Shown here: one piece after another, positions 1 to 64,000 of the stretch
Numbering within the stretch: the first letter of the stretch is position 1
Layout: every line of letters starts with the position of its first letter
Source of the DNA: Candidatus Parcubacteria bacterium
GTDB taxonomy: Bacteria > Patescibacteriota > Minisyncoccia > Phycocordibacterales > UBA5272
DNA: 64,000 bases
Direction of reading: 5' to 3'
Assembly: GCA_039796775.1 (NCBI GenBank)
Contig: JBDKJD010000001.1
Coordinates: forward strand, 88,399 to 152,398
Translations under genes and position numbers: made by a program
The notes under the pieces: model-generated
The model's database searches: none
Told to the model about the DNA's origin: nothing
What the model saw: only the letters and a program-made list of their open reading frames with translations

Positions 1-394
1 ACGATGTAGCTGATTCTACATCGTGAGGAATCTTCGCTTTAATTCCATTATCACTATCTAATGATGACCATGAGTAACTAAACCCTTCCTTTATCACCGT
101 GTGAGAAGAGATATCTCCTTGTGCGCCTGTGACAGTACTTTTAACTGCTATCATACCATCTCGAACATAGACAACCCCCGTAGTACTCGCCATAGCCATA
201 TCGAAATGAAAAGCACATTCATGTGATTCACCGCTTTTGAACGCTTCCTCTAGATTACTTGTGGTGATAGGTTCTTGTGTACCATTCGAAGAGATGCGAC
301 TATCCTCTTTCATAACTATCCCAACATAATGAAAACAAATTACAGCAATAACTATGAAGACAATAGAAACGATTACTTTCCCAAATAATGTCAT
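1..394 (-). CDS. hypothetical membrane-anchored protein (partial; ORF runs off window start)
   Basis: The reverse-strand ATG at 392-394 opens a frame with no stop down to position 1. Hydrophobic N-terminus (MTLFGKVIVSIVFIVIAVICF). Not in ORF track because it is incomplete. Confidence 0.4.
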   Translation of the reverse strand, partial: MTLFGKVIVSIVFIVIAVICFHYVGIVMKEDSRISSNGTQEPITTSNLEEAFKSGESHECAFHFDMAMASTTGVVYVRDGMIAVKSTVTGAQGDISSHTVIKEGFSYSWSSLDSDNGIKAKIPHDVESATS

Positions 395-450
395 ATGCCT
401 AAAGTGTAACACAATATCATTCTATTTTTGTATAGGGAGATATCTACCTT

Positions 451-1308
451 CTAGCGTTTATGTTTTTCTATAAAGATATCTTGATTGAAGCCGCCTACGC
501 CAACATATTCAACGGCTGTGCTTTGTCCTTTCTTGGAAAGTAACATTTCTTCATATAAAGAACAATGAATGCATCCTTTATCACCATTGATACATGTGAA
601 CTCTTTTTTGTCCCTTACTTCTTTTACTCTCTTAGCGACAGCATAGACAGCATCATATGCTTCTTCATAGCTTGGTAACGTTTTTTCTACTACCGTATCT
701 CCGTCCAAATACCAATAACTCGCTTTGCTTACTTTTCTTTTCTGAAGAGCATGACATAGGAGCAGATAAATCGGGAGCTGAAGCGAAGATTCTTTTTCTT
801 CATGTTTTCCAGTTTTAAAATCAATAATATGAAGCGTGTCATCAGACAGATATTCAATCCAATCCACAAGACCATTTAAAATAATATTATCTTCTTCTGA
901 GAGATAGAAGTTGCACGGCATCTCACCGCGGGGAAGTTTGATTCTTTTGTTCACCAAGAAGCGCGGATTCTTAATCACTGTCTCTATCATGTCTATTCCT
1001 CTCCCTCTTAATACTGCCTCCTGTTCTTCATCTACGAATCCTCCCTTTTTTCCTTTTACTTTATCCCACTCTTCATTAAACCAAGCACGCAGATCTCTAC
1101 TCATTCGCTCTTCTGAAGGGTAATCTCCGAGACCTTCAACAACATTATGTACAGCAATTCCAAGAGACATATATGGTGTAACAAGTGTCATCTTCCTCCC
1201 AGTATTCGGATCCTTGTATACATTGTGAAGATAGTATAATCTTGGACACTTGAGAAAGTCTCCCATTGAAGAATGTGATACCCATGTCGCTGTATATTTG
1301 TCTGGCAT
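451..1308 (-). CDS. PD-(D/E)XK nuclease with Cas4/AddB-type 4Fe-4S cysteine set (mini-AddB-like)
   Basis: IIDFKTGK nuclease motif. One N-terminal Cys (FLKCPRLYYL) plus a C-terminal C-x5-C-x2-C cluster (CINGDKGCIHC), as in RecB-family/AddB nuclease domains. Lies immediately downstream of the helicase-nuclease. Confidence 0.75.
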   Translation of the reverse strand: MPDKYTATWVSHSSMGDFLKCPRLYYLHNVYKDPNTGRKMTLVTPYMSLGIAVHNVVEGLGDYPSEERMSRDLRAWFNEEWDKVKGKKGGFVDEEQEAVLRGRGIDMIETVIKNPRFLVNKRIKLPRGEMPCNFYLSEEDNIILNGLVDWIEYLSDDTLHIIDFKTGKHEEKESSLQLPIYLLLCHALQKRKVSKASYWYLDGDTVVEKTLPSYEEAYDAVYAVAKRVKEVRDKKEFTCINGDKGCIHCSLYEEMLLSKKGQSTAVEYVGVGGFNQDIFIEKHKR

Positions 1309-1395
1309 TATAGGATAAGTATATAGTGATTAAGGGTGAGTGACTAGGTTATGATATCTAAAAGTATCAACCCCTAAATATATAAAGTGTTCGAC

Positions 1396-4300
1396 CTATA
1401 TTCTCCCCTTAATTAAATCATCTTCAAATTGCTTAATTCCCTCAATGCTCTTTTCATACTTAGTTACATCAGGAAAGTCGAGTGTAATTATTTTGTGATA
1501 GACAATAGACGTGAGCTTTCTCAAATTTTCTTCTTCTTTTGTTGTTGTATCAAAAGAAAGAGTGAGTGTTTGTATTTTTCCTTCTTCCTCCTCTTCTACG
1601 AACTCAAGTGCGCCACTCTCTACGGTATACCCTTCGTATGTTCTTGAATGCTCTATGAGTACCTTATAAAAAAGTAGCTGATGTTTATAATGGTGAAGTT
1701 TAATCTCATCATAATCTGTGAGTTTAGGTTCTTCAAAAGAAGAGAATCCTTTACCTGTTTTTAGATCAATCACAGAAAGTACTTTATCTTCTCTTTCAAT
1801 CATCTTGTCTATCTTCCCTGTCAGATGTGCACCGTCAATCACTACACCATCGTTAGCGAAGTTAGCTTCTACTATTGCTTTACCATCAAACGTAGAGCCT
1901 GAAAGTTCGTAATACCTCGCAAGCACCTTCTCACCTCTATCTTGTAACTTTTCTTCTTCATATGATAGCAGTCTCCCGTACGAAAGCTCTCTTCTAAACG
2001 CATCGAGTAAAAGTGAAAGCGGTGGTAGCTTCCGTGTCTTTGTAACACAGACCTGTGCTTCTTCAAGCGCTTTATGTATCGCCGAACCGTATACTCCGCT
2101 TGGTGTTTTAGATTGAGGGAACCTCAGTATATTCTGCTCTAAGAATGTGATTGGACCACCTTTAGTCACATCGAGAAAGTTATTAAGGTGCGTCGGTGAT
2201 AGCTTATACCCTTCTATTACTTTTTTGAGAAGCGCCTGCTCGTCTTGTGCAAAAGGCGGCGCATGATATGGAGAAAGACCAGCTGCGATATGAAGAGATG
2301 ACTCACTCACTTCTTGCATCTCACTCTTAGGAAGATTTTCATGCTGAAGATATCTAAGAAGTGCTTCGTGATGAGTGAGATAGAGCGTGTGACGAGCGCG
2401 CGTCAGAGCTACATAGAGTAACCGAATGAAATCATCTTCATTATCCCCTGCGCTTGCCAGAGGCAAATTACTAGGAAAACTAATCTTACTCCCCTTTCTT
2501 CCACCTGCCCAAACTGCATCATTAAGAGAGATGATGAAAACATACGCGAACTCTAATCCCTTAGCACCATGAGAGGTGAGCAGTTCTACAGAGTTTTCAT
2601 TATGAGCAAAAGGTGTTGTGTTGGTAAGCGGAATGTTATACGCAATATGCATATCGACAAAATCTCCAACGTCCTTAACCTGTATCATACTCCCATGACG
2701 CCACTCTCTTAACCCGCGCATAAAGACTCGCAGAGAAGAAAGAAAGTGAATATACTTACTCGGCGAATGTTTCAAGATTTCTTCTCCGAAATAATACGTC
2801 TTATAGGGTGATGTATATGACGTACTAAGAGTGAGTGTGCTATACGACAAAAAGTCTTCCTCTTCATCTTCGCTAGTAAGAGGCATATCCTTGCTACCGA
2901 TGAGAGTATCTAGAATAATTTCTAGAGGTGTAGTGAGTGACAAAACACCAAGCTCTGTCAAAAATAATGCAATATCCCTAACCTTGTCTTCTTCGGACTG
3001 CTGCATGGCTTCTAGCCATGATATATGCTCTCGCTTAGCCTGCTCTGCTATCTTCCACACAGTAATACGATCGATCCCCCAGAAACTAAACGAAAGTATT
3101 TCTGGTAATAAATCATCTCTCATGGAGGTGACACTTCCAACGTTCGCGAGGAATCTACAGAGAGTAATGAGTTCTCTTACATGCTGCTCATCGAACACAT
3201 TTTCCTTTCGTGTGTATGTATAAGGAATATGTTGATTATCTAAATAAGGGAGGAGCGTCGTAAGCCCCTTATGTTCACGACTAATTACCGCAATCTCTTT
3301 TGCGTCTATTCCAGAATCTAAAAGTTTTTTAATTTCTTTAGCAACATATGCGTACTCTTCCTCCTCTGTTTTAAATGAATAACTAAAAATAGCACCTTTA
3401 GGAAGCGTTGTGTTCTTTGCAACTAATGTCTTAGTTATTTCTTTATAGTGATTCTCGAGGCGATTCACACCTTGAGTAACTATGATACGAGAGAAGTCGA
3501 GCACCTCTTGTGTTGAACGATAGTTCTCCGTGAGCACTATCACCTCAACATCTTTGTACAGCTCTTTGAATGAATGAATGTTCGAAATCTCTGCTCCTTG
3601 AAATTTATAAATAGCCTGATCGTCGTCCCCTACCACGCAAACATTGGCTCTGCCTTCATGCACTTCATTGCTCGACAATGCTTTCACGAGTGATAGCTGT
3701 GCATTATTGGTGTCCTGAAATTCATCTACCATGATGTAGTGATACTGCTCTTCGAGCTCAGCGCGTAACGTCTCACTTTTAGACAATGCTTCAACCACCT
3801 GAATAATCATGTCTTCGTAATCAAAAAGTCCTTCTTCATAGAGTGCTTTCTGATACTTCTCATACACATCTGTGAGAGCATAGAGCTTAGGAAGTGAGAG
3901 ATATTCTTTTAGCACACGAGTACCATCTTCATCTTTGCCGGTGTAAGAACTCTTCCATTCAGACAGTGGAGTATTCTTCTCCTTTGCTTCGGCTTCAGCT
4001 ATAGCGGACTCAATACTAGAAGCGAGCACTCGTGAAAGATTAGTATTCACCTTTAGAAAAGCATCCTTCATAGTTTCAAATGCGGAAAGTGAATCCTTAC
4101 CAATACGTTCAGGAAGATACTCATCTAAAATCTTATGCAGAGCATCATAACTCTTCGCATTCTCATCTAGTATCTCCTTGAACCTGAGCGGAGTAAGTCC
4201 TCCCTTTTTAATATCTTTTATTCTTACCTGACACTCCTTGAGATATGCATATCCGCGCTCAGGGTGATACGCACCTAGTATGTGTTTATGTGGTAGTCGT

Positions 4301-4764
4301 TTAAAAATATCTTCCAATATCTCACTTTGGGTGAGGTCACTCGCTGGCTTAAACGTAATGTGATCAAAAAAGTATTCCGGATATCTCCCAATGATATCAG
4401 TACAGAATGAGTGAAAGGTATAAATCGCGACACGGAATGCGTCTGGCCCGATAAGAGACTCGAGACGCTCTCTCATATTACGCGCAGCTGTCTCGGTGAA
4501 AGTGAGACAAAGAATATTAGACGCCTTGGCATTACCATTTCGCAATATATTACCAACACGAAGCGATAAGAGTTCTGTCTTTCCGCTTCCTGGGCCTGCT
4601 ATCACCATAACTGGTCCATCTGTTGTGTCCACCGCTTTCTGTTGAGCTTTATTAAGAGCATTATAACGCTTCTTAAAATTCTCATTTAGGGGTAACACTT
4701 GATCTCTTAATTGTTTGTTCGAATTCATTATCTTACTAGTATACGACAAGTTGACATATGTCAT
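1396..4764 (-). CDS. UvrD/PcrA-type ATP-dependent helicase with C-terminal PD-(D/E)XK nuclease domain (AddA-like)
   Basis: Walker A AGPGSGKT; helicase motifs MVDEFQDTN, VGDDDQAIYKFQGA, TENYRS. C-terminal VIDLKTGK nuclease motif. 1122 aa. True start may be the internal Met (MNSNKQ, about 4728). Confidence 0.85.
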   Translation of the reverse strand: MTYVNLSYTSKIMNSNKQLRDQVLPLNENFKKRYNALNKAQQKAVDTTDGPVMVIAGPGSGKTELLSLRVGNILRNGNAKASNILCLTFTETAARNMRERLESLIGPDAFRVAIYTFHSFCTDIIGRYPEYFFDHITFKPASDLTQSEILEDIFKRLPHKHILGAYHPERGYAYLKECQVRIKDIKKGGLTPLRFKEILDENAKSYDALHKILDEYLPERIGKDSLSAFETMKDAFLKVNTNLSRVLASSIESAIAEAEAKEKNTPLSEWKSSYTGKDEDGTRVLKEYLSLPKLYALTDVYEKYQKALYEEGLFDYEDMIIQVVEALSKSETLRAELEEQYHYIMVDEFQDTNNAQLSLVKALSSNEVHEGRANVCVVGDDDQAIYKFQGAEISNIHSFKELYKDVEVIVLTENYRSTQEVLDFSRIIVTQGVNRLENHYKEITKTLVAKNTTLPKGAIFSYSFKTEEEEYAYVAKEIKKLLDSGIDAKEIAVISREHKGLTTLLPYLDNQHIPYTYTRKENVFDEQHVRELITLCRFLANVGSVTSMRDDLLPEILSFSFWGIDRITVWKIAEQAKREHISWLEAMQQSEEDKVRDIALFLTELGVLSLTTPLEIILDTLIGSKDMPLTSEDEEEDFLSYSTLTLSTSYTSPYKTYYFGEEILKHSPSKYIHFLSSLRVFMRGLREWRHGSMIQVKDVGDFVDMHIAYNIPLTNTTPFAHNENSVELLTSHGAKGLEFAYVFIISLNDAVWAGGRKGSKISFPSNLPLASAGDNEDDFIRLLYVALTRARHTLYLTHHEALLRYLQHENLPKSEMQEVSESSLHIAAGLSPYHAPPFAQDEQALLKKVIEGYKLSPTHLNNFLDVTKGGPITFLEQNILRFPQSKTPSGVYGSAIHKALEEAQVCVTKTRKLPPLSLLLDAFRRELSYGRLLSYEEEKLQDRGEKVLARYYELSGSTFDGKAIVEANFANDGVVIDGAHLTGKIDKMIEREDKVLSVIDLKTGKGFSSFEEPKLTDYDEIKLHHYKHQLLFYKVLIEHSRTYEGYTVESGALEFVEEEEEGKIQTLTLSFDTTTKEEENLRKLTSIVYHKIITLDFPDVTKYEKSIEGIKQFEDDLIKGRI

Positions 4765-4825
4765 ATGTTAATGTATAGTTTTGGCAGTTGAACATTCACA
4801 GAAACATTTATAGAAAGGAAACATC

Positions 4826-5272
4826 ATGTTTCAAAAACTAGATAACACATTGATCATGATAGCTCAATATGTCGTGAGACAACTCGAACTCTACACTGAA
4901 GTCAAGAGGGATAGACTGTTTACAAAACTCATCAAAGTGAGTAAATTTGCTGAGAGATTATCTATTTTCTTCTTTTTCGACAGCTTTATCACCAATGATA
5001 TTGAACTGATCCACACGGAGAAAAAAAATGACATAACGTTACCTAAAGAAATAATAACCAGAAGAAAGGAAAGAGGCGACAGACTAATTCAGTTCACGAT
5101 TTTTCTGCTGCTTTTCCTTGCAACAAGTTACGTCTGGATTCTAGGAACTCTCTGCTACGCGATATTGTTGATACTGGAATACCTCCTCTGTACAACATCG
5201 CTCCCACCAGGAGAGAAGGAGGCTAGGAAGAAAGCCAAGGAAACGAGGAGTCTCACTCCTCAAGTCACCTAA
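4826..5272 (+). CDS. hypothetical protein
   Basis: ORF only; hydrophobic C-terminal half; no recognisable motif. Confidence 0.3.
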   Translation: MFQKLDNTLIMIAQYVVRQLELYTEVKRDRLFTKLIKVSKFAERLSIFFFFDSFITNDIELIHTEKKNDITLPKEIITRRKERGDRLIQFTIFLLLFLATSYVWILGTLCYAILLILEYLLCTTSLPPGEKEARKKAKETRSLTPQVT

Positions 5273-5300
5273 ACGCGACGATCAACACTCCGACCACTAC

Positions 5301-5348
5301 AAGCGTTTGATTAAGTAACAATTACTTAATCAAACGCTTTTTCTTTTT
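5301..5348. terminator. bidirectional intrinsic terminator hairpin
   Basis: Perfect inverted repeat aagcgtttgattaagtaa/ttacttaatcaaacgctt followed by a T-tract. Sits between convergent genes. Confidence 0.6.
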
Positions 5349-5361
5349 ATATATACAATCT

Positions 5362-5964
5362 CTATCGTAATGCTTTGAGTCTTGTGATAGTCGATTCTAA
5401 ATGATCAACAAGTGCGGCATTGCTATTCTTCTCTTTGGCTATAGATACCACCTCTTCATGTAACCATATTCTATTATCAAGCGATGAATGAAATCGAGAG
5501 AGAAACATCTCCCCTTCTTTATGTATTCCTTCAATAAGACTTTCTGTATTATGAATCTTATCTGCGAGAGCGATAAGTATCGCATCATCATGGCCACTTC
5601 GCAGTTGGCTCAAATAACGTTCCTTTCTCGTAAGCCATGGTAATTGATCGATGAATTCCTTGTTGGGGTCAAGAGGTTCGGTAACTGTAGATACAAGCAA
5701 TGCAGACCTTTCTCCTATATCATCAATTAATCTAGCCATGTTATATCCTGGTATATCTTCTAATGAATCGTGGAAAAGTGCAGCGATCAAAACATCTTCA
5801 TCATCTGTTATCTGAGACACGAGAATCATAACAGCAACTAGATGTGTAACATACGGTGTCTTCATAGCGTCATTGCGATAATGATGGGCGTGAAGTATCG
5901 CCACTTGTTCTATCGCTTTATTCAAACGAGGAGTAAATTTCATATCACAATAGTAACACATCAC
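5362..5964 (-). CDS. HD-domain phosphohydrolase
   Basis: H..HD..ED pattern: ILHAHHYRN ... LFHDSLEDIP. Confidence 0.7.
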   Translation of the reverse strand: MMCYYCDMKFTPRLNKAIEQVAILHAHHYRNDAMKTPYVTHLVAVMILVSQITDDEDVLIAALFHDSLEDIPGYNMARLIDDIGERSALLVSTVTEPLDPNKEFIDQLPWLTRKERYLSQLRSGHDDAILIALADKIHNTESLIEGIHKEGEMFLSRFHSSLDNRIWLHEEVVSIAKEKNSNAALVDHLESTITRLKALR

Positions 5965-6114
5965 TTACGCAATGGGGGTATCTATAATCCTTACCCTTAT
6001 GGTACTTTTTGTAGACATTGACATTAATATAAATATGTTATATAATAATATAGTGGAATTTTTGTCTTAGTTCTTTTTCATCTTTCATCAATCTAACCTA
6101 ACAGGAGATACATC

Positions 6115-6636
6115 ATGTATACTGTGCGACAACTCTTTCTCGTCTGGATGAGTTTCTTCCAGATGGGATTCGTTGGGAGTCAAAGCTATCCACCCTCTGA
6201 TCATCCAAACATGGACATGGAGCGCAACACTCTTCCCTTTGTCATCAAAGTGGCGATAGGATTGGTGTTACTCTTTGGAGTGCTGCCATCTATTTGGGCC
6301 GTCCTTTCTGGAGGTGACATCTTTCAAGATGTCATGGAGTGGTATCTCGGGGAGACATTTGACCCTAATTTACACAACGCTTATGACGTTGGCGTAGCGC
6401 TCTACCGAGCATCACTCGGTGCCGCCATTGTGATATTGATAGGAATGCTACAGAAAGGTAAGTGGTTGCTTGTGCTCAGCAAGCAATACCTTATCTTGGC
6501 TGTCTTATCATTCGGTTGGACAATGATCGGAGGGATGATGCTCATCCAACAAATAACTGGGAGAAATCTCGGTTGGTATGACTTGATGTTCATCCCTGTA
6601 GTTGCTGTCGGCTATCTATTCCTTCCACGTAAGTGA
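6115..6636 (+). CDS. hypothetical integral membrane protein
   Basis: Several hydrophobic segments; no motif. Confidence 0.45.
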   Translation: MYTVRQLFLVWMSFFQMGFVGSQSYPPSDHPNMDMERNTLPFVIKVAIGLVLLFGVLPSIWAVLSGGDIFQDVMEWYLGETFDPNLHNAYDVGVALYRASLGAAIVILIGMLQKGKWLLVLSKQYLILAVLSFGWTMIGGMMLIQQITGRNLGWYDLMFIPVVAVGYLFLPRK

Positions 6637-6656
6637 AGTAAGGACTCCCATAGAGC

Positions 6657-6690
6657 AATCCCCGAAAGCGCAAGCTTTCGGGGATTTTTG
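6657..6690 (+). terminator. intrinsic terminator
   Basis: aatccccgaaagc-gcaa-gctttcggggatt hairpin followed by ttttg. Confidence 0.65.
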
Positions 6691-6943
6691 TTAAAAAACA
6701 GTTAGTTAACTCTATGTGATCAACTGATTATCATTAACTATTTATACTAATTACTAATTGTTGTAATTATTTTGCGACTACCTTCTTTGGTTTCTTTGCT
6801 TCTTTTCTATGTGTTTTTGTTTCTTTTGCCATATGTAAAAAGTATATAGACAGACACATAAGTATTCTAGTGGATAACTAAGCGTCTCTTTTATCATCTG
6901 TTGAATATCTAGCTTTTTTTGTATTAACAACTTATAATAGTAT

Positions 6944-7077
6944 GAGTGTTTGAGGTTCAACTGATTGAATAGGTTTGCCCCCCCTGTGGTTCAATCTGCT
7001 CAAACACTCGCAAGAAAAGCGAGAGTCTTGTGTATCTGGTTGCGGTCTAGTCCACAAGACTTACCGCAACTTTTTTT
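6944..7077 (+). ncRNA. candidate small structured RNA ending in an intrinsic terminator
   Basis: TATAAT box at 6934-6939. An 11-bp perfect stem (gagtgtttgag 6944-6954 / ctcaaacactc 6999-7009) encloses sub-hairpins. Terminal hairpin gttgcggt...accgcaac (7039-7070) plus T7. No ORF with a plausible RBS. Confidence 0.3.
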
Positions 7078-7454
7078 ATTTGCATAATTTTGACAACCTT
7101 CTCCCTGATTGTATAGCCTCATTTTCATTAGAGAAATAAACTCTATTAGAAACTTTTGTACGTGAAGCACCTTGGCACCAAGTGTAGGTATAGGTCTCCC
7201 CTCCTTTGCTCCCAAAGATAAGAGAAGGTGAGCTCTGTGAACTTTTTATTTCTTCTTGTTTATAGAGAAAGGTTATTGGTTTGTTCTCTTTGTTATTTCT
7301 ATTCTTGACAACAATAAGAAAAACAAGCAATAAAAGAAACAGCAACAAAAGTGTGACTATATCAAATAAAATAATGCGCCTATTGATATTTCTGACAATA
7401 TCTTGTATACTGAAATCTCTAATAAATACCATATTAATTATTTAAGTATACGCT

Positions 7455-7727
7455 ATGGCAACCCGTAAAGCCGCCGGATCGGCAAAAAACCTAACTGACT
7501 CAAAGCCTAAGTACCTCGGTACTAAGCTCTATGCTGGAGAAACCGCTTCAGCTGGTGCTATTATTGTTCGCCAAAGAGGGAACAAAATCTTAGCTGGTCA
7601 AAACGTTGGAACAGGAAAAGATCACACACTCTACGCATTAAAAGAAGGAAGAGTCAGATTCTCAGAAAAAAGAATGAAACATCTCGATGGCTCCAACAAA
7701 AGAAAGAAAGTAGCTAACGTTGAATAA
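7455..7727 (+). CDS. rpmA: 50S ribosomal protein L27
   Basis: Length 90 aa. Sequence MATRKAAGS...KLYAGE...VRQRGNK matches bL27. Confidence 0.95.
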   Translation: MATRKAAGSAKNLTDSKPKYLGTKLYAGETASAGAIIVRQRGNKILAGQNVGTGKDHTLYALKEGRVRFSEKRMKHLDGSNKRKKVANVE

Positions 7728-7731
7728 TAAT

Positions 7732-7770
7732 AAAAGCGTCCCGCAGGGACGCTTTTATTATTATTCTTTT
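7732..7770 (+). terminator. intrinsic terminator after rpmA
   Basis: aaaagcgtccc-gcag-ggacgctttt hairpin plus T-rich tract. Confidence 0.7.
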
Positions 7771-7808
7771 GTTTCTGTAAATATGACGGGTTTTATTTTG
7801 TCGTCTAT

Positions 7809-8249
7809 CTACTTAATCTCAATTTTTAAACTTTTTGTATCTTTACCTTCTGAAAGATTATACGAATGAATACCCATACTCTTAATTGGGGTTGATATTG
7901 TTATCTGCTTTGGGTCTATAGAGAGCGCAATCGCTTCAAAAATAGCGTCTGCAATATCCCCCTCTCTAATCGCTGCAAACAACTGACCTTTATTGTCATG
8001 CTTCTTCCCAGAAATTATGAGATGTTCTTTTTGTAACATATCAACAGCTCTCGCGAAGAGACTAGTAGCGATAGCTTTTTTGTGCTCTTTAGCATTTTCT
8101 TTCATATTCCATTTAGCGAGCTCACCTGGAGTCGCTAAGAGCGCATCGCCTTTTTTGATAAGCACATTAATACCGTAAGCATCTGACACATCTTTGACAT
8201 CACCGCGCTTGCCTAATTTTGATATATCTTTGAGAAGTATTACTTTCAT
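7809..8249 (-). CDS. rplI: 50S ribosomal protein L9
   Basis: MKVILLKDISKLGKRGDVKDVSDAYGINVLI matches the bL9 N-domain. 146 aa. Confidence 0.9.
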   Translation of the reverse strand: MKVILLKDISKLGKRGDVKDVSDAYGINVLIKKGDALLATPGELAKWNMKENAKEHKKAIATSLFARAVDMLQKEHLIISGKKHDNKGQLFAAIREGDIADAIFEAIALSIDPKQITISTPIKSMGIHSYNLSEGKDTKSLKIEIK

Positions 8250-8350
8250 AGTGGCTATTATACATGAGGAAATGAAATGTATAAAGAACGAAAAGCCGAA
8301 GGCTTTTCGTTCTTTATTACACTACGCACCAATTAATTAAGAGAGTGTAT

Positions 8351-9601
8351 CTATTTGGTAGTCTTCACTACTTCTATCGCTTTCTCTAATTGTATATCAC
8401 GAACAGATCCATCTTTAGCTTTGAGTGTAGTTGTTGCTACTACTTCTACAGTTGGAACAATACCATGTTCAGAGATATTAACTCCGTTTGGAGTGAACCA
8501 TTTAGCTACTGTCACTTTGATGGACGCACCTTCATCTAGATTGATAAGTTCTTGCACTGAACCCTTGCCGAATGTTTTGACCCCAACAACAGTGGCAACA
8601 CCATGATCCTTAAGTGCTCCAGCCACAATCTCAGAAGCTGATGCTGAACCTCCGTCTACCAATACCGCGACTTTTGTTTGAGCAGGAACACTTCGTATGC
8701 CGTAGCTTCTGTGATTGAGGACAGCTTCTTGCTTGCCTTGTTTCTCAGATACTACTACTTGTCCTTCTTTTAGGAAATGGCTCGAGATAGTGACTGCAGC
8801 TTCCAAGTATCCTCCTGGGTTGCTACGAAGATCGATCACGAGATGTTTGAGACCAGACTGAATGAATTCATTAATTGCTGTATCGAATAATTTAGGAGAT
8901 TCACTGGAAAAATTATAAAGGCGTATAATGAAAACCTTATCTTTTTTCTCTGTGTCGATGGTAGGTATTTTAATTTCTTTTCTTGTAATAGTGATATCTT
9001 TTGTTTCTTTTTCACCTTGTCTTGCAACAGTGATAGTGACTTCTGTATCTAACTCACCACGAATATATGAGACCGCTTCTTCTGAAGTGAGCCCCACCAT
9101 GTTCTTTTTATCTACGGCTGTTATCACATCTCCTGCTTTAATACCTGCTTTCATCGCTGGAGAATCCTTAAGAGGGGCTATTACTACAATATTGCCATCT
9201 TTCATACCCACTGTCATACCGACTCCACCGAATGATCCTCTCACGTTTTCTGCGAAGCTTTTGGCTTCCTGTGGTGGCATAAAGACTGTATACGGATCCT
9301 TGAAACTATCAACATATCCTTTAATAATTCCATACTCCAATTCTTTGGCTGTAGGGAGTGTGGACGAAGATTTCCAAAAAACGAATTTTTTGTCGAGATG
9401 CTGTCGAACTGATTGAAACAGTGCAGTATCATAAGAAACACTCTCCGCCTCTGCTTTACTAGCATTCCCAATTAAAAACCCTCCTATAAAAATAGCGAAA
9501 ATAAGGACGCCTATAAAAATACTCTTAATAATAAAGTTTTTTGAATGTAGTCCATTATGATGAACATGATTAGAATCGTGCATATAGTAAAAGTATAGCA
9601 A
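8351..9601 (-). CDS. ctpA: C-terminal processing peptidase (S41 family, PDZ domain)
   Basis: PDZ segment GVGMTVGMKDGNIVVIAPLKDSPAMKAGIKAGDVI. S41 core LVIDLRSNPGGYL. N-terminal TM segment. Confidence 0.85.
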   Translation of the reverse strand: MLYFYYMHDSNHVHHNGLHSKNFIIKSIFIGVLIFAIFIGGFLIGNASKAEAESVSYDTALFQSVRQHLDKKFVFWKSSSTLPTAKELEYGIIKGYVDSFKDPYTVFMPPQEAKSFAENVRGSFGGVGMTVGMKDGNIVVIAPLKDSPAMKAGIKAGDVITAVDKKNMVGLTSEEAVSYIRGELDTEVTITVARQGEKETKDITITRKEIKIPTIDTEKKDKVFIIRLYNFSSESPKLFDTAINEFIQSGLKHLVIDLRSNPGGYLEAAVTISSHFLKEGQVVVSEKQGKQEAVLNHRSYGIRSVPAQTKVAVLVDGGSASASEIVAGALKDHGVATVVGVKTFGKGSVQELINLDEGASIKVTVAKWFTPNGVNISEHGIVPTVEVVATTTLKAKDGSVRDIQLEKAIEVVKTTK

Positions 9602-9631
9602 GTCTTTGTGATAGAATAAAAGGATACAATT

Positions 9632-11077
9632 ATGTCTATAATTACTCTCTATACTACTAACTCAAGGAAAGAAGAGACCTTTACTCCTTTGAATAAAGAT
9701 TCTGTACATATCTACTCTTGTGGACCAACTGTGTATCATTATGCGCATATCGGTAATTTGCGTGCTTATGTATTCGCAGATGTCTTGCGAAGAATGTTTT
9801 CTAAAAGTGGCTACACCGTGAAGCATGTGATCAACATCACAGATGTTGGACATATGACAAGTGATGGGGATACAGGTGAAGACAAATTAGAAAAAGGCTC
9901 TCGAAGAGAAGGTAAGAGTGCTTTTGAGGTAGCTTTGTTCTATGAAGAAGCTTTTAAAAAAGATCTCGGACTTCTTAACATACCACTCAAAGAATATCTA
10001 TTCCCAAGAGCGACTGAATATATACAAGAACAAATCAATCTTATTGAGAAGTTAGAGTCAAAAGGCCACACGTACAGAATAGATGATGATGGTATTTATT
10101 TTGACACTTCAACATTCAAAGAATACAAAGATTTAGCACAATTAGATATAGAACATCTACGGTCTGGTGCTCGTGTAGAAGAGAACCCCCTCAAGAAAAA
10201 TAAAACCGACTTCGCATTATGGAAATTTTCTCCCAAAGGCTTTAGACGTCAAATGGAATGGGAATCCCCTTGGGGTGTTGGCTTTCCTGGTTGGCATATA
10301 GAATGTTCAGCGATGTCAAAAGCTCTTCTTGGGACCACATTTGATATTCATACAGGTGGTATAGACCATATTCCCGTGCATCATACTAACGAAATAGCTC
10401 AGAGCGTATGTGCGAATGATGCTCCTTATGTGAAGTATTGGATGCATGTTAATTTTCTCCATGACAAGACAGGTAAGATGTCAAAATCAAATGATGACTT
10501 CTTAACCCTTGATTCAATTATTCAAAAAGGATATGACCCGATGGTGTATCGTTATTTTGTATTAACCGCACATTACAGAAAAGAACTTTCTTTTAGCTAT
10601 GAAGCATTACAGGCAAGCAAGATGGCATACAACAAACTGTCTTCTTTTGTCATCAATAACAAAAAAAATGGATCGATTATCCCCTCTTCTTTGAATGCAT
10701 TCCTAGAAGCTCTACAGCATGATTTAAGAACCCCTGAAGCAATAGCTCAAATGTGGTCTCTCATGCAAAGCGACTACAAAAAAGAAGATATTAGCGCGAC
10801 ACTTAAGGAGATGGGGGACATGCTCGGTATTATATTTAAAGATAATGCTATAGATGAAAAAGCGCTCGAATCTTTTATTGCTAAATTAGTACAAGATTAC
10901 AAAAAAGCAAAAATAGCAAAAGATTATGCAACCTCAGACACAATACGAGAGCGTCTCAAAAAAGAAGGATACACTGTTCAAGATGAGAAAGACGGCGGTG
11001 TTAAATTTTTTGCAAATATGGAAGTGAACATGTCAGGGTCTTCCTCTTTAAAAACAGATATTGATACTGAACAATAA
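9632..11077 (+). CDS. cysS: cysteinyl-tRNA synthetase
   Basis: Class I HIGH-type (HIGN) and KMSKS motifs; CGPTVY; zinc-binding Cys and His residues. Confidence 0.95.
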   Translation: MSIITLYTTNSRKEETFTPLNKDSVHIYSCGPTVYHYAHIGNLRAYVFADVLRRMFSKSGYTVKHVINITDVGHMTSDGDTGEDKLEKGSRREGKSAFEVALFYEEAFKKDLGLLNIPLKEYLFPRATEYIQEQINLIEKLESKGHTYRIDDDGIYFDTSTFKEYKDLAQLDIEHLRSGARVEENPLKKNKTDFALWKFSPKGFRRQMEWESPWGVGFPGWHIECSAMSKALLGTTFDIHTGGIDHIPVHHTNEIAQSVCANDAPYVKYWMHVNFLHDKTGKMSKSNDDFLTLDSIIQKGYDPMVYRYFVLTAHYRKELSFSYEALQASKMAYNKLSSFVINNKKNGSIIPSSLNAFLEALQHDLRTPEAIAQMWSLMQSDYKKEDISATLKEMGDMLGIIFKDNAIDEKALESFIAKLVQDYKKAKIAKDYATSDTIRERLKKEGYTVQDEKDGGVKFFANMEVNMSGSSSLKTDIDTEQ

Positions 11078-11083
11078 TCGAAC

Positions 11084-11117
11084 ACTAGATGCGTCGCCGT
11101 AGGCGACGCATCTAGTG
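11084..11117 (+). terminator. hairpin after cysS
   Basis: Perfect 15-bp inverted repeat cactagatgcgtcgcc/ggcgacgcatctagtg. Weak U-tract. Confidence 0.5.
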
Positions 11118-11232
11118 CCAAGAGCTAAAAGCTCATAGCTGTCCGCTTATCCCCACTTTCCCCAGAAAAATAACAAAAGATAATTAATTATCATTTGCGT
11201 CAACTCCCCCTCATTGAGGTACACTCTATAGC

Positions 11233-12693
11233 ATGTTACCTCTTAATCAATTACAACCCTCAAGAAACAAAACGTCTCGCAAACGCTATCAAGACTATGA
11301 CAAAAAAATAGGCGAGACTGCTTTTGCTGGTACGCGTATCCCACCACAGGACTTAGATGCCGAGAAGGCGCTTCTTGGTTCTCTTCTCCTCTCCTCTGAT
11401 ACGCTTTTTGATATTTCAGATATTATTCACACTCAATCATTTTATGCAGCCAAGCATCAACTCATCTATGAATCAATTGAAGAGCTAGTTAATAATAAAG
11501 AACCTGTTGATATATTAACTGTCTCATCTTCTCTCAAGACCAAGAAACTCTTTGATCAAATTGGAGGTGCCCCATATCTCTCTGAATTACTCGGCTTAGT
11601 TGGATCAGCAGCAAATGCAAAGTATTATGCTCAAATCATTAGAAAAAAAGAGTTGCTCCGCAAGCTCATTGAAGGAAGTAACCACATTGCAGAAATATCA
11701 TACGAAGAAGAAGAGACGCTTGAAAGCATCTTAGAAGATGCCGAGAAAACAATTTATGAAATCACTACCAAAGGTGAGGCCTCAGGGCGGCTGATTGGAT
11801 TCAACGAAATGATTGACGAGACCTGGTCTCGCATTGAGAAACTCGCAGATCATACAGGCGGCATGCGTGGCACACCGAGCGGATTCAAAGAACTCGACAA
11901 TAAATTATCTGGATTCCAGCCATCTGACCTTATTATCTTAGCTGCTCGACCTTCTGTTGGTAAGACATCTCTCGCGCTAGACTTCGCACGCAACGCGGCT
12001 GTTAAGAGTAATATTCCTGTAGCAATCTTCTCACTTGAAATGAGTAAAGAACAGCTCGTAGACCGTATGCTTTCAGCGCAGTCCCAAGTCGACGGATGGA
12101 AACTCCGCACAGCCAAGCTTTCCCTAGATGAGGAATTCGAACGTCTTCAAGCTGGAATGCATGAGCTCATGAAGGCTCCTATTTATGTAGATGACACTGC
12201 GGCTAACTCTATTTTGAACATGAGAAGTACATTGCGACGACTCCAAACAGACAAGCCGATAGGTCTCGTGATAGTCGACTACTTGCAGCTTATGAGTACT
12301 GCTAAGAACTATGACAACATGGTTAATCAAGTAACCGAAATCTCTCGCTCATTAAAAGGTTTAGCGAAGGAATTCAATGTGCCTGTTATCGCACTGTCAC
12401 AGCTTTCTCGTGCGGTAGAGTCTCGTGGTGGACGCCCTCGTCTCTCTGACCTTCGTGACTCAGGATCAATCGAACAAGATGCGGACGTGGTGATGTTCAT
12501 CCATCGCGAAGACAAGTATGGTGAGAACACAGAAAAGAAAAATATTGTAGAGATACTCATAGAAAAGCATCGTAATGGACCAACAGGTGTTGTAGAACTT
12601 TACTTCGATGACAAGAAGACATCCTTCCTCTCTGTCGAAAAGTCAGAGTTCGGCGACTTCTCCATCCCTTCAGTTAAGATACCTGAGTTTTAA
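11233..12693 (+). CDS. dnaB: replicative DNA helicase DnaB
   Basis: N-terminal LDAEKALLGSLLL. Walker A ARPSVGKTSLALDFARN. RecA-like core. Confidence 0.95.
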   Translation: MLPLNQLQPSRNKTSRKRYQDYDKKIGETAFAGTRIPPQDLDAEKALLGSLLLSSDTLFDISDIIHTQSFYAAKHQLIYESIEELVNNKEPVDILTVSSSLKTKKLFDQIGGAPYLSELLGLVGSAANAKYYAQIIRKKELLRKLIEGSNHIAEISYEEEETLESILEDAEKTIYEITTKGEASGRLIGFNEMIDETWSRIEKLADHTGGMRGTPSGFKELDNKLSGFQPSDLIILAARPSVGKTSLALDFARNAAVKSNIPVAIFSLEMSKEQLVDRMLSAQSQVDGWKLRTAKLSLDEEFERLQAGMHELMKAPIYVDDTAANSILNMRSTLRRLQTDKPIGLVIVDYLQLMSTAKNYDNMVNQVTEISRSLKGLAKEFNVPVIALSQLSRAVESRGGRPRLSDLRDSGSIEQDADVVMFIHREDKYGENTEKKNIVEILIEKHRNGPTGVVELYFDDKKTSFLSVEKSEFGDFSIPSVKIPEF

Positions 12694-12735
12694 TATACAG
12701 CTACATTCGTTCAAAACAAAAGCCACTTAAAAAAA

Positions 12736-13422
12736 TTAAGTGGCTGTTGAAAGCATGTTGACTAGCGCAGCGTGACGAAGATTCTTTTTAAACAAAATAA
12801 TTGTACGAGTTTCTACACCACGAGAGATAGCTAAACTATACGAAACAGTTATTGGCACTTTATCTTCTGGGAAGCAACTTGCAACAATCTTTAATTTCTC
12901 TTTGATTTCTTCTTTAACACAAGCGAGAGCTTTACCCCTTCCTTTTCTATTAAAAGAAGAACCATTTGGCAAAGCAAAACTAAATGTATGCTGGGGAACA
13001 ATATCTTCAAAAACTTTTAATTCAATCCGTTGTTGTTCTCTTATCTTGGTAGATGGCAGTTTTTCTTCTTTAGGAGAGGTGGCGGCTAGCTCTTTCAGAA
13101 TAAACTGCTGCAGTTTATTTTTTGCTTCTTTTTTGTCTCTGTGAATTCTTTGTTTGATAAAGAAAGGCAACTTATGATTTGTCTCCAAAATCGTAACAAG
13201 ATTTTTAGAAACATTAGAAACTAAAGCAACTTTATAGTCTTTATCGTTAGGAGAATAAAACAAGAAAAATTTGATTTCTTCTATCTCACCAAGTAGCACA
13301 GCGGCATTGTTATTCAAAATATCCAGAATGTCTTCGTCTCTTGCTTTTGTTCTTTCTAGTAATCTTTGATGCCCGTGAATTGTTTGTTGTATCATAACAC
13401 ACCCCTTATATAAAAAGTTCAA
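12736..13422 (-). CDS. hypothetical protein
   Basis: ORF between dnaB and recR; no motif recognised. Start may be the internal Met (MIQQTIHG). Confidence 0.4.
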   Translation of the reverse strand: MNFLYKGCVMIQQTIHGHQRLLERTKARDEDILDILNNNAAVLLGEIEEIKFFLFYSPNDKDYKVALVSNVSKNLVTILETNHKLPFFIKQRIHRDKKEAKNKLQQFILKELAATSPKEEKLPSTKIREQQRIELKVFEDIVPQHTFSFALPNGSSFNRKGRGKALACVKEEIKEKLKIVASCFPEDKVPITVSYSLAISRGVETRTIILFKKNLRHAALVNMLSTAT

Positions 13423-13566
13423 CTATAGACCATTCTATATAAATAAAAGTTTTATGCAACGTAGTATTTCTTTATGAATTAAGAAGTGGTAGGGATTAAA
13501 ATATAAAATTAATTCATCCAAAGATTTCTGATATACTGACTACAAATAAGCAAAACTACAACGATA

Positions 13567-14190
13567 ATGAACGAAGCAGACAGACTAGCAGAACTTTTTA
13601 TGAGATTTCCTGGAATTGGCCCAAAGCAAGCTAAGCGTTTTGTATATTTCCTCCTTCGTGAAAATTCTCATTATAAAGATCAGTTGATCAAATCATTAGA
13701 AGAGCTCAAACATACAGGCAAGCAATGTACACGATGTTTTCGTTTTTATGGTGACAAATATAATACAAGTAATCTCTTGTGTGATATATGCTCCTCTTCT
13801 TCTAGAGACAAGTCTCTCCTTATGATAGTAGAGAAAGATATTGATATTGACGCCATTGAGAAGACAAATTCATACAATGGCCTCTATTGTATTCTCGGGG
13901 GATTAGTCCCTCCTCTTTCTGATAAGCCAACCGATCTCATTCGTATCCGAGAACTAACAGCGCTCATTCATACATCATTAACAGAAAACACCTTACAAGA
14001 AATCATCTTCGCTCTTCCAGTGACTGATTATGGAGATAACACTCAAGAATATATACAAAAAACAATAAGACAAATTGTAGGAATAGACAAAGTTAAACTA
14101 TCACATCTCGCCCGTGGGCTATCGAGCGGGCTTGAGATTGAATATGTAGACAAAGATACTTTCAAAAGCGCTCTTGAGAGGAGAAATTAG
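13567..14190 (+). CDS. recR: recombination protein RecR
   Basis: HhH motif RFPGIGPKQAKRFVYFLL. C4 zinc finger CTRCFRF...CDIC. Toprim segment. Confidence 0.9.
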   Translation: MNEADRLAELFMRFPGIGPKQAKRFVYFLLRENSHYKDQLIKSLEELKHTGKQCTRCFRFYGDKYNTSNLLCDICSSSSRDKSLLMIVEKDIDIDAIEKTNSYNGLYCILGGLVPPLSDKPTDLIRIRELTALIHTSLTENTLQEIIFALPVTDYGDNTQEYIQKTIRQIVGIDKVKLSHLARGLSSGLEIEYVDKDTFKSALERRN

Positions 14191-14230
14191 GGATAGTGTT
14201 TAGCTTTCAGACATTAGTTGTTAGTAATAT

Positions 14231-14262
14231 AAAAGCGCGACCACTTCGTGGTCGCGCTTTTA
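14231..14262. terminator. bidirectional terminator between recR and rplU
   Basis: aaaagcgcgacca-cttc-gtggtcgcgctttt perfect hairpin with A- and T-tracts on both sides. Confidence 0.7.
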
Positions 14263-14293
14263 TATTCTTCTTAAAACTTAAAACTGTTTACTA

Positions 14294-14611
14294 TTATTTA
14301 ACTGCTCCAATTTCGAGCTTCATGAATGGTTGTCGGTGACCGTTACGCTTGTGATAACGAGACTTTGCTCTATAGCGTACTATCATTATCTTATCACCTT
14401 TTCCGATTTCTTTAATAGTTGCTTTGACAGCTGCACCTTTAACAAAAGGAGCTCCTACCGTTGTAGATGTACCGTCATCTGTTAAGACAACATCCTTAAG
14501 TTCTACCGTATCCCCTACTTTATAATCTCCAGTAAGCTTCTCTACAGTAATAATATCTCCTTGAGATACCTTGTATTGCTTGCTGCCTGTTTGAACAATA
14601 GCTATTGACAT
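14294..14611 (-). CDS. rplU: 50S ribosomal protein L21
   Basis: MSIAIVQTGSKQYKVSQGDII matches bL21. ORF-track start at 14662 is probably too far upstream; the internal Met at 14611 was chosen. Confidence 0.9.
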   Translation of the reverse strand: MSIAIVQTGSKQYKVSQGDIITVEKLTGDYKVGDTVELKDVVLTDDGTSTTVGAPFVKGAAVKATIKEIGKGDKIMIVRYRAKSRYHKRNGHRQPFMKLEIGAVK

Positions 14612-14782
14612 AATAGAACAATTATACACTTTTCTCACAAAAAAGCAAAATAATTCTGACACCTTCTTATTTTATTGATGTTTTAGGGGTGTCTCTTGAA
14701 TGTACCTGGGATGATATATGCAAAGTAATGATTATATTGTAGTATAAAAATGTACAGTAACTATCTTATAAGGAGACGTACA

Positions 14783-15136
14783 ATGAAGTTCTTTGAATTA
14801 CCTCTTGTGCTCCATCTGCTCTCGCTTTCAATCTACGAAATCATCGTGTATTACGTTGTTATTGGACTAGTGAGCGCTTTGCTCTGTTTTATATTCGGAG
14901 TTATTACTCACAAGTATCGACTGTCTTCTCCGCTCTACAATCCATTTTTGAATTCATGGATGCTGATTATCATGATCTATGCATGGCCATTTGGAATACC
15001 AACATTAATCAAATGTGTATATGATGTGATACATGAACTGTTGCTTATATTTTTGGCTAGAAGAAGTAATAGACGTGCCTGGCAAAAGCTAGACATCAAG
15101 CACGAGGCAAGCAGCGAACCACCCCGCTTTATGTGA
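14783..15136 (+). CDS. hypothetical membrane protein
   Basis: AAGGAG RBS 8 nt upstream of the ATG at 14783. Several hydrophobic helices. Confidence 0.4.
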   Translation: MKFFELPLVLHLLSLSIYEIIVYYVVIGLVSALLCFIFGVITHKYRLSSPLYNPFLNSWMLIIMIYAWPFGIPTLIKCVYDVIHELLLIFLARRSNRRAWQKLDIKHEASSEPPRFM

Positions 15137-15161
15137 ATCATTTCCAAAAGGAGGAACTACT

Positions 15162-15269
15162 ATGACGCCCGTTACCTTGTTCCTCTTCTCGTTATGTGGA
15201 GTAGTTATTCTAATCACAAAAGCAAAAGAGGAAAAAGAAGGCTCGGAGGTGCTCTCTTCTCTCACATGA
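15162..15269 (+). CDS. possible small membrane peptide (35 aa)
   Basis: AGGAGG RBS 7 nt upstream of the ATG. One hydrophobic helix. Not in ORF track because it is under 60 aa. Confidence 0.3.
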   Translation: MTPVTLFLFSLCGVVILITKAKEEKEGSEVLSSLT

Positions 15270-15525
15270 GGACAGACTTTGAGACTAACCCAATCCCTGC
15301 GACTATCGGGTATATGTTTTGTTTTGTGTTTGGCTTCGTCGCTATCACATTTCGAATCATCTATAAAGCAATGTTATGCATCACAGCCAACACTATCAAG
15401 ATATATCGCTCTCTAAGGCGCTACATCAAAGATGTGACCTGATAGTACATCAACCTAAAAGCTCTGCTCATGATTATGAAGCAGAGCTTTTCTTATCTCA
15501 CGAGAGATAGTAACTGAGAATAATC

Positions 15526-16581
15526 TTACTCTTCTTCAAATGAGGGTTTATCCAAAAACGTAGGATCAATACCATTATCATTCCCAGTAATTCTGAGAAC
15601 ATCTTTGTCTACTTTCTTTAATTCTTTATAGGCAGCATTATAATGATTAACTGATGTACCAAGAGTAATACCAAGCTTCTTCATATATTCTTCATATGCC
15701 CCTAGATGACGGCCAAGCTCCTCAACTCTCTTTTCTATATGTTTAGCACTCTCTTCAATTTTGAACGCCTTGAATCCAAAGAGCACGGACTGAAGATAAG
15801 CATAGAATGTCGTAGGTGACACTATGATTACCTTCTTCTTGTTATATGCATACTCAATAAGATTCTGAGTATTCACAGCCCCTCGCGCTACTTGATTAAC
15901 AAGAAGATCATAATAGATACCCTCAGCTGGGATAAACATAAACGCGAATGGTAATGTTCCCTCTTCTGGACGTATATATTTAGAAGTCTCGTCAATTCTT
16001 TTCTGAATATCTTTTTTAAACTCTGTTTGATAATATGCGATGTCTTCTTCGTCATCTGCATTCATAAGACGTTGATAATTATCAAGCGAGTACTTAGCGT
16101 CGATCGGAATAATTCCCTCTTTTGTATGCACTACCGCATCCACGACTTCGCCATTTTTGAAGTAAAACTGCATTTCGTACTGACCAGGTGCGAGCATGTT
16201 AGAGAGAATCTGTTCAAGAGCCGCTTCTCCTAGATTGCCACGCTGCTTCTGGTGAGTGAGAACCTTTTGCAACCCCTGCAACTGCTCTGTCATAGAAAAT
16301 ACTTGTCTATTCCCCTCTTTAACCTCAGTCAACTCTCTAGTTATTTCTGTGATGAGTTTCGTTGATTCCGAATTCTGTCTATGAAGCACCTGATGAAGTT
16401 CAGATGATGAACGTTCAAGCTTCTGCTCCATTGTGTTACGCATTTTCTCTAACTGATCCTGGAGTATAAGAATACTCTTGTCTTGTACATCGTCTTTTTT
16501 GCTCCCAATTTTTATCAAGAGTGTAATAAGGAGAAGAGAAATAATTGTCCCAAAAATAATAATGATTGCTGTAGCTTCCAT
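15526..16581 (-). CDS. rmuC: DNA recombination protein RmuC
   Basis: N-terminal TM helix, long coiled-coil region, then RmuC-like core (IPIDAKYSLDNY ... VIIVSPTTFYAYLQSV). Confidence 0.75.
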   Translation of the reverse strand: MEATAIIIIFGTIISLLLITLLIKIGSKKDDVQDKSILILQDQLEKMRNTMEQKLERSSSELHQVLHRQNSESTKLITEITRELTEVKEGNRQVFSMTEQLQGLQKVLTHQKQRGNLGEAALEQILSNMLAPGQYEMQFYFKNGEVVDAVVHTKEGIIPIDAKYSLDNYQRLMNADDEEDIAYYQTEFKKDIQKRIDETSKYIRPEEGTLPFAFMFIPAEGIYYDLLVNQVARGAVNTQNLIEYAYNKKKVIIVSPTTFYAYLQSVLFGFKAFKIEESAKHIEKRVEELGRHLGAYEEYMKKLGITLGTSVNHYNAAYKELKKVDKDVLRITGNDNGIDPTFLDKPSFEEE

Positions 16582-16643
16582 ACGATAGATACAATAAGTC
16601 TAACACGACGTAATGATAGTATATATGGTATACTTATCTTATT

Positions 16644-17090
16644 ATGCAAGAAACAATTAAAGCACAACTAAAACCTGCCATGATTGCAAAAGACGCAGTC
16701 CGTGTAGGAACTATTCGTATGATTTTAGCAGCGTTTACTAATGAGCTTGTTACACAAGGTCATCCACCAACAGATCCCCTCTCAGACGAAGACTGTATGA
16801 AAGTGATTAAGCGACTAGCTAAGCAACGCAAAGATTCAATAGATCAATTCGTTTCTGGTGGTAGACCAGAATTAGCAGAAGACGAGAAAGCAGAACTCGC
16901 CGTCATTGAAGAATTCCTCCCAGAAGCGATGTCAGAGGCTGAAATTGAAGCAAAAGTAAAAGCAAAATTAGCCGAATCACCACTTGATCCAGCCAAGAAA
17001 GGTCAATTCGTTGGCCAAATGATGAAAGAACTTGGCAGTACCGCAGACGGAGCATTGGTGAAAAGCGTTATCGACAAACTTACAGCCTAA
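16644..17090 (+). CDS. GatB/YqeY domain protein
   Basis: MQETIKAQLKPAMIAKD..RVGTIRMILAAF pattern typical of the YqeY family. 148 aa. Confidence 0.75.
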   Translation: MQETIKAQLKPAMIAKDAVRVGTIRMILAAFTNELVTQGHPPTDPLSDEDCMKVIKRLAKQRKDSIDQFVSGGRPELAEDEKAELAVIEEFLPEAMSEAEIEAKVKAKLAESPLDPAKKGQFVGQMMKELGSTADGALVKSVIDKLTA

Positions 17091-17166
17091 AACACTTGAC
17101 TCTCAAGCCTAGACGCTACACACTATGAATGGACCTCAATTTCAACCACAGAAAGGAGAATCTATC

Positions 17167-17565
17167 ATGGTAACTAACGAAACCAAAGAAGTTCCTCTTT
17201 CGGAAGAAAAGAGGCTGCGTTTAGAAGCTGTTTTGCAAGAATTTTTAAAGATAAGACCAGAATTGAAAAACTCAACCGAGGTTAAGATCACAGAAAAAGA
17301 TTTCAATGCTCTTTATCGAGATGTTATAAAAACAAACTTACCTGGTAGAAAAAGAATATATCTTGAGGAATTAAGAAAGTTTGTTTCATTAAAAACCACC
17401 CCTGTGATAGCAATCATTTCCAAAGAAGAAAAGACTGGTGTACGTGTAGAGAATCGTGGTCAACATGTAAAAAAGGTGTCTCGACCTCCTCAACCTCGTC
17501 GTCATAATTATCTAATTACTTCATGCGGAAAAGACTTAGCAGCGAATCAAGGTAAAGACCTCTAA
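17167..17565 (+). CDS. hypothetical protein
   Basis: AAAGGAG RBS ahead of the ATG at 17167; charged, basic C-terminus. Confidence 0.4.
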   Translation: MVTNETKEVPLSEEKRLRLEAVLQEFLKIRPELKNSTEVKITEKDFNALYRDVIKTNLPGRKRIYLEELRKFVSLKTTPVIAIISKEEKTGVRVENRGQHVKKVSRPPQPRRHNYLITSCGKDLAANQGKDL

Positions 17566-17643
17566 GTAACTCATCCGTGTAGAAATATTCTACACGGATT
17601 TGTTTTATTAAGAGGTGTACAGCTTATTATAAGCAAGTCTATT

Positions 17644-18315
17644 CTATCTACACATCACAGGAACGGCGACGCTCACAGGGTTAGGAACTGAGCGAGCTTG
17701 TTGAAATGTAAGCGAACATGGAGTGTTAGTTGGAAGTACAATATTGATTCGCGCTTCAAATCGTGACCAGGATGATGATGTTACCCAAGATGCTGTAGAA
17801 GACGCAGTGACAACTCCGAGCATTCTCCCCTGTTTATCACTTACAATGATTGGGAACTTGCCATTCACAAACATCGTAGTGTGAGCTTCTCCATAAACCA
17901 TCATATTAGTATAGACAACACTACCACTATAGAGGGAGAGGTTGCGTAGATAATCAGGTTTATTTGGTTGAGCTACCATAGTGTTAACATTTGAAACTGA
18001 CTGATACGAACTATTCCATGGAATGTTAGCGTTCCGAGCGATAGTATCATCCCAAGAAGGTGGTGCTACATTCTGATATTCTTTGGGTGGATATTGAGCA
18101 TCTCTTTCTAGCCATGCTTTGTATAGTCGTGGTGAAGGAAGTAGTGGTTTCCTTTCTCCATTTTCATTTACTGAGCTAAATGCTATTAATTGCTTAACCT
18201 GAGAGAAACTAAGCATCGGGAAGAGTAGTCCAACGAGCCACCACACAAGAGCTGCGAACAGCACTACAATTGTTATTCTAGAAAGATATCCGATAATGTT
18301 TTTTAAAAAATCCAT
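17644..18315 (-). CDS. hypothetical membrane-anchored secreted protein
   Basis: N-terminal TM helix followed by a Ser/Thr/Trp-rich extracellular region. Confidence 0.45.
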   Translation of the reverse strand: MDFLKNIIGYLSRITIVVLFAALVWWLVGLLFPMLSFSQVKQLIAFSSVNENGERKPLLPSPRLYKAWLERDAQYPPKEYQNVAPPSWDDTIARNANIPWNSSYQSVSNVNTMVAQPNKPDYLRNLSLYSGSVVYTNMMVYGEAHTTMFVNGKFPIIVSDKQGRMLGVVTASSTASWVTSSSWSRFEARINIVLPTNTPCSLTFQQARSVPNPVSVAVPVMCR

Positions 18316-18326
18316 ATGATGTATCG

Positions 18327-18902
18327 TTAGCGTAACACTCTACTCCCATTACATGCACTTTCATTCCATAGTCCTCGATTCTGAGACTTGGCGAACTTCT
18401 GAGCATCTCTGAATTCTTTTTGAAAAAGATATGGCGTCAAATACGTATATTCATATGCATATCCTTCCATAATCATTTTACGGTTGATCATTTGTTCATC
18501 TTCTAAATATACATATGCGAGCAATCTATCATAGGCATCTCTGTACCCTTGAGACTCATCATATTCCAATCGAACCTTTTTGCCTTCTGCTATTTCTTCC
18601 ATTCTCGTGCTCGCTTCTTTACCAAAACATTCTACAGGTCTACGAGGATCTACGCTCTCTGGTGTATTGATTCCGAGCAATCTCACTGACTCATTCTTAC
18701 CTTCCATATTAATGATAATAGTATCACCATCAACAGCGCGCACAACATCGAAGAATGTTCCGACAGTGTTAGGGGTTTTCTCAGGAAGTGGAACCGATAT
18801 AATCCCCCTGCTCGATAGTTCAAAAAAAAGTCCAAATACTATTGTGAGAATAACTGGAATAGAAATAACTTTTGGTGGAGAAAACGAAGTATGTGCTGAC
18901 AT
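18327..18902 (-). CDS. thermonuclease (SNase-like), membrane-anchored
   Basis: VVRAVDGDTIIINMEGKNESVRLLGINTPE ... DAYDRLLAYVY matches the staphylococcal nuclease fold. N-terminal TM helix. Confidence 0.8.
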   Translation of the reverse strand: MSAHTSFSPPKVISIPVILTIVFGLFFELSSRGIISVPLPEKTPNTVGTFFDVVRAVDGDTIIINMEGKNESVRLLGINTPESVDPRRPVECFGKEASTRMEEIAEGKKVRLEYDESQGYRDAYDRLLAYVYLEDEQMINRKMIMEGYAYEYTYLTPYLFQKEFRDAQKFAKSQNRGLWNESACNGSRVLR

Positions 18903-18911
18903 ACAAAAAGT

Positions 18912-19451
18912 TTAACACACATTTGGTGTGTTGATTTTTTTGAGAAGTGTATGAATAGAAAATAAGAGAATGATAATACCAACATATCCAAACTCTTCAC
19001 CATTGTACGGAAGCACATTAGTCAAAAACGTGCCCCCAGCTATTCCAAACAATGTCGTTATGATAACTGTGCCACATGCAGCACACCCAACCCCCATGAG
19101 CGCCAAGAGAAGTCCTGTGCCCGAATAGAGTCCACTCTTCATAATCATCTCGCTGTGATTCTTGATATACACATAGAAAAGGCTGAGTACTACCCCAGTT
19201 AACAATGATGTAATGATTGATACAGCTAGTGATGAAGTGGTGAAGCTGTTATTGATATCAAACAGTGTAGACACCCCCATCCCCATCCTTTTCCAAAAAT
19301 TAATCTGATCAAATGACAATACCTGTAACGCAGAGTTTCCATTTTGAAGAAGAAGCACGAAGAGAAACACCACTCCCGCACTCATGAATGCTATACAGGT
19401 GTTCTTCATGCTAGAAAAAACGCGAATTGCTGTAGATAGAGATTGATTCAT
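18912..19451 (-). CDS. hypothetical integral membrane protein
   Basis: Four to five hydrophobic helices. Confidence 0.45.
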   Translation of the reverse strand: MNQSLSTAIRVFSSMKNTCIAFMSAGVVFLFVLLLQNGNSALQVLSFDQINFWKRMGMGVSTLFDINNSFTTSSLAVSIITSLLTGVVLSLFYVYIKNHSEMIMKSGLYSGTGLLLALMGVGCAACGTVIITTLFGIAGGTFLTNVLPYNGEEFGYVGIIILLFSIHTLLKKINTPNVC

Positions 19452-19487
19452 AATGCTAAGTGTATCATGAGTGTGGTGTCTATGTGG

Positions 19488-19548
19488 GGACGAAATACTA
19501 TCAATAAGCGGGACCCTTCGGGTCCCGCTTATTGATAGTATTTCGTCC
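19488..19548. repeat. 61-bp perfect palindrome (29-bp arms, 3-nt loop)
   Basis: Left arm gacgaaatactatcaataagcgggaccc, loop ttc, right arm gggtcccgcttattgatagtatttcgtc. No flanking U-tract. Confidence 0.8.
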
Positions 19549-19838
19549 TAAAACATCTCATCCCCCACCCTTCTTCTTTCTATGAGTGCATCTAGCTGTG
19601 CAATCTCATTCTCTATTGCTTCTTCCCAGGCTTCTTGACCATTGTTAATCGCATGAACTTTAGCTTTATAGTTGATATAGGTTGGATAAATAAGTTCTGG
19701 ATTCTCGAGAATTGCTCGAGTGAACTCTTCTTGATCCTCATCTTCAAGATGTTGCAGTCCAAGCTCAAAAGCTCTCAACTCTTCAAATGTGAGACTAGAG
19801 TTCTGTAATGCTTTTCTAAGAGATGGGATAATCGCCAT
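19548..19838 (-). CDS. hypothetical protein
   Basis: ORF only; acidic and helical. Confidence 0.4.
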   Translation of the reverse strand: MAIIPSLRKALQNSSLTFEELRAFELGLQHLEDEDQEEFTRAILENPELIYPTYINYKAKVHAINNGQEAWEEAIENEIAQLDALIERRRVGDEMF

Positions 19839-19957
19839 GTGATTATTATGCTATATAACCTTATTTTAAAAGGAAATTATTCTATATTTCTACTCTCGCA
19901 CATAGAAGATACTATGTCAATGTAGTTATACTCTTTCCTTGCAGGTTGCTGTTTATA

Positions 19958-20230
19958 TTATTTTTTATAAGAATCCACCACCTGTTGTAGAACAGCGGAA
20001 GAGCAGATAGCTTGGATAGTAATGAAATTTTCTGCTAAACGTGTTTCTTTATTTTGCTCTGTATCTGCTCCCACAGCCTTTTCTAGAGCGAGTCCATATG
20101 TTTTCTTGGCAAAAGATTCTAATGGGGAGATTTCTTTTTTCTGTAAGATATCCAAAAGAGGTTTCTCTGTAGATGGTTTCTTAGGTTGTTCTTGAGTTGG
20201 CTTAGGTGAACCGTTAAATGCGTACATCAT
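19958..20230 (-). CDS. hypothetical protein
   Basis: ORF only. Confidence 0.3.
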   Translation of the reverse strand: MMYAFNGSPKPTQEQPKKPSTEKPLLDILQKKEISPLESFAKKTYGLALEKAVGADTEQNKETRLAENFITIQAICSSAVLQQVVDSYKK

Positions 20231-20476
20231 ACAGAGATAATAATTAGTAAGTAATAGTAGCGAGTATACTCTTCCCTGTTTAACTTACGCAAGCGACTTT
20301 TGTGTGTTCTTGTCACTAACAAAAATAAGTGGAAAATAATTAATAATTATGATAGAATTTTTATCACTAAACAAATTAATAAAACATTTGTTATAGTAAA
20401 TTATAGTAAAAATACTAGTTTTTAGTCTCTGTATTTAACTAACAACTACTGACTAATAACTAACAACTGTATCTAT

Positions 20477-20547
20477 TGGGGTATCGTCTAATGGTAGGAC
20501 ATCAGGTTTTGGTCCTGAGTATCGTGGTTCGAGTCCATGTACCCCAG
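20477..20547 (+). tRNA. tRNA-Gln (anticodon UUG)
   Basis: Cloverleaf: acceptor TGGGGTA/TACCCCA. Anticodon stem TCAGG/CCTGA, loop TTTTGGT. T-arm GTGGTTCGAGTCCAT. Close to the E. coli tRNA-Gln pattern. CCA not encoded. Confidence 0.9.
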
Positions 20548-20722
20548 CAAACTTTTTAAATCAGGATTTTTGCTTGATTTAGCAATAACAGAATAGAGAG
20601 AAACGTATTGAGAACTAATGATTTTCTTATCTTTCACTGTAGCGTTCGTGAGTAACTTTTTTAACATATTACGTTTCTTCGCTATATAGCCGTTACGAAG
20701 AAGAGTTATTGACTACAAAAAT

Positions 20723-21770
20723 ATGTACACAGACTTTCTTAACCAGAGAGCTGTTAATCCCATAACAGGAGAATCATGGTTTATGCACAGGGATTTGCGT
20801 AAAGCCTTCATTTCTTTTTGTAATCTTTTACCATATCTTTTTACTTACACAAAATACAAAGACATGCCTGCAACTTCTAATTCGCTAGAGGGTCACTTTA
20901 ATCACATCAAGAGATACACGGCAGTGCATAACGGTCTTTCCCTTAAAAGGAAGCAGAAGCTGATTACTGCCATACTTTTGAATTCGTCTGTTACTTTAGA
21001 TGAAGAAAGGGGTGATTAGCAGATATTGGGAGCTATATGCCAAGAAATCATACCTCTTCCTTATCAGGGTAATGGACTCTGTATTATTGTCGACGGTATC
21101 TTTGTTGGAAGAGGTCATTGTATCTTGATTGCTATAGACAGTGACGGAATACCTATTACTTGGTATGAGTGCACACAAGAGAACACAACAACGTGGGTGA
21201 TACTCTTTGAACAAGTAAAGCATCAAGGGGGTAGACACACTCTCTTTGATAGTCTCAGATGGTCAAAAAGGCTTACTTAAAGCTATGGATACTACATTCC
21301 CTAATGTTCCACACCAACGATGCATGACACATGTTGTACGCTTGGCACAAGCTTGGCTTACGAGATTTCCAAAGACAGTCGCAGGAAGAGAGTTAAGAAC
21401 AATAGTTAGTTCACCATATTCTGTTACAACACAAAAAGGTAGAGATAACTGGAACATGATATTTAATCACTGGTGCAGTATTCATTATGATTTTTTAAAA
21501 GAGAAAAGTATTCCACTTGGAAATGGTAGACCTTGGTATACACACCGCAGACTACGAGCGGTAAGATCTCTTATTCTTGGAGCTCAACCAGAATTATTTA
21601 CATTTCTTTCTGTAGCAGATACACCCAAGACAACGAATGATGTTGAAGGTGGTTTAAATAGTCCAATGAAGGCACTTTTACGTCATCACAGAGGCATGTC
21701 ACCAAAGCACAGAGAAGTGCTTGTTTTTCGATTTTTACGAAGAAGACAAATACAGAAATACCAACACTAA
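20723..21770 (+). mobile_element. degenerate IS256/Mutator-like transposase, split over three frames (20723-21019, 21026-21280, 21246-21770)
   Basis: Middle fragment has the first DDE region (IIVDGIFVGRGHCILIAIDSDGIPITWYE). The last fragment has IVSDGQKGL..FPNVPHQRCMTHVVR and TTNDVEGGLNSPMKALLRHHRGMS (TNxxEsxNxxxK-like). The first fragment carries a second C-terminal-like copy (TSNSLEGHFNHIKR). Lies directly downstream of tRNA-Gln. Confidence 0.6.
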
Positions 21771-21851
21771 AAGTTAATTAACCCAAATAAGAAAAAGGCT
21801 AAAACTTTTATAGAAAATCTTATTAAAATTAAGTAGTTAGTAATTTTAAGT

Positions 21852-22124
21852 TTACTGAATCACCACTACTTTATTTATTATTTTTATCTCACTCTTAAAA
21901 CATCCCAACATATCCCTCTTCTCAAACACAGACCCTTTCTGTAAAATATACCGTGCATAATTTCGTATATCTACGTCATTCACTTTATAATCTTCCTCTT
22001 GTTTGCCCATAATATTTGAGTGGAAGATTTTGTGTCTTTCAATCTCTACTTCAAGTTTCTTCTTTAACCCTGATTTGTCTAAATCTATCTTATCGATTAT
22101 CTCTACTAATTGAGCAAGTAGCAC
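21852..22124 (-). CDS. hypothetical protein
   Basis: ORF only. Confidence 0.3.
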   Translation of the reverse strand: MLLAQLVEIIDKIDLDKSGLKKKLEVEIERHKIFHSNIMGKQEEDYKVNDVDIRNYARYILQKGSVFEKRDMLGCFKSEIKIINKVVVIQ

Positions 22125-22156
22125 CCTCTCCTCTGTATACCCTTCCTTACAATGAA

Positions 22157-22293
22157 GCTCCCCGGGTCAGAGACCTTCCCTCACTCATTCCATTCGTATC
22201 GGCGGGGTATCTAGGAAAGCTCTGCAAGGATTATTGAAAACCGAGGTTTTCAAACTTTCCTACAAAGTTCCCACGGGCTAATGCCCGGGGAGT
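22157..22293 (+). promoter_or_regulatory. candidate structured RNA leader upstream of flavoprotein gene
   Basis: ctccccggg (22158-22166) is the exact reverse complement of cccggggag (22285-22293). Nested stems ggaaag/ctttcc and gaaaacc/ggttttc lie inside. A competing local hairpin cgggc-taat-gcccg overlaps the 3' arm. Confidence 0.35.
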
Positions 22294-22377
22294 GTGAATC
22301 AAGACCTTATGTCACTCTACACTATCTTTCTGCGAGTAATTTGCAAATGTATGCGATACTATGATACGATATATTTA

Positions 22378-23490
22378 ATGCAAACTATTCGCAAGTATGA
22401 CGTTCTCATCATCGGAGCTGGTCCATCTGGTATCGGTACAGCTATTACCCTTATGGAATTCGGTGTCAAAAATATTCTCGTTGTAGACAAAGAATCAATC
22501 GGTGCGTCATTCCTCTTGTGGCCAAAAGAAACTCGGCTCATTACACCATCTTTTACTGGTCACCAATTCGGAGGATTAGATTTAAACGCTATCACCTATG
22601 CCACCTCTCCGGCATATACATTAAGCACAGAACATCCTTCAGGAAGAGAGTATCAGCGATACTTATTAGAGTGTGCAAAAGAATTCAAAGTCCCATTCAA
22701 AAAGGAAACCATACTCTCAATCAAAAAAGAATCTGAATATTTTGAATGTTCCACACAAGACGGGATGATACACGCAACTTATGTTGTTACTGCTATTGGA
22801 GAATTCAACTTCCCTAACACAGAACCTTTTGAGGGAGCAGAGCTCTGTCGACACACTGCAACTATTTCGTCATATGATGCTATTACTGGAGATGTTATCT
22901 ATATCATAGGGGGTTATGAAAGTGGCACAGACGCAGCTATACATCTATCCAAGAACAAAAAACATATCACCATATTCGACACTAATAACCCATGGGACAG
23001 AAGAGAGAGCGACCCTAGTGTCACACTGTCCCCTTTTACATTAGATAGATTACGAGAAGAGATGCGCGCAGGCTCTATCAATCTGAGTCCACAAGAGAAA
23101 GTGATACGTGTCACCTTAGACCAAGGCGTGTATACAATAGAAACAAATAGAGAATCATATACAACAATCACTCAACCGATACTCGCCTCTGGCTTCATCT
23201 CTGTGCCTCCGCTTATAAAAAATATATTTAATTCTCAGCATGGGATTCCTCTTATTTCTGATATCGATGAATCTACAATAGTTCCAAATGCTTTTCTCGT
23301 TGGACCAAAAGTATTTCATAGCAATGTCATCTTTTGTTTCATTTATAAATACAGACAACGTTTTGGTATCGTCGCTAATGCGATAGCGACAAGAATGGGT
23401 ATACAAACATCAGCCTCTGTAGAATTCTATCGCAACAAAACTATGTATCTCGATGACCTCTCTTGTTGTAATGACGCTTGCGTTTGTTGA
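22378..23490 (+). CDS. FAD/NAD(P)-binding oxidoreductase (pyridine nucleotide-disulfide / flavin monooxygenase-like)
   Basis: Rossmann motif KYDVLIIGAGPSGIGTAI at the chosen start. A second dinucleotide-binding region IYIIGGYESG. ORF-track start at 22294 is an upstream alternative codon. Confidence 0.7.
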   Translation: MQTIRKYDVLIIGAGPSGIGTAITLMEFGVKNILVVDKESIGASFLLWPKETRLITPSFTGHQFGGLDLNAITYATSPAYTLSTEHPSGREYQRYLLECAKEFKVPFKKETILSIKKESEYFECSTQDGMIHATYVVTAIGEFNFPNTEPFEGAELCRHTATISSYDAITGDVIYIIGGYESGTDAAIHLSKNKKHITIFDTNNPWDRRESDPSVTLSPFTLDRLREEMRAGSINLSPQEKVIRVTLDQGVYTIETNRESYTTITQPILASGFISVPPLIKNIFNSQHGIPLISDIDESTIVPNAFLVGPKVFHSNVIFCFIYKYRQRFGIVANAIATRMGIQTSASVEFYRNKTMYLDDLSCCNDACVC

Positions 23491-23545
23491 GATTAATCTT
23501 AACAATTCTCTTGTATGATATACCTAACACTATACACTAACTACT

Positions 23546-23812
23546 ATGAAACTATCTCTTTTCACCAATCACAAAACATTATCTATTCTCAACAGTATTA
23601 CTGGTATCGCGCTTATCACAGCTGGAGTATTTTATTTTTATAAAACAAAAACATTTGATATGTCACTCTCTTGGATTATATTTGGAGTAATGTATTTAGT
23701 GATGGAATCATATCCATGTGACTGTAGACAGCCTAAGCGTGTCGTGATCTTCGCTTGGATTGGTATGATACTTTCATTACTATTAGCGTTCTATTACATG
23801 GTGACATTATAG
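23546..23812 (+). CDS. hypothetical small membrane protein
   Basis: Two to three hydrophobic helices. Confidence 0.35.
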   Translation: MKLSLFTNHKTLSILNSITGIALITAGVFYFYKTKTFDMSLSWIIFGVMYLVMESYPCDCRQPKRVVIFAWIGMILSLLLAFYYMVTL

Positions 23813-23827
23813 TAGCTTGTTATAAAC

Positions 23828-23858
23828 AAAAAAACCACACGGGGAACCGCGTGGTTTT
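23828..23858 (+). terminator. intrinsic terminator
   Basis: aaaaaccacacgg-gga-accgcgtggtttt hairpin (one mismatch) plus T-tract. Confidence 0.6.
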
Positions 23859-23876
23859 GAAAGGTACAAAAAACAA

Positions 23877-24185
23877 TCACAAGATGCTGAAGATATCTCC
23901 ATTAACAGAGCAGAAGATAATCAACAACATGATGACATCAAGTACACCAGGTGCTTGTTTTTTAATTGCCCGTAAATGAACCACTCTAAGCCGTTTAATA
24001 TCATACGCTAGTGATTCATTGCCAGAGCGAACAGCTTCAGCTTTTTCATAGTTGATGAATACCAACATCATCACACGACAGGTGAACGAGATGAATGGTA
24101 AACATACACAAAGCAGAAAAAAGAAAATCACCAGAGAGAAAAAATAGGCGGCTCCAAAAAAGTTAATACTAATCCCAGCCCACAC
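23877..24185 (-). CDS. hypothetical small membrane protein
   Basis: Hydrophobic ORF. Confidence 0.3.
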   Translation of the reverse strand: MWAGISINFFGAAYFFSLVIFFFLLCVCLPFISFTCRVMMLVFINYEKAEAVRSGNESLAYDIKRLRVVHLRAIKKQAPGVLDVIMLLIIFCSVNGDIFSIL

Positions 24186-24238
24186 CTAATCCAATAAACA
24201 CCCTGCCTTGATATTCCTGATGTATACTTATTTTATAC

Positions 24239-24634
24239 ATGAACTCCTACACATCGTACGCTGAATTAATAAAACCAGAATGGGCACCACCGGCGTTTCT
24301 TTTTGGACCCGTGTGGGCGGTTCTCTACCTCATTATCGCTATCTCTTTTAGCTTTGTTTTTTATGAAGTCTATAAAGGGAAGCTCTCAAAGTCAATCGCT
24401 CTCCCCTTTCTCCTTAATATCATATTCAATATTGCTTTTACTCCGATACAATTCGAACTAAAAAATAATCTTTTAGCGCTCATTGATATTATTGCGGTCC
24501 TGATAACTCTCATCTGGGCGATGTATGCCATCTATCCCAAGTTCCGCTTTGTTGCTCTCGCCAATATCCCCTATCTTCTCTGGGTCTCTTTCGCTACTAT
24601 ACTTCAAGCCACTATCACATTCCTTAACTGGTAA
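24239..24634 (+). CDS. tspO: TspO/MBR family (tryptophan-rich sensory protein)
   Basis: LIKPEWAPPAFLFGPVWAVLYLIIAISF signature. Multi-TM. 131 aa. Confidence 0.7.
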   Translation: MNSYTSYAELIKPEWAPPAFLFGPVWAVLYLIIAISFSFVFYEVYKGKLSKSIALPFLLNIIFNIAFTPIQFELKNNLLALIDIIAVLITLIWAMYAIYPKFRFVALANIPYLLWVSFATILQATITFLNW

Positions 24635-24661
24635 TCAAAGCTCATTATTCACACGATCATT

Positions 24662-25498
24662 ATGATACATCGTCATCTACACAAAGCATTCAAACATACA
24701 TTCGTCCCTCATGAGGGTAATGATTACAGACCACATTTCATGCGTGAGCATGTGGTACTCTCTATGGTGATAGTGATTATCTTTTCTCTCATCGTGTCTG
24801 TCACCAGTTATATAGTATTGCGCAAAACTTCATATGGCACTTTGGTTATCCCCTCTGTCCTTGTAGATCTCACCAACAAAGAAAGACTAGATAATAATCT
24901 TCCGCCTTTTATCAAGCACCCTCTTCTTGAATATTCTTCTCAATTAAAAGGTGAGGAGATGGTCTCATACAATTACTTTGCTCATGAGTCTCCGGACGGG
25001 AGCGCTCCCTGGAAATTCTTTAAACGAGCACTCTATCCTTATAGTTACGCAGGAGAGAATCTCGCACTTAACTTCTTCACTTCTCCTCAAGTGCATACAG
25101 GGTGGATGAATTCCCCTCTTCATAGAAAGAATATTCTAGACCCTAACTTCAAAGAAATCGGGATCTCGGTACTCATAAAAGAAAATGTTGACAGAGAAGA
25201 CACATTATTTGTGGTGCAACATTTTGGAACTCAAAAAAATACCGCCTACAGCAACACTCTTGTGATGACCTATTATTCTAGCCTGCTACAGAGAATTATT
25301 TTCATGACACCTCTTTATATAGAATATCTGTATCTCTTCTTAATAACGCTTGTTATTATAGCGTTACTTGCTCTAACATTAATAGAAGTAGAGAAGAAAC
25401 ATACTCATCATCTTTTTTATGGAGTGTTAATGCTTGTTATTCTACTTTTGGCTATTATGATTAATGCTACACTTCTCTCATACACACCACATGCCTAA
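24662..25498 (+). CDS. CAP (SCP/PR-1-like) domain protein with membrane anchors
   Basis: YNYFAHESPDGS...YAGENLA...GWMNSPLHRKNILDPNFKEIG matches CAP-domain signatures. N- and C-terminal TM helices. Confidence 0.7.
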   Translation: MIHRHLHKAFKHTFVPHEGNDYRPHFMREHVVLSMVIVIIFSLIVSVTSYIVLRKTSYGTLVIPSVLVDLTNKERLDNNLPPFIKHPLLEYSSQLKGEEMVSYNYFAHESPDGSAPWKFFKRALYPYSYAGENLALNFFTSPQVHTGWMNSPLHRKNILDPNFKEIGISVLIKENVDREDTLFVVQHFGTQKNTAYSNTLVMTYYSSLLQRIIFMTPLYIEYLYLFLITLVIIALLALTLIEVEKKHTHHLFYGVLMLVILLLAIMINATLLSYTPHA

Positions 25499-25700
25499 AG
25501 AAAACAAAATGCTCACCTTTCTCATCATAGTAGCGATATCACTCGCTACACTCTTTGTGATAAGAAAAGATTCTATTATTGCCTCACACAAAGAAACAAA
25601 AACAGAAGATAAGGGGGAGGAGATCATTCGTTAATACTATGTATCAGTATGCACTTCTTTTGAGGTGATTGCTTGTTATACTGTATAGAGCGCCACTCTT

Positions 25701-26855
25701 ATGGAAAATAAAAAGAATCTCTTCATCTTTCTTTTTGTCTTTGTTATTATCGCTATTAGTATTTTCTTCATCGTAAGAAAAGAAGCTGTCTCTGTATCCA
25801 CGCTCCCTAACAATGTTCAGGTGTACACAACTTCAGACGGTACAAAAACGATAACTATCACTGAAGCCTTAAGTAGCGACTCCGTCAAAAAGAAAATACT
25901 TATCGACACACTTGGATTCGAGACCAATCCATCTTTTATTCACAACATAGATCAACTTAGCGTAGTTTATTTTGAAGATATTAATAATGATTCATTCGAA
26001 GAACTTATCATCGTTAATAAACAAAAAGAATCTCCTTTTGGAGCAGAAATAATAGCGTACACAACAGCATCCCCAAGCTCGCTTGTAGAAATTGCATCTG
26101 TTGAGGCCAAGACCGAAGACCCTCTTCTTGTACCACTGTTTGAGCGTTATGGAGGTGGGGATATATTCGTTATCGAGAACAAATCTCTCATGCGAGGATT
26201 CACAATACAAGAAGCTGAAGATGAATCGTCTGAACCATCTGAGCAGACAACGGATGTGATATCTGAAAATCAAATCTCAGATACTACCTCCTCTTCGACT
26301 ATTCAAAACGAAGACTCAAAAGTGATACAAAAAAGAAGACTACTTTATACCCTGAATTATGGTAATGGTGCGTATTATTTTGAACCAACACTCTTTATTG
26401 AGTCTAGTTCTTATACAACATCTCTCCCTGCGTCACTTTCTAATACATCATGGGGATGGATATCATTTAGCGATGGGAGGAGCTTGACAACTCCAGACAA
26501 GAGAGGCTCTCATATACTTTCATTTGATAATGACACCACACTCACTCTCACCACCCCTTGTGATAGTTATTCTATGTCGTATTTTATTAACGCTAATATA
26601 ATCAGAATAGGGACTGTGAGCGCCAAAGAAGTAGAACCTTTATCACAATCAGAAGAATCTGTAACCAATACAGCCAGTTCTACTCCATCTACCCCTCAAG
26701 CAGAAGACACGACTCGAAAAGAATCATGTGCGCAAGCCGATACCCCTCTCCTCTCCCGTTTATCACAAATGACTTCTTTTGTTCTACGAGATACACAATT
26801 ATCATTAAAAGGAGAAGCTGGTAAAGCTACACTACTCTTCGAAAAAGAACAATAA
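25701..26855 (+). CDS. hypothetical secreted Ser/Thr-rich protein
   Basis: N-terminal TM/signal anchor; low-complexity S/T-rich linkers. Confidence 0.5.
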   Translation: MENKKNLFIFLFVFVIIAISIFFIVRKEAVSVSTLPNNVQVYTTSDGTKTITITEALSSDSVKKKILIDTLGFETNPSFIHNIDQLSVVYFEDINNDSFEELIIVNKQKESPFGAEIIAYTTASPSSLVEIASVEAKTEDPLLVPLFERYGGGDIFVIENKSLMRGFTIQEAEDESSEPSEQTTDVISENQISDTTSSSTIQNEDSKVIQKRRLLYTLNYGNGAYYFEPTLFIESSSYTTSLPASLSNTSWGWISFSDGRSLTTPDKRGSHILSFDNDTTLTLTTPCDSYSMSYFINANIIRIGTVSAKEVEPLSQSEESVTNTASSTPSTPQAEDTTRKESCAQADTPLLSRLSQMTSFVLRDTQLSLKGEAGKATLLFEKEQ

Positions 26856-26875
26856 ATCTGTGATACACTTTTTGT

Positions 26876-28027
26876 GTGAACAAAAAAGTCTCTACAAGTA
26901 TTGTTTTATTATCGCTATTTCTTGGAGCTTTTGGTATATATACTAACAAAAAAGAAGAAGTTACTACATTTATCAACACTCACTTCATACCCTTTTCTTC
27001 TCAAGCATCACTTGCCACAGAAAAGCTACTCGAAGTAACCCCCCTTCAACAAAAAGACACTATTGCGTCTACCACGATACAAGAAGCGACCACAGAAGCA
27101 GTAACCGAAATCAAAAAAGAAGCTACCCCAATATCATTAGAAAAAAAGGATACTATAAAAGAATCCCATTTTATGCACGGATATGTTTCGGATACTGATG
27201 AATCCTATACTCCCACCATTCACCCCTGCAAAAGTACTATGAGTTATTCTATAGGATCACTTGATGCGAGATTCGGATTGAAGCCTAGTGACTTCAAAGA
27301 ATATATTGAGGATGCTATTTCAGTATGGGAAGATGCTTCATCCAAAAATCTTTTCTCGCACAAAGAAACAGGTGGCGACCTCACAATCAATCTCATCTAT
27401 GATGCACGACAAGAAAGAAGTGTAGATATTGGCTATCTCATCCTCGAGGTAGAAAACTCAAAGGATGCCGCAAATGCACTCAAAAAAGAATATTCCACCC
27501 TCCAAGAAGACTACACTGCGCGTGAGAAACTATTCCAAGACAAAGCTCTAGCATTCAAGGCCAAACTCGCCTCATATGAAGCTGATGTCAAAAAATATAA
27601 TGATCAAGGTGGTGCACAAGAAAGCGATTATAAGATCATGATGAATCGTCTCGAACTCTTGAACAAAGAAAGCGCCATTCTGGAAGAAGAACGCAAAGCA
27701 CTTCTAGAGAATGTAACACTTATTAACACGAAGATTAATAGATACAATGAATTCGTAGCATATATCAATGTCAAAATAAAAAGCATTCAGTCTATTAGCA
27801 GGAAGACATTTACTGAAGGAAGATTCACCCCTTACACCAATACCATTGATATTTTTCTTTACACAGACAAGGAGAAGCTGGAGCGTGTTCTTATTCATGA
27901 ACTCGGTCACGCTCTTGGTATAGGACATGTCGAAGATACTGATTCAATTATGTATTATTATAATTCAGGAAAGGGGTTATCGTTGAGTGAGCATGACAAA
28001 GAAGAATTGCGCGCTGTATGTCAATAA
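26876..28027 (+). CDS. metzincin-type zinc metalloprotease (matrixin/M10-like) with coiled-coil region
   Basis: HELGHALGIGH (HExxHxxGxxH) followed by a Met-turn SIMYY. N-terminal signal anchor. Confidence 0.7.
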   Translation: MNKKVSTSIVLLSLFLGAFGIYTNKKEEVTTFINTHFIPFSSQASLATEKLLEVTPLQQKDTIASTTIQEATTEAVTEIKKEATPISLEKKDTIKESHFMHGYVSDTDESYTPTIHPCKSTMSYSIGSLDARFGLKPSDFKEYIEDAISVWEDASSKNLFSHKETGGDLTINLIYDARQERSVDIGYLILEVENSKDAANALKKEYSTLQEDYTAREKLFQDKALAFKAKLASYEADVKKYNDQGGAQESDYKIMMNRLELLNKESAILEEERKALLENVTLINTKINRYNEFVAYINVKIKSIQSISRKTFTEGRFTPYTNTIDIFLYTDKEKLERVLIHELGHALGIGHVEDTDSIMYYYNSGKGLSLSEHDKEELRAVCQ

Positions 28028-28659
28028 CTATCAAAAGAGAATTAAAGAAAAGGTTATCAAAAGAAGAATACGCTCTCCTTCTTTCATTAGACTCTCCTCA
28101 AAAAATCCAAGACCATCTCGACAGATTGCCTTTTAATCATGAAGAGCATGGTGAAACCAATATGACTCTTCTTGATATATTCAAAGAAAAGAAAGCGCAT
28201 TGCTTTGAGGGGGCGCTCGTAGCATATGCCGCTCTTACTGTACATTCATATAAACCATTTTTGATAAGTCTGTATGTAACAGATGAGGATTATGATCATT
28301 GTATTACCGTCTTTAAAAAAGGAGAATACTATGGCGCACTGAGCAAAACTAATCATTCAGTTCTCACCTTCAGAGATCCTGCATACAGCACATTACGCGA
28401 GCTCGCTATGTCTTACTTTCATGAATATTTTTTGATAAATAATGGCAAAAAAACAATGCGCGCCTATTCTAAACCATTCTACCTTACACAATATACTCCA
28501 ACATGGATTGATGGAGAATCTGATCTCTTGTACATAGCATATGCGATAAAAGATCATGCTAGATATGTAGTACATCCTCATATTAGTCATATGACACTCA
28601 GGAATGCGACATCACTTGAACGACTAGGCGCCTCTACTCCACGGGATGGAATAGCGTAA
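28018..28659 (+). CDS. hypothetical protein (possible transglutaminase-like Cys-His-Asp fold)
   Basis: Cys in KKAHCFEGALVAYAAL, later DHCITVF. Weak; motif-level only. Confidence 0.35.
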   Translation: MSITIKRELKKRLSKEEYALLLSLDSPQKIQDHLDRLPFNHEEHGETNMTLLDIFKEKKAHCFEGALVAYAALTVHSYKPFLISLYVTDEDYDHCITVFKKGEYYGALSKTNHSVLTFRDPAYSTLRELAMSYFHEYFLINNGKKTMRAYSKPFYLTQYTPTWIDGESDLLYIAYAIKDHARYVVHPHISHMTLRNATSLERLGASTPRDGIA

Positions 28660-28674
28660 TTCTTTTTAACTACA

Positions 28675-29748
28675 TTAATCGATAATACGAGTGAGTAATT
28701 CCTTGTTTGAACCACGTTCAATATTGAATCTATATCTTCCAACGACACGGTTGTCACCAACCTTTACGGTAACTCTCCATGAACCTTCGAATATATTCTC
28801 CTTTTTGGAATAGGCTCTGAATCCTGACTTTCTCCCACCCGAGATAGTAAACGGGATAGATGTTACCGCTATCCATGATTGTTGTTGTCTATCATAATAT
28901 TCCCATACATGAGAGAGCGCCGCTTCCATATTCTGTGGAGCTCTTACAGAACTCATAAAAAATATATCTTCCTCCCCTTCAAACATTGTATGAGTAACTG
29001 GATAGATATACTTAAACCATGAACCATCTCTCTCCTCCTCTTTAACAAAAAATGTTCCGTCTGTTCTTTTTTCTACATAATGAAACACATCACTTTCTGT
29101 GAGAGACAGAGGGACCGCAGGAATCATGTTAAGAAAATAAAGCATGGCGATGAACATCGGTATGCCACATGCGAGCGAATACATCTTACCTGTTTCTTCT
29201 TCTGTGATTTCTGATAATTTTGAAATTGATGTTACAAAAAGAAGTGAAAAGAATATGCTCGCGACAATGCTCACATAAAATATTCCATCATTTTGTTCTA
29301 ATACAAAAAATGGCGCATTAAATACTATATAAAATACCGTAGCGACAAACAGCACCATAATATCTAACATGAATCGATAGGTATGAGTCTTGATTCCTTC
29401 ATTCGCTATCATACATAAAAGAAGAATCACAAAAAGCGGCCATGACACTGAGAGCGCTGCTGAACGTAATGCATATACGAAGATGAACGACAGCGCAGCC
29501 CCAGAGAAATAAGCGATACCAAATGACGCGAGAGAGAAGAGCTTTTGTTCAGCTTTGGATGCAGTATTCCTCGACACGAGCCATTCACGGAATGCTATCA
29601 AAATGGCTATGACTACTATGTACACGCCTCCGATATATTTAGTCAGTGGGTTATCAACATCAGGCAAGATAAGCATGTCAAACACGAATCCAAAAAGAAA
29701 GATAATCGTAGTGATATGGCTGCTTATTTTTGTATACAAAGCTTTCAT
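28675..29748 (-). CDS. hypothetical polytopic membrane protein with C-terminal soluble domain
   Basis: About 6 TM helices, then a ~130-aa hydrophilic domain. Confidence 0.5.
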   Translation of the reverse strand: MKALYTKISSHITTIIFLFGFVFDMLILPDVDNPLTKYIGGVYIVVIAILIAFREWLVSRNTASKAEQKLFSLASFGIAYFSGAALSFIFVYALRSAALSVSWPLFVILLLCMIANEGIKTHTYRFMLDIMVLFVATVFYIVFNAPFFVLEQNDGIFYVSIVASIFFSLLFVTSISKLSEITEEETGKMYSLACGIPMFIAMLYFLNMIPAVPLSLTESDVFHYVEKRTDGTFFVKEEERDGSWFKYIYPVTHTMFEGEEDIFFMSSVRAPQNMEAALSHVWEYYDRQQQSWIAVTSIPFTISGGRKSGFRAYSKKENIFEGSWRVTVKVGDNRVVGRYRFNIERGSNKELLTRIID

Positions 29749-29766
29749 TACGCTTTTTATGGTGGA

Positions 29767-30771
29767 TTAATCTCTCTTATCTATATGATCAAGAAGAATG
29801 GACTCAAACGCTATCTGACTTGTCATATCGCTCACAGTAAGAAGTGACTTCTTTTCTAATAGATAGAGAACGAGTGCGGAGTTGATAACGTTGGCATGAG
29901 TAACTCCTAATGTCATCAATTCTTCATCTCCTTTTTGAATAATACGAGCGAGTAATATCTGACGAAGTGTCTCCAAAAATGTGTCATACACCACATAAGT
30001 CTTCTGATATGTCTTACACAAACGATCAAGTGCTTCTATTACGCTCTTCTTGTCACCCAAAGCAAAAGCATTAATCAAAGAAATAATCGCATCATGTTCC
30101 GGATCACCCAAGTGTCTCGCAACATCATCAAGGAGAACTGTATCTTTTGTAAGAGCGAGCACTTGCTCCAAATACCCAAGAGCGTCACGGAATGACCCTT
30201 TGCCATGCTTGGCAATGAGTACAGCTTCGTCGTCTCCTAAGAGTTTGCCTTCTTGTTTGGCGATACTTTGTAATCTCGATTTGAGAATATCAATAGTTGG
30301 ATTCTGAAATGTAACTACCTGACAGCGAGAGATAATAGTGTGCGGGAGTTTATCCTTATCTGTTGTAGCTAGAATAAATACTATATATTCTGGCGGTTCT
30401 TCGAGTGTCTTTAGGAGTGCATTCGCAGCTTCTTTTGTGAGCATATGCACCTCGTCAATAATATAGACTTTATGATTACTTCGAAACGGTTGAGTACGTA
30501 TCGCTTCTTTTAATTCTCTGATTTCATCAATTCCACGATTACTCGCTGCATCTATCTCAATAATATCTTCTGGAGCACATCCTATCTCACGAGCAAAAAT
30601 TCTCGCAACTGATGTCTTCCCTGTTCCTCTCCCCCCACAGAAGAGATAGGCGTGTGCGAATGTTCCTTTCTTAACAACTGTCTTAAGAAGATTGATTGTA
30701 GCGTCTTGTCCTACAACATCATCGAATGATTCTGGACGATATTTTCTATAAAGCGCGAGGTGGGATGTCAT
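29767..30771 (-). CDS. dnaX: DNA polymerase III subunit gamma/tau (short form)
   Basis: YRKYRPESFDDVVGQDATINLLK, Walker A GGRGTGKTS, IIDEVHML. Internal Met at 30771 chosen as start. Confidence 0.9.
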   Translation of the reverse strand: MTSHLALYRKYRPESFDDVVGQDATINLLKTVVKKGTFAHAYLFCGGRGTGKTSVARIFAREIGCAPEDIIEIDAASNRGIDEIRELKEAIRTQPFRSNHKVYIIDEVHMLTKEAANALLKTLEEPPEYIVFILATTDKDKLPHTIISRCQVVTFQNPTIDILKSRLQSIAKQEGKLLGDDEAVLIAKHGKGSFRDALGYLEQVLALTKDTVLLDDVARHLGDPEHDAIISLINAFALGDKKSVIEALDRLCKTYQKTYVVYDTFLETLRQILLARIIQKGDEELMTLGVTHANVINSALVLYLLEKKSLLTVSDMTSQIAFESILLDHIDKRD

Positions 30772-30790
30772 AATGCTATAATTATACCAC

Positions 30791-31651
30791 ATGACTATCT
30801 CGCTCCTTACAGCCATCCTATTATTGTTAACTATTACCTTTCAGACAATTAACCGTTTAGTGACAAAATATGCCGTAACGAGAGTCGATCCTCTCAGCAT
30901 CTTCATCTTCGGTAATCTTATTACTGGAAGTCTGTTTGGGGTCCTCATCATCAACTCCGATATTTCTATACCCGAACTATCTTTTCAGTCTTTAGTGTTA
31001 TTATTTCTAGCAATCTTATGTTGGGCTATATTTGGATATATCTATAATTTAGCCTTAACTGAGACTTCGCTTTCTGTTTTTACTATTCTGACTCAATTAC
31101 AAATATTACTAGTAACAACTCTTGGTATAGTATTTTTGGGACACACAATAACCTCTGGTCTTGTGGTAGGAGTGATATGTATTATTACAGGATCAATTCT
31201 TGTTACCTATCAAAAAAATAGTTCTTATGAAATATCGAGACGAGGGTTACTGCTAACTCTCATTGTTGCTATATCTGGAGCATCGGCGATATTTTTAGAT
31301 AGTTTATTAGTAAAATATTTTAACCCTTTGCTGTATGGGTTCATCATTATCGTATTCTCTACACTTCCTTTCTTGTTGATATATAAAAATAAAGTGCATG
31401 ATTTTTCAAAAAAATCTTTAAAGATATATCTTCTTTGTGGGGTAAGTTTTTTCTTTGCTTACATGACCCCTCTATACCTTTATAGACAACCAGATTTACT
31501 CATCACGTACGCATATCCAATTCTTCGAGCAGGGGCAATACTTTCTGTGCTATTAAGCATTCTTATTTTCAAAGAACACACTAATTGGAAATACAAGATC
31601 ATAGCAATACTTCTCGCATCTTTTGGTGCTGTGTGTATTAAATTAATGTAA
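30791..31651 (+). CDS. EamA/DMT-family transporter
   Basis: Ten hydrophobic helices in two 5-TM halves. Confidence 0.65.
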   Translation: MTISLLTAILLLLTITFQTINRLVTKYAVTRVDPLSIFIFGNLITGSLFGVLIINSDISIPELSFQSLVLLFLAILCWAIFGYIYNLALTETSLSVFTILTQLQILLVTTLGIVFLGHTITSGLVVGVICIITGSILVTYQKNSSYEISRRGLLLTLIVAISGASAIFLDSLLVKYFNPLLYGFIIIVFSTLPFLLIYKNKVHDFSKKSLKIYLLCGVSFFFAYMTPLYLYRQPDLLITYAYPILRAGAILSVLLSILIFKEHTNWKYKIIAILLASFGAVCIKLM

Positions 31652-32713
31652 AAAATTTTGTATCTTCTCCTCTACCTCTTTTGCATTAGTGCATTCCATT
31701 AATTCCATACGCAGCTCTTTGGCTCCGTCGAACCCATTCACATACGCCTTGTAATGCTTCTTCATAATAGCGAAGCTTTTTATATCCCCTAACTTCTCTT
31801 CATACAACTTGGTGTGTTCTATACATATACGAAGTCTTTCTTCTACACTTTTACCCTTATTAAATTCTTCCTCATTAAAAAACCATGGGGCGCCAAATAT
31901 CCCTCTCCCAACCATAATACCGTCTGCCCCACTTGATACAGCCTTCGCTTTTCCTTCTGTTACAGACTTGATATCACCATTTCCTATAACAATAGTCCCG
32001 CCGTCTTGTACTTCACCTGTTATCTCTCTCACTAATTTCACTACATCATTCATGAGTTCCCAGTGAGCGTCAACTTTGCTCATCTCTTTTTTGGTACGCA
32101 AATGCACAGTGAGCACAGGGATATTACACTCGAGTATCTTAGGGAGCCATTCTTCAAATTCTATTTTGTTCCACCCTAGACGAGTCTTCACAGATACCGG
32201 GATATCCCCTGCCCCCTCCTGTGCCGCGCGAATAACTGCTTGAGCGGTGCGCCAATCCTTGATGTGAGCCGCACCCGCCCCTTGATCAACAATAGTTCCA
32301 GAAGGACACCCCATATTAACGTCTATTCCGTCGAATCCAAGCTCGCGACAGAATCTAGCTGCTTCTCTCATGTTATCTGGATCAGCAGTAAAAAGCTGTG
32401 CGACAATAGGACGCTCAATATCACTAAACTCCAAATCACGCTTGAGCACTTCACGTCCTGGACTACAAAGGCCGTTTGATGAGACGAATTCTGTCCACAT
32501 CACATCAGGCCCATAAGGCTTTGAATACTTGGCTATCATGGTACGGAATGCCACATCAGTCACATCAGCCATAGGAGCAACGGAGGTGATAATCTCGCCA
32601 CGAGCAATTTTGGTATCAATGAGATGCTGCCAAAAGCCCCTAATCGGAGATTGATGTATTCTTTTTATTCTTGGTTTAACGAAGCGTTGTAGTAGCTTGT
32701 ATATCATGGTCAT
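31643..32713 (-). CDS. dus: tRNA-dihydrouridine synthase
   Basis: TIM-barrel Dus signature PIVAQLF ... IDVNMGCP ... VSVKTRLGW. Confidence 0.85.
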   Translation of the reverse strand: MTMIYKLLQRFVKPRIKRIHQSPIRGFWQHLIDTKIARGEIITSVAPMADVTDVAFRTMIAKYSKPYGPDVMWTEFVSSNGLCSPGREVLKRDLEFSDIERPIVAQLFTADPDNMREAARFCRELGFDGIDVNMGCPSGTIVDQGAGAAHIKDWRTAQAVIRAAQEGAGDIPVSVKTRLGWNKIEFEEWLPKILECNIPVLTVHLRTKKEMSKVDAHWELMNDVVKLVREITGEVQDGGTIVIGNGDIKSVTEGKAKAVSSGADGIMVGRGIFGAPWFFNEEEFNKGKSVEERLRICIEHTKLYEEKLGDIKSFAIMKKHYKAYVNGFDGAKELRMELMECTNAKEVEEKIQNFLH

Positions 32714-33620
32714 CTATTCTAACAGAGGAAGAGTTTTTTTGAAATGAATCAACATGTTTATCACCGAAACGATAGAAGACTTTATTTCCAAAACGTATAT
32801 CTATATACTTAAGAGCTTCTTTTTTGTTAATCAATTCTTCCTTAAGAGGATTGGTATCTATGGCGCTTAAAAGGATAAGCCATGTCTTACTAAGGGAGTC
32901 TTCCTTCTCGATAATAACATAGCTAGAACCCCCCTCTTTGTAGAGAAGAATATCATTATCTTCATTTAAAATGATTCTCTCTACTTTGAATAGTGTTGTT
33001 TGTATATTCTCCACAAATATCGCTAATTCTTCTAAATACTCCTCTTCTAACGAATTGATAACGATTCTATCTGATCCTGATATTTTTTTGGTCGAAGTAG
33101 CAAATGATAATTCAAAAAAAGGAAGATTGCATTCTTTGATATCACAATCAAAGATGACTCCTTCTTTTGACATCACTGTGGATGTGCTCACACGAAACAG
33201 AGGTACGAATCTTTCAATCGAAATAACTATAGTGTTCCTATCTTTCAAAGCGACCGACACTGACTGAGTGTCTGCGATGAGGGTGTTCACACTTTTAACT
33301 ATCGCTTGATGATTATAGGTGAGGGATTTGTTATGAGGGAAAAGAAAAAAGCTGTTACCTTGTTCTGCTTGTCTGATAAGAGAGACGAGCGCTTCTTGTT
33401 TTGTGTCATCTATACCAACTACGGTATATGATGTAATCAAAAAATAAGAAGTAGTACGATACAAAAAGATACCATATGACACAAGCAAAGCACTAAGAAT
33501 CAGGATCATCACACGCAGCCATCCTCTGTTACTCTTTTTTCTCTGTGACATGAGGAGAGAAATATTATACGATAGGGACGCCGATTGTTGTCTTGCCTCC
33601 CATGTAAGGGATAAGTACAT
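32676..33620 (-). CDS. FtsQ/DivIB-like cell-division protein (TM + POTRA-like)
   Basis: Single TM after a basic N-terminus. YTVVGIDDTKQEALVSL...VKSVNTLIADTQSVSV...FVPLFRV resembles a POTRA domain. Confidence 0.5.
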   Translation of the reverse strand: MYLSLTWEARQQSASLSYNISLLMSQRKKSNRGWLRVMILILSALLVSYGIFLYRTTSYFLITSYTVVGIDDTKQEALVSLIRQAEQGNSFFLFPHNKSLTYNHQAIVKSVNTLIADTQSVSVALKDRNTIVISIERFVPLFRVSTSTVMSKEGVIFDCDIKECNLPFFELSFATSTKKISGSDRIVINSLEEEYLEELAIFVENIQTTLFKVERIILNEDNDILLYKEGGSSYVIIEKEDSLSKTWLILLSAIDTNPLKEELINKKEALKYIDIRFGNKVFYRFGDKHVDSFQKNSSSVRIDDHDIQATTTLR

Positions 33621-34836
33621 CTGGCACTCTCACTGTACCATCAGGTTGTTGATAATTCTCAATAATTGCAATCAATAGTCGAGGTGTCGCTGCAGCTGTA
33701 TTGTTAAGCGAATGCACATACTGCAACTTATTATTACTGTCTTTGTATCTAATATTTAATCGACGTGATTGAAAATCGTGGAAATAGCTCGCTGAATGTG
33801 TCTCACGATACTTCCCCTGTGACGGTATCCATGCTTCGATGTCATACTTTTTAACTTGCCCTAATCCTAAATCACCCCCACAAATAAGAAGTCTGTGATA
33901 TGGGATACCAAGCTCTTGCATCATCTCTTCTGAATGCTTGGTGATTGCTTCATGATGAGCGACAGATTCTTCGTGAGTAGCGGCACAAAGTACCACTTGT
34001 TCACATTTATAAAATTCATGAACCCTCACAAGTCCTTTGACATCCTTGCCATGGCTTCCAGCTTCTTTTCTAAAACATGGGCTCCATACAATATAACGCT
34101 TTGGTAATTCCTTCTCATCGAGCACTTCATCACTGTGATAAAACATAGTCGCGACTTCCCCTGTTCCTGCCATATAATCATTACCATCTTTGTAGAGATC
34201 ATCTTCCCCTTGTGGCAAATATCCAGAACCAAGTAATGCTTCTCGTCGCACCAAGGACGGCACAAGCATAGGCTCAAACCCTTTCTTTTGCCAACGATTC
34301 ATCACATATTGCCATACAGCCATCTCAAGAAGCGCAGCGTCTCCCTTTAAGAAATATCCTCTGAATCCAGATGTCTTAGTACCACGATCAAAGTCAACAA
34401 AGTTCTGCTTCTCCATGAGTGTTATATGATCCATGACAGGGAACGAGAAGGTTGGGATAGTCCCCCATGTTGCTATCTCAATATTCTCGCTATCGTCCTT
34501 CCCTTCTGGAACTGACATGTCTGGGATATTGGGAACTTGGAGCATGAGCATTCTCCATGATTTCATAATCTCTTCGAGTTCATCTTCTTTCTTTTTGAGA
34601 TTATCTTTTACTTGACGCATCCCATCAATCATTGTCTGTCGTTCGAGGGCGCTCGCTTTAGCGATCGCATCACTTGATAGATTCTGCTTTGCTCTTAGAT
34701 CTTCAACCTCTTTTAGGAGAGCGAGCCTAGTGTCATCTATAGCAACGAGTTCAGAAACCTTAAAAGACGAGTGCTTTTTCTTGGCAGCTAATTCAATAAG
34801 TTCTTTATTTTCTTTAATAAATTTAATGTCTAACAT
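33565..34836 (-). CDS. serS: seryl-tRNA synthetase
   Basis: N-terminal coiled-coil arm (MLDIKFIKEN). Class II motifs, including the motif-2 region GYRETHSASYFHDFQSRRLNIRY. Confidence 0.95.
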   Translation of the reverse strand: MLDIKFIKENKELIELAAKKKHSSFKVSELVAIDDTRLALLKEVEDLRAKQNLSSDAIAKASALERQTMIDGMRQVKDNLKKKEDELEEIMKSWRMLMLQVPNIPDMSVPEGKDDSENIEIATWGTIPTFSFPVMDHITLMEKQNFVDFDRGTKTSGFRGYFLKGDAALLEMAVWQYVMNRWQKKGFEPMLVPSLVRREALLGSGYLPQGEDDLYKDGNDYMAGTGEVATMFYHSDEVLDEKELPKRYIVWSPCFRKEAGSHGKDVKGLVRVHEFYKCEQVVLCAATHEESVAHHEAITKHSEEMMQELGIPYHRLLICGGDLGLGQVKKYDIEAWIPSQGKYRETHSASYFHDFQSRRLNIRYKDSNNKLQYVHSLNNTAAATPRLLIAIIENYQQPDGTVRVPDVLIPYMGGKTTIGVPIV

Positions 34837-34903
34837 GAGAATCATTCTATCATGTTTACAAGGATCTTTAAAAGCTGTAGATAAGCCTATATACTAATCT
34901 CAT

Positions 34904-35590
34904 ATGCGAGAAGAACATAGTGAGGATATGATCAATAATTTAAATGAAGTGCATCCGTCAATATCTCAACACGAAGAAACGTACTCATATAAGAGTCGAG
35001 GCATGCGAGACAAAATAGCTAAAGGCTTCGTGGCCGCCTTAGCTGAGTCAGCAGATTTTCTCTTTAGGGAACGTTACGGACATAGAGCGATAGTACTTGA
35101 AACTGTCGCCTCAGTTCCTGGAATGGTTGGAGGATTCTTCCAACACATGAAATCGTTACGAAGAATACAAGATGACAGAGGCTGGATACAGACACTGTTA
35201 GATGAGGCGGAGAATGAGAGAATGCACTTGCTTATTTATAGCGAAATAGCCAAACCTACTGCTTTTGAAAGATTCTTGATTATTGTTGTACAGTTCTTCT
35301 TCTCTCTTCTTTATTTTATTTTGTACGCATGCTCTCCAAAGACCGCTCATAGAGTTGTTGGATATTTTGAAGAACAAGCTATACACAGCTATGAAACATA
35401 TCTTCGATTGGTGCACGAAGGTGTTCACGAGAACATAGAAGCGACTACTCTTGCTAAGTCATATTGGAATCTACGAGAGGACGCTCGTCTTATCGATGTC
35501 ATAGAAGCCACAATTCGAGATGAGATGCTTCATAGAGATGTGAATCACAGATTCGCGAATGACAGAGAAGGTACTAAACTTTGGTGGTAA
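34904..35590 (+). CDS. aox: alternative oxidase (AOX, di-iron ubiquinol oxidase family)
   Basis: All four AOX iron-binding motifs are present: LETVASVPGMVGG, ENERMHL, EEQAIHSY, RDEMLHRDVNH. Near-collinear with trypanosomal/plant AOX cores. Confidence 0.85.
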   Translation: MREEHSEDMINNLNEVHPSISQHEETYSYKSRGMRDKIAKGFVAALAESADFLFRERYGHRAIVLETVASVPGMVGGFFQHMKSLRRIQDDRGWIQTLLDEAENERMHLLIYSEIAKPTAFERFLIIVVQFFFSLLYFILYACSPKTAHRVVGYFEEQAIHSYETYLRLVHEGVHENIEATTLAKSYWNLREDARLIDVIEATIRDEMLHRDVNHRFANDREGTKLWW

Positions 35591-35592
35591 AT

Positions 35593-35643
35593 ACGGGGAT
35601 ACTAAAAACGGACGCCGCAGGCGTCCGTTTTTAGTATCCCCGT
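35593..35643. terminator. 51-bp perfect palindrome / bidirectional terminator
   Basis: acggggatactaaaaacggacgcc-gcag-ggcgtccgtttttagtatccccgt. 23-bp arms with A/T tracts. Confidence 0.7.
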
Positions 35644-35711
35644 ATTACCTTACCCCCCCCCTATACCCACTCACACATTCATCTTCTCACATTGGTTTTT
35701 TGGTCACACTG

Positions 35712-36182
35712 TTACGACATCTTTTCTTCATCTTTTATCTTACATCTGTGAAGCAACTCACATTCAATATCTTCTAATTCTTTTTGAAGTGTATTAACAG
35801 CGACGAGCATTTTCTCGAGGTCTGTTTTTTCTGTTTCTACATCTTCTATTGTTTTTTCTATAATCTTTTTATCATGCTTGATTCCAGAGAGAATAATAGA
35901 GTCTCCAATAAAAACAGAAACGAATAATCCTGTCGATAGAAGCAATAAAGCCCCAAGAATAACTGACCCCCCTGGGGAGAACAGTCCTTGAAAGAAGGGT
36001 GTTGTCTTCTCAAGAGCGTCAGCTCCATGCCATACCCCTCTCCAAAATAGAACTATCCCTGTTCCTCCAACAAAACCATACACAAAAGGATGCCTCGCGA
36101 GTCTAGCGCGTATATGATCTTCCATTTTGTCAAAAAAGTAAACAATAGTATGCAATGTTTTCATGTAATCAAAGTATAACAA
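35712..36182 (-). CDS. hypothetical membrane protein with C-terminal coiled coil
   Basis: Two TM helices, then a charged helical tail. Confidence 0.4.
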   Translation of the reverse strand: MLYFDYMKTLHTIVYFFDKMEDHIRARLARHPFVYGFVGGTGIVLFWRGVWHGADALEKTTPFFQGLFSPGGSVILGALLLLSTGLFVSVFIGDSIILSGIKHDKKIIEKTIEDVETEKTDLEKMLVAVNTLQKELEDIECELLHRCKIKDEEKMS

Positions 36183-36217
36183 GAAACTAGAGAGACTTAT
36201 GTGGAGAGTACCTAATA

Positions 36218-38686
36218 TTACTTTTCATTCAACAATGTTTTGAGTGATGACTTTGCTAATGAATAAGCTAGGAGCGTAGCTATTACAAGAACACAAACAA
36301 GCACTGCTATAACAACAATAAATGGAGCAGTAGCAAATGAGAATAAAGTAAATGAGAATAATGTCACATTAAGAATATATGCGAGCATATGTGCAACCGC
36401 ATAACTAATGAAACCTGAGAGTAGCACCAAGAAAGAGCCTTCTATAACAAAAAGTAATGTGACTCTTCTACGACTCATACCAAACGCCCTCAAGATAAGC
36501 ACATCACTTCGTCTCTCATACATATTCTGAAATATCATAACAATGATAAGAAACAATCCGAGTGCAACACTAGGGATACTAAGCAATGTTACAACCTGCA
36601 CAACAGTCTCAACCGTCTCCGTAACAATCGCTATAAGTGAAGAAGTAACGATTGGGATAATGTTTGGAAAATTAGTAGCTATATATGATTCTATACTTCT
36701 TCTCTTTTCTACACTAACCTCAGCTGTACCAAAAAAGGTAGCTGGATACTTCTCAAGCACACTCTTTGGAAATACAAAATAAAAGAATGGTATCCCTGAT
36801 CTTGAATCTACTTCTCTTATACTCGTAACCGTTGCTCGTAGCTCTATTCCCTGAATAAATAAAACAATAGTACTTCCGAGTGTAGCTCCGCCTATTTCAC
36901 GAGCAAAATCTTTGTCCAAAGAAACAGGAATTACTGTCCCTCCTTTATTATCACCAAAAATACCTTCTGTTACTTTTTCTCCTTCAATGAGTGTGTCTCT
37001 ATAGGTGAGATTGAATTCTCGTCTAAGCTCTCTATTATCTTCTTTTAAAATATCCCTCTCATCAACAAAAAGCAGTCTCCCTCTTACGATTGGATATTCT
37101 TTAAACGTCTCTCCAACGAATGATTTTATTTCTTGTAACTGAGACTTAGTGATATCTATCAAATACAATGAAGGTGCTGTTGTTGCTATGTTCTGACGTA
37201 GATTCGTCTCTATATTCTTCTCAACTGCGAGTACCAAGAATACGAGCAAAAACGCAGTCATAATAGCCGAAGAGGATACGAGTGTTTCAGCTTTTCTCAA
37301 GTACAAAAAAGAGATGATACTTCTCAACAGAAACGACAGTCTCCCTCTGATGCTGTAGAGCATATACAATACCCCATACACAATCATCATAAACAAGAGA
37401 AATATGACACCACATACAATCACACCAAGTGAGGCAATCAAAAGATTATTCGACACACCATACAGCACAGCACTCACAAATAATGGTATCGGTACATAGA
37501 GTAATACTTTTCTAAGAGAAAGTGACTGCTTGAGTGAAACTGTATTGAGAAGCAATTCTTTTGGTTTAACTTGAGATACGAGTCTCAGAAAAGGAAGCGC
37601 CGAAAGCACAATAAATACTAATCCAAATAATCCTCCCAAGAGTACTACATACACCTCTCCTTCTTGGATAACATTGATCGTGTACAATTCTTGTACATAC
37701 AAAAGAGCGTATTTGCCACCATACACTCCTAACAGGGATCCACATAATCCTCCGAATACTCCAACAATGCCAAGCAAGAAAAGAAATGTATTTCTCACCA
37801 TATTCTCAGTTGCTCCATGTATTTTAAGAAGCGCTATAGTCTTGCGATACTTAGCAAGTAAATAACTTAAATTAGCTCCGATGTTAATCACGACCAAAAA
37901 AAGTGCCACCGCTAATAGTATCGCTATAAAATCTTCAAGCGAAGAAAATCCTTCCAAAAGAGAATTAGGTCCATCTGTCGCATCATCGAATCTAAGCTTA
38001 TTCTCAGTAGCGTAAGCTTTAAGATTAGCTCTATCACTCGCGGTGAACAGATTCTCATCACCCTTAAAAAGCATTCGATATCTCGTACGTGATTCACTTA
38101 ATGGTGCTGTAATGGTCGCAATATCATCCAAAAACACAATCACTTTTGGGGCGAAGCTGATGCCTGTTGCGATACTATCTGGTTCTTTGAGTATCTCACC
38201 CCTTATGATGAAATCTTTCCCTGCAAAACTCACCACATCTCCAACAGATACGCCTAATCGTTCCAAAAATAATCCTTCAGCATAAAGAGAGGAAGATTCG
38301 TATGAGAAATTAACATCATCTCGAAGCAATACTTTGCCATAGAGCGGATACTCATCTCCAACAGCTCGTATCTCAGCTTGAGATGTAGTGCCCGTCTTTG
38401 TGCTGAACACTCCTTGAAATGATCTACTATCAAGCGTAGTTATTCCTTTTTCTTTTAATGATATAAGAAGTGGAGTGTTCTTATTAATCGGATACGGGGA
38501 GCTAATCACTGCATCTCCTCCTACGAGCACTCTTCCTTCTTCTATCAAATACGTATTAACACTTTGTGTAAAAGAAAAAACAACTCCGAACAAAAATCCC
38601 CCTATAGTGATACTCACCCCAGCAAGCAGAAGAAGAGACGTAGTTCTTTTAAAGAGAAGTGCTGTGAGCGCAAGAAGTGGAATCAT
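36218..38686 (-). CDS. ABC transporter permease, FtsX-like (YbbP/LolE-type, duplicated 4-TM modules)
   Basis: 822 aa. Two FtsX-type TM bundles with large extracytoplasmic loops. Immediately downstream of the ABC ATPase. Confidence 0.8.
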   Translation of the reverse strand: MIPLLALTALLFKRTTSLLLLAGVSITIGGFLFGVVFSFTQSVNTYLIEEGRVLVGGDAVISSPYPINKNTPLLISLKEKGITTLDSRSFQGVFSTKTGTTSQAEIRAVGDEYPLYGKVLLRDDVNFSYESSSLYAEGLFLERLGVSVGDVVSFAGKDFIIRGEILKEPDSIATGISFAPKVIVFLDDIATITAPLSESRTRYRMLFKGDENLFTASDRANLKAYATENKLRFDDATDGPNSLLEGFSSLEDFIAILLAVALFLVVINIGANLSYLLAKYRKTIALLKIHGATENMVRNTFLFLLGIVGVFGGLCGSLLGVYGGKYALLYVQELYTINVIQEGEVYVVLLGGLFGLVFIVLSALPFLRLVSQVKPKELLLNTVSLKQSLSLRKVLLYVPIPLFVSAVLYGVSNNLLIASLGVIVCGVIFLLFMMIVYGVLYMLYSIRGRLSFLLRSIISFLYLRKAETLVSSSAIMTAFLLVFLVLAVEKNIETNLRQNIATTAPSLYLIDITKSQLQEIKSFVGETFKEYPIVRGRLLFVDERDILKEDNRELRREFNLTYRDTLIEGEKVTEGIFGDNKGGTVIPVSLDKDFAREIGGATLGSTIVLFIQGIELRATVTSIREVDSRSGIPFFYFVFPKSVLEKYPATFFGTAEVSVEKRRSIESYIATNFPNIIPIVTSSLIAIVTETVETVVQVVTLLSIPSVALGLFLIIVMIFQNMYERRSDVLILRAFGMSRRRVTLLFVIEGSFLVLLSGFISYAVAHMLAYILNVTLFSFTLFSFATAPFIVVIAVLVCVLVIATLLAYSLAKSSLKTLLNEK

Positions 38687-38690
38687 AGAA

Positions 38691-39389
38691 CTATGATATG
38701 TGACTACTAAGCTTCTTTTCTTTCTTTATGATATTCATATCACGAAGCTCATATTGAGTATCCATTCTCTCTGCGATACTGCTATCGTGGGTAATAATGA
38801 TAAGTGTTTTATTCTCTTCTTTAACAAGATCGAGGAACATATCGAGTACAGCTTGACCGTTTTTGCTATCTAGATTACCGGTTGGTTCATCTGCAAAAAT
38901 AATATCTGCACCTCCGATTAATGCGCGACCAATAGCGACACGCTGTTGTTCGCCACCAGAAAGTTCTTTAGGTAAATTATTAATTCTATGAGAGAGATTG
39001 AGCTTTTTGAGCATCTCTTTTCCTTTTGTATCTCCATGAGAATCTCCACGAAGCGTAAGCGGAAGGCTAACATTTTCAAGGGCGTTAAAAAATTGCACCA
39101 ATTCAAATGATTGAAATACTGTGCTTATTTTTTTATTACGAAATGTTGATAATGCTTCTTCTGTTAATGTTGCTATGTTTTGCCCTTCTACGAGTACTGT
39201 TCCACTATCTGGAGTATCAAGTCCTGACATGATAGAAAGCAGTGTCGATTTACCACTTCCAGACGGGCCCATAATAGCAACCGTCTCACCCTTTTCTACA
39301 CTAAAAGAAACATCTTTGAGAATATGAATTATCTCGTCTCCCTGAGTATAGCTTTTTGAAATAGTACGCACTTCTAAAATAGAGGTCAT
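38691..39389 (-). CDS. ABC transporter ATP-binding protein (YbbA/LolD-type)
   Basis: Walker [10 protein letters not shown]. Signature [15 protein letters not shown]. Walker B IIFADEPT. Start placed at MTSILEVRT; ORF-track start is 39443. Confidence 0.9.
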
Positions 39390-39428
39390 GTGGTTTGTAT
39401 GGTACCATATTGTAGAACTACTTTCACC

Positions 39429-40115
39429 ATGACCAATCGTCAACTCATACTATTTGTACTCGTCGGAATCTCGCTTATCATTTTGGGTATAGTATTTTTT
39501 TATTTTTCTCAAAACAATACAACTTCATCACCTCCTCAAACAAAAGAGCCTGCAAAACAATTCACCATCGCAGCGTTTGGTGACTCACTCACAGCAGGAT
39601 ACGGCGTAGACTTAAGCGAAAGTTATCCGTACATTCTAGAACAACGTCTCAAAGAAGAAGGTCTGTCTATGAAGGTGATCAATATGGGAGTCTCAGGGGA
39701 GACAACATCAGGCGGACTAGAGAGAGTTGCTTTTGTTATAGAGCAAAACCCAGATATTATACTTCTCGGATTGGGAGCCAACGATATGCTTAGATCGCTC
39801 CCCCCTTCTCTTGTAAAAACTAATCTGGACAGTATGATACGAGAACTTCTAGCGGTTAACAAAAAAATAGTTCTTCTTGGTATGAAATCAAGCATCACTA
39901 ACGGCGCTGCATATAGAAAAGAGTTTGATACTATCTATGAAGACTTAGCTAAGCAATACTCGCTCCCTCTTGTTCCTTTTATTCTTGAAGGAGTAGCATT
40001 ACGCCCTTCATTAAATACAAGCGATGGCATACATCCAAATAAAGCAGGCTATGAAAAGATGGTGGATGAGAACATACTCCCCATTCTTCTTCCGTATCTA
40101 AAAAAGAGCTTATAG
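39429..40115 (+). CDS. SGNH/GDSL hydrolase (TesA-like thioesterase/lysophospholipase)
   Basis: GDS block AAFGDSLTAGYG. GANDM block. DGIHPN block. N-terminal signal anchor. Start uncertain between 39390 and 39429. Confidence 0.8.
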   Translation: MTNRQLILFVLVGISLIILGIVFFYFSQNNTTSSPPQTKEPAKQFTIAAFGDSLTAGYGVDLSESYPYILEQRLKEEGLSMKVINMGVSGETTSGGLERVAFVIEQNPDIILLGLGANDMLRSLPPSLVKTNLDSMIRELLAVNKKIVLLGMKSSITNGAAYRKEFDTIYEDLAKQYSLPLVPFILEGVALRPSLNTSDGIHPNKAGYEKMVDENILPILLPYLKKSL

Positions 40116-40315
40116 TAAGACTGGGTAGCGGTACGAATAAGCTTATTGCTTCCCATGCCAAAAATTGATATAATTGTTTCTATTGTTTTATAGAGACCAT
40201 TAGCTCATATAATACGAGGCGAAAGCTGAGATTAAATAATGCCGACGGTTTCAAAACCAGCGCGATCTAAGGGTCGATGCAAGGATATAAGGTTTATAGG
40301 TTAAAAATACAATAA

Positions 40316-40388
40316 GGGCCCTTAGCTCATATGGTAGAGCGCCGGTTTTGCACTCCGGAGGTGAGCGGTTCGATTCCGCTAGGGTCCA
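40316..40388 (+). tRNA. tRNA-Ala (anticodon UGC)
   Basis: Acceptor GGGCCCT/AGGGTCC with the G3:U70 Ala identity pair. Anticodon loop TTTGCAC. T-arm AGCGGTTCGATTCCGCT. Resembles E. coli tRNA-Ala. One 31:39 U-U mismatch. Confidence 0.88.
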
Positions 40389-40399
40389 CTCGGGTTAAC

Positions 40400-40430
40400 A
40401 AAAGCATAATACATATTGTATTATGCTTTT
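40400..40430 (+). terminator. intrinsic terminator after tRNA-Ala
   Basis: aaaagcataataca-tat-tgtattatgctttt hairpin. Confidence 0.6.
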
Positions 40431-40450
40431 GTGTTAAACAACCTGAAGAG

Positions 40451-40639
40451 ATGCAAATGGCCAGTGAAGGCAAAATTGAAGACACTCGTGGCGAGACTTA
40501 CACAGACAAGACACGTGAATTCGTGATCAAGGCCTTGCTTGAAAAAAGTGACACCCAGAGCCTCGCACTTTTTGTAGGTCTCACTGAAATCGCAGATGCC
40601 ATTAGTGAAGGACTCGACAATCTCGCAGAAAACATCTGA
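40451..40639 (+). CDS. hypothetical small acidic protein (62 aa)
   Basis: Internal Met of ORF 40331-40639 (the rest overlaps the tRNA). GC higher than the local background. Confidence 0.3.
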   Translation: MQMASEGKIEDTRGETYTDKTREFVIKALLEKSDTQSLALFVGLTEIADAISEGLDNLAENI

Positions 40640-40695
40640 AAAACAGGAACTCATCCCAACCCGCCATCGTAACCAAAGAAAATCTGTGGTTCGTT

Positions 40696-40802
40696 AGGCG
40701 GGTTTTCTTATTCTATTTTTTCATACTCTCCTTTCAATACCCAAGAAAGATACTTCAATTCTTTTACAATTTGGTTCAGAAAAATGATGTCGAAGTCCAC
40801 AG
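40696..40802 (+). repeat. 107-bp direct repeat, copy A
   Basis: aggcgggttttcttattctattttttcatactctcctttcaa...ggttcagaaaaatgatgtcgaagtccacag. Six mismatches in 107 bp against copy B. Confidence 0.9.
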
Positions 40803-40805
40803 CTA

Positions 40806-40834
40806 TTGACAAACATAGTATATATTGTTATACT
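40806..40834 (+). promoter_or_regulatory. near-consensus sigma70 promoter with extended -10
   Basis: TTGACA (40806-40811), 17-nt spacer, TGtTATACT (40826-40834). Confidence 0.6.
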
Positions 40835-40907
40835 GTATTTGACGTTGCTATATTCATTCACTTGACATGCAGGTTTGCAACGTCGCCTGCGGGCCCAAGG
40901 AGTTCTT

Positions 40908-41315
40908 GTGGAACACATTCAAATCGGTACGAAAGATGCAGGGGCTGGCACAGCAGCAACGATCACCAAGCCGCTGGACAGCGAGCCCCGTGCGAAAACC
41001 TTCCTGGCCGAGTACCTGCGTTCGCGAAGTATACCGGTGAATATCTACAGCATGACCTTCTCGACAGAAAAACGTGAGTTCAAGCTCAACACCACATCGA
41101 AAGATGTCTTTCTTCAGCTCGGTGCCATGGATGAAGAAGGCCAGCGTGCGTTTGGGCTCATGGTCTACCATCGTGCAACCATGGATGGGCGCGCGCTCGT
41201 GACATTCCCGCATACTGACGGATGTAAGGGATATTTATGCATCGTAACTCGGGGAATGGGTAACGACCACGAGGAGCGTATCCACATTGACATCTCCATC
41301 GCATCTGACAAATAG
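40908..41315 (+). CDS. hypothetical protein encoded in a GC-rich foreign-looking cassette
   Basis: Markedly GC-richer than flanking DNA. AAGGAG (40896-40901) 6 nt upstream of GTG 40908. ORF-track alternative start TTG 40875. No family recognised. Confidence 0.5.
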   Translation: MEHIQIGTKDAGAGTAATITKPLDSEPRAKTFLAEYLRSRSIPVNIYSMTFSTEKREFKLNTTSKDVFLQLGAMDEEGQRAFGLMVYHRATMDGRALVTFPHTDGCKGYLCIVTRGMGNDHEERIHIDISIASDK

Positions 41316-41353
41316 CCCCCGCTTCATGCGCAACGGAAAATCCATCTGCGTGC

Positions 41354-41460
41354 AGGCGGGTTTTCTTATTCTATTTTTTCATACTCTCCTTTCAAAATCC
41401 AAGAAAGATAGTTCAATTCTTTAGCAACTTGGTTCAGAAAAATGATGTCGAAGTCCACAG
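41354..41460 (+). repeat. 107-bp direct repeat, copy B
   Basis: About 94% identical to copy A. Its last 8 nt, gtccacag, form the outer end of the following palindrome. Confidence 0.9.
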
Positions 41461-41510
41461 AAAAAGTAAAAGCAGTATCAAAAGATACTGCTTTTACTTT
41501 TTCTGTGGAC
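41453..41510. terminator. 58-bp perfect palindrome (27-bp arms) / strong terminator
   Basis: gtccacagaaaaagtaaaagcagtatc-aaaa-gatactgcttttactttttctgtggac. Confidence 0.7.
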
Positions 41511-41671
41511 CCGAAGGCTCCCGGACTTTTTACATTGTACTCAATGTGTTAAAGTCCGCAACCCCTTTAGGGAGTTCACTTTCATAGTTAGAGCAAAATT
41601 TAGAGAGTTTGCATAAAGACAAATAAAACATGTAGAATAACTATAGTTGTTATATTTTTACAGAAGGAGAA

Positions 41672-42119
41672 TTGCTTATGTTTAAGGATATAGGGCAAGG
41701 TATTCAAGACTGGGTGCTCTTTGTGAAAGACGGAGAGCGGAGGGCTCACATTAGTCTCTCCGAAGACACAGAGAGCTACACTGTTTTTGCACTCATCAGA
41801 AATGCAAAAAAACGTTTCAATCTTACAGGATCCAGTTGCGTTGCTTTATTTAGAAAGCCTACAAAGAAATGGCGCTGCAAAAATAGAAGGGCTTTCAAAA
41901 ACTGCTGAAGTTTCTCTTCTTATTTCAGGACTTTTCCCTGAGATGACTAAGAGGGCTCGCGTGAGCGCAGATTACTATCTAGATATCTGCCGTACATCTT
42001 TCTTTGATCTTTCTTCGTATTGCGAATATTCTCGAAGGTATGTAGAAGCAAGACAGTATCACACTTTAGCTCTCGAAGCAGAAAGGATAACAAAAGTATT
42101 ACGGTGCGCAAGACCGTAA
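41672..42119 (+). pseudogene. hypothetical gene apparently split by a frameshift (41672-41908 and 41787-42119)
   Basis: Two same-strand ORFs overlap by about 120 nt in different frames. Together they would encode roughly 165 aa. Confidence 0.3.
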
Positions 42120-42131
42120 TCACCCACGCTT

Positions 42132-42163
42132 AAAAACTTCACACTCCTTAGTGTGAAGTTTTT
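42132..42163 (+). terminator. intrinsic terminator
   Basis: aaaaacttcacact-cctt-agtgtgaagttttt perfect hairpin. Confidence 0.7.
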
Positions 42164-42243
42164 GTTTACTTTTCCTGACTTAAGAAAAAACGCTACAATA
42201 AAAACACCTACACAAAAAATCTTTTTTTGATACTATAGAAACA

Positions 42244-42903
42244 ATGAAAATAATCTCATTTAATATAGGTAACTTCATATGGGCACAACATCTACCAGGA
42301 AGAAAGCATTATGCGTTCCACAAAGATGATATCGATGCGGTATGCGCTCTCATTAAACAAGAAGACGCGCAGGTTGTTTTTTTGCAAGAGGTCGAAACTG
42401 CTGATATAGAGTTTATCAAAAGTCATTTTCCAGAATTCCCACACTTTCTCACCATACACATAAAAGAAGAAAAGGCGGCATCTCTTTTTATGAGTATGTA
42501 CCCGATCACAGATATCCCCCACTCAGAAAGCCATGATTATATAATAAATGGGATAACATTCTTCCCTATTCACCTCTACGCATTCTCACCGAAAGTTCGC
42601 AGAGAACAGGTACTGCGGCTTCTCCCTGACCTGCCGGGAGAGAAAGGCGTCATCTTGGGGGATACGAACTTCTGGATAGTCTATGGCAACTTTTTATCAC
42701 GAAGAGATAAAAGATCGTATAACAAAATAATAAAAGACCATGTTGATGTACTGAAGAAGCTGGGACCAACCTGCCGCATATTCTTATCGCTTGATAAGAT
42801 ATTTATTACCAAAGACCTTATATCTAAGGATGCGAAAATAACTAAACATACAATTGGACACATCGATCACTATATGATAAGTACTATAGTAGAGACTACA
42901 TAA
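42244..42903 (+). CDS. endonuclease/exonuclease/phosphatase (EEP) family protein
   Basis: MKIISFNIGN...VVFLQEVE N-terminal EEP motif. Conserved D/N/H positions toward the C-terminus. Confidence 0.7.
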   Translation: MKIISFNIGNFIWAQHLPGRKHYAFHKDDIDAVCALIKQEDAQVVFLQEVETADIEFIKSHFPEFPHFLTIHIKEEKAASLFMSMYPITDIPHSESHDYIINGITFFPIHLYAFSPKVRREQVLRLLPDLPGEKGVILGDTNFWIVYGNFLSRRDKRSYNKIIKDHVDVLKKLGPTCRIFLSLDKIFITKDLISKDAKITKHTIGHIDHYMISTIVETT

Positions 42904-42915
42904 TGCTAGTTTCAA

Positions 42916-43167
42916 ATGCCAACCACGGATTCATTATTTTATATAACAATGGATATATTACAATCACTACTCACTCTTATACACACTCTTCTCTCCCTGG
43001 TGTACGGAGCAATCCCCTCACCCGAAGTCGCAGGAAGTGTCTTAGAAAACATAGTAGCCACTACCACCAAAAAACTTCCAGAAGAGCTACAGACTGTTGT
43101 TGAGGTTGCTGAAACTGCGCAAGGAATTATTCAGAAGGTTCAACAATACGAAGCGTTGCTTCCATAA
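42916..43167 (+). CDS. hypothetical protein
   Basis: ORF only. Confidence 0.3.
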   Translation: MPTTDSLFYITMDILQSLLTLIHTLLSLVYGAIPSPEVAGSVLENIVATTTKKLPEELQTVVEVAETAQGIIQKVQQYEALLP

Positions 43168-43175
43168 ATGTATTC

Positions 43176-43754
43176 TTGCTATTCTATAGACATCTCATGA
43201 CATCAATCACCTTCTTTGCTATTTACAAACAACTCTTTACCATTCTTCATGTACTCTGTGTCATTATTGGTATGGGAGCAGCGCTTGTTACTGATATTTT
43301 ATTCTCGTTTTTTGCTTCTAACAAAACTCTGTCTTCATTTGAAATAAAAATCATCAGATTACTCTCTAAGGTGGTCACTCTTGCGCTTGTTGGTATTGTA
43401 CTTACTGGTATCACTATATTTCTCTCTGATCCATTACGATATATGGCGTCTGCAAAGTTTTTGACCAAGATGAGCATTGTACTTATACTCTGTATCAACG
43501 GTTACTTGCTCCACCGATTCATCTTCTCAAGACTCTCTGAAAAAGATTTTTTAATAAAAAGAAAAACTAGTAGCGTAAGGAAGATGTCTTTTGTTCTTGG
43601 TGCTGTATCACTTATCTCATGGGTAAGTGCTATGTCTTTAGGGGTGCTCGATAAAATCAATCTCTCTTACACAACAGCCTTTTCTCTCTACCTTGTAGTC
43701 CTTGTCTTTGGGGCCATGATTTCCCAAGTTATCGCCAAAAAACTGTATCCATAA
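43176..43754 (+). CDS. hypothetical integral membrane protein
   Basis: Five to six TM helices. Confidence 0.45.
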   Translation: MLFYRHLMTSITFFAIYKQLFTILHVLCVIIGMGAALVTDILFSFFASNKTLSSFEIKIIRLLSKVVTLALVGIVLTGITIFLSDPLRYMASAKFLTKMSIVLILCINGYLLHRFIFSRLSEKDFLIKRKTSSVRKMSFVLGAVSLISWVSAMSLGVLDKINLSYTTAFSLYLVVLVFGAMISQVIAKKLYP

Positions 43755-43820
43755 AATTATCACCTTTACCCCCATTTTTTACTTTCAAAATAAGAACTTA
43801 GTAACTATACTGAGAACATA

Positions 43821-45068
43821 ATGAGTTCTCCTAAACGCGTATTAATGATTGGTTGGGAATATCCTCCTCATCATAGCGGGGGTCTTGGTGTTGCATGCCA
43901 GGGTATGGCGCACGCTTTGGCTGATAGACAACATTATGTATGTTTTGCTCTTCCAAAAAAAATGCCTATTTCAGATACAAAAGTCACTCTCCTCTATCCA
44001 AATAAAAAAAGTGGGAAAGTGGGTGGAAAAGAAATTTCTATTCTTCGAGAATTATATAATCCATATATCGAACCCTCTCGTTATCACTCTTTTAGAGAAC
44101 AATCTAAAGATATACTCGATCCGATGTTTGTACCGGGCACATTAAAAGAATGTGTTGAACTTTATGGTGTTGAACTATCACGAGAACTACTTGAGAATCC
44201 GATAGACGTCGATATTATACATGCTCATGATTGGTTATGTTTCCCAGCAGCAGTTGCAGTCAAGAAGCTTCTACAAAAACCTTTTATCGCACACATACAC
44301 GCGACTGAATTCGATAGATCAGGAGGACAAGGTGCTAACCCTTATGTCTATCAACAAGAGAAGTTAGGGATGGAAGAATCTGCTCACATTATCACAGTGA
44401 GTGAGTTAGTAAAAAGAACGGTCATCAACAAATATGGCATCCCTCCTGAGAAGATAACAGTCATTCATAATGGCAATACAGATCTCGCGAGCAAGAATGA
44501 ATCTATCTTCGACAATCTCATCACCTTCAAAGAAAAAGGGTATTCTATTGTGCTCTATGCTGGACGCATCACATTACAAAAAGGTGTAGAGTACTTCGTA
44601 CATGCTGCCAAAAAAGCATTGGAAGTTAATCCAAAAATTATCTTCATCATAGCAGGTACAGGAGACATGGAGCGTTATATTATAGAATTAGTTAACAACC
44701 TTGGCATCTCTAGTAATTTTATGTTTACTGGATATTATACTCTCGATGATATGGCGTCTCTCCTTAAGCACGCATCCCTCTTTGTAATGCCTTCAGTATC
44801 AGAACCTTTTGGTATAGTCCCGCTCGAAGCGATAACCAAAGATGTCCCTGTTATCATCTCCAAGCAGTCCGGCGTGTCTGAGATATTACATCATGCGCTC
44901 AAGGTAGACTTTTGGGATACAGACAAAATAGCTAATCAAATACTCGCCGTCATTCATCATCCCCCTCTTCATAAAGTATTAAGAGAGGAAGGCAGAAGAC
45001 AAGTACAAGACATCACGTGGGATAAAGCGGCTAGCAAAATACATCATGTGTACAATTCTGTACTATAA
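43821..45068 (+). CDS. GT4-type glycosyltransferase (glycogen-synthase-like)
   Basis: N-terminal MIGWEYPPHHSGGLGVACQG. C-terminal EX7E region SVSEPFGIVPLEAI. Confidence 0.8.
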   Translation: MSSPKRVLMIGWEYPPHHSGGLGVACQGMAHALADRQHYVCFALPKKMPISDTKVTLLYPNKKSGKVGGKEISILRELYNPYIEPSRYHSFREQSKDILDPMFVPGTLKECVELYGVELSRELLENPIDVDIIHAHDWLCFPAAVAVKKLLQKPFIAHIHATEFDRSGGQGANPYVYQQEKLGMEESAHIITVSELVKRTVINKYGIPPEKITVIHNGNTDLASKNESIFDNLITFKEKGYSIVLYAGRITLQKGVEYFVHAAKKALEVNPKIIFIIAGTGDMERYIIELVNNLGISSNFMFTGYYTLDDMASLLKHASLFVMPSVSEPFGIVPLEAITKDVPVIISKQSGVSEILHHALKVDFWDTDKIANQILAVIHHPPLHKVLREEGRRQVQDITWDKAASKIHHVYNSVL

Positions 45069-45083
45069 CTACTATAATCATAT

Positions 45084-46280
45084 ATGCCATCTATAGCTCT
45101 TTATTTAAAAACACATCAACCTTATCGAATAAAAGATTATCGGGTATTCGACATAGGCAAAGATCATCATTATTTCAACGCGCCTCACGGGCACAGAACC
45201 AACAATGAAGATGTGCTCAAAAAAATCTGCGAAAAATCTTATCTACCAACTAACGCAGTTCTCTTAGAATTACTCGAGCGTTACCCTGATTTCAAATTAA
45301 ACATATCCCTTTCTGGCACACTCTTGGAACAATTAGAAGAACACTCCCCTGAGACTTTAAAAACATTTCAAGATCTCATCAAAACAGGGCGGGTAGAAAT
45401 ATTAGGTGAAACATATTATCACTCTCTTTCTTTTTATTATTCTTTGACTGAATTCGAGGCGCAAGTTGAGATGCACAAAAAAATAATTAAGAGGCTTTTT
45501 AATGTCACGCCAAAAGTATTCTCAAATACAGAGCTCGCATATAGAGACGACTTAGCCGCATGGGCAGAAAAAGCAAAATATAAAGGAATCATAGCCGAAG
45601 GATGGGATCCGGTACTTGGATGGAGATCTCCTAATTTTGTTTATGCTCCACCTAATACCAAGAAAATAAAATTACTCCTTAAGAACTATCGACTGTCGGA
45701 CGATATAGCATTTCGATTTAGCAATAAAGGGTGGAGTGGGTGGCCACTCACAACAGAAAAGTTCGCTTCTTGGGTCAATCAAACACATGGCAATGCAGAG
45801 ACAATTAATCTCTTCATGGACTATGAAACATTTGGAGAACATCAATGGGCAGATACTGGTATTTTTGATTTCTTAAAACATCTTCCACGTGAATTATATA
45901 AACACAAAGACAACAGCTTCCTGACAGTGAGTGAGACATGCGAACGATATGAAGCAAGAGACGTGGTCTCTATGCCCAACATTGTCACCTGGGCAGATAC
46001 AGAGCGAGACTTGTCAGCGTGGACCGGGAATACAATGCAACAATCTTCTTTGCATGAGCTTTATAGAATAGAAGAAAAGATACGCGACACCAAAGACAAG
46101 AAACTCATCGATGATTGGCGCAAGTTACAAACATCTGATCATGTGTATTACATGTGTACCAAATGGTTCTCAGACGGTGATGTGCACAAATATTTCTCTC
46201 CATATGAATCCCCATATGAAGCATATATAGCATTCACAAATGCTCTCACAGACCTTAAACTTAGAGCAGGTATACTCTAA
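45084..46280 (+). CDS. glycoside hydrolase family 57-like (alpha-glucan active)
   Basis: N-terminal LKTHQPYR (GH57 HQP block). Size and gene context fit. Family call is motif-level. Confidence 0.55.
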   Translation: MPSIALYLKTHQPYRIKDYRVFDIGKDHHYFNAPHGHRTNNEDVLKKICEKSYLPTNAVLLELLERYPDFKLNISLSGTLLEQLEEHSPETLKTFQDLIKTGRVEILGETYYHSLSFYYSLTEFEAQVEMHKKIIKRLFNVTPKVFSNTELAYRDDLAAWAEKAKYKGIIAEGWDPVLGWRSPNFVYAPPNTKKIKLLLKNYRLSDDIAFRFSNKGWSGWPLTTEKFASWVNQTHGNAETINLFMDYETFGEHQWADTGIFDFLKHLPRELYKHKDNSFLTVSETCERYEARDVVSMPNIVTWADTERDLSAWTGNTMQQSSLHELYRIEEKIRDTKDKKLIDDWRKLQTSDHVYYMCTKWFSDGDVHKYFSPYESPYEAYIAFTNALTDLKLRAGIL

Positions 46281-46286
46281 TCTCTT

Positions 46287-48242
46287 ATGTCTCGCCAAAT
46301 CACTTTATCTAATGGAAATATTCTCGTAGCTTTTGATGAGAAGGCTTCTCTTACTGACTTTTTTTATCCTTATGTAGGAGTAGAGAATCATGTTCGTGGA
46401 GACGCTCATAAGATAGGTATTATGTGCAATAATTCTTTTTCTTGGCTATCTGATAATGAGTGGACAGTATCGAGTACTTTACAAAAAGATACCTATATCG
46501 CAATTACTCATTGTTATAACGAGAAGCATTCTGTAGAACTTATCTTCAAAGACTGTGTCTATAATGAGAAGAATATTTTTATACGAGATATACAGGTTAT
46601 CAATCATAGCGACAAAGAAATCGCTTGCAAGCTATTCTTCCATCAAGTCTTTTCTATTTATGGAACACCTCAAGAAGATACTGCATATTATGATCCAAAC
46701 AAAAACGCAATCATTCACTATGAAGGAAGACGTATGTTCTTGGTCTATGCAGAATCGAGCGCCATACCGTTTAGTGATTACAGTATCGGACTCTATGGCA
46801 TAGAGGGCCGTGTAGGCACTTTTAAAGATGCAGAAGATGGAATATTATCCAAGAATCCAATAGAGCATGGGCATGTCGATTCAGTATGTGCAGTCGACAT
46901 GATTCTTCACAAAAAAGAAACTCGTACTGTCTTTTATTGGACCGTAGTCGGAGAAACAAAAAACGAAATCGAAGATTTGCACAACTACGTTCTCTATAAA
47001 AGACCGGAACCACTTATCGAAAGCACAGAAAAGTTTTGGAACGCTTGGCTTAATCGTCAGAATTATATTGCTTGCAAGGATGATGGTGAGTTGCTCGCGT
47101 TATTTAACAAAAGTCTATTCTATATACGCGGGAATATTGATAATCGAGGTGCAATATTAGCATCTCCTGACTCATCGCTTCTTCAACAAGGAAGAGATAC
47201 CTACAGTTATATGTGGCCACGAGATGGGGCACTCACTGTCATGGCGCTTCTTCTTGTTGGAGAATATAACATCTCGAAACATTTCTTTAAATTCTGCAAT
47301 GATGTCATTGAACGTGATGGATATCTCATGCATAAGTACAAAGCTGACAAATCTCTTGGTAGCTCATGGCATTCTTTTGTAAAAAACGGCGTTCCAATAC
47401 TACCGATTCAAGAAGACGAGACGGCTCTTGTAGTAATAGCGCTCTATCAATATTACGAGAAAACAAAAGACATAGACTTTATCGAAATGCATTATAACGA
47501 TGTGATACGCAAAATGGGGATTTTTATGTCAGAGTTCATCGATGAACAAACAGGTCTCCCTCTCCCATCATATGATTTATGGGAAGAGAAACACGGTATC
47601 TCAACCTTCACCGCATCTACTGTATATGGCGCACTCATCGCTGCTTCTAAGTTCGCTTCATTATTCCAAAAAGAACATGACGTGCAACTTTTTGGAGAAA
47701 AAGCAGCTACAATGAAAGAGGCTATTGTCAAACATCTTTATGATAAAGATTTGAAAATGTTTGTTAAGCTTATTAACAAACATGGTTCTGGATATACAAA
47801 AGATATGACATTAGACATGTCGAGTATTTATGGAATTTATACCTACGGAGTATTGCCTTATGATGATAGATTAGTACAAGAATCCATACGAACAATAGAG
47901 AGTAAGCTTGTGCTTCACGATGGAATAACTGGTGTACCTCGATATCAAAAAGACTATTATTTCATGAGAGCAGATGGAGTTTCTAATCCTTGGTTCATCA
48001 CTACATTGTGGCTTGCTCAGTATTATGCAGTCACCGCCAAAGATGAGAAAACATTATCCAAAGTGACTCAAACACTCAAATGGGTGAATCAACATGCGAG
48101 CAAGTCAGGAGTTTTGTCAGAACAACTTCATCCATATACTGGGGAACAATTATCAGCCACCCCTCTCACATGGAGCCACGCTGAATATGTAAGAACATTT
48201 ATCATGTACGAAGAAGCAAAAAAGCGTCTCTCTATCTGCTAA
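46287..48242 (+). CDS. GH15 glucoamylase/glucodextranase (archaeal-type with N-terminal beta domain)
   Basis: (alpha/alpha)6 barrel blocks LWEEKHGISTFTASTVYGAL and EQLHPYTGEQLSATPLTWSHAEY. Confidence 0.8.
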   Translation: MSRQITLSNGNILVAFDEKASLTDFFYPYVGVENHVRGDAHKIGIMCNNSFSWLSDNEWTVSSTLQKDTYIAITHCYNEKHSVELIFKDCVYNEKNIFIRDIQVINHSDKEIACKLFFHQVFSIYGTPQEDTAYYDPNKNAIIHYEGRRMFLVYAESSAIPFSDYSIGLYGIEGRVGTFKDAEDGILSKNPIEHGHVDSVCAVDMILHKKETRTVFYWTVVGETKNEIEDLHNYVLYKRPEPLIESTEKFWNAWLNRQNYIACKDDGELLALFNKSLFYIRGNIDNRGAILASPDSSLLQQGRDTYSYMWPRDGALTVMALLLVGEYNISKHFFKFCNDVIERDGYLMHKYKADKSLGSSWHSFVKNGVPILPIQEDETALVVIALYQYYEKTKDIDFIEMHYNDVIRKMGIFMSEFIDEQTGLPLPSYDLWEEKHGISTFTASTVYGALIAASKFASLFQKEHDVQLFGEKAATMKEAIVKHLYDKDLKMFVKLINKHGSGYTKDMTLDMSSIYGIYTYGVLPYDDRLVQESIRTIESKLVLHDGITGVPRYQKDYYFMRADGVSNPWFITTLWLAQYYAVTAKDEKTLSKVTQTLKWVNQHASKSGVLSEQLHPYTGEQLSATPLTWSHAEYVRTFIMYEEAKKRLSIC

Positions 48243-48250
48243 TATCTATT

Positions 48251-49216
48251 ATGAACATCGATCAATTATTACAACCCTTACGATCATTCAAAGATCAATT
48301 CTTGTATAACCCTACATTAGTTGGGACATTACCTAATACCTATGACGGTGTGATTGTATGCGGGATGGGAGGATCTCTTATCGCAGCTAGGATGACGAAT
48401 CTCCTTTTCCCGGAACTCCCTATTTCATTTCATAATTCATATGGAATACCTAAAAAGACAGAATATGAGAACCCACTCTTTATACTCTCTTCATTTTCTG
48501 GAAACACAGAAGAAATTATCGATACCTACACCCATCTCAAGAAACATTCTCTTCCTTGTGCCATTATCAGTTGTGGAGGGAAGCTGCTTGAATTAGCAAA
48601 GATTGATACTATCCCTTATATAGAACTACCAAAAGATACTCATCTGGAACCTCGCTTTTCTTTGGGGTATCAGATGATTTCTCTCTTATCTATACTTGAA
48701 CAACAATCACTTATCGAGAGATTAAGAGACAGTGTTTCCAAAATCAATACCCCAGAATGTGAGCAAATAGCCGAAACTTTAGTAGATACTTTCAAAGACA
48801 GCTTCCTTGTATTCTATTCAAGCGAGAAATTATCTCCCCTTTCGTATACAATCAAAGCAGCATTAAATGAAGGAGCCAAGATTCCTGCTTTTATCAATAT
48901 TCTTCCGGAGGCTAATCACAATGAATTACAGTCATTTATTATGAATGAATCGCAGTCATATAATGCTTTATTTGGTTTCTTCTTTTTGTCATCACCGTTT
49001 GACCATGAACGAATAACAAAGAGGGTTGATACAATGAAAGCCTTGTATGAAGAAAAGTCTTTCATATGTGAGACATTTATTGTTGATGAGACAAAGATCG
49101 AACAAGTACTCTCTATGCTCTATATCGGATACGCTTACGCAACACTCTTAGCACATAAGCGAAACGTTGATCCTTATCAAACGCCGTTTATTAAAGCATT
49201 CAAAGAATCACTTTAA
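48251..49216 (+). CDS. bifunctional phosphoglucose/phosphomannose isomerase (SIS domain, archaeal-type)
   Basis: GVIVCGMGGSLIAARM SIS motif. About 320 aa, typical of the PGI/PMI family. Confidence 0.7.
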   Translation: MNIDQLLQPLRSFKDQFLYNPTLVGTLPNTYDGVIVCGMGGSLIAARMTNLLFPELPISFHNSYGIPKKTEYENPLFILSSFSGNTEEIIDTYTHLKKHSLPCAIISCGGKLLELAKIDTIPYIELPKDTHLEPRFSLGYQMISLLSILEQQSLIERLRDSVSKINTPECEQIAETLVDTFKDSFLVFYSSEKLSPLSYTIKAALNEGAKIPAFINILPEANHNELQSFIMNESQSYNALFGFFFLSSPFDHERITKRVDTMKALYEEKSFICETFIVDETKIEQVLSMLYIGYAYATLLAHKRNVDPYQTPFIKAFKESL

Positions 49217-49231
49217 TAGTATACTTATTAT

Positions 49232-50032
49232 ATGTTCATACTCATTGATGTTGGGGGTACAAAAACAAGAATAGGTGTAGGAAGAAATGAAGATACCATT
49301 GCTCCACCTGTAGTATTCTCTACTCATAAACAATTTGACACATGGTTGGCGGAAGTACAGACCGTTATGAAAAATCTTTGTAACGACCCTTCTTTAAGAG
49401 GTGTCATCATAGGAATACCGGGCACCTTCACAAAAGATGGGGTGATTATCAAAACACCCAACCTCCCTCTCTGGCAAGGTGTTCCGATACGGCATCATCT
49501 AGAAAAATTATGCAGGTGTGAAATCCATCTCTATAATGACACAGCTCTTGTCGGATTAGGAGAAGCTGTATACGGCGCTGGCAAAGGTCACTCAATAGTC
49601 AGTTATCTCACTATATCAACTGGGGTAAATGGCGTACGCATAGTAGATGGTGCGATTGATAGAAATACTTTTGGATTCGAAATTGGACATTCAATTATTG
49701 ATATAGAACACGATAGAGATGTTGAGTCTCTCATAAGCGGCGGATCACTCGAAAGAGAGTTCGGCAAACCGTCGCATGAAGTACATGATGTAATGTTGTG
49801 GGAGAAGATAAGCAGACGCGCCGGAATATTTGGTGCCAATACCGCTATGTATTGGTCACCGTCTATGATTATCTATGGAGGACCGGTTATGAATGATCTT
49901 CATTTAGAAATAATAGAAAAGGAGGCGAAACGCCACCTCACCATGTTCACCGAGCAACCACTCTTTGTGAGAGGAACTCTTAAAGATTATGGTGGACTTT
50001 ATGGAGCACTCGCGATAAGCAGGAAGATGTAG
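49232..50032 (+). CDS. ROK-family glucokinase
   Basis: N-terminal ILIDVGGTKTRIGV. ROK central region. Confidence 0.8.
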   Translation: MFILIDVGGTKTRIGVGRNEDTIAPPVVFSTHKQFDTWLAEVQTVMKNLCNDPSLRGVIIGIPGTFTKDGVIIKTPNLPLWQGVPIRHHLEKLCRCEIHLYNDTALVGLGEAVYGAGKGHSIVSYLTISTGVNGVRIVDGAIDRNTFGFEIGHSIIDIEHDRDVESLISGGSLEREFGKPSHEVHDVMLWEKISRRAGIFGANTAMYWSPSMIIYGGPVMNDLHLEIIEKEAKRHLTMFTEQPLFVRGTLKDYGGLYGALAISRKM

Positions 50033-50104
50033 TAGTCTAAAAGCAGTTGCTCATTATAATGAGTAATTCGATCTTTTTAATCAACCCTTTAAAGGAGGGT
50101 TGCC

Positions 50105-50365
50105 GTGAAATCAACAGCAAAGACCAAAGAACTTAAGAAAACCGTAAAAACTCTTTCGAGGCAAATAACTTCACTTCAAAGTGTTTTATTTGAAATTCTT
50201 TTTAATATGGAATACTTCAAAGAAAAGAATGTTCGTATAAAAAATAAAAAAGAGTATTTAAGGAACTTGACTCAGAAAGCAAACATGTTGGAAGAAATAT
50301 TAGCAACAAGAGAATTAGAACTTATCATCTTCCGTCACAGACTATTTAGAAAAAGAAACTCCTAG
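50105..50365 (+). CDS. hypothetical coiled-coil protein
   Basis: ORF with alternative (GTG) start; weak. Confidence 0.25.
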   Translation: MKSTAKTKELKKTVKTLSRQITSLQSVLFEILFNMEYFKEKNVRIKNKKEYLRNLTQKANMLEEILATRELELIIFRHRLFRKRNS

Positions 50366-50501
50366 AAACAATCTGAACATGTCTGAAGCCGGTTGGGCTA
50401 CTCAGCAAAAATACGCTGATATTCATCAGCGTATTTTCTTTTACCTTTTTATTCTGTCACACTAAACACTATGCTCTATATTCTGTACCCTACCCCTCTA
50501 T

Positions 50502-52169
50502 CTACCCCCTATCCACATGACTCCACGCGAAGTCTTTATCTCCATGAACTTTCTTGCCAGGGTTCAAGATATTTTCTGGATCAAAAATCTTTTTTGTCTT
50601 TTCAAAGAGGGAGATAATCTCTGGTGAATACATTTTCGGAAGATATGATGTTCTCAAAAGGCCATCATTATGCTCTCCTGACATAGAACCTTGATACTTG
50701 AATATGAGCGTATACACTTCATCCATGAGTGCGTGCAATGTCTCAACTATCCCTTCTTTATGAATATCAACGAGCGGAATAATGTGAAAGTTAGCATCCC
50801 CCATGTGTCCAGCGACGGTATAGATAAGGTCTTTGTATTTTTCTTGACTAAAAATAACTTCAAGTTCAGGGAGGAATTGTGGGAGGTCTTGTGGATGTAC
50901 AACAATGTCATCAATAGTGGGCGCTGTTCTGTACCCTTGCATGCGAGAGCGGAGGAGTGCGAAGCTCTCTCTTCTGAATGTCCAGTATTTTTTGGCTTGG
51001 GATGCGCTTGTTGTTTTTTTGATTGGAAGATTAAACTGCTTCATATCTTCATACGCTTTGGTTACTTTTTCATCAACCTCTTCTTCTGTATCACCAGTGA
51101 ATTCTGCCATAAGAATAATCTTAGGGACACCACCAGTTAACACCATCATGAATTCTGGCAAGAATTGAAGACCTAGAGTGATCATGTTGCCTCCCATGCG
51201 AACGGCGATATCTTTGAAGAATTTCATTGCTATCTTGAAGGTGTGATCATCGTATGACTCGAGTGTCTCTGGCTTATGTTCAAGCATTTTGACAATAATT
51301 TCTCCAAGATGGACGGTGGACGGTACGAACATAACAAGCATTCTCGAATGAGTCTTCGGTGCTACACCATTAAATGTTATAGAACTAACCCCGGCGAGCG
51401 TCCCCTGACTTCCTGCTATGAGGCGCGCGAGATTAAATACTTCGGTCTCTTTGTCATACACATTCCATAAGTAATATCCTGAGGAGTTTTTAGAAACTGA
51501 CGGCTTGGCGCTCATAATGGTGTCATAGTTCTCTGTGATAAGCGTATACATTTCTCTATGAATTCTTCCTCCTTCACCTTTTTCTTGCATTTTTTGTATC
51601 ATCTCTTCTTTGGTAAATACGCGAAGAAGGTCTCTCTCTCCATTAGCATAGACAACATCTAATGACTCAATATACTCTTCTGTCTTACCATAGGTGAGAG
51701 TCTTCTCTCCTCCTGAATTATTAGATACTATACCACCAAGCGCTGCCAATTCTCGAGAAGCTGGATAGCTCGGCATAAGCCACCCTTCTTGAAGCGTTGC
51801 TTTCTCAAAATCACGATAATATACTCCAGGCTCGGCTGTTCCATGTTCCTTAGTCACTTCTCCTATATGATTCATATATCGTGTCGTATCTATAACAATT
51901 GATGTTGAGAGTGGACCTCCTGTCATACAGGTTCCAGCTGCACGGAATGCGACTGATACATCAAATCCTTCTTTCTTCTTTTGATTAACGAGTGTTAAGA
52001 GCGATGAAATATCATGCGCATCTTTTGGATACACAACAAGTTCTGGAACAACATGAAATATACTTGTATCTTTAGATACCTTTTCTCTATCTTCTAAGAG
52101 AAGAGACCCGTCACCTTTGAAAGATACTGAGAGCTCTTTTGCGAATTCTTCGTAATTAATAGTACTCAT
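50502..52169 (-). CDS. FAD-linked oxidase (GlcD / D-lactate dehydrogenase family)
   Basis: PCMH-type FAD-binding N-terminal domain. C-terminal FDPENILNPGK signature. Start placed at the internal Met (MSTINYEEF). Confidence 0.8.
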   Translation of the reverse strand: MSTINYEEFAKELSVSFKGDGSLLLEDREKVSKDTSIFHVVPELVVYPKDAHDISSLLTLVNQKKKEGFDVSVAFRAAGTCMTGGPLSTSIVIDTTRYMNHIGEVTKEHGTAEPGVYYRDFEKATLQEGWLMPSYPASRELAALGGIVSNNSGGEKTLTYGKTEEYIESLDVVYANGERDLLRVFTKEEMIQKMQEKGEGGRIHREMYTLITENYDTIMSAKPSVSKNSSGYYLWNVYDKETEVFNLARLIAGSQGTLAGVSSITFNGVAPKTHSRMLVMFVPSTVHLGEIIVKMLEHKPETLESYDDHTFKIAMKFFKDIAVRMGGNMITLGLQFLPEFMMVLTGGVPKIILMAEFTGDTEEEVDEKVTKAYEDMKQFNLPIKKTTSASQAKKYWTFRRESFALLRSRMQGYRTAPTIDDIVVHPQDLPQFLPELEVIFSQEKYKDLIYTVAGHMGDANFHIIPLVDIHKEGIVETLHALMDEVYTLIFKYQGSMSGEHNDGLLRTSYLPKMYSPEIISLFEKTKKIFDPENILNPGKKVHGDKDFAWSHVDRG

Positions 52170-52233
52170 ATATAACGAGTGTAGCAAAACAAATATGATA
52201 ATCAAATAACACTCTCAAGATAATGAAGGGTGA

Positions 52234-53958
52234 TTATTTGATGGCTTCTTCTAACTTTTTCTCTATTTCTTGTTCTATTACCTCTAATCGCTTCTTAAAC
52301 TTTTTCATAATAGCTTGCTCTTCTTTGGTTAACTCTCTTTTCTTTTCTGCTTTGACCAAAACATCATGGAACTCTTCTACATCTCTACGAAGCGCAGAAA
52401 CATTCATTTCTAAGGTATTCTCTACCTCACGAAGCTTACGCTTAACGTTCCTTCTAAAAAGATTAAATTGAACAAATGCATACCAAAGCGTAGCAATGAC
52501 TGCGAGTAGTGCTATAACAATGATAAGTATCACAGAAAGCCAATTCATCACAAAAATTCCAAATCGAAGAAGTAACATTCTCTCCACTTCTATTACTTTG
52601 ATATTAGTGAAATCACTCACCGCGCCTTTGCTATCAAACACTCTTACCTTCATCTCATACACCCCAGAAGGAATCTTGTCTTTCCACGTGAGACTAAATA
52701 CTCCGACTTCATCTGTAGTTACATCTCTTATTAAGGCTTCGCCGTTTTTGTTGGTGAGTGTTACTTCTACTCTAGAATTAGGATATGAGGCTCCGACTAC
52801 TTTTAATTGAGAATCAAATTCTACTTTTCTGGAATATTCAGTAATGAGAGGTGGATTAATAGCTTGAATAGTGTAATCAAGTGACGCTGTTGAACTGTTC
52901 CCCGCTTGATCAGTAACTGTAATGATAACAGTATGCTTGCCTGGACTTTGTCTTGGGAGTCTATAAATACCTGAATCTTCTTTGGTCATCTCTATGGCTT
53001 GACCTCCATCAATAGAAAGAGAAATAGTCTTGATGCCAGAGAGTGTGTCACTTGAATTAATCACTAAACTTGGAGTGATATTAGTAGTCACTGATCCATC
53101 TGGGAACGTTGCCTGATCAATGGTTGGCGCTTGTGTATCTATTTGAAATTTATACGTAGATACAGCTCCCCATCCGTCAGCATTTTTGAACTGTACCTTC
53201 ATATAAAAGATTCCATCTTCATCCACTGTGAATGATCTACTAGCTACAGGCGGAGTGTAGACCCTTGAAGGGTTGTCTGTTTCTTTGTCTGAATATACCG
53301 TTCTCACAGAAGTAACATTTGAAGAGATTTTCCATTCAAAACTTGCATCTCTTCTTGAATACCAGGCGGTGCTATCTGGATGAGTTGGAGAGGTTATAAC
53401 AGGAAGAGAAAGTTCTACTGGTTCCTTCTCAACAACATTACCCTCTTCTCCTATATAAACAAGCGCAGAACCTGTTGTTTTTAGTACATCTGTCGCATTC
53501 CCGTCATTTAACAATACAGCGCCTTCTTTAATAACAATACTAACATTCCCTGCTTCTTTAGCTTTGAATGTGACTGTTATAACTTTGCCGGTAGCCTTGC
53601 TGTACCCTGGATTAAGAGCAACACCTTCTAGCGAGATTGTGCCTTTTTCATTAGAAAAAGTGGGCTCCTCTGCCCAAAGACTCATAAAAGACCCTGTCTT
53701 AGAAATAGAGATAACTTCAAGAGCATCCTTTGGAAATGTCGCATCAAGCGATACGGCATTAATAGCTTCTGTATTATTGGTAACATTAAAATCTACTTTG
53801 AATGTTCTCCCAACTGACGTAGAAACAGACGAAGGAGATACTATTAAGTTAGCAGCACTTACATATAACTGACTAGAGATACAAACAAATAGAGCGACCG
53901 CTATAAGAAGACTATTTTTTATTGAGGGGGTGGCGATATGCATGTATGATAATAACAA
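52234..53958 (-). CDS. surface protein with N-terminal cohesin-like domain, Ig-like repeats, C-terminal TM and coiled-coil tail
   Basis: Cohesin-like beta-sandwich pattern (TFKVDFNVTNN..AINAVSLDATFPKDALEVISI...KGTISLEGVAL...KVITVTFKAKEAGNVSIVI). TM helix VMNWLSVILIIVIALLAVIATLW. Confidence 0.55.
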   Translation of the reverse strand: MLLSYMHIATPSIKNSLLIAVALFVCISSQLYVSAANLIVSPSSVSTSVGRTFKVDFNVTNNTEAINAVSLDATFPKDALEVISISKTGSFMSLWAEEPTFSNEKGTISLEGVALNPGYSKATGKVITVTFKAKEAGNVSIVIKEGAVLLNDGNATDVLKTTGSALVYIGEEGNVVEKEPVELSLPVITSPTHPDSTAWYSRRDASFEWKISSNVTSVRTVYSDKETDNPSRVYTPPVASRSFTVDEDGIFYMKVQFKNADGWGAVSTYKFQIDTQAPTIDQATFPDGSVTTNITPSLVINSSDTLSGIKTISLSIDGGQAIEMTKEDSGIYRLPRQSPGKHTVIITVTDQAGNSSTASLDYTIQAINPPLITEYSRKVEFDSQLKVVGASYPNSRVEVTLTNKNGEALIRDVTTDEVGVFSLTWKDKIPSGVYEMKVRVFDSKGAVSDFTNIKVIEVERMLLLRFGIFVMNWLSVILIIVIALLAVIATLWYAFVQFNLFRRNVKRKLREVENTLEMNVSALRRDVEEFHDVLVKAEKKRELTKEEQAIMKKFKKRLEVIEQEIEKKLEEAIK

Positions 53959-54874
53959 CAGAAGCTAACACAAGTAACACACTCACTATGATACTATTAA
54001 GTATACTGAATAGACGCTGTTTTGTATTTAAGTTTTCAACAGTAGATATAGTTTTGATAGTATAATCACCACTCATATATTCAATATAGAGATGTATATA
54101 GTCTCCTCTTTCTTTGCTGATGACATACGGTAATGATATTTCTTGCCACAAAGAAGAAGTAACATTTGGTTCCGTGCTTTCATTTGACTGAATTAATTTA
54201 ACGAAACGAATAGGACTATAGAGTTTAGTATCCGTGAGGGTGATATACGTTTTTTGACTCTCCAGAGAACTGTCATCCATCAAAAGCAGCTCGATAGAAT
54301 TAATGTCTTTTCTATTGAGCGATAAGGCTGGTACTGTATTTTGATTAGCTACATTTGTGATAGTGAACATATGCTCTTTGGTTCTAGACGTGAGCACTGT
54401 AGCCTTCTCATCAAATGCATGAACTTGAACATTATCAAACAATATAACACCTTTGCCATTACTTTTAGGAGTAAGGAGTATAGTGAATAACTTTCCTTTA
54501 GTGAACGGATTTCCTGACCCAACATATGTATGTGACCACCCACCGATAAAAATACCTTCGAAAGATATAGTACTTCGTTTATTCAACGTATCTTTTTGTA
54601 GAGTGGGCTGAGTGACCCACAAAGGAACAATAGAGTCATAAAGTGATATTGTATAAAGAGACAACATTTCTTCTGGGAAAGAAATACTCCCTGAGACCCC
54701 ACTTACCACACTCCCCTCACTGTCCATATACACAGTAACTGGTACCACCTGAACTCCGTTTATTATTGTCGGTGCATTCACTTCAAAAGACACAGCGTAT
54801 ACACCATGCCATGTGCTTATTACTATACCTATACTAAAGAGTAATTTTTTGTACATAGTTATCCGGTCCAACAA
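53912..54874 (-). CDS. surface protein with cohesin-like domain and C-terminal TM anchor
   Basis: VQVVPVTVYMDSEGSVVSGVSGSISFPEEMLSLYTI...GKLFTILLTPKSNGKGVILF matches the cohesin pattern. C-terminal TM. Confidence 0.55.
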   Translation of the reverse strand: MLDRITMYKKLLFSIGIVISTWHGVYAVSFEVNAPTIINGVQVVPVTVYMDSEGSVVSGVSGSISFPEEMLSLYTISLYDSIVPLWVTQPTLQKDTLNKRSTISFEGIFIGGWSHTYVGSGNPFTKGKLFTILLTPKSNGKGVILFDNVQVHAFDEKATVLTSRTKEHMFTITNVANQNTVPALSLNRKDINSIELLLMDDSSLESQKTYITLTDTKLYSPIRFVKLIQSNESTEPNVTSSLWQEISLPYVISKERGDYIHLYIEYMSGDYTIKTISTVENLNTKQRLFSILNSIIVSVLLVLASVVIIIHAYRHPLNKK

Positions 54875-55824
54875 TAAGCCAAGATACTTAAATCAGTCAA
54901 ATTAATAGCTCCATCATTACTTAGATCAACTTCTTTGGGAAAAGAATTTCTCTTATACCAAAATGCCATAATACTAAAATCAAAAATGTTAACCCTGTTA
55001 TCGTTATTCAAATCGCAGTGCTTTCTAAAACCAAATAAGAGAGAATTATTGGTTCTTGTTACATTTTTGTCCCCTATAATAAACCCAATTGGAGAAGAGA
55101 ATCCGGACGTCGCTTGTGTGATGATTGACTTAGCCTTAACAACATACTCTCCATATACGAGAATACTACTTGGTAATGAATATTTCCACATACCCTTATT
55201 GTCTGCTTTGGTTTTGATAATATATTCTTCGTCATCGCTATCTTTTTTGAAGAACATAACACGTATATCAGCATGCGGTGTCGCTTCTCCAAAAAAAAGA
55301 ATACTTTCTCCCATCTTCACCTCTATCTTGTCAGATGTAATAGTAGGAGGAATCAAAATACCTTCAACTAATGTCATCACCCCCTCTTGTATAAAGATAC
55401 TAAACGATAAGAGAACTGAGAATCTTCCCGACGTGTCTACCGCTTGAACACCAAAACTATATACACCCTGACTGAGTGTTGGTGATGATATTTCAAATGA
55501 GCCATCACCATTTGCTCTCACTTCGTTAACTACGAGACCGTTACGAAGAAGTCTTACTTTTGACTCACCGTATGCCACACCCCTAAAAAGAGCAACATTA
55601 ACGAACGAGCTCGTATTGATCGGACCTGGGTTAATCGGTGGAGTATCAGGATATACAAGTGGTGGGGTTGGTACTACGGCAGTAATAGTTACACCTTCAT
55701 AAAGAGGATTCTGCGCTTGACCAAAAACGGTAACAAAAGGGAACGTGTTAGAGAAAAGTACTGTTACAAGTGTAATCAGCCCGACTATTTTCCGGATGCT
55801 TTTTGAGCTTGTTTGATGATCCAT
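54859..55824 (-). CDS. secreted protein with C-terminal type-I dockerin domain
   Basis: Two about 22-residue Ca-binding dockerin repeats, DLNNDNRVNIFDFSIM and DLSNDGAINLTDLSIL, at the extreme C-terminus. N-terminal signal anchor and Ig-like middle. Confidence 0.7.
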   Translation of the reverse strand: MDHQTSSKSIRKIVGLITLVTVLFSNTFPFVTVFGQAQNPLYEGVTITAVVPTPPLVYPDTPPINPGPINTSSFVNVALFRGVAYGESKVRLLRNGLVVNEVRANGDGSFEISSPTLSQGVYSFGVQAVDTSGRFSVLLSFSIFIQEGVMTLVEGILIPPTITSDKIEVKMGESILFFGEATPHADIRVMFFKKDSDDEEYIIKTKADNKGMWKYSLPSSILVYGEYVVKAKSIITQATSGFSSPIGFIIGDKNVTRTNNSLLFGFRKHCDLNNDNRVNIFDFSIMAFWYKRNSFPKEVDLSNDGAINLTDLSILAYCWTG

Positions 55825-56753
55825 TGATTATATTTCTTAAGCGCTAGAGTGAGTGCAAGTATCACAACAAGCAAAGAAACAAGGACAACAACAAGAAGCT
55901 GCCAAGGGAACATGAAGTAGGTAATAGATGATTCTGACTTACCTTCATTACCAAAGGAAAGTGAAAGTGTCGCTGTATACATACCAAGAGCAAAGTTATT
56001 CATTTGATAGGTAACATGTTCAAAGAATGGTGCAGAGGCAGCTGGTGCTTCATATGATCCTAGACGAGCTTCGAACTTTCGTGTGCTTCCTGGTAATACA
56101 TTTCCCTCTGTTTTGTTGGCGTTGATTTTTGTAACTTCGAATCCAAGCGTATTAGTAATAACAATATCACCTAATGGCTTTACTCTGTCATTACCACTAT
56201 TAGTAAAACGGTATTCAAAATCAACTGGAAGTGAGCTAAGTGTCTTTGTGTCACCTTTTATGGTGAATGACGATACACCCCCCTCTTCTTTTACATCACC
56301 TGTAACCTTGAGTAAAATAAGCATCCCGACTTTAGCACCTACAGATACCTGACTGCTGTCAGCAGACGGAGGAACAGTTGAGAGGAATATCGCCGCGAAA
56401 TGTCCCCCTGACTGAGCATCTGCTGGGACACTGATTGTATACGGGAGCGAAACTCTTTCACCTGGTTTAATAGTCACCTTATCAGTAACAGTTACCCATG
56501 TAGGAAGACCTTCTGTTGCTTTTGTGAAATTAGGAGTACCTGATTCACCTTGAGAGTCAAAAGCTTCTACTGAAGTATAAAATGTTTGTTCAGTATCTTG
56601 ATCATTAATAATAAGGAAGGTTTTTGAAATAGCCTCTCCTTTGTCAGCGGTTAATTCTTCACGCGCAGGCGAAATAGTAAGAGCGTTCAGAACGAGTGCA
56701 GGTGCCAGAAACAGTGAGATAATGGCGAAGAATTTTTTGGTAAATGATTTCAT
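55785..56753 (-). CDS. DUF916/DUF3324-like cell-surface protein with C-terminal TM anchor (CscA-like)
   Basis: Signal peptide, two beta-rich domains, C-terminal FPWQLLVVVLVSLLVVILALTLALKK anchor. Matches the CscA-type anchor architecture of WxL/Csc loci. Confidence 0.5.
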   Translation of the reverse strand: MKSFTKKFFAIISLFLAPALVLNALTISPAREELTADKGEAISKTFLIINDQDTEQTFYTSVEAFDSQGESGTPNFTKATEGLPTWVTVTDKVTIKPGERVSLPYTISVPADAQSGGHFAAIFLSTVPPSADSSQVSVGAKVGMLILLKVTGDVKEEGGVSSFTIKGDTKTLSSLPVDFEYRFTNSGNDRVKPLGDIVITNTLGFEVTKINANKTEGNVLPGSTRKFEARLGSYEAPAASAPFFEHVTYQMNNFALGMYTATLSLSFGNEGKSESSITYFMFPWQLLVVVLVSLLVVILALTLALKKYNQWIIKQAQKASGK

Positions 56754-56785
56754 AAAATAAAGAATAATAATAATGAGATGATTGT

Positions 56786-57877
56786 TTAGAAGTTGGCAGT
56801 TGCTACATAAGTTAGGTTAGCAGCATATATACCGGCTTCTGTTATTCCAGCAACGTTAGCCAAATAACGCAGTGACAATGTAGAAGTGTTGGTTACACCA
56901 GACCCTGTAGCAAACAAAGACGGTGTCGATGAAGAAGCATCGAATCCGTATGATGTTGAGAATCTGTACGTATCGTCGACAGTTACCCCTGTTCCACCTG
57001 ATTCAGTCGCTCGTATCGCGAACTGCTCAGTACCAGGAGTTGAAGAAGCTGCAACAGCACCTATTGCTGTGATTGTATTAAGAGAGTTTTGTTGTGATGT
57101 GAGCGTGTCACCTCTTACTGTTATAGCGAAACCAAAAGGTGCATTAGTGGAGATGGCGAGTGTGTGTGCAATAGTTTCTGCTGAATCTCCTGCTGTGTTT
57201 GTAGAGGAAGCGAACTTGGCACCACCTGAAGAGAGGTTACCAAAATAAATTGTTGTAGTAGAAATAGTGAATGTAAGAGATTGTTGAACAGTACCAGTCA
57301 TAGATACAGTATCGTCTGGAACAATATATGTACTTATTGAACCAGTATCTCCGAATGTTCCTGCAATAGTGATTTCGTATGTTCCTGGAGTTCCTGGATT
57401 AGTGATTTGAGAAACACCTGTTGCTCCAAATGTCGCATTAGATCCGATTTGGATTTGAATACAACGATTCGCTGGAATCACAGCAGTACCTGATGTGAGA
57501 GTGATAGTCTGAGAAGACTGTGAAGTTCCCCATGTTAGAGCTGATGCCGCGCCGGCTTGTAATTGAGCATCACTGAAACCAGAACACGTAGCTGAGGTTG
57601 ATGTAGCTAAGTCAAGGTTGTTGACGTTAAATGTCCCCATTGTATACCCAGCTGGAAACGTAATAGTTATTGTCTGCCCTGCTGTTAATCCGGTTGGAGT
57701 AACGAACTGGATAGTGTGATCTGATAATGTACTTTGTTGTACTGATGACTGTGTATTAGAAAGACTAGTCAAAGAAGCAGCGAGTACTAACTCTACGTGA
57801 ACAAAAGAAGCTCCAATCGCAAGAAGAGCAATAGTAACTAATGTTGTTAATTTTTTAAATAATGTAGTAAGTAACAT
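56786..57877 (-). CDS. secreted surface protein, paralog 1 (shared C-terminal ...YVATANF domain)
   Basis: Signal peptide. About 65-70% identical to the neighbouring 367-aa gene. C-terminal 170 aa shared with the 1094-aa protein. Confidence 0.6.
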   Translation of the reverse strand: MLLTTLFKKLTTLVTIALLAIGASFVHVELVLAASLTSLSNTQSSVQQSTLSDHTIQFVTPTGLTAGQTITITFPAGYTMGTFNVNNLDLATSTSATCSGFSDAQLQAGAASALTWGTSQSSQTITLTSGTAVIPANRCIQIQIGSNATFGATGVSQITNPGTPGTYEITIAGTFGDTGSISTYIVPDDTVSMTGTVQQSLTFTISTTTIYFGNLSSGGAKFASSTNTAGDSAETIAHTLAISTNAPFGFAITVRGDTLTSQQNSLNTITAIGAVAASSTPGTEQFAIRATESGGTGVTVDDTYRFSTSYGFDASSSTPSLFATGSGVTNTSTLSLRYLANVAGITEAGIYAANLTYVATANF

Positions 57878-58096
57878 AATAATCTCTTAATTCAATAAAA
57901 TCGACACAACAATTAAAGATATGTCTTACCTCTAAGTGTATCACTCCTTTGAATGAAATAGACACATTTGAGTCAAAAAATGTGGAAAAACTTTACTTAA
58001 AAGCTTTAATTGACACTTAACAAAACAGGATAGAAAAACTATATACTTAAAAAATCGGTTAAAAATGGTAGATACTTCGAACAATTCTATTAATAC

Positions 58097-59200
58097 TTAA
58101 TAGTTAGCAGTAGCAACATAAATAAGGCTTGCCACATATGTTCCCGCTTCAGTTAAACCAGAAATATTGGCTACATAACGTAAGGAATAGGTTGTTGTGT
58201 TGGTTGCTCCAGATCCTGTAGCTAAGACCGAAGGGGTTGTGGATGAGGCATCGAATCCATATGATGTAGTGAATATATAGGTTGGATCAATCGTTGCCCC
58301 TGTACCACCAGAGACTGTTGCTCGTATACCGAACTGTTCAGAGCCGAGTGTGGAAGAAGCAGCAGTGACCCCCATAGCTGTAATCGTATTAGCAGCCAAC
58401 TGCTGAGAAGTGAGCGTATCCCCACGTATGGTTATCGTATATCCAGAGGGAGCATTTGTGGCTATCCCAAGCGTGTGTGCGATGGTTTCTGTTGAATCTC
58501 CTGCGGTGTTTGTGGAAGAGGCGAACTTGTCATCACCTGCGGACAAGTTACCAAAATAAATTGTTGTCGTAGAGATGGTGAATGTAAGAGACTGTTGAAC
58601 GGTAGCACTAATGAGGACTGTATCATCTGTAATGATATTTTGAGTAATTGTCCCATTATCAGCCCCCACTATAATGGTAATAGCGTATGATCCTGGGGTG
58701 GTTGGATTAGTGATCTGAGTGACTCCTGTTGCTCCAAATGTCGCATTAGATCCTATTTCTATTTGAACACAACGATTCGCTGGAATCACAGCAGTACCTG
58801 AGGTGATATATACAGTCCCTGTTGCTTGAGTTACACCCCATGTCAAAGCTGACGGTGCGCCGGACTGTAATTGAGCATCACCAAACCCTGAACAGGTAGC
58901 TGACGTTGATGTAGCTAAATCAAAGTTAGCAACAGCAAATGTCCCTGTTGCATAGTTTGAAGGGAAGGTAATACTAATAGCCTGGCCAGCGGATAATCCA
59001 GTTGGTGTCACAAATTGTATTGTGTGATTAGATAATGTGTTGACCTTAAGAGAGCTTTGAGTGTCTGACAGGCTCGAGAGAGCGGCTGCGTGAGCGAGTT
59101 CAACGTGAACAATAGAAGCTCCGAGTGCGATAGAGAAGATGGTGCAGAAAGCAAAGAATTTATGTAGCTTAGAAGTTGTTGTATTGAAGACACTTATCAT
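58097..59200 (-). CDS. secreted surface protein, paralog 2 (shared C-terminal ...YVATANY domain)
   Basis: Tandem duplicate of 56786-57877, with long identical DNA stretches. Confidence 0.6.
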   Translation of the reverse strand: MISVFNTTTSKLHKFFAFCTIFSIALGASIVHVELAHAAALSSLSDTQSSLKVNTLSNHTIQFVTPTGLSAGQAISITFPSNYATGTFAVANFDLATSTSATCSGFGDAQLQSGAPSALTWGVTQATGTVYITSGTAVIPANRCVQIEIGSNATFGATGVTQITNPTTPGSYAITIIVGADNGTITQNIITDDTVLISATVQQSLTFTISTTTIYFGNLSAGDDKFASSTNTAGDSTETIAHTLGIATNAPSGYTITIRGDTLTSQQLAANTITAMGVTAASSTLGSEQFGIRATVSGGTGATIDPTYIFTTSYGFDASSTTPSVLATGSGATNTTTYSLRYVANISGLTEAGTYVASLIYVATANY

Positions 59201-59264
59201 GAATAGTAACAGTATACTCTAAGCGTATCATTAAATAACAATACTTTTAAGTGGAAAGAGGTTA

Positions 59265-62200
59265 TTAGAAGTTAGCGGTTGCAATATACACAAGAGCAGC
59301 GGAGTACTCATTCGCCTCTGTTGTTGGAGTAATATTCACAAGATAACGGACAGAGAATGTGGTAGTAGCATTATCCCCAACCCCTGTCGCTACGGTGCTT
59401 GGAGTTGAAGATGACGCATCGAAAGCGAATCCAGAAAGCGCGTAAGGAGATGACACGACACCACTTCCTCCACTCGCTGTTAATCGCACTCCGAACTGTT
59501 CAGTACCTGGGGTGGATACTGTGTTAACACCTCCTATTTGAGTAATAGTTGTAGATCCTGCAGTTAATGTATCCCCTTGTAGGGTTACTGTGTACCCGTT
59601 GATGGCATTTGTATTAACAATGAGAGAGTGGGCTTCTACTTCAACATCACTCCCTAAAAGAGATGTAGACGAAGCATATCTCGCTTGAGCGGACAACGCT
59701 GTCCCAAAATAAACAGAAGAAGTGGACACAGAGAAAGAAAATACTTGCGGACTAGAAGATGAGTTACTCGCCTCTTGCCATTCTAAGAGCATGCGATACC
59801 TCACGTTAGCATCACCTTGAGTCTGTTCATTATAAAGCGCCAACCCTTCCCCTTCTTTAAGGATAAGCTCGTCACCGTAATATATATCTGAATCAAAAAC
59901 TCCCGACGGTTGGTTAACTAACCCTGGTGTGGCTATTCCTAATACTCTAGAAGAGGTGGATTGCAAAAACCCAATTGTCGGACCTGTTGTACGTATATCG
60001 GCGGTCGAAGTCGAAGATCCTGAATGCTTGCGCGGGACACTCGTAGTTGCAACAACTGTTCCACCAGTAGCACTTCCTATTTTTCGTATACTGACTGGTT
60101 GATACACAGGAGCAACTACAGTACCACTACGATTAGCTCTGATACCTAGTTTTTTGACTATATAATTTTTACCTGAACCTATTGGATTAAAAAAAGAAGT
60201 ATAAGCATACCCAAGTGTCGTTGACTGATTGATTGGACCACTCGTGTACAAATATTCACTCAGCGTGGAAGGAGCGGAGCTCTCTTCATCCCATTCGAAT
60301 AATATTTTTACTCTAAAGTCAGCATCCCCGGCTGCTGTATCATGATACAATCCAACACCTTCTCCGGGTCGTAAGATTATAGGCTCTTTGTTATCAAATG
60401 TAATTTCTTTATATGCAGTTTGTGCGGCTGCAGCAGACGATACAGCACCTTGAGTTTGTACAGCTAATAATTTTGAGTCGGTGGTGCCTGAATATGTAGC
60501 AGTGACTCCCGTACGTCGTAGTTCGACAACACTGTTAACTGTACCTGTATGCTTTTTGGGAATACTGGTAGAAGCTATTTGAGTTCCGGCAGATGCTGCA
60601 CTTATGCGCCTTAATTGCATCGGGATATACACTGCCGTGTTCACACTATCGATTCTCATTTGCATTCTTTTTATGATTGCAGTCTTGCCTGACCCAGAGG
60701 GATTAAAAAAGGTTGCATAATTATATGAAGTTGCTGTACTACCGTTAATATCGCCTATATCTATAAGATATTCTCCTTGTGAAGACGGAGCTGAGCCTTC
60801 TTCATCCCATTCAACAAAAGTCCTCACATAATTATCCACATCACCAAGAGCAGCATTATAAAGAGCTACCCCCTCTCCTGGCTGAAGGATAATTTTTTCA
60901 TTATTACCTAACACCATCTCCCTTTGACCTATTGTCTGTCCAACAGCCCCAGGGGAAGTGACAGTCATGAAGTTAGCATCCGTAGTCCCGCTATAGGTAG
61001 CAGTGATCGCTGATGCACATGCGGCCCCACACCATCTCACTTCCATAACACTATCAGCTGTCCCTGTATGTTTTTTTGGGAGGGCCCCTGCTGCGATAAG
61101 CGTTCCACCTGAAGCTGTCGTAATTCTCCTGTAACTATACGAGACATATACTCCTGTTGAGTCAGCATCTACTTGAATTCCTAACTTTTTTATCACTATA
61201 TTTTTGCCTGATCCTACAGGATTAAAAAAAGAATAATGGGTGGTGTTAGCAGCAGCGGCAGCTTCTATACGATTCGATGCCCAAATATATTCTCCTTGCG
61301 AAGCTGGGGTATTCACCGCATCGACTTCTTCCCATTCTATAATCATGCGCACAAGTTGATCTAAATCCCCTGCTGTTTCTGAAATGAGAGCAACTCCTTG
61401 TCCAGCTTGAAGAATTAGCTTCTCGTCATTTTGATGAAAATTAATTTCTTTCCACCCGGTTGCCTGTGCTGTTGTACCACAAGGTGTAACACTTCCGATA
61501 CGAGCATCCACCCCTCCTGCTGTTGTTGTTGAGACAGTTACCCCAGTGCGCCGGAATTCCATAAAAGAATCAGCTCCACCTGTATGCTTTTTGGGGATAC
61601 TTGAGGTTGCGATAAGTGTTCCTCCAGTGGCAGATGATATTCTCTGAAGAATAATATTATTAGTATAGACAGCTGCAGCGTCGCATGTCTCCGTACCAAA
61701 CCAAATACGTTTAACTATCGCGGTCTTACCAGATGCAGAAGGGTTAAAAAAACTATTATAGGTATACCCAGGTGTTGTAGTGATTTCTACTCTTGGGAAT
61801 GCGAACAAGAATTCATTTTGGGGCGTGGGGGCATTCACCGTCTCTTCCCATTCATATAACACTCTAATTGATGTACCGACAGTCCCAGCTGCTTCTTGAT
61901 ATACAGCAATACCTTCTCCTGGTTGAAGAATAATCTTTTCATCTTGATCTCCAAAAGTAATATTTCGAGAACTATAATAAGCGCCCACAGCTCCAGAAAG
62001 AGGCTGTCCAAGAATACGAGAATCAGCAGTTCCAGAAAAAGTAACCGTTGGCCCAGAATGACGTATCTCAGCTATGGAGTTGCTTGAGCTCGCATTTTTT
62101 TGTGGAAAGTCTGCAGCTAAAATTTGAGTGCCCAGTGAGGAGGCCGAGATTCTACGTGCAGAGAGGTTGACATAGTTAGACGCGGTAGATGTAGAGACAG

Positions 62201-62549
62201 TATCAGAGCGTATAGCGAGCCTTTTTATTGCTACCGTCTTCCCTGATCCTGCTGGGTTAAAAAAAGCTGAATATACATAATTAGCTGATACAGATCCATT
62301 CACCGGACCAACATCAAGCATATATTCTTTCTCGTTTGGGTTAATCGCGGCTGAAGCTTTTGAAGGGGAAGAGAAGATGGTATCCACTACATTCTTATTG
62401 AGAGAAGCCAAATATATTTTGTCTACAATTTTCCCGTGTTTGTTTTTTTGGCTTACGGTTTGGAATAAACTAACAATAGCTTCTGGATTAAATCCAGACA
62501 AAAAAAGTTGCACAATCAAAAGCGATGTAAGGATTCTTCTAATCAGCAT
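59265..62549 (-). CDS. giant secreted surface protein: 5 tandem about 165-aa repeats plus shared C-terminal ...YIATANF domain
   Basis: Signal peptide. Repeats each contain FFNPxxSGK(T/N)..IK(R/K), PKKH(T/S)G, ILQPGEG.ALY and EWEE blocks. C-terminus is homologous to the two upstream paralogs. Confidence 0.65.
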   Translation of the reverse strand: MLIRRILTSLLIVQLFLSGFNPEAIVSLFQTVSQKNKHGKIVDKIYLASLNKNVVDTIFSSPSKASAAINPNEKEYMLDVGPVNGSVSANYVYSAFFNPAGSGKTVAIKRLAIRSDTVSTSTASNYVNLSARRISASSLGTQILAADFPQKNASSSNSIAEIRHSGPTVTFSGTADSRILGQPLSGAVGAYYSSRNITFGDQDEKIILQPGEGIAVYQEAAGTVGTSIRVLYEWEETVNAPTPQNEFLFAFPRVEITTTPGYTYNSFFNPSASGKTAIVKRIWFGTETCDAAAVYTNNIILQRISSATGGTLIATSSIPKKHTGGADSFMEFRRTGVTVSTTTAGGVDARIGSVTPCGTTAQATGWKEINFHQNDEKLILQAGQGVALISETAGDLDQLVRMIIEWEEVDAVNTPASQGEYIWASNRIEAAAAANTTHYSFFNPVGSGKNIVIKKLGIQVDADSTGVYVSYSYRRITTASGGTLIAAGALPKKHTGTADSVMEVRWCGAACASAITATYSGTTDANFMTVTSPGAVGQTIGQREMVLGNNEKIILQPGEGVALYNAALGDVDNYVRTFVEWDEEGSAPSSQGEYLIDIGDINGSTATSYNYATFFNPSGSGKTAIIKRMQMRIDSVNTAVYIPMQLRRISAASAGTQIASTSIPKKHTGTVNSVVELRRTGVTATYSGTTDSKLLAVQTQGAVSSAAAAQTAYKEITFDNKEPIILRPGEGVGLYHDTAAGDADFRVKILFEWDEESSAPSTLSEYLYTSGPINQSTTLGYAYTSFFNPIGSGKNYIVKKLGIRANRSGTVVAPVYQPVSIRKIGSATGGTVVATTSVPRKHSGSSTSTADIRTTGPTIGFLQSTSSRVLGIATPGLVNQPSGVFDSDIYYGDELILKEGEGLALYNEQTQGDANVRYRMLLEWQEASNSSSSPQVFSFSVSTSSVYFGTALSAQARYASSTSLLGSDVEVEAHSLIVNTNAINGYTVTLQGDTLTAGSTTITQIGGVNTVSTPGTEQFGVRLTASGGSGVVSSPYALSGFAFDASSSTPSTVATGVGDNATTTFSVRYLVNITPTTEANEYSAALVYIATANF

Positions 62550-63543
62550 ATGATACGTATGAATATACTTGTTCGCTTATTTCTTTGAACAATGCTTGTA
62601 TCTCTGTTTTATCGAGCTCACCTTTTTTGTTTTGAGCTATCATTACCGTGAGGAGATATGGTCTCCCTTTAGCATAGACAATCCCTGAGTCAGCCATCAC
62701 CTTCTCATCTATTCTAACACCCGTCTTGTGTACAAAAGGTACATCTTTTGGAATACCAAGAGACAAGAATTCATCTGGCTCTCTCTTTAAGATAGAGAGG
62801 AACGATTCTGAATGATACTGATCTAAGAATGTCGCATTATAGAGAGATCTAAAAAATATAGAGTATCGCTTCGCGGTGATACGATTATCAACATTATCAA
62901 AATCTTTTTTGTTGCGCTTTAACCCTTCTATAACATCATCCATACCAAGGTGGACAAACACATCTTCCAATTCCCCTCCTTCAATATTACGCAATAATAC
63001 GAAATGTGCTGTATTGTCAGAATTAATAAGAGATTCTTCAATAAATCGCTTAATTGAATGTGTCGTCCCTGTATCTTCTTTATACATGAATCCGAATTCT
63101 GTATCTTTGTCCTGGTCGAGGATAACAAGCTCATTATCTAACTTCCATTTTTTGTCTTGAACCTTTTTCATTGCAGCCATCGCCACTGGAATTTTTATAA
63201 GACTAGCTGGCCAAATTTTAACGTCTTTATGTGTCGAAATATTCGCCCCAGTTGGGAAGTATTCAAAATAAATCGAAATCGTATAGTCGGTTCTCTTTTC
63301 ATAGTCTTGCAACTTTTCTTTCAACTCTTGGAAGTCGACGATTAAGTTACGCTTATCCAAAATAGCAAGTGAAGGATTAAGAAGAGATTGAGAATCACTC
63401 ACAGCACTTCGTTCAGAAAAAATAAAATAAACGACAACTGATAACAATATCAAAGAAATAGTAATCGACACAGTCGCTATCAACCGATACGGCACAGCTC
63501 TTGTGCGATTATGCTCTTTGTTAAAATTATAATAAGGTTTCAT
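62539..63543 (-). CDS. class-A beta-lactamase / penicillin-binding-like serine hydrolase, membrane-anchored
   Basis: SxxK (PASLIKIP), SDN (LINSDNT) and KTG (VHKTGV) in the correct order and spacing. N-terminal TM. Stop overlaps the start of the giant surface gene by 11 nt. Confidence 0.7.
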   Translation of the reverse strand: MKPYYNFNKEHNRTRAVPYRLIATVSITISLILLSVVVYFIFSERSAVSDSQSLLNPSLAILDKRNLIVDFQELKEKLQDYEKRTDYTISIYFEYFPTGANISTHKDVKIWPASLIKIPVAMAAMKKVQDKKWKLDNELVILDQDKDTEFGFMYKEDTGTTHSIKRFIEESLINSDNTAHFVLLRNIEGGELEDVFVHLGMDDVIEGLKRNKKDFDNVDNRITAKRYSIFFRSLYNATFLDQYHSESFLSILKREPDEFLSLGIPKDVPFVHKTGVRIDEKVMADSGIVYAKGRPYLLTVMIAQNKKGELDKTEIQALFKEISEQVYSYVSYAD

Positions 63544-63546
63544 ATA

Positions 63547-63981
63547 TTACTCTTCCTCTTTGAGAGATTCAGTAACTGGGAGACTAAGATTTCTGATTTC
63601 TTCTGTATCTAACACAGTGTCGAGTTCAAGTTTCTTTCTGAATAATTCTGAGAGACTGTTATTATCATCAGAAAACACTTCCCCTGTGTCATCTCTATAG
63701 AATACAAAATGATCTCCATTAATGATCACTTGATAACTGAGTCCGTCAACGGTGAACTTTGGCCGCTCTCCCAAACTACTATCGAATGCATTAATTGTAA
63801 CAGTGCTAAATGATTTTGAAATAATGTTATACACGAAAAGTGTTTGTTTGTCTTCGCTTACCCACATCACAAACGAATCTTTCATACCGATAGCCATATC
63901 CTTGGCAACAGATACTTTAGTAGAAGAGGCTGTGCCTTCTATTTTGTGTTTCGTGTTATTTTCCAAATCATAAATCCACAA
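63547..63981 (-). CDS. hypothetical protein (may extend beyond window end)
   Basis: ORF only; upstream frame still open at 64000. Confidence 0.35.
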   Translation of the reverse strand: MWIYDLENNTKHKIEGTASSTKVSVAKDMAIGMKDSFVMWVSEDKQTLFVYNIISKSFSTVTINAFDSSLGERPKFTVDGLSYQVIINGDHFVFYRDDTGEVFSDDNNSLSELFRKKLELDTVLDTEEIRNLSLPVTESLKEEE

Positions 63982-64000
63982 TTCTTCGACTCCATCTTTT

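What the first reader, a model, noticed from the sequence alone, without database searches (positions are those of the whole stretch)
34904..35590. Alternative oxidase (AOX) in a streamlined low-GC genome
The 228-aa product carries all four di-iron AOX motifs in order: LETVASVPGMVGG, ENERMHL, EEQAIHSY and RDEMLHRDVNH. It aligns almost residue-for-residue with eukaryotic AOX cores but lacks the N-terminal extension.

AOX is rare in bacteria. In an organism that otherwise looks like a fermentative, reduced-genome bacterium it is unexpected, because there are no respiratory-chain or quinone-biosynthesis genes nearby. It would need a quinol pool, either host-derived or from an unseen pathway, or it may act as an O2-scavenging or redox-balancing device.

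The gene is followed by a 51-bp perfect palindrome.
Basis: partly seen in the sequence, partly recalled or inferred. Interest (0 to 1): 0.6.

Follow-up and report, generated by a model that had tools for sequence, protein, structure and literature searches.

The report
Alternative oxidase in a Parcubacteria genome
The gene is a genuine, intact alternative oxidase (an oxygen-reducing enzyme that needs membrane quinol) in an ultra-small candidate-phyla-radiation (CPR) bacterium of the Parcubacteria; it is inherited across that whole lineage and sits near a flavin dehydrogenase that could feed it, so the protein is ordinary but where its quinone comes from is unknown.

Summary
ORF 34904-35590 (+) encodes a 228-aa protein that matches Pfam AOX at 225.8 bits. 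All six iron ligands and the catalytic Tyr are present. The predicted fold matches trypanosomal AOX at TM 0.76.

The palindrome is 57 nt, not 51: 27-nt arms and a 3-nt loop. It is one of about nine such perfect terminator hairpins in the window.

The contig is a Candidatus Parcubacteria MAG. NCBI calls this protein "hypothetical"; JGI calls it "ubiquinol oxidase".

The gene is not misbinned, recently transferred or decaying:
- Its composition is typical of the window.
- dN/dS against a close relative is 0.03.
- The serS<->AOX arrangement recurs in many Paceibacterota contigs, up to 775 kb long.
- The clade is monophyletic.

Its bacterial sister group is unresolved.

The window has no respiratory complex or quinone-synthesis gene. 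However, an FAD-linked D-2-hydroxyacid-dehydrogenase-like gene (50502-52205) is repeatedly linked to AOX, and is adjacent in four arrangements elsewhere. In a sister clade AOX is followed directly by a quinone-dependent VKOR gene.

Best reading: a non-pumping quinol:O2 oxidase working on a scavenged quinone pool. It is a new member of a known kind and moderately interesting.

The parts
34904..35590 (+). Alternative oxidase (AOX) coding sequence, 228 aa. Di-iron ligands are E66, E105, H108, E156, E207 and H210; the catalytic Tyr is Y163; one hydrophobic membrane-binding stretch lies at about 120-145.
   Evidence: Pfam 225.8 bits; ligand mapping onto TAO E123/E162/H165/E213/E266/H269/Y220; AF2 pLDDT 83.6; Foldseek TM 0.76 to 3vv9; dN/dS 0.03; hydropathy.
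34867..34895 (+). Promoter-like site TTTAAA-N17-TATACT ending 8 nt before the ATG, with no Shine-Dalgarno sequence. It implies a leaderless or near-leaderless AOX transcript (inferred).
   Evidence: consensus scan; a TATACT-like box 7-11 nt upstream of the AOX ATG recurs in L105, L001, L004-L007, L014, L018, L012, L101 and L102.
35590..35646 (.). Perfect 27+3+27 nt hairpin between the convergent AOX and 156-aa genes. The core GGACGCC-GCA-GGCGTCC is flanked by A5/T5, the form of a bidirectional intrinsic terminator.
   Evidence: dG -54, z -10; same hairpin style at seven other gene ends; different but equally strong hairpins follow AOX in L001, L005, L013, L014, L018 and L101.
33565..34845 (-). 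Seryl-tRNA synthetase, divergent from AOX across a 58-bp spacer. It is a synteny anchor showing vertical inheritance, not a functional partner.
   Evidence: Pfam; serS<->AOX is conserved in L001, L004-L007, L013, L014, L018, L103 and L104; in L011 the upstream block is present but the AOX match runs off the contig end.
35712..36182 (-). 156-aa membrane protein with no Pfam or NCBIfam match, convergent with AOX. It is a conserved neighbour of unknown role.
   Evidence: no family; hydrophobic segment about 64-100; homologs of 57-72% identity lie next to AOX in L004, L006 and L007, and 2 kb away in L001.
50502..52205 (-). FAD-linked oxidase, 567 aa, of the D-lactate / glycolate / D-2-hydroxyglutarate dehydrogenase family. 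It is the candidate electron donor to the quinone pool that AOX would re-oxidise (inferred).
   Evidence: FAD_binding_4 + FAD-oxidase_C. (best NCBIfam hits are the YdiJ N-half and GlcD, both below cut-off). (PDB: LctD, glycolate oxidase and mitochondrial D-LDH; the GH-x-GD-x-N-x-H and GEH motifs align). Linkage to AOX.

Best explanation
The gene encodes a functional, monotopic membrane di-iron quinol:oxygen oxidoreductase (alternative oxidase) that belongs to a Candidatus Parcubacteria/Paceibacterota genome. An ancestor of this lineage acquired a short, bacterial-type AOX once, and it has since been inherited vertically under strong purifying selection. These organisms are not known to make quinones, and the window shows no synthesis genes. 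The enzyme therefore most likely re-oxidises a small pool of quinone scavenged with host or environmental lipids, reducing O2 to water without pumping protons. The most likely reducers of that pool are two. One is the co-inherited FAD-linked D-2-hydroxyacid (D-lactate-type) dehydrogenase, which would oxidise a fermentation product aerobically without NAD+. The other, in the sister clade, is VKOR, which passes electrons from disulfide-bond formation in secreted and pilin proteins to quinone. The net benefit would be redox balancing and oxidative protein folding, with O2 removal, in oxic water. What is shown: identity, catalytic residues, fold, host genome, vertical inheritance, selection and gene linkage. 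What is inferred: the quinone source, the electron donors and the physiological benefit.
For: Identity: Pfam AOX at 225.8 bits. All six Fe ligands and Tyr163 are conserved. They are also invariant or nearly so across the clade, together with N104, D206, Y187 and W188. The AF2 model (pLDDT 83.6) has TAO as its top 14 PDB matches, TM 0.75-0.78. Host: the exact protein is MEN9551754.1 of a 'Candidatus Parcubacteria bacterium' MAG on a 163-kb contig. DnaB, CysRS, L27 and RecR of the window are on the same contig. Native and vertical: GC, GC3 and codon-usage z-scores are 0.48, 0.21 and 0.11. The DUF2914-DnaX-Dus-serS<->AOX synteny holds at 65-71% AOX identity on contigs up to 775 kb. The clade has 95-100% bootstrap support. 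dN/dS is 0.03 at dS 0.65. Partner linkage: the FAD-linked oxidase is adjacent and divergent in L012, L100 and L102, and adjacent and convergent in L025. It is one gene away in L101, 670 bp downstream in L103, and 4-15 kb away in L001, L013, L018 and the window. None of the other 79 AOX loci from the metagenome scan has it within reach; 65 of these 80 loci have GC of 0.45 or more, and 48 have at least 3 kb of flank on one side. AOX and FAD-oxidase hits share identical longest-contig lengths in at least 10 cases. VKOR (PF07884) lies directly downstream of AOX in L012, L100 and L102, followed by prepilin-type genes in L100 and L102. Literature: VKOR is widespread in CPR (PMC6744442). CPR genomes carrying cytochrome bo3 ubiquinol oxidase likewise lack quinone synthesis (PMC8407418).
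Against: No quinone source was demonstrated, and I could not scan a whole AOX-bearing genome for ubi/men/mqn genes. The FAD-linked oxidase has no transmembrane or Fe-S/CCG domain. Its solved relatives use ETF, cytochrome c or partner subunits as acceptors, so quinone reduction by it is unproven. Within the main clade the AOX-dehydrogenase proximity is partly inherited synteny rather than independent evidence. The window and the main-clade loci show no VKOR or DsbB. AOX activity with menaquinol is not established (own knowledge). The sister relation of the L012/L025 group to the main clade has only 35% bootstrap.
Confidence: 0.6

Rival explanations
1. Pure oxygen scavenging or detoxification. 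AOX simply burns whatever quinol is present to keep O2 and ROS low around an otherwise anaerobic fermenter, with no dedicated donor enzyme. This is the same role proposed for cytochrome bo3 oxidase in other CPR.
For: The CPR literature interprets isolated ubiquinol oxidases as detoxification devices because the rest of the chain is missing. No NDH or SDH lies in the window. Titles of related MAGs point to oxic fresh waters: Baikal water column, glacier-fed streams, river surface water.
Against: Sustained scavenging still needs a quinone reductase. The repeated, rearrangement-resistant linkage to one specific FAD dehydrogenase and to VKOR argues for defined donors. This rival differs from the best explanation mainly in emphasis.
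Confidence: 0.25
2. An AOX-fold di-iron enzyme with a different substrate or role: for example a PTOX-like partner of a desaturase, or a hydroxylase or oxidase acting on a non-quinol reductant. This would remove the need for a quinone pool.
For: No quinone pathway was seen. The clade has its own conserved N-terminal (P18, E25) and C-terminal (G-T-x-x-W) residues. In the window itself position 158 is Gln, where TAO has E215.
Against: The residues I recall as contacting quinol-type inhibitors in TAO are retained: R118->R61, L122->L65, A216->A159, and T219->S162, which keeps the hydroxyl (alignment; the roles are from memory of Shiba et al. 2013). Identity to bona fide AOX of proteobacteria and eukaryotes is 50-58%, far closer than to any other di-iron family. 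No desaturase is nearby. VKOR adjacency points to quinone chemistry.
Confidence: 0.08
3. Artefact of binning or assembly, or a very recent transfer from a proteobacterium; or a decaying, non-functional remnant.
For: AOX outside eukaryotes is best known from Alpha-, Beta- and Gammaproteobacteria. One paper attributes its single CPR hit to transfer from proteobacteria. The nearest outgroups are proteobacterial.
Against: The gene is embedded in a 64-kb window of uniform composition. It sits between housekeeping genes whose order is conserved in many independent assemblies, up to 775 kb. The clade is monophyletic. dN/dS is 0.03 and all catalytic residues are intact. An ancient transfer into the lineage remains likely, but that is part of the best explanation.
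Confidence: 0.02

Closest known systems
Trypanosoma brucei alternative oxidase (TAO; PDB 3VV9, 9KUN)
   Same: It has the same Pfam family and the same six Fe ligands and catalytic Tyr. The second-sphere residues N161, D265, Y246 and W247 are conserved. The helical bundle and membrane-binding hydrophobic helix match. The core aligns with one 2-residue gap; the model superposes at TM 0.76.
   Different: Identity is only about 36-40% in the structural alignment. There is no mitochondrial presequence, and the N-terminal arm is much shorter and unrelated (59 residues before the LET motif). Position 158 is Q where TAO has E215, and position 155 is F where TAO has L212.
Proteobacterial AOX. Characterised examples known to me are Novosphingobium aromaticivorans and Vibrio fischeri (own knowledge). 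Found here: MAG 'Pseudomonadota bacterium' P0122, 'Alphaproteobacteria bacterium 40-19' P0130, and Candidatus Pelagibacter P0339/P0378.
   Same: It shares the short bacterial architecture (about 200-230 aa, no presequence, no plant regulatory Cys). Identity is 50-58%. These are the nearest outgroups in the tree.
   Different: Those hosts make ubiquinone and have full respiratory chains, where AOX is a bypass branch (own knowledge). Here no chain is visible in the window. The exact sister group is unresolved (bootstrap 17-35%).
Cytochrome bo3 ubiquinol oxidase (cyoABCDE) operons in Saccharibacteria, Parcubacteria and Doudnabacteria
   Same: It is a functional analogue: a laterally acquired quinol oxidase in CPR genomes that lack quinone biosynthesis, interpreted as an adaptation to oxic habitats or as O2 detoxification.
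   Different: It is an unrelated protein family (heme-copper, multi-subunit, proton-pumping). AOX is a single small di-iron protein that conserves no energy and needs no heme.
Plastid terminal oxidase (PTOX), the other branch of PF01786
   Same: It shares the di-iron carboxylate quinol oxidase fold and ligand pattern (own knowledge).
   Different: The window protein's best matches are all AOX-type sequences. No carotenoid or plastoquinone context is present.

Membership tests
Alternative oxidase (AOX, Pfam PF01786) | Sequence matches the family profile above the curated threshold over its full length | tested here: met
   225.8 bits against a cut-off of 22.7, covering model positions 10-216 of 216.
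Alternative oxidase (AOX, Pfam PF01786) | Four Glu and two His di-iron ligands in the LET / NERMH / EE-x-A / DE-x-x-H motifs (TAO E123, E162, H165, E213, E266, H269) | tested here: met
   E66, E105, H108, E156, E207 and H210 are present. They are invariant or at least 90% conserved in 18- and 32-sequence clade alignments.
Alternative oxidase (AOX, Pfam PF01786) | Catalytic tyrosine (TAO Y220) and second-sphere residues (TAO N161, D265, Y246, W247; the list is recalled from the TAO structure paper) | tested here: met
   Y163, N104, D206, Y187 and W188 align to them and are conserved across the clade. TAO W65 could not be mapped because the N-terminal region was not aligned.
Alternative oxidase (AOX, Pfam PF01786) | Four-helix-bundle di-iron fold with additional helices, as in TAO | tested here: met
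   AF2 pLDDT is 83.6 and pTM 0.81. In the Foldseek PDB search, ranks 1-14 are all TAO chains (E about 1e-10, TM 0.75-0.78); the next hit has E=0.36.
Alternative oxidase (AOX, Pfam PF01786) | Monotopic membrane association through hydrophobic or amphipathic helices | tested here: inconclusive
   One strongly hydrophobic stretch at about 120-145 (Kyte-Doolittle up to 2.4) corresponds to the TAO membrane-facing helix.
Alternative oxidase (AOX, Pfam PF01786) | Cyanide-insensitive, SHAM-sensitive quinol:O2 oxidoreductase activity | not testable with these tools
   This needs a biochemical assay or complementation of a heme-deficient E. coli strain.
Alternative oxidase (AOX, Pfam PF01786) | Homodimer formed through the N-terminal arm | not tested
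   Only a monomer was modelled. The N-terminal 30 residues have low to moderate confidence (pLDDT 58-70).
Branched aerobic respiratory chain containing AOX (as in proteobacteria or mitochondria) | Endogenous quinone biosynthesis plus quinone-reducing dehydrogenase complexes in the same genome | tested here: inconclusive
   None was found in the 64-kb window or in the approximately 20-kb contexts of related loci. Whole genomes could not be scanned.
FAD-linked D-2-hydroxyacid dehydrogenase (VAO/PCMH family), for the partner gene 50502-52205 | FAD_binding_4 + FAD-oxidase_C domains and the His/His/Glu active-site motifs of D-LDH / GlcD / D2HGDH | tested here: met
   Both Pfam domains are present. 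The GHMGDANFH and SGEHNDG segments align to LctD, glycolate oxidase and mouse LDHD. The protein scores far below the NCBIfam equivalog cut-offs, so its substrate is unassigned.

The most novel reading that the evidence does not exclude
A large lineage of Parcubacteria, organisms thought to be strict fermenters without electron transport, runs a minimal two- or three-protein aerobic chain on quinone taken from hosts or the environment. An FAD-linked D-2-hydroxyacid dehydrogenase and/or VKOR-driven disulfide formation would reduce the borrowed quinone, and AOX would pass the electrons to O2. This would be a heme-free, non-pumping 'respiration' that couples lactate oxidation and extracellular protein folding to oxygen.
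Probability: 0.35. Interest if true: 0.7.

Novelty: new member of a known kind. Interest (0 to 1): 0.4.

Why it matters
CPR/Patescibacteria are usually described as anaerobic fermenters, and discussion of their oxygen use has centred on sporadic cytochrome bo3 operons. Here a heme-free alternative oxidase is fixed, vertically inherited and strongly constrained in a whole Parcubacteria lineage from oxic fresh waters. It is genetically tied to a flavin dehydrogenase and, in a sister clade, to VKOR. That implies these cells hold and cycle quinone although they are not known to make it. If confirmed, it would make the 'borrowed quinone' idea directly testable, because a single small gene can be assayed in E. 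coli. It would also give a concrete physiological handle for cultivation: O2, D-lactate and quinone supplements. It would add a non-proteobacterial bacterial clade to AOX evolution. The protein itself is an orthodox AOX, already machine-annotated in public databases, so the enzymology is not new.

Tried and rejected
- The genome-contig scan with the single protein returned only 10 loci, because it uses exact-peptide patterns. That was enough for taxonomy and synteny but not for measuring distribution.
It returned proteins of 49-64% identity, and 65 of the 80 loci have GC of 0.45 or more. I used these as outgroups and as a negative control for dehydrogenase linkage, not as additional CPR contexts.
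- NCBIfam has no model that matches this AOX.
It was rerun with alignment A2.
- A tblastn search with the L012 VKOR against the window and all loci found nothing outside L012 (run before L100/L102 were fetched, where the precomputed Pfam lists show VKOR). Pfam found no VKOR or DsbB in the window.
- The neighbour-joining trees (160 and 185 columns, 100 bootstraps) cannot resolve which bacterial group is sister to the CPR clade, with support of 17-35%. I make no claim about a donor lineage.
- The FAD-oxidase homolog search gave only generic names such as 'FAD/FMN-containing dehydrogenase', so its substrate remains unassigned.
- The Rfam permissive scan of 40.2-42.3 kb gave only spurious miRNA-type hits on a hairpin.
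- Literature searches pairing 'alternative oxidase' with Parcubacteria or Paceibacter returned nothing, and 'AOX' with Paceibacter gave one unrelated paper. Pairing with Patescibacteria returned two papers judged unrelated from title and abstract. Only one passing mention turned up, under 'candidate phyla radiation'.
- Rejected readings: misbinning, recent HGT, pseudogene, an AOX-specific regulatory palindrome.

Full report
**Observation**

The window has an ATG-to-TAA ORF at 34904-35590 (+) of 228 aa. It carries the four quoted motifs. It matches Pfam AOX (PF01786) at 225.8 bits, E=6e-67, over essentially the whole model.

Against the Protein Data Bank the only relatives are trypanosomal alternative oxidases (E about 1e-39). 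Residues 60-222 align with a single 2-residue gap. Mapping that alignment gives:
- iron ligands E66, E105, H108, E156, E207 and H210, equal to TAO E123, E162, H165, E213, E266 and H269;
- catalytic Tyr163, equal to Y220;
- second-sphere residues N104, D206, Y187 and W188.

An AlphaFold2 model built from 32 clade sequences has pLDDT 83.6. Its first 14 PDB matches are all TAO chains, at TM 0.75-0.78.

The inverted repeat after the gene is real but is 57 nt, not 51. It has 27-nt arms and a 3-nt loop, spans 35590-35646, and folds at -54 kcal/mol.

**What organism this is**

The exact protein sequence is NCBI MEN9551754.1, 'hypothetical protein RI935_131 [Candidatus Parcubacteria bacterium]'. JGI names it 'ubiquinol oxidase'. 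It lies on a 163-kb contig that also carries the window's DnaB, CysRS, L27 and RecR. An independent assembly holds the same serS-AOX-156aa-FtsX arrangement.

The rest of the window looks like a typical CPR genome:
- translation and replication genes;
- glycogen and glycolysis genes (GT4, GH57, GH15, PGI, ROK);
- pilin-like or surface proteins;
- many ORFs with no family match.

No respiratory complex, cytochrome, quinone-biosynthesis, VKOR or DsbB gene appears among all ORFs of at least 118 aa and ten of the smaller ones.

**Native or foreign**

Four lines of evidence say the gene is native.
- *Composition.* GC, GC3 and codon usage of the gene sit at z = 0.48, 0.21 and 0.11 within the window's 55 genes.
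The best 120 are 64-96% identical, and nearly all are about 228 aa. The few with organism names are Candidatus Parcubacteria or Paceibacterota; one is already labelled 'alternative oxidase'. Species-representative genomes with the gene are titled Paceibacterota, Nomurabacteria or Parcubacteria, and some third-party assemblies carry a 'Saccharibacteria' label.
- *Synteny.* In ten of the related loci with enough flank the order is DUF2914 - DnaX - (EamA) - Dus - unknown - serS <-> AOX. There AOX is 65-71% identical, SerRS 72-79% and Dus 67-79%. An eleventh, L011, keeps the upstream block (SerRS 62%) but its AOX match is cut by the contig end. Some of these contigs are 559-775 kb, which is genome scale for CPR.
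- *Selection.* Against its closest relative (L105, 89% nucleotide identity) dS is 0.65 and dN is 0.021, so dN/dS is 0.03.

Misbinning, recent transfer and decay are therefore excluded.

**Origin**

A search of 1.84 billion 50%-identity representatives finds 1,841 AOX-family proteins. Neighbour-joining trees of the core recover the Parcubacteria clade with 95-100% bootstrap.

The nearest outgroups are short bacterial AOX:
- 'Alphaproteobacteria bacterium 40-19';
- a Pseudomonadota MAG at 58% identity;
- Candidatus Pelagibacter.

Eukaryotic sequences, such as Cyanophora at 54%, are nearly as close. The branching order has only 17-35% support, so I name no donor. The one paper that mentions a CPR AOX treats it as a transfer from proteobacteria, on the basis of a single hit.

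**Partners**

The window's 567-aa FAD-linked oxidase (50502-52205) has FAD_binding_4 and FAD-oxidase_C domains. It belongs to the D-lactate / glycolate / D-2-hydroxyglutarate dehydrogenase family. Its GH-x-GD-x-N-x-H and GEH motifs align to LctD, glycolate oxidase and mitochondrial D-LDH.

Its position relative to AOX varies across loci:

| Locus | Arrangement relative to AOX |
|---|---|
| Window | 15 kb downstream |
| L001, L013, L018 | 4-9 kb away |
| L103 | 670 bp downstream, convergent |
| L101 | one pilin gene away |
| L025 | adjacent, convergent |
| L012, L100, L102 | adjacent, divergent; serS context lost; AOX only 60% and dehydrogenase 47% identical in L012, which was compared directly |

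None of the other 79 AOX loci recovered from metagenomes has this gene in reach; 65 of the 80 loci have GC of 0.45 or more. AOX and dehydrogenase hits also share the same longest contigs at least ten times.

In L012, L100 and L102 the gene immediately after AOX is a VKOR-family protein. In L100 and L102 it is followed by prepilin-type genes and then rpsB-tsf; in L012 rpsB-tsf follows VKOR directly. Bacterial VKOR passes electrons from disulfide-forming thioredoxin-like proteins to quinone (own knowledge). The family is widespread in CPR.

**Mechanism**

Shown: the gene encodes an intact AOX that is under strong constraint, native to a Parcubacteria lineage, and genetically linked to a flavin dehydrogenase. 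In a sister clade it is linked to a quinone-dependent thiol oxidoreductase.

Inferred: the cell keeps a small quinone pool that it does not synthesise. CPR genomes with cytochrome bo3 oxidase also lack quinone synthesis. The pool would be reduced by the dehydrogenase and/or VKOR. AOX would re-oxidise it with O2 without proton pumping. The result would be NAD-independent oxidation of a fermentation product, regeneration of oxidant for disulfide formation, and removal of O2.

Record titles of related MAGs (Lake Baikal water, glacier-fed streams, river surface water) fit an oxic habitat.

I put about 0.9 on 'functional AOX native to this genome' and about 0.4-0.5 on the donor and quinone-source details.

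Weak points:
- the dehydrogenase has no membrane or Fe-S domain;
- its relatives use varied electron acceptors;
- no VKOR was seen in the window or in main-clade contexts;
- whole genomes could not be scanned.

**The palindrome and expression signals**

The hairpin's core (A5-GGACGCC-GCA-GGCGTCC-T5) is a bidirectional intrinsic terminator between the convergent AOX and 156-aa genes. Eight perfect hairpins with arms of 16-29 nt and 3-nt loops, plus one with a 4-nt loop, lie at or near gene ends or in short intergenic gaps in the window. Other loci have different, equally strong hairpins after AOX. It is therefore the genome's normal terminator style.

Upstream, a TTTAAA-N17-TATACT site ends 8 nt before the ATG. 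A TATACT-like box 7-11 nt before the start is conserved across both clades. This suggests a leaderless transcript.

**Comparison and verdict**

The protein passes every sequence and structure test for AOX membership. Activity and dimerisation are untested. It behaves like proteobacterial AOX in architecture, but it sits in a genome type with no visible chain. Functionally it parallels the cytochrome bo3 oxidases reported in soil CPR.

Public databases already label relatives as AOX or ubiquinol oxidase, and one paper notes a CPR hit. No paper in the searchable library discusses AOX in Parcubacteria.

The gene is a new member of a known kind. The lineage-wide inheritance and the dehydrogenase/VKOR linkage are the parts worth following up. 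Interest: 0.4.

Noticed in passing
window 5301-5339, 7722-7766, 8281-8317, 11083-11117, 14226-14266, 19488-19548, 35590-35646, 40398-40432, 41453-41510: Perfect hairpins with 16-29-nt arms and 3-nt loops (4-nt in one) sit at many gene 3' ends, often between convergent genes. This looks like the genome's standard terminator architecture and is unusually long and perfect.
   Followed up: partly
window 34867-34895; also upstream of AOX in L105, L001, L004-L007, L014, L018, L012, L101, L102: A conserved TTAAAA-N17-TATACT promoter-like box ends only 7-11 nt before the AOX start codon, with no Shine-Dalgarno sequence. This suggests leaderless AOX mRNAs across the lineage.
   Followed up: partly
window 40696-40802 and 41354-41460, bracketing ORF 40875-41315: A 107-nt direct repeat (94% identical) flanks a GC-rich (0.53 against a window mean of 0.39) 146-aa ORF with no family match. 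It lies just downstream of tRNA-Ala (40316-40389) and is followed by a 27-nt-arm hairpin. It is possibly a small inserted cassette.
   Followed up: partly
window 20477-25498: tRNA-Gln is followed by a truncated Mutator-family transposase (21246-21770), a Pyr_redox_3 flavoprotein weakly similar to YpdA (22294-23490), a TspO/MBR tryptophan-rich sensory protein (24239-24634) and a CAP-domain protein. This may be an acquired island carrying redox- or oxygen-related genes.
   Followed up: no
L012 1024-3834; L100 8188-12243; L102 580-4043: In a sister Parcubacteria clade the genes run FAD-linked oxidase <-> AOX -> VKOR, followed by prepilin (N_methyl) genes in L100 and L102, then rpsB-tsf. This compact cluster ties AOX to quinone-dependent disulfide formation and pilins.
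   Followed up: partly
L001 3454-3840; L014 688-1140; L103 2450-2959: Cytochrome-b5-domain proteins (128-169 aa) lie between DUF2914 and DnaX, about 6 kb upstream of AOX, in several relatives. They are absent at that position in the window. A heme-binding domain is unexpected in CPR.
   Followed up: no
window 52234-62549 (also L103 12604-20265): Downstream of the FAD-linked oxidase runs a string of large genes with Big_13 or dockerin traces or no Pfam match, including a 1094-aa ORF. The arrangement is conserved in relatives, and these are probably surface proteins.
   Followed up: no
L004, L005, L006, L009, L010, L013 (record titles): Third-party-annotated MAGs titled 'uncultured Candidatus Saccharibacteria bacterium' share 72-79% identical SerRS and full local synteny with contigs titled Paceibacterota or Parcubacteria. 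Their phylum-level labels look unreliable.
   Followed up: no
P0121 (representative-library hit, 363 aa): The best-scoring representative is a protein holding two tandem, near-identical AOX cores. It is either a tandem duplication or an assembly artefact, and its origin is unknown.
   Followed up: no

Follow-up and report, generated by a model that had tools for sequence, protein, structure and literature searches.

Directly after a tRNA-Ala gene in a 64,000-nt stretch of Candidatus Parcubacteria DNA (the window, meaning the whole stretch that was analysed) lies a two-cassette array at 40393–41510, which begins 4 nt past the tRNA. The GC-rich ORF to which an earlier note on this DNA drew attention belongs to the second cassette, and the unit flagged there spans 40804–41461 (658 nt). 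The features of the locus are collected in Table 1.

Table 1. Features of the tRNA-Ala locus and its cassette array, in window coordinates.
Feature	Position	Strand	Remarks
tRNA-Ala (anticodon TGC)	40316..40389	+	ARAGORN; Rfam tRNA, 61.5 bits
Cassette 1 promoter-like site TTAACA-18-TATTAT and palindrome	40395..40432	+	Promoter scan, repeat search, folding
Cassette 1 ORF, 62 aa, acidic	40451..40639	+	GC3 0.47; ORFan
Cassette 1 intrinsic terminator, CCCGCC...GGCGGG stem (40658-40704) then UUUUCUU	40658..40711	+	-24.1 kcal/mol, z = -4.2
Direct repeat copy 1	40696..40802	+	Terminator 3' half, U-tract and inter-cassette spacer; ends in GTCCACAG
Cassette 2 promoter: -35 40806-40811, extended -10 TGtTATACT 40826-40834; palindrome to 40842	40806..40842	+	
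Conserved structured leader, ~67 nt	40841..40907	+	Begins at predicted +1, ends at SD
Leader helix P1, 8 bp	40841-40848 / 40877-40884	+	Involves mRNA 5' end
Leader helix P2, ~12 bp	40861-40873 / 40886-40899	+	3' strand takes in first three SD bases
SD AAGGAG	40897-40902	+	Sequence
GC-rich ORF, 135 aa, GTG start	40908..41315	+	Orphan alpha/beta family member, motif TTSKDVFLxLG
Cassette 2 intrinsic terminator, stem 41318-41360 then UUUUCUU	41318..41367	+	-20.8 kcal/mol, z = -3.0; also terminator scan
Direct repeat copy 2	41354..41460	+	94% identical to copy 1 over 107 nt
Array-terminal hairpin, perfect 27-nt arms	41453..41510	.	-47.5 kcal/mol, z = -11

The composition of the second cassette is foreign to its surroundings, and the claim that the DNA is GC-rich with GC-biased third codon positions is borne out. 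In 200-nt windows, GC is 0.53 at 40900–41299 against approximately 0.36–0.40 on either side, and among all 160 400-nt bins of the window the highest GC is that of 40801–41200 (0.507; runner-up 0.477). The ORF has an overall GC of 0.53 and a GC3 of 0.60, compared with a mean of 0.332 (sd 0.048, maximum 0.526) for the comparison set, the 46 other window ORFs of at least 150 aa. Its GTG start is backed by homologues of 131–135 aa that align from residue 1; the AAGGAG had also been recognized correctly, but the spacer between the two is 5 nt and not 6 nt as stated. We conclude that the GC-rich DNA next to tRNA-Ala is genuine and that this ultra-small CPR/Patescibacteria bacterium acquired it horizontally, as a self-contained cassette for the expression of one gene.

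Both cassettes carry expression signals of their own. The promoter of cassette 2, TTGACA-17-TATACT with an upstream TG, matches the consensus at 11/12 positions, in agreement with the near-consensus promoter, 17-nt spacer and extended -10 described before, and an imperfect 14+6+14 palindrome (40809–40842) overlaps it. For cassette 1, what had been noted as a hairpin after the tRNA is indeed a perfect 16+3+16 palindrome (40398–40432, arms ACAAAAGCATAATACA/TGTATTATGCTTTTGT), but it encloses or overlaps the promoter-like site TTAACA-18-TATTAT, and we read it instead as operator-like. Its arms resemble the ACAAAAGCAGTATA-TATTGT-TATACTGCTTTTGT palindrome that lies over the cassette promoters of L007, L009 and L010. 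We read the promoter-like site as the putative promoter of the small acidic ORF, and we infer that the palindromes over both cassette promoters are putative repressor operators. On the 3' side, each ORF is followed by a predicted intrinsic terminator, a GC-rich stem-loop with a U-tract downstream of the stop codon. The palindrome with 27-bp arms, which had been taken as the terminator right after the second repeat, is a perfect hairpin; it shares 8 nt with the end of repeat 2, however, and the GC-rich ORF has its own terminator upstream. This array-terminal hairpin has an outer clamp of GTCCACAG/CTGTGGAC and inside it an 8-bp core flanked by an A-tract and a U-tract, a layout that by analogy would be as in a bidirectional terminator.

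A copy of the 107-nt repeat stands on either side of cassette 2, and the repeat is the standard inter-cassette spacer. A minus-strand gene within the repeat was considered and rejected: a 30-aa peptide can be read with conservative differences between the copies, but upstream of it lies the variable hairpin, and there is no start codon and no conserved ORF. The structured leader, the operator-like palindromes and the identity of the 107-nt repeat as a spacer had all been overlooked in the earlier note.

The leader is conserved far more strongly than the CDS: it precedes every family member with readable upstream DNA (14/14 loci, down to 21% protein identity), and a covariance model found exactly one copy per locus, at 44–90 bits, with nothing else above 12.1 bits in 168 kb. 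Since the alignment of 24 protein sequences has no stretch conserved enough for a pattern scan, a DNA pattern derived from the leader was used on metagenome contigs; it gave nine matches, two of which (L018 and L020) are chance matches with neither P1 nor the protein. Identity to the window is 57–94% in the leader, 51–70% in the CDS and 51–73% in the promoter region, and about 40 leader nucleotides are nearly invariant across proteins of 21–30% identity. P1 pairing is kept in 112/112 cells, with at least two pair types at 7/8 positions; the P1 helices of L034 and L024 were not re-registered by the covariance-model alignment, and the pairs were tabulated from explicitly defined arms. P2 shows compensatory changes at four positions, much of its covariation coming from one sequence (L034), and its G·U pairs are tolerated on the sense strand only. 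Both P2 strands are almost invariant in sequence, whereas P1 covaries freely. In a smaller first alignment of the leaders, 99% of the cells were paired, which was not significant against shuffles. P1 begins 6–7 nt past the -10 element in 13/13 loci, that is, at the transcription start that we infer for each. Rfam 15 (4227 families) gave no match covering 40841–40907, whether 4 kb were searched at E<=1 or 131 nt at E<=10. With a compensatory structure on the sense strand and a 5' UTR placement (TSS predicted) tied to one gene class, the leader is a strongly conserved folded RNA that is absent from Rfam 15 and a new candidate cis-regulatory RNA.

How the leader might act is suggested by its geometry. 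The 3' arm of P1 would occupy the P2 loop, leaving linkers of just 0–3 and 0–1 nt, so full P1 and P2 could not coexist. A classical H-type pseudoknot differs in this respect, and because a loop 3 of only 0–1 nt faces an 8-bp stem in the leader, the two helices look mutually exclusive; a partial pseudoknot of P1 and the lower part of P2 is possible. The P1-forced and P2-forced folds are close in predicted energy, lying only -5.7 to +5.2 kcal/mol apart over the 14 leaders. Folding thus suggests a bistable translational switch, in which formation of P2 would mask the SD and formation of P1 would free the SD and protect the 5' end. It should be noted that the SD of L034 lies 6 nt outside P2 and that SD masking is not universal. 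The effector is most likely the encoded 135-aa protein itself, in autogenous control; we propose this because leader and family occur only together and because the sequence of P2 is nearly invariant while P1 covaries freely. Leaders that sequester the SD include autogenous operators, such as ribosomal-protein leaders and the MS2 coat-protein operator, and the small pseudoknot riboswitches SAM-II and preQ1-II. The present leader is like them in that it occupies little space in the 5' UTR, has helices that covary, with the SD overlapped by one of the two, and is strictly tied to its gene; unlike them, it has no match among the 4227 Rfam families.

The reading that we favour, with moderate confidence, is an array of two autonomous cassettes of one gene each, placed at the tRNA-Ala 3' end, with a bistable leader switch that is most likely autogenous. 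The second unit would consist of a near-consensus sigma-70 promoter with a palindromic operator, the ~67-nt leader, the 135-aa orphan protein, an intrinsic terminator and a spacer of ~100 nt.

Two other readings of the leader have to be weighed. It could be a riboswitch for a small molecule or an ion, with a protein that acts on, binds or exports the ligand and has no regulatory part. A conserved, compact fold in which two helices compete and one of them reaches into the SD would fit such an element, and the strictly conserved unpaired bases together with the constant +1 position are typical of translational riboswitches. However, known riboswitches have covarying helices and conserved junctions, while here both strands of P2 hardly vary; the motif is tied to a single family of tiny proteins in which no enzyme or transporter features were seen; and both its absence from Rfam 15 and the SD of L034 outside P2 speak against this reading, which we consider rather unlikely. 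Somewhat less probable still is a leader with no dedicated effector, in which P1 would be a 5'-terminal stabilising stem-loop and P2 would tune translation or serve as an RNA thermometer in a cassette that is strongly transcribed. A stem at the predicted +1 in 13/13 loci is where 5' stabilisers are found, and the promoters and SD are near consensus, but simple stems would need neither some 40 almost unchanging nucleotides across such divergent proteins nor a second, competing helix.

The 135-aa protein belongs to a family of about 20 cluster representatives that share the motif TTSKDVFLxLG. Its predicted fold is confident and alpha/beta, and the model is without a convincing match among PDB structures or predicted viral protein models. 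The protein itself matched nothing in Pfam, PDB or PHROG, and across 24 family members the Pfam, PHROG and PADLOC profiles gave no defence, toxin or domain assignment. The JGI annotation names two members (P0001 and P0005) SoxD, the delta subunit of sarcosine oxidase. We rejected this name: the scores are 12.3 bits for PF04267 (cut-off 27) and 13.7 for TIGR01374 (cut-off 116.5), and only one of the 24 members reaches E = 0.009 with the SoxD profile. The JGI name is a spurious transfer.

The earlier note had offered a toxin, immunity or defence gene as an explanation, and an anti-phage gene or, in one version, a type II toxin-antitoxin pair with the upstream acidic ORF can be considered with it. 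The gene is indeed a small accessory gene in a variable island, the copy in L032 has an IS30-like transposase as one neighbour and, on its other side, a 159-aa ORF followed by a TraG/DUF87-like ATPase, and the ORF upstream in the window is acidic. Against these points, none of the 24 members has a PADLOC, Pfam or PHROG match, the search for known anti-phage systems (PADLOC 2.0) yielded no HMM match at E<=1, and no partner gene is conserved across the family loci, whose neighbours differ. The acidic ORF is a singleton whose sole database match is itself and which matches no family; it is absent from all other loci, and it is a transcription unit by itself, its terminator and the cassette 2 promoter standing between the two genes, where a type II pair would be co-transcribed and jointly conserved. 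These results do not bear the claim out, and we regard it as improbable.

Saccharibacteria MAGs contain multi-cassette arrays with the same layout, in which a TTGACA promoter overlain by an operator-like palindrome is followed by a small ORF, a terminator of the GGCGGG-UUUUCUU type and a conserved spacer, with a hairpin at the end. In the Saccharibacteria MAG contig L001, a cassette is homologous to and colinear with the window block from the promoter through GTCCACAG; this contig has three promoters carrying the same 29-nt motif, GGCGGG-type terminators and the same spacer, and its terminal hairpin has GTCCACAG ends and 27-nt arms as in the window with a different interior. L015 shares the order gene-terminator-spacer-hairpin with the window. 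The window spacer recurs after the homologue in both contigs, with 87% identity in L015 and 73–92% in L001, and terminal hairpins of the AAAAGTAAAAG type lie 3' of the spacers in L009, L010 and L015. In L003 and L004 the leader and gene stand within arrays whose promoter and spacer differ from those of the window. The number of cassettes also varies, with four to five in tandem in L010 and one in L007, which has the same right flank. Among 185,579 GTDB species representatives, the promoter/operator motif of cassette 2 was found in five Saccharibacteria MAG contigs only. Viral DNA gave neither the motif (viral contigs) nor the protein family (2.9 million viral contigs and PHROGs).

These arrays invite comparison with integrons, and the conserved hairpins could be DNA recombination sites that act like attC in single-stranded DNA within an integron-type cassette. 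Like integron arrays, they are made of tandem, small, mostly orphan single-gene cassettes with conserved hairpin-prone separators, and cassette number differs between related genomes at a syntenic locus. Unlike them, they have no IntI and no attC-type imperfect palindrome behind each unit; a promoter and a terminator are present in every unit, and the array abuts a tRNA. The only long palindrome, at 41453–41510, is perfect and has no extrahelical bases, and there is a single copy of it, where the array ends, instead of one for each cassette; cassette 1 is followed by a terminator and spacer only. Integrons are defined by intI, attI, Pc and promoterless cassettes, whereas here a sigma-70-like promoter precedes each cassette and no recombinase, tyrosine or other, occurs at 33.5–50 kb of the window. 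The leader, moreover, sits 5' of the gene between the +1 and the SD, and its G·U pairs work on the sense strand only. An attC-like role is therefore very unlikely. The abrupt GC change, the textbook signals and a 107-nt repeat on which an assembler might go astray could point to an assembly chimera or a laboratory construct. This is hardly credible, since a single JGI contig of 163,022 nt carries the small ORF, the cassette gene and the flanking hydrolase, the same leader and family occur at 21–70% protein identity in 13 or more further contigs from metagenomes or MAGs (JGI, ENA, NCBI, Logan), and the 135-aa ORF matches no marker gene family.

The proposal that tRNA-Ala is an integration site holds up through the adjacency of the array and through different content at an identical tRNA-Ala in relatives. 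Relatives with the same upstream synteny and flanking genes about 70% identical carry an unrelated island at this tRNA that includes a large serine recombinase; in L026 and L029, the tRNA-Ala is identical over 74 nt and is followed by a different island. An empty site was not found among the closest available relatives (~70% identity), which hold that different island. The locus thus shows a tRNA 3' end, deviant composition and differing content in relatives, all of them marks of a tRNA-linked island. Among the ORFs at 33.5–50 kb of the window there is no recombinase domain, the serine recombinase being present in the relatives only, and the 107-nt repeats are unrelated to the tRNA, so that neither an integrase nor tRNA-derived flanking repeats accompany the array.

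Two known kinds of element come close to this arrangement. Islands linked to tRNA genes can accrete in tandem, as do the tycheposons of Prochlorococcus. The array resembles them in its position immediately 3' of a tRNA, in its deviant composition and in the other cargo found at the identical tRNA in relatives, one with a serine recombinase, but it differs in having no integrase nearby, in repeats that are spacers and not tRNA 3' fragments, and in a unit of only 658 nt. Phage morons, known from lambdoid phages, are autonomous promoter-gene-terminator modules of deviant GC inserted between genes. The cassette is like a moron in that one gene of deviant composition comes with a strong promoter and a terminator of its own and is placed between unrelated genes, with the homologous module in other contexts elsewhere. 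In contrast to morons, it is not in a prophage, it has no match to viral contigs or PHROGs, and it comes in tandem arrays with shared spacers, operator-like palindromes and a structured leader.

Of the explanations offered in the earlier note, a mobile mini-cassette fits best, given the colinear block in L001 and the part shared with L015. The unit has a spacer at either end, and recombination between copies of the spacer, leading to insertion or to tandem accretion, would be its simplest history. The DNA might have come in through natural transformation, or an island recombinase might have mobilised it in trans. Saccharibacteria are described as naturally competent (PMC10187176 / PMC10633639). 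More broadly, and quite tentatively, Patescibacteria (at least Saccharibacteria and relatives) may possess a cassette platform of a kind not described before: arrays of single-gene units, each with a promoter and bounded by a terminator, under a common palindromic operator. Such arrays would accrete at tRNA genes and be exchanged without a dedicated integrase via the conserved ~100-nt spacers and hairpins, for example by homologous recombination after natural transformation, and one circulating cassette would bear a new riboregulator together with the orphan protein under its autogenous control.

The CPR/Patescibacteria account for a large part of bacterial diversity, and little has apparently been described on their regulatory RNAs or gene exchange; in the Saccharibacteria/CPR literature, we found nothing relevant on cassette arrays or new RNA motifs beyond natural competence. 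The locus offers a ~67-nt candidate for a structured cis-regulatory RNA that covaries clearly and has a defined protein partner, an orphan family whose predicted fold is confident, and evidence that small self-expressing cassettes circulate among ultra-small epibionts in arrays with operator-like promoter palindromes, terminal hairpins and spacers in common. Should the array system prove real, these extremely streamlined genomes would have a counterpart of integrons that works independently of a recombinase, and the newly tractable Saccharibacteria a natural supply of compact promoters, leaders and terminators. As a minor observation on the neighbourhood, the genes at 45–48 kb of the window, which had been guessed to be FecR/CHASE2 when an inversion relative to the relatives was considered and then rejected, are glycogen-metabolism genes according to Pfam.

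The flagged GC-rich gene proved to lie in an autonomous module of promoter, leader, gene and terminator, foreign in composition, flanked by spacer repeats and set in an array at a tRNA hot spot. The compositional and regulatory observations of the earlier note held up as a whole. GC content is 0.53 at 40900-41299 versus approximately 0.36-0.40 on both sides (200-nt windows), and 40801-41200 is the top bin (0.507) of the entire 64-kb window in 400-nt bins. The GC3 of the 135-aa ORF is 0.60 versus a mean of 0.332 (sd 0.048, max 0.526) for the 46 other ORFs of at least 150 aa, bearing out the claimed codon bias. Elsewhere in the window, a 173-aa ORF without a Pfam match has the second-highest GC3 (0.53) and may likewise be foreign, unless it is a spurious antisense ORF.

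The reported regulatory signals were also found, with two adjustments. The tRNA-Ala(TGC) is present, and the promoter (TTGACA-17-TATACT with upstream TG) matches 11 of 12 positions. The Shine-Dalgarno (SD) sequence AAGGAG precedes the GTG start codon, at a gap of 5 nt, not 6. The 107-nt direct repeat is 94% identical between its copies, and the hairpin with perfect 27-nt arms overlaps the last 8 nt of the second copy rather than following it. This hairpin (-47.5 kcal/mol, z = -11) has an 8-bp core between A- and U-tracts and a clamp of GTCCACAG/CTGTGGAC, a layout that resembles a bidirectional terminator. In addition, the ORF has a canonical terminator of its own, a stem followed by UUUUCUU. 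The palindrome just 3' of the tRNA overlaps a promoter-like TTAACA-18-TATTAT and is similar to palindromes over cassette promoters elsewhere; we read it as a putative promoter and operator serving the small acidic ORF. We also propose that a common repressor binds the palindromes at both promoters as its operators.

Coordinates of the features in the window and in the compared contigs
Feature	Contig	Position	Strand
173-aa ORF	window	6115-6636	
Partial tRNA-Ala copy	window	40190-40210	
tRNA-Ala(TGC)	window	40316-40389	
Palindrome 3' of tRNA	window	40398-40432	
Small acidic ORF	window	40451-40639	
107-nt repeat	window	40696-40802; 41354-41460	
Promoter-like site in repeat	window	40710-40737; 41368-41395	minus
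Promoter	window	40806-40834	
Leader	window	40841-40907	
SD	window	40897-40902	
135-aa ORF	window	40908-41315	
Terminator stem	window	41318-41360	
27-nt-arm hairpin	window	41453-41510	
78- and 110-aa ORFs	window	41672-42119	plus
A7 run (near)	window	41813-41819	
Large serine recombinase, ending at tRNA-Ala 3' side	L026	9938-11479	minus
Large serine recombinase, ending at tRNA-Ala 3' side	L029	10070-11602	minus
251-nt duplicated segment	L001	804-1054; 1728-1978	
~100-nt element	L001	60-170; 1045-1150; 1160-1280; 1975-2080	
~100-nt element	L015	545-690	
~100-nt element	L009	2210-2330	minus
~100-nt element	L010	3640-3765	
Paralogous 94-100-aa ORFs	L022	5016-5318; 6259-6543	
Distant family member with neighbours	L032	2897-7809	

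As in the earlier note, the 135-aa protein could not be assigned to a known family: Pfam, NCBIfam, PADLOC, PHROGs and PDB sequence and profile searches were negative. A JGI name, 'sarcosine oxidase delta subunit', was rejected because it is based on a 12-bit match versus a 27-bit cut-off. When 1.84 billion cluster representatives were searched exhaustively with a profile, 23 matched at E<=1e-3, approximately 20 of them proteins of 111-139 aa; this places the protein in an orphan family with the motif T-[TG]-S-K-[DE]-[VI]-[FH]-L-x-[LF]-G (T62, K65, L69 and G72 invariant). The AlphaFold2 model, built from the family alignment, is confident (pLDDT 88.5, pTM 0.65), with a predicted β-hairpin followed by a helix, two strands, two more helices and, last, a sheet of three strands; in Foldseek, no viral protein model reached TM 0.4. 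Family proteins have a near-neutral pI and no RNA-binding signature, and the acidic 62-aa ORF upstream has zero homologues in the database search. The suggestions of a toxin, a defence gene (PADLOC search negative) or an engineered insert found no support. In L032, an IS30-like transposase (HTH_38 + rve_3) lies directly upstream of a distant family member and its leader, and on that gene's 3' side a 159-aa minus-strand ORF is followed by a DUF87/TraG-like ATPase; these neighbours point to a mobile-element or type IV secretion context in that organism.

When the upstream regions of close homologues were aligned, the promoters were fully divergent while the ~67 nt from the -10 element to the start codon were almost invariant. 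A metagenome scan with a DNA pattern derived from this leader gave nine loci, seven with the full element and a family member directly downstream wherever the contig was long enough (that of L019 is too short); the identifiable proteins there share just 21-23% identity with the window protein. Two of the nine were chance matches with neither helix P1 nor the protein. With four further distant family members reached via protein sequences, 14 of 14 loci carry the leader. The covariance model found exactly one copy per locus (44-90 bits), all else in 168 kb scoring <=12.1 bits. Compared with the window, the leader is 57-94% identical, the coding sequence 51-70% and the 60 nt upstream 51-73%. At all 13 loci with enough upstream sequence, a promoter of the TTGAC[AT]-16/17/18-TAxxxT type stops 6-7 nt short of the 5' base of P1, so the mRNA is predicted to start with P1. 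Gene callers extended the N-termini of three family members (P0012, P0018 and P0024 in the family alignment, A4) with MQIGDVVCEPKEF-like peptides, which are translated leader RNA (ATGCAG...GAGCCCAAGGAG), an annotation artefact that reveals the conserved leader.

The leader contains two helices. P1 has 8 bp (window arms GACGTTGC/GCAACGTC; variants AACGCCAC/GTGGCGTT, AACGTCGA/TCGACGTT and ACCATCGA/TTGATGGT at other loci), is paired in 112 of 112 cells and shows at least two pair types at seven of eight positions. In P2, CTTGGC-A-TGCAGG is base-paired to CCTGCG-N-GC(C)CAAG; the helix hardly varies in sequence, with compensatory changes at four positions and G·U pairs tolerated on the sense strand only. 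The last three bases of P2 are the first three of the SD, except at L034, where the SD lies 6 nt beyond P2. The P1 3' arm fills the P2 loop, and the linkers are only 0-3 and 0-1 nt long; the full helices therefore cross each other, and a classical H-type pseudoknot that holds both of them complete is not possible. Between the P1-forced and P2-forced folds of the 14 leaders, the predicted energy difference is just -5.7 to +5.2 kcal/mol. The leader thus combines covarying, competing helices with strict linkage to one protein family, and is a candidate new cis-regulatory RNA, conserved and structured, coupled with an orphan protein family. In general type it is an SD-occluding regulatory leader, yet it fits no described family and has no match in Rfam 15; both the RNA and the protein family are new.

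We propose that the leader is a bistable translational switch, in which P2 would partly mask the SD and P1 would free it while protecting the 5' end. The most likely candidate for its effector, put forward tentatively, is the encoded protein itself, since leader and protein co-occur exclusively and the P2 sequence is invariant while P1 covaries. A riboswitch is less likely, and a passive stabiliser or thermometer less likely still.

In a word-seeded search, only six of 5.8 billion proteins were similar to the 135-aa ORF, and they lie on contigs (L001, L003, L004) composed of arrayed small ORFs, none with a Pfam domain. L001 carries the window's 29-nt promoter motif three times, terminators of the CCCGCC...GGCGGG-UUUC type, the window's spacer ending ...ATGTCGAAGTCCACAG, and a hairpin with GTCCACAG ends and 27-nt arms like the window's but a different interior. 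Among 185,579 species (one genome each), the motif occurs in only five contigs, all labelled uncultured Candidatus Saccharibacteria; none was found among viral contigs. L010 has a tandem row of four to five units, each with a promoter, a small ORF, a terminator and a spacer, and L007 has a single unit; the two contigs have a common right flank (70% aa identity) and one common cassette (85% nt identity), so cassette number varies at a syntenic locus. The L015 homologue has the window's order on its 3' side: a terminator, a spacer with 87% identity to the window repeat, and a terminal hairpin. These comparisons identify the 107-nt repeat as the standard inter-cassette spacer. Were 40804-41461 (658 nt) deleted, an array with a single cassette would be left, made up of the small ORF, its terminator, a spacer and the terminal hairpin. 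By its layout, the window locus is a two-cassette array of a recurrent type, and the 'mobile mini-cassette' is the best of the options first offered. This array architecture recurs in CPR bacteria and may be a new cassette platform.

Both spacer copies have a minus-strand promoter-like site (TTGAAA-16-TAGAAT, 10/12 positions) that faces the preceding cassette's terminator and possibly yields a short antisense RNA. Two 100% identical copies of a 251-nt segment (the terminal hairpin and the sequence after it) lie in a single 5-kb array of L001, which suggests very recent duplication or inter-cassette recombination. A ~100-nt element recurs 5' of cassette promoters in the Saccharibacteria arrays, with a 9-bp hairpin with CTGY loop, GGAGAATCGAATACGGGGTCGAGA, an internal stem that covaries among copies, and CGTGACCGATTCTCCTAGGG. 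Its 3' end is similar to that of tRNA-Ala (TCGATTCCGCTAGGGTCCA); it has no Rfam match and is absent from the window; an att-type scar and a new structured RNA are both conceivable.

Relatives (L026, L029), found through flanking SGNH hydrolase homologues (~70% identity; the closest named one labelled Candidatus Pacebacteria), keep the upstream order of SerRS, AOX, a 144-aa ORF, FtsX permease, ABC ATPase and SGNH hydrolase, and their tRNA-Ala equals the window's over all 74 nt. The Pacebacteria label places the window in a Patescibacteria/CPR bacterium. Nothing resembling window 40390-42240 was found at the relatives' tRNA-Ala; a simple terminator comes next there, then a gene for a large serine recombinase (Resolvase and Recombinase domains), which marks a different integrated element at this site. 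The search for the cassette or an empty site yielded homologous cassettes (L001, L015) and, in the relatives, an occupied site; tRNA-Ala is a hot spot in this lineage. The cassette may have entered through recombination of one spacer copy with another; Saccharibacteria have been shown to be naturally competent (PMC10187176 / PMC10633639). An island recombinase acting in trans could equally have mobilised it. A domain search found no recombinase within window 33.5-50 kb.

Morons are autonomous modules of deviant GC. The window unit matches this structure but, with no viral contig or PHROG matches, is not phage-borne as morons are. Integron arrays are similar in layout and variable cassette number, whereas the arrays described here lack IntI and an attC per cassette, and their cassettes have their own promoters. 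In position and composition the locus fits a tRNA-linked island, but it has no integrase or tRNA-derived repeats.

Approximately 120 nt upstream of the tRNA gene lies a 21-nt partial copy of its 5' end (81% identity), which may be a scar of an earlier rearrangement at the hot spot. Downstream genes in the window encode an EEP-family protein, two unknowns and glycogen-metabolism enzymes. The overlapping 78- and 110-aa ORFs, without Pfam match, would be fused to ~146 aa by a frameshift at an A7 run; possible explanations are a pseudogene, a sequencing error and programmed slippage. In the GC-richer genome of L022, a family gene with leader lies between TrmD/PadR and rpoB, flanked by two paralogous ORFs each with the same CCTCCAAACCGGCCA motif either ahead of it or at its end, another repeat-flanked arrangement.

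Follow-up and report, generated by a model that had tools for sequence, protein, structure and literature searches.

Direct repeats beside a tRNA-Ala gene as probable tails of a serine integrase gene split at its own attachment site

Two stacked units next to a tRNA-Ala gene

The window, by which we mean the whole 64-kb stretch of DNA that was analysed, is ordinary chromosome, with genes for seryl- and cysteinyl-tRNA synthetases, DnaB, a clamp loader, an ABC transporter and glycogen-type enzymes. The locus described here starts with a plus-strand tRNA-Ala(UGC) gene at 40316–40389, which was called by ARAGORN and scored 61.5 bits against Rfam. It is followed by a left-end module, an ORF for an acidic protein, a terminator and a sequence that we call tail A, then by a second module, a GC-rich ORF, a terminator and tail B, and finally by a palindrome. 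Thus, two units share one design (promoter, small ORF, terminator, tail), namely unit 1 at 40390–40802 (413 bp) and unit 2 at 40803–41460 (658 bp). Each of them carries a single ORF and has a promoter and a terminator of its own.

The left-end module of unit 1 (40395–40436, plus strand) begins 5 nt past the end of the tRNA gene. It consists of promoter-like hexamers, TTAACA-18-TATTAT, that overlap a perfect 16-bp hairpin (fold z = -7.2), and its layout is the same as that of the module at 40806–40840. The cargo ORF downstream (40451–40639, plus strand) encodes an acidic protein of 62 aa that belongs to no known family and is represented by a single identical database cluster. The unit 1 terminator (40658–40722, plus strand; fold z = -5.2) is built on two levels, with an outer stem AACCCGCC/GGCGGGTT, an inner hairpin with a GAAAAUC loop and a T-tract. 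Its 3′ half is also the start of the first of the two repeats discussed below.

In unit 2, the left-end module (40806–40840, plus strand, family D2) combines a TTGACA-17-TATACT promoter with an overlapping inverted repeat, ATAGTATA/TATACTGT. The same module precedes unrelated cargo genes three times in the related locus L002 and also in L008; viral contigs gave no match to it. A conserved 5′ leader (40841–40907, plus strand) with an AAGGAG ribosome-binding site at 40897–40902 leads into the GC-rich ORF (40908–41315, plus strand), which starts with GTG and encodes the 135-aa protein P0001. Its GC content is ~53% in 200-nt windows vs 39% for the window as a whole. The hairpin and T-tract of the unit 2 terminator (41318–41380, plus strand) follow, and here too the 3′ half forms the start of a repeat.

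Five homologs of P0001 with 61–70% identity complete the family P0001–P0006, which was found with three different sets of neighbours. Neither of the two cargo ORFs of the window matched Pfam, and no PHROG match was obtained for 10 cassette ORFs that included both of them. The AlphaFold model of the unit 2 protein had a mean pLDDT of 60.5, and a Foldseek search of this model against the PDB returned no match with E <= 0.001. The label "sarcosine oxidase delta subunit", which JGI attaches to the family of the GC-rich ORF, found no support.

The GC-rich ORF is bracketed by two direct repeats of 107 nt on the plus strand, copy A at 40696–40802 and copy B at 41354–41460. The repeat finder and blastn confirmed that they are real and form one two-copy family with a spacing of 658 nt. 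The two copies are identical at 101 of 107 positions (~94%; blastn E = 9e-44). All six substitutions reported in the earlier note are present and fall within positions 43–75 of the unit, so that the first 42 nt and the last 32 nt are identical. Both copies start with AGGCGGGTTTTCTTATTC, the 3′ half of a G+C-rich stem followed by a T-tract, and both terminate in GATGTCGAAGTCCACAG. The interval between them holds the near-consensus promoter of unit 2 (40806–40834), the GC-rich ORF and the 5′ half of the terminator of this ORF, as had been described. Logan contig L001 breaks inside copy B, as expected for a repeat.

Some features of the repeats had been missed by the earlier note. Upstream of both copies, a weaker and structurally conserved similarity extends through the entire two-level terminator. 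Additionally, copy B shares its last 8 nt with a perfect inverted repeat of 27 bp (41453–41510), whose outer end they form, and the last 6 nt, GTCCAC, are also found as the 3′ end of the tRNA-Ala gene (40384–40389).

No third copy was detected in the 64-kb window by either blastn or an nhmmer profile search. An exact 23-mer scan gave one match in the GTDB species genomes and one in the JGI metagenomes, both of which adjoin cassette-like units, and no exact match in viral contigs. The search for many dispersed copies unlinked to foreign DNA, which had been proposed as a check, was therefore negative for the window and for the scanned genome and metagenome collections, and we reject a dispersed intergenic repeat. 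A CRISPR array was rightly excluded before: two 107-nt copies lying 658 nt apart differ from at least three repeats of ~25–50 nt with unique spacers of similar length. We also rejected a structured RNA or sRNA, as the Rfam gathering score was passed only by two tRNAs, the repeats match no known structured RNA family, and the sub-threshold matches are look-alikes of miRNA-precursor hairpins that lie on the palindrome.

Coding content of the repeats

On the minus strand, each repeat contains an open frame of 30 codons and a stop, with the consensus VDFDIIFLNQ..KEL.YLSW.LKGEYEKIE. Tail A (VDFDIIFLNQIVKELKYLSWVLKGEYEKIE plus stop; 40708–40800, minus strand) comprises the last 30 codons and TAA of such a frame, without start-codon context and without an upstream body; protein P0011 aligns with window positions 40827–40717 with E = 8e-12. 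Tail B (VDFDIIFLNQVAKELNYLSWILKGEYEKIE plus stop; 41366–41458, minus strand) matches P0012 with E = 5e-10. Its frame stays open upstream to 41548, and the added part is not clearly recombinase-like. The six nucleotide differences between the copies alter four codons, and all the replacements are conservative. Although their DNA has diverged, L008, L002 (two copies) and L003 retain the tail at the protein level.

A profile built from the tails matched P0008 to P0011 with E from 6.5e-12 to 5e-8, and in P0008 and P0011 the tail peptide is the end of a longer ORF. When these matches were included in a wider profile, an exhaustive profile search yielded 91 proteins. In the matches of 504–550 aa, the aligned region lies at or near the C-terminus. 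Five of these were scanned with Pfam; Resolvase (PF00239) was found in all five, Recombinase (PF07508) in four and Zn_ribbon_recom in one. Moreover, the tail peptide ends longer recombinase fragments in L009 and L010 and constitutes the C-terminus of intact proteins, and residues 437–516 of P0031 align with the L009 fragment with E = 1.6e-16. No full-length recombinase with the exact VDFDIIFLNQ tail was recovered, and the closest intact ones (P0031, L011) are more distant.

These matches of the tails and their profiles to large serine recombinases identify the repeats as the end of a gene for a serine integrase, of which they contain the final 30 codons. As judged from sequence, each repeat is composed of the 3′-terminal 30 codons with their stop, a 12-nt spacer and half of a terminator held in common with the convergent gene. 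It is worth stressing that these are remnants. Their homology is to the C-termini of proteins with Resolvase and Recombinase domains (and a zinc ribbon), and at the locus itself both domains are absent, which leaves fragments and no functional recombinase gene. Neither tblastn with 10 family members nor Pfam on 48 window ORFs detected a recombinase body in the window, and no tyrosine recombinase was found there either. This carries a warning for annotation, as conserved "intergenic repeats" may be gene fragments of the opposite strand.

The core shared with tRNA-Ala and the split gene of relatives

The tRNA-Ala gene lies ~300 bp upstream of copy A, and its last six bases, GTCCAC (40384–40389), recur within GTCCACAG, the 8-nt core that ends both repeats. 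In copy A, the core (40795–40802, plus strand) is joined directly via CTA to the unit 2 promoter. L008 has a counterpart of the join GTCCACAG-CTA-TTGACA in GTCCACAG-ATA-TTGACA, which stands before an unrelated 65-aa ORF. We propose that the GTCCAC end of the tRNA-Ala gene makes up the bacterial-side attachment arm.

Relatives of the recombinase display what happens on the other side of such a core. P0012 and P0048 share 55% identity as far as a common Val-Asp (E = 1e-27) and are unrelated beyond it. The C-termini of P0048, P0068, P0035, P0027, P0038 and P0050 read VDPxGxEP...RSTx, which is the translated complement of a tRNA gene; in P0048 and P0068, this end agrees with the tRNA-Ala gene of the window itself, read as its complement (40392–40333). 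At the DNA level, a decayed recombinase ORF in L012 enters the tRNA-Ala complement at the junction of TTGTGGAC and CCGAGAGG, and a full-length recombinase in L013 is fused to tRNA-Ala at GTGGAC, so that one element end is visible at each of these loci. In L014, both ends can be seen. At TGTGGGCGA (11473), a full-length recombinase (10001–11515) runs into the tRNA-Val complement, to which it is fused, and a second TGTGGGCGA at 2681, 8.8 kb away, is followed by the missing tail (VGDEFIFWNQVAKEISYLNSIS plus stop) and an adjoining convergent gene. The same core thus stands at both ends of the element, with the recombinase inside.

The fusions in L012, L013 and L014, together with the far tail of L014, place the attachment site inside the recombinase reading frame and identify the repeats as far-end scars. 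On this sequence evidence, the clade appears to be one that carries its attachment site in its own frame and whose gene is split by integration at a tRNA 3′ end.

Conservation around the core is uneven. The 32 nt beside it show 91–100% identity in a comparison of window A, window B, L008, L002b and L009 and contain no synonymous change. Over the following 43 nt, identity is only 51–77% between different loci and 88% between window A and B; the genes that flank the L009 copy are ~74% identical to those of the window. We infer from this pattern that the conserved ~30 nt beside the core may be under DNA-level constraint as a recombinase-binding half-site. To the right of the core, conservation between sites is poor, which is awkward for a recombinase that would be expected to read two half-sites.

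The palindrome that follows tail B is a perfect inverted repeat (41453–41510; fold z = -12.4) with arms of 27 bp and a loop of 4 nt, bounded on the outside by the 8-nt core GTCCACAG and its complement CTGTGGAC. Analogues in L002 have a different interior. Palindromes bounded by GTCCACAG/CTGTGGAC are not explained by the integration model. We considered whether the palindrome could be the centre of an attachment site and rejected this, because in L012, L013 and copy A of the window the junction coincides with the outer 8-mer and not with the loop.

Its right flank is a fragment that resembles an inverted tRNA-Ala 3′ end (41503–41526, minus strand; CTGTGGACCCGAAGGCTCCCGGAC on the plus strand), a likeness to the L012 junction TTGTGGACCCGAGAGGACTCGAAC that was noted by eye. 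Partial tRNA 3′ ends of at least 14 nt also stand before cassettes in L002 and L008, and another was found near the L014 element. A simple short-core crossover does not predict such extra partial ends. The "S elements" of L002 and L008 were examined as candidate pseudo-tRNAs and rejected, as Rfam calls none of them a tRNA and the match to tRNA is confined to the 14-nt 3′ ends.

Origin of the units and comparison with known systems

We consider it likely, with a probability of about 0.8, that the repeats are serine-integrase tails that were split off at the enzyme's own site upon insertion at tRNA-Ala and that mark the far ends of two units. In the proposed mechanism, a recombinase family of Saccharibacteria and relatives would carry its attachment site at the Val-Asp codons GTGGAC, which precede the stop by 30 codons. 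Read as its complement, GTCCAC, this hexamer forms the 3′ end of tRNA-Ala(UGC), and recombination at this short common core would split the recombinase gene. The body of the recombinase would land by the tRNA and read into its complement, thus acquiring a new C-terminus (VDPxGxEP...), and the 30-codon tail would be carried to the far end of the insert along with a convergent cargo gene and its terminator. The window would then contain two such far ends, arranged head to tail right after tRNA-Ala, from which the recombinase bodies have been lost. The crossover probably fell within GTCCAC(AG).

Two routes may have led to this arrangement. Either there were two successive site-specific events, or integrase-less mini-elements were served in trans; the recombinase body would have been lost afterwards or beforehand. 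Two site-specific insertions at tRNA-Ala with subsequent loss of the bodies make the simplest history, and insertion of integrase-less mini-units by a trans-acting enzyme is the alternative. In keeping with a cis-mobilizable element, the locus has flanking recombination sites and no recombinase. We found no variant of the locus that lacks the insert or unit 2, no empty site and no circular junction, and for this reason we infer mobility as a matter of history.

The earlier note had taken the repeats for the footprint of an integration. Of this reading, site-specific integration and the foreign, cassette-like character of the DNA stand: the repeats end in sequence shared with tRNA-Ala, and the cargo family has different neighbours elsewhere. 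What has to be abandoned is an att or target duplication made by the insertion of the GC-rich gene, as each repeat is a recombinase-side attachment arm, consisting of the 3′-terminal 30 codons, and each unit carries its own.

The strongest competitor is local duplication, by which a single tail was deposited and the terminator-tail block was then copied by unequal crossing-over, slippage or gene conversion, with the GC-rich gene placed between the copies by an unrelated event. Such a course would suit the 94% identity of A and B, vs ~70–80% to any other copy, and the absence from the window of partial tRNA copies as traces of separate events. We nevertheless regard it as unlikely. The identity between A and B stops abruptly inside the terminator stem, and the 5′ halves and loops of the two terminators differ, each being like a different relative. 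Additionally, copy A is joined to a conserved promoter module exactly at the core, and the same join is found in L008, which suggests that it is site-specific rather than random. Arrays of promoter-ORF-terminator-tail units with different cargo also recur in L002.

Much less probable is that the repeats are antisense transcription units that regulate the two genes upstream by means of a minus-strand promoter and a 3-codon mini-ORF. Both elements named in the earlier note, TTGAAA-N16-TAGAAT and AGGAGAG-ATG-AAA-AAA-TAG, are literally present in both copies, and the promoter-like match scores 10/12 in each. Yet the two fall inside the recombinase frame, and the mini-ORF results when the recombinase codons GAG TAT GAA AAA ATA GAA TAA are read out of frame. 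Neither is conserved: the homologous copies of L002 and L008 lack the mini-ORF and have altered hexamers or hexamer spacing, but keep the recombinase peptide. Matches of this promoter-like kind occur often in the AT-rich stretch, with 8 found in 2.2 kb vs 4.3 expected by chance. We therefore do not accept these elements as functional.

The least credible reading, that of an expressed micro-protein gene which starts at the GTG of the core and was duplicated as useful, can appeal to a 30-codon frame that is open, conserved and ends beside a hairpin, but it is contradicted by the lack of a ribosome-binding site before GTG in either copy, by the tail peptide being the end of longer recombinase fragments (L009, L010) and the C-terminus of intact proteins, and by the absence of any synonymous change over the first 10 codons, which points to a constraint on DNA and not on protein.

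If the repeats are split integrase tails, the units can be described as cassettes with conserved ends, a promoter-palindrome module at one end and, at the other, a recombinase tail with a putative binding half-site. A bolder and rather doubtful extension would see in them non-autonomous single-gene cassettes, which a Saccharibacterial serine integrase supplied in trans captures, stacks and exchanges at tRNA-Ala and at tRNA-like decoys. This would amount to an integron-like platform, in which the integrase is switched between two C-terminal forms by integration.

The repeats as originally raised are thus explained and fairly ordinary, and it is the architecture of the recombinase that is interesting. 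Saccharibacteria are tiny epibiotic bacteria in which gene exchange is poorly understood. The results identify tRNA-Ala as an integration hotspot in the host lineage and suggest that integration swaps the last 30 residues of the integrase for a tRNA-encoded peptide. Should this C-terminal swap have an effect on directionality, the enzyme would contain a built-in switch, of relevance to the serine integrases used in genome engineering. The short, well-defined attachment sites could also aid the development of genetic tools for candidate-phyla bacteria.

Several known systems resemble the one described here. Like the integrases of phiC31, Bxb1, A118 and SPbeta, the recombinase combines Resolvase, Recombinase and zinc-ribbon domains and uses short sites with few bases in common. 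In canonical large serine integrases, attP normally lies beside the gene and not inside it. An attP inside the integrase gene is known from tyrosine recombinases, namely the SSV1-type archaeal integrases and IntP of the Myxococcus phage Mx8; in Mx8, integration gives intP a different 3′ end. The likeness to SSV1 and Mx8 is that integration partitions or rewrites the integrase gene, as in the C-terminal swap of L012–L014. The differences are that we are dealing with a serine integrase, that the common core is short and that a tRNA complement encodes the new C-terminus. Elements with flanking att sequences and no recombinase are also known, namely the cis-mobilizable elements (CIMEs) of the ICE families of Streptococcus.

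As in integron cassettes, tandem single-gene units have a 3′ element that is conserved, and a single fixed site in the chromosome captures them. In contrast to integrons, an IntI tyrosine recombinase is missing, the 3′ element does not form an imperfect palindrome with R and L boxes, and each unit has a strong promoter and a terminator of its own. An integron attC was rejected as an identity of the repeats: folds that covered the terminator plus the initial 30 nt of either repeat contain only the terminator hairpin, and there are no inverted-repeat arms inside the unit except for the last 8 nt, where the outer end of the palindrome lies.

The tycheposon islands of Prochlorococcus provide a further parallel, as there too insertion takes place beside a tRNA gene, new arrivals are stacked by older ones, and the islands keep fragmented integrases, partial tRNAs and cargo. 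However, 910 of 937 elements, mostly tycheposons, use tyrosine recombinases (bioRxiv 10.1101/2020.12.28.424599), and the motif repeated in tycheposons is a partial tRNA, whereas at our locus the recombinase is a large serine recombinase, its own 3′ end is repeated, and the units measure 413 and 658 bp. We found no description of such elements in Saccharibacteria or Patescibacteria in the literature, and tRNA 3′ ends are not known targets of serine integrases (PMC7192596). Integration scars as such have been known before; what is unusual here is that the enzyme directed at a tRNA is a serine integrase, and that the site by which its gene is split is its own.

Integrated recombinases and their elements

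Integrated recombinases with a full catalytic domain are represented by the proteins P0068, P0035, P0048, P0027, P0038, P0050 and P0049 and by the loci L013 and L014 of relatives. The C-terminal peptide of the integrated members of the clade, VDPxGxEP...RSTx, is encoded by the complement of a tRNA, and integration therefore swaps the C-terminus of the enzyme.

A complete element of 8.8 kb lies at tRNA-Val in L014 (2681-11482), with TGTGGGCGA at both of its bounds. A third TGTGGGCGA, together with a partial tRNA, is located 150 bp outside the element. Within it, a SIR2_2-domain gene adjoins the recombinase tail; the SIR2_2 family is frequently associated with phage defence.

In comparison locus L010 (344-583), a fragment of the recombinase tail abuts the truncated 3′ end of a glmS-like gene on the opposite strand. 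The ORF that follows bears, as judged by eye, a likeness to a small terminase subunit. Phage-like elements may therefore be a further setting of the recombinase family, or it may use other targets. Another member of the family, the intact recombinase P0031, is found in L011 (1228-7551). Its neighbours there encode a relaxase (Replic_Relax), a coupling protein of the TrwB type and a DnaG-like primase, and no tRNA is close by; the region has the appearance of an element that is conjugative or mobilisable.

Leader, palindromes and tRNA-like stretches

The leader upstream of the GC-rich ORF (40836-40907) shares 89% identity with its counterpart in comparison locus L004 according to blastn. Across the 77 columns of the leader alignment, 70/77 positions match in L002, another such locus, and 63/77 in L004. 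This conservation is far higher than that of the proteins encoded by the GC-rich ORF, which are only 63-70% identical across L002 and L004. Additionally, the pair GACGTTGC...GCAACGTC of the window becomes GACGTCGC...GCGACGTC in L004, which amounts to one compensatory change. The stretch may be a regulatory leader RNA.

Perfect long palindromes are found at 41453-41510 in the window and at 805-859 and 1729-1783 in L002. Their interior varies by genome, while the outer 8-mers, GTCCACAG and CTGTGGAC, are constant. The sequence flanking them on the right resembles a tRNA-Ala 3′ end in complement.

The tRNA-Ala 3′ end also recurs, as a terminal 14-nt copy, in structured repeat blocks placed before the cassette promoters (59-165, 1055-1270 and 1982-2070 in L002; 3961-4083 in comparison locus L008). 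These blocks follow the pattern GGGAGAATCG ... CGATTCTCC with an inner hairpin, the stems of which vary between copies; Rfam made no tRNA call in them. Immediately upstream of tRNA-Ala itself (window 40190-40310; L008 3700-3830) lies a stretch with a start resembling the 5′ end of this tRNA (ATTAGCTCATAT). Neither ARAGORN nor Rfam returned a call for it; a degenerate copy of the tRNA is one possibility, a different small RNA another.

The independent assembly and neighbouring genes

An independent assembly, L001 (Logan SRR35185531), is identical in sequence to window positions 41431-45838, and the organism is therefore present in a second data set. L001 breaks exactly where the last 30 nt common to both repeats begin, the behaviour expected of a k = 31 graph where it meets a repeat.

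Downstream of the array, two plus-strand ORFs overlap in different frames (41672-41908 and 41787-42119) and could be a single frameshifted gene. The promoter-like stretch upstream of them resembles one in L002 (about 4470).

Elsewhere in the window, an alternative oxidase gene is found at 34904-35590 (PF01786, E = 6e-67). The genome that carries it appears to belong to Saccharibacteria, and the gene is unexpected because this lineage is usually described as fermentative.
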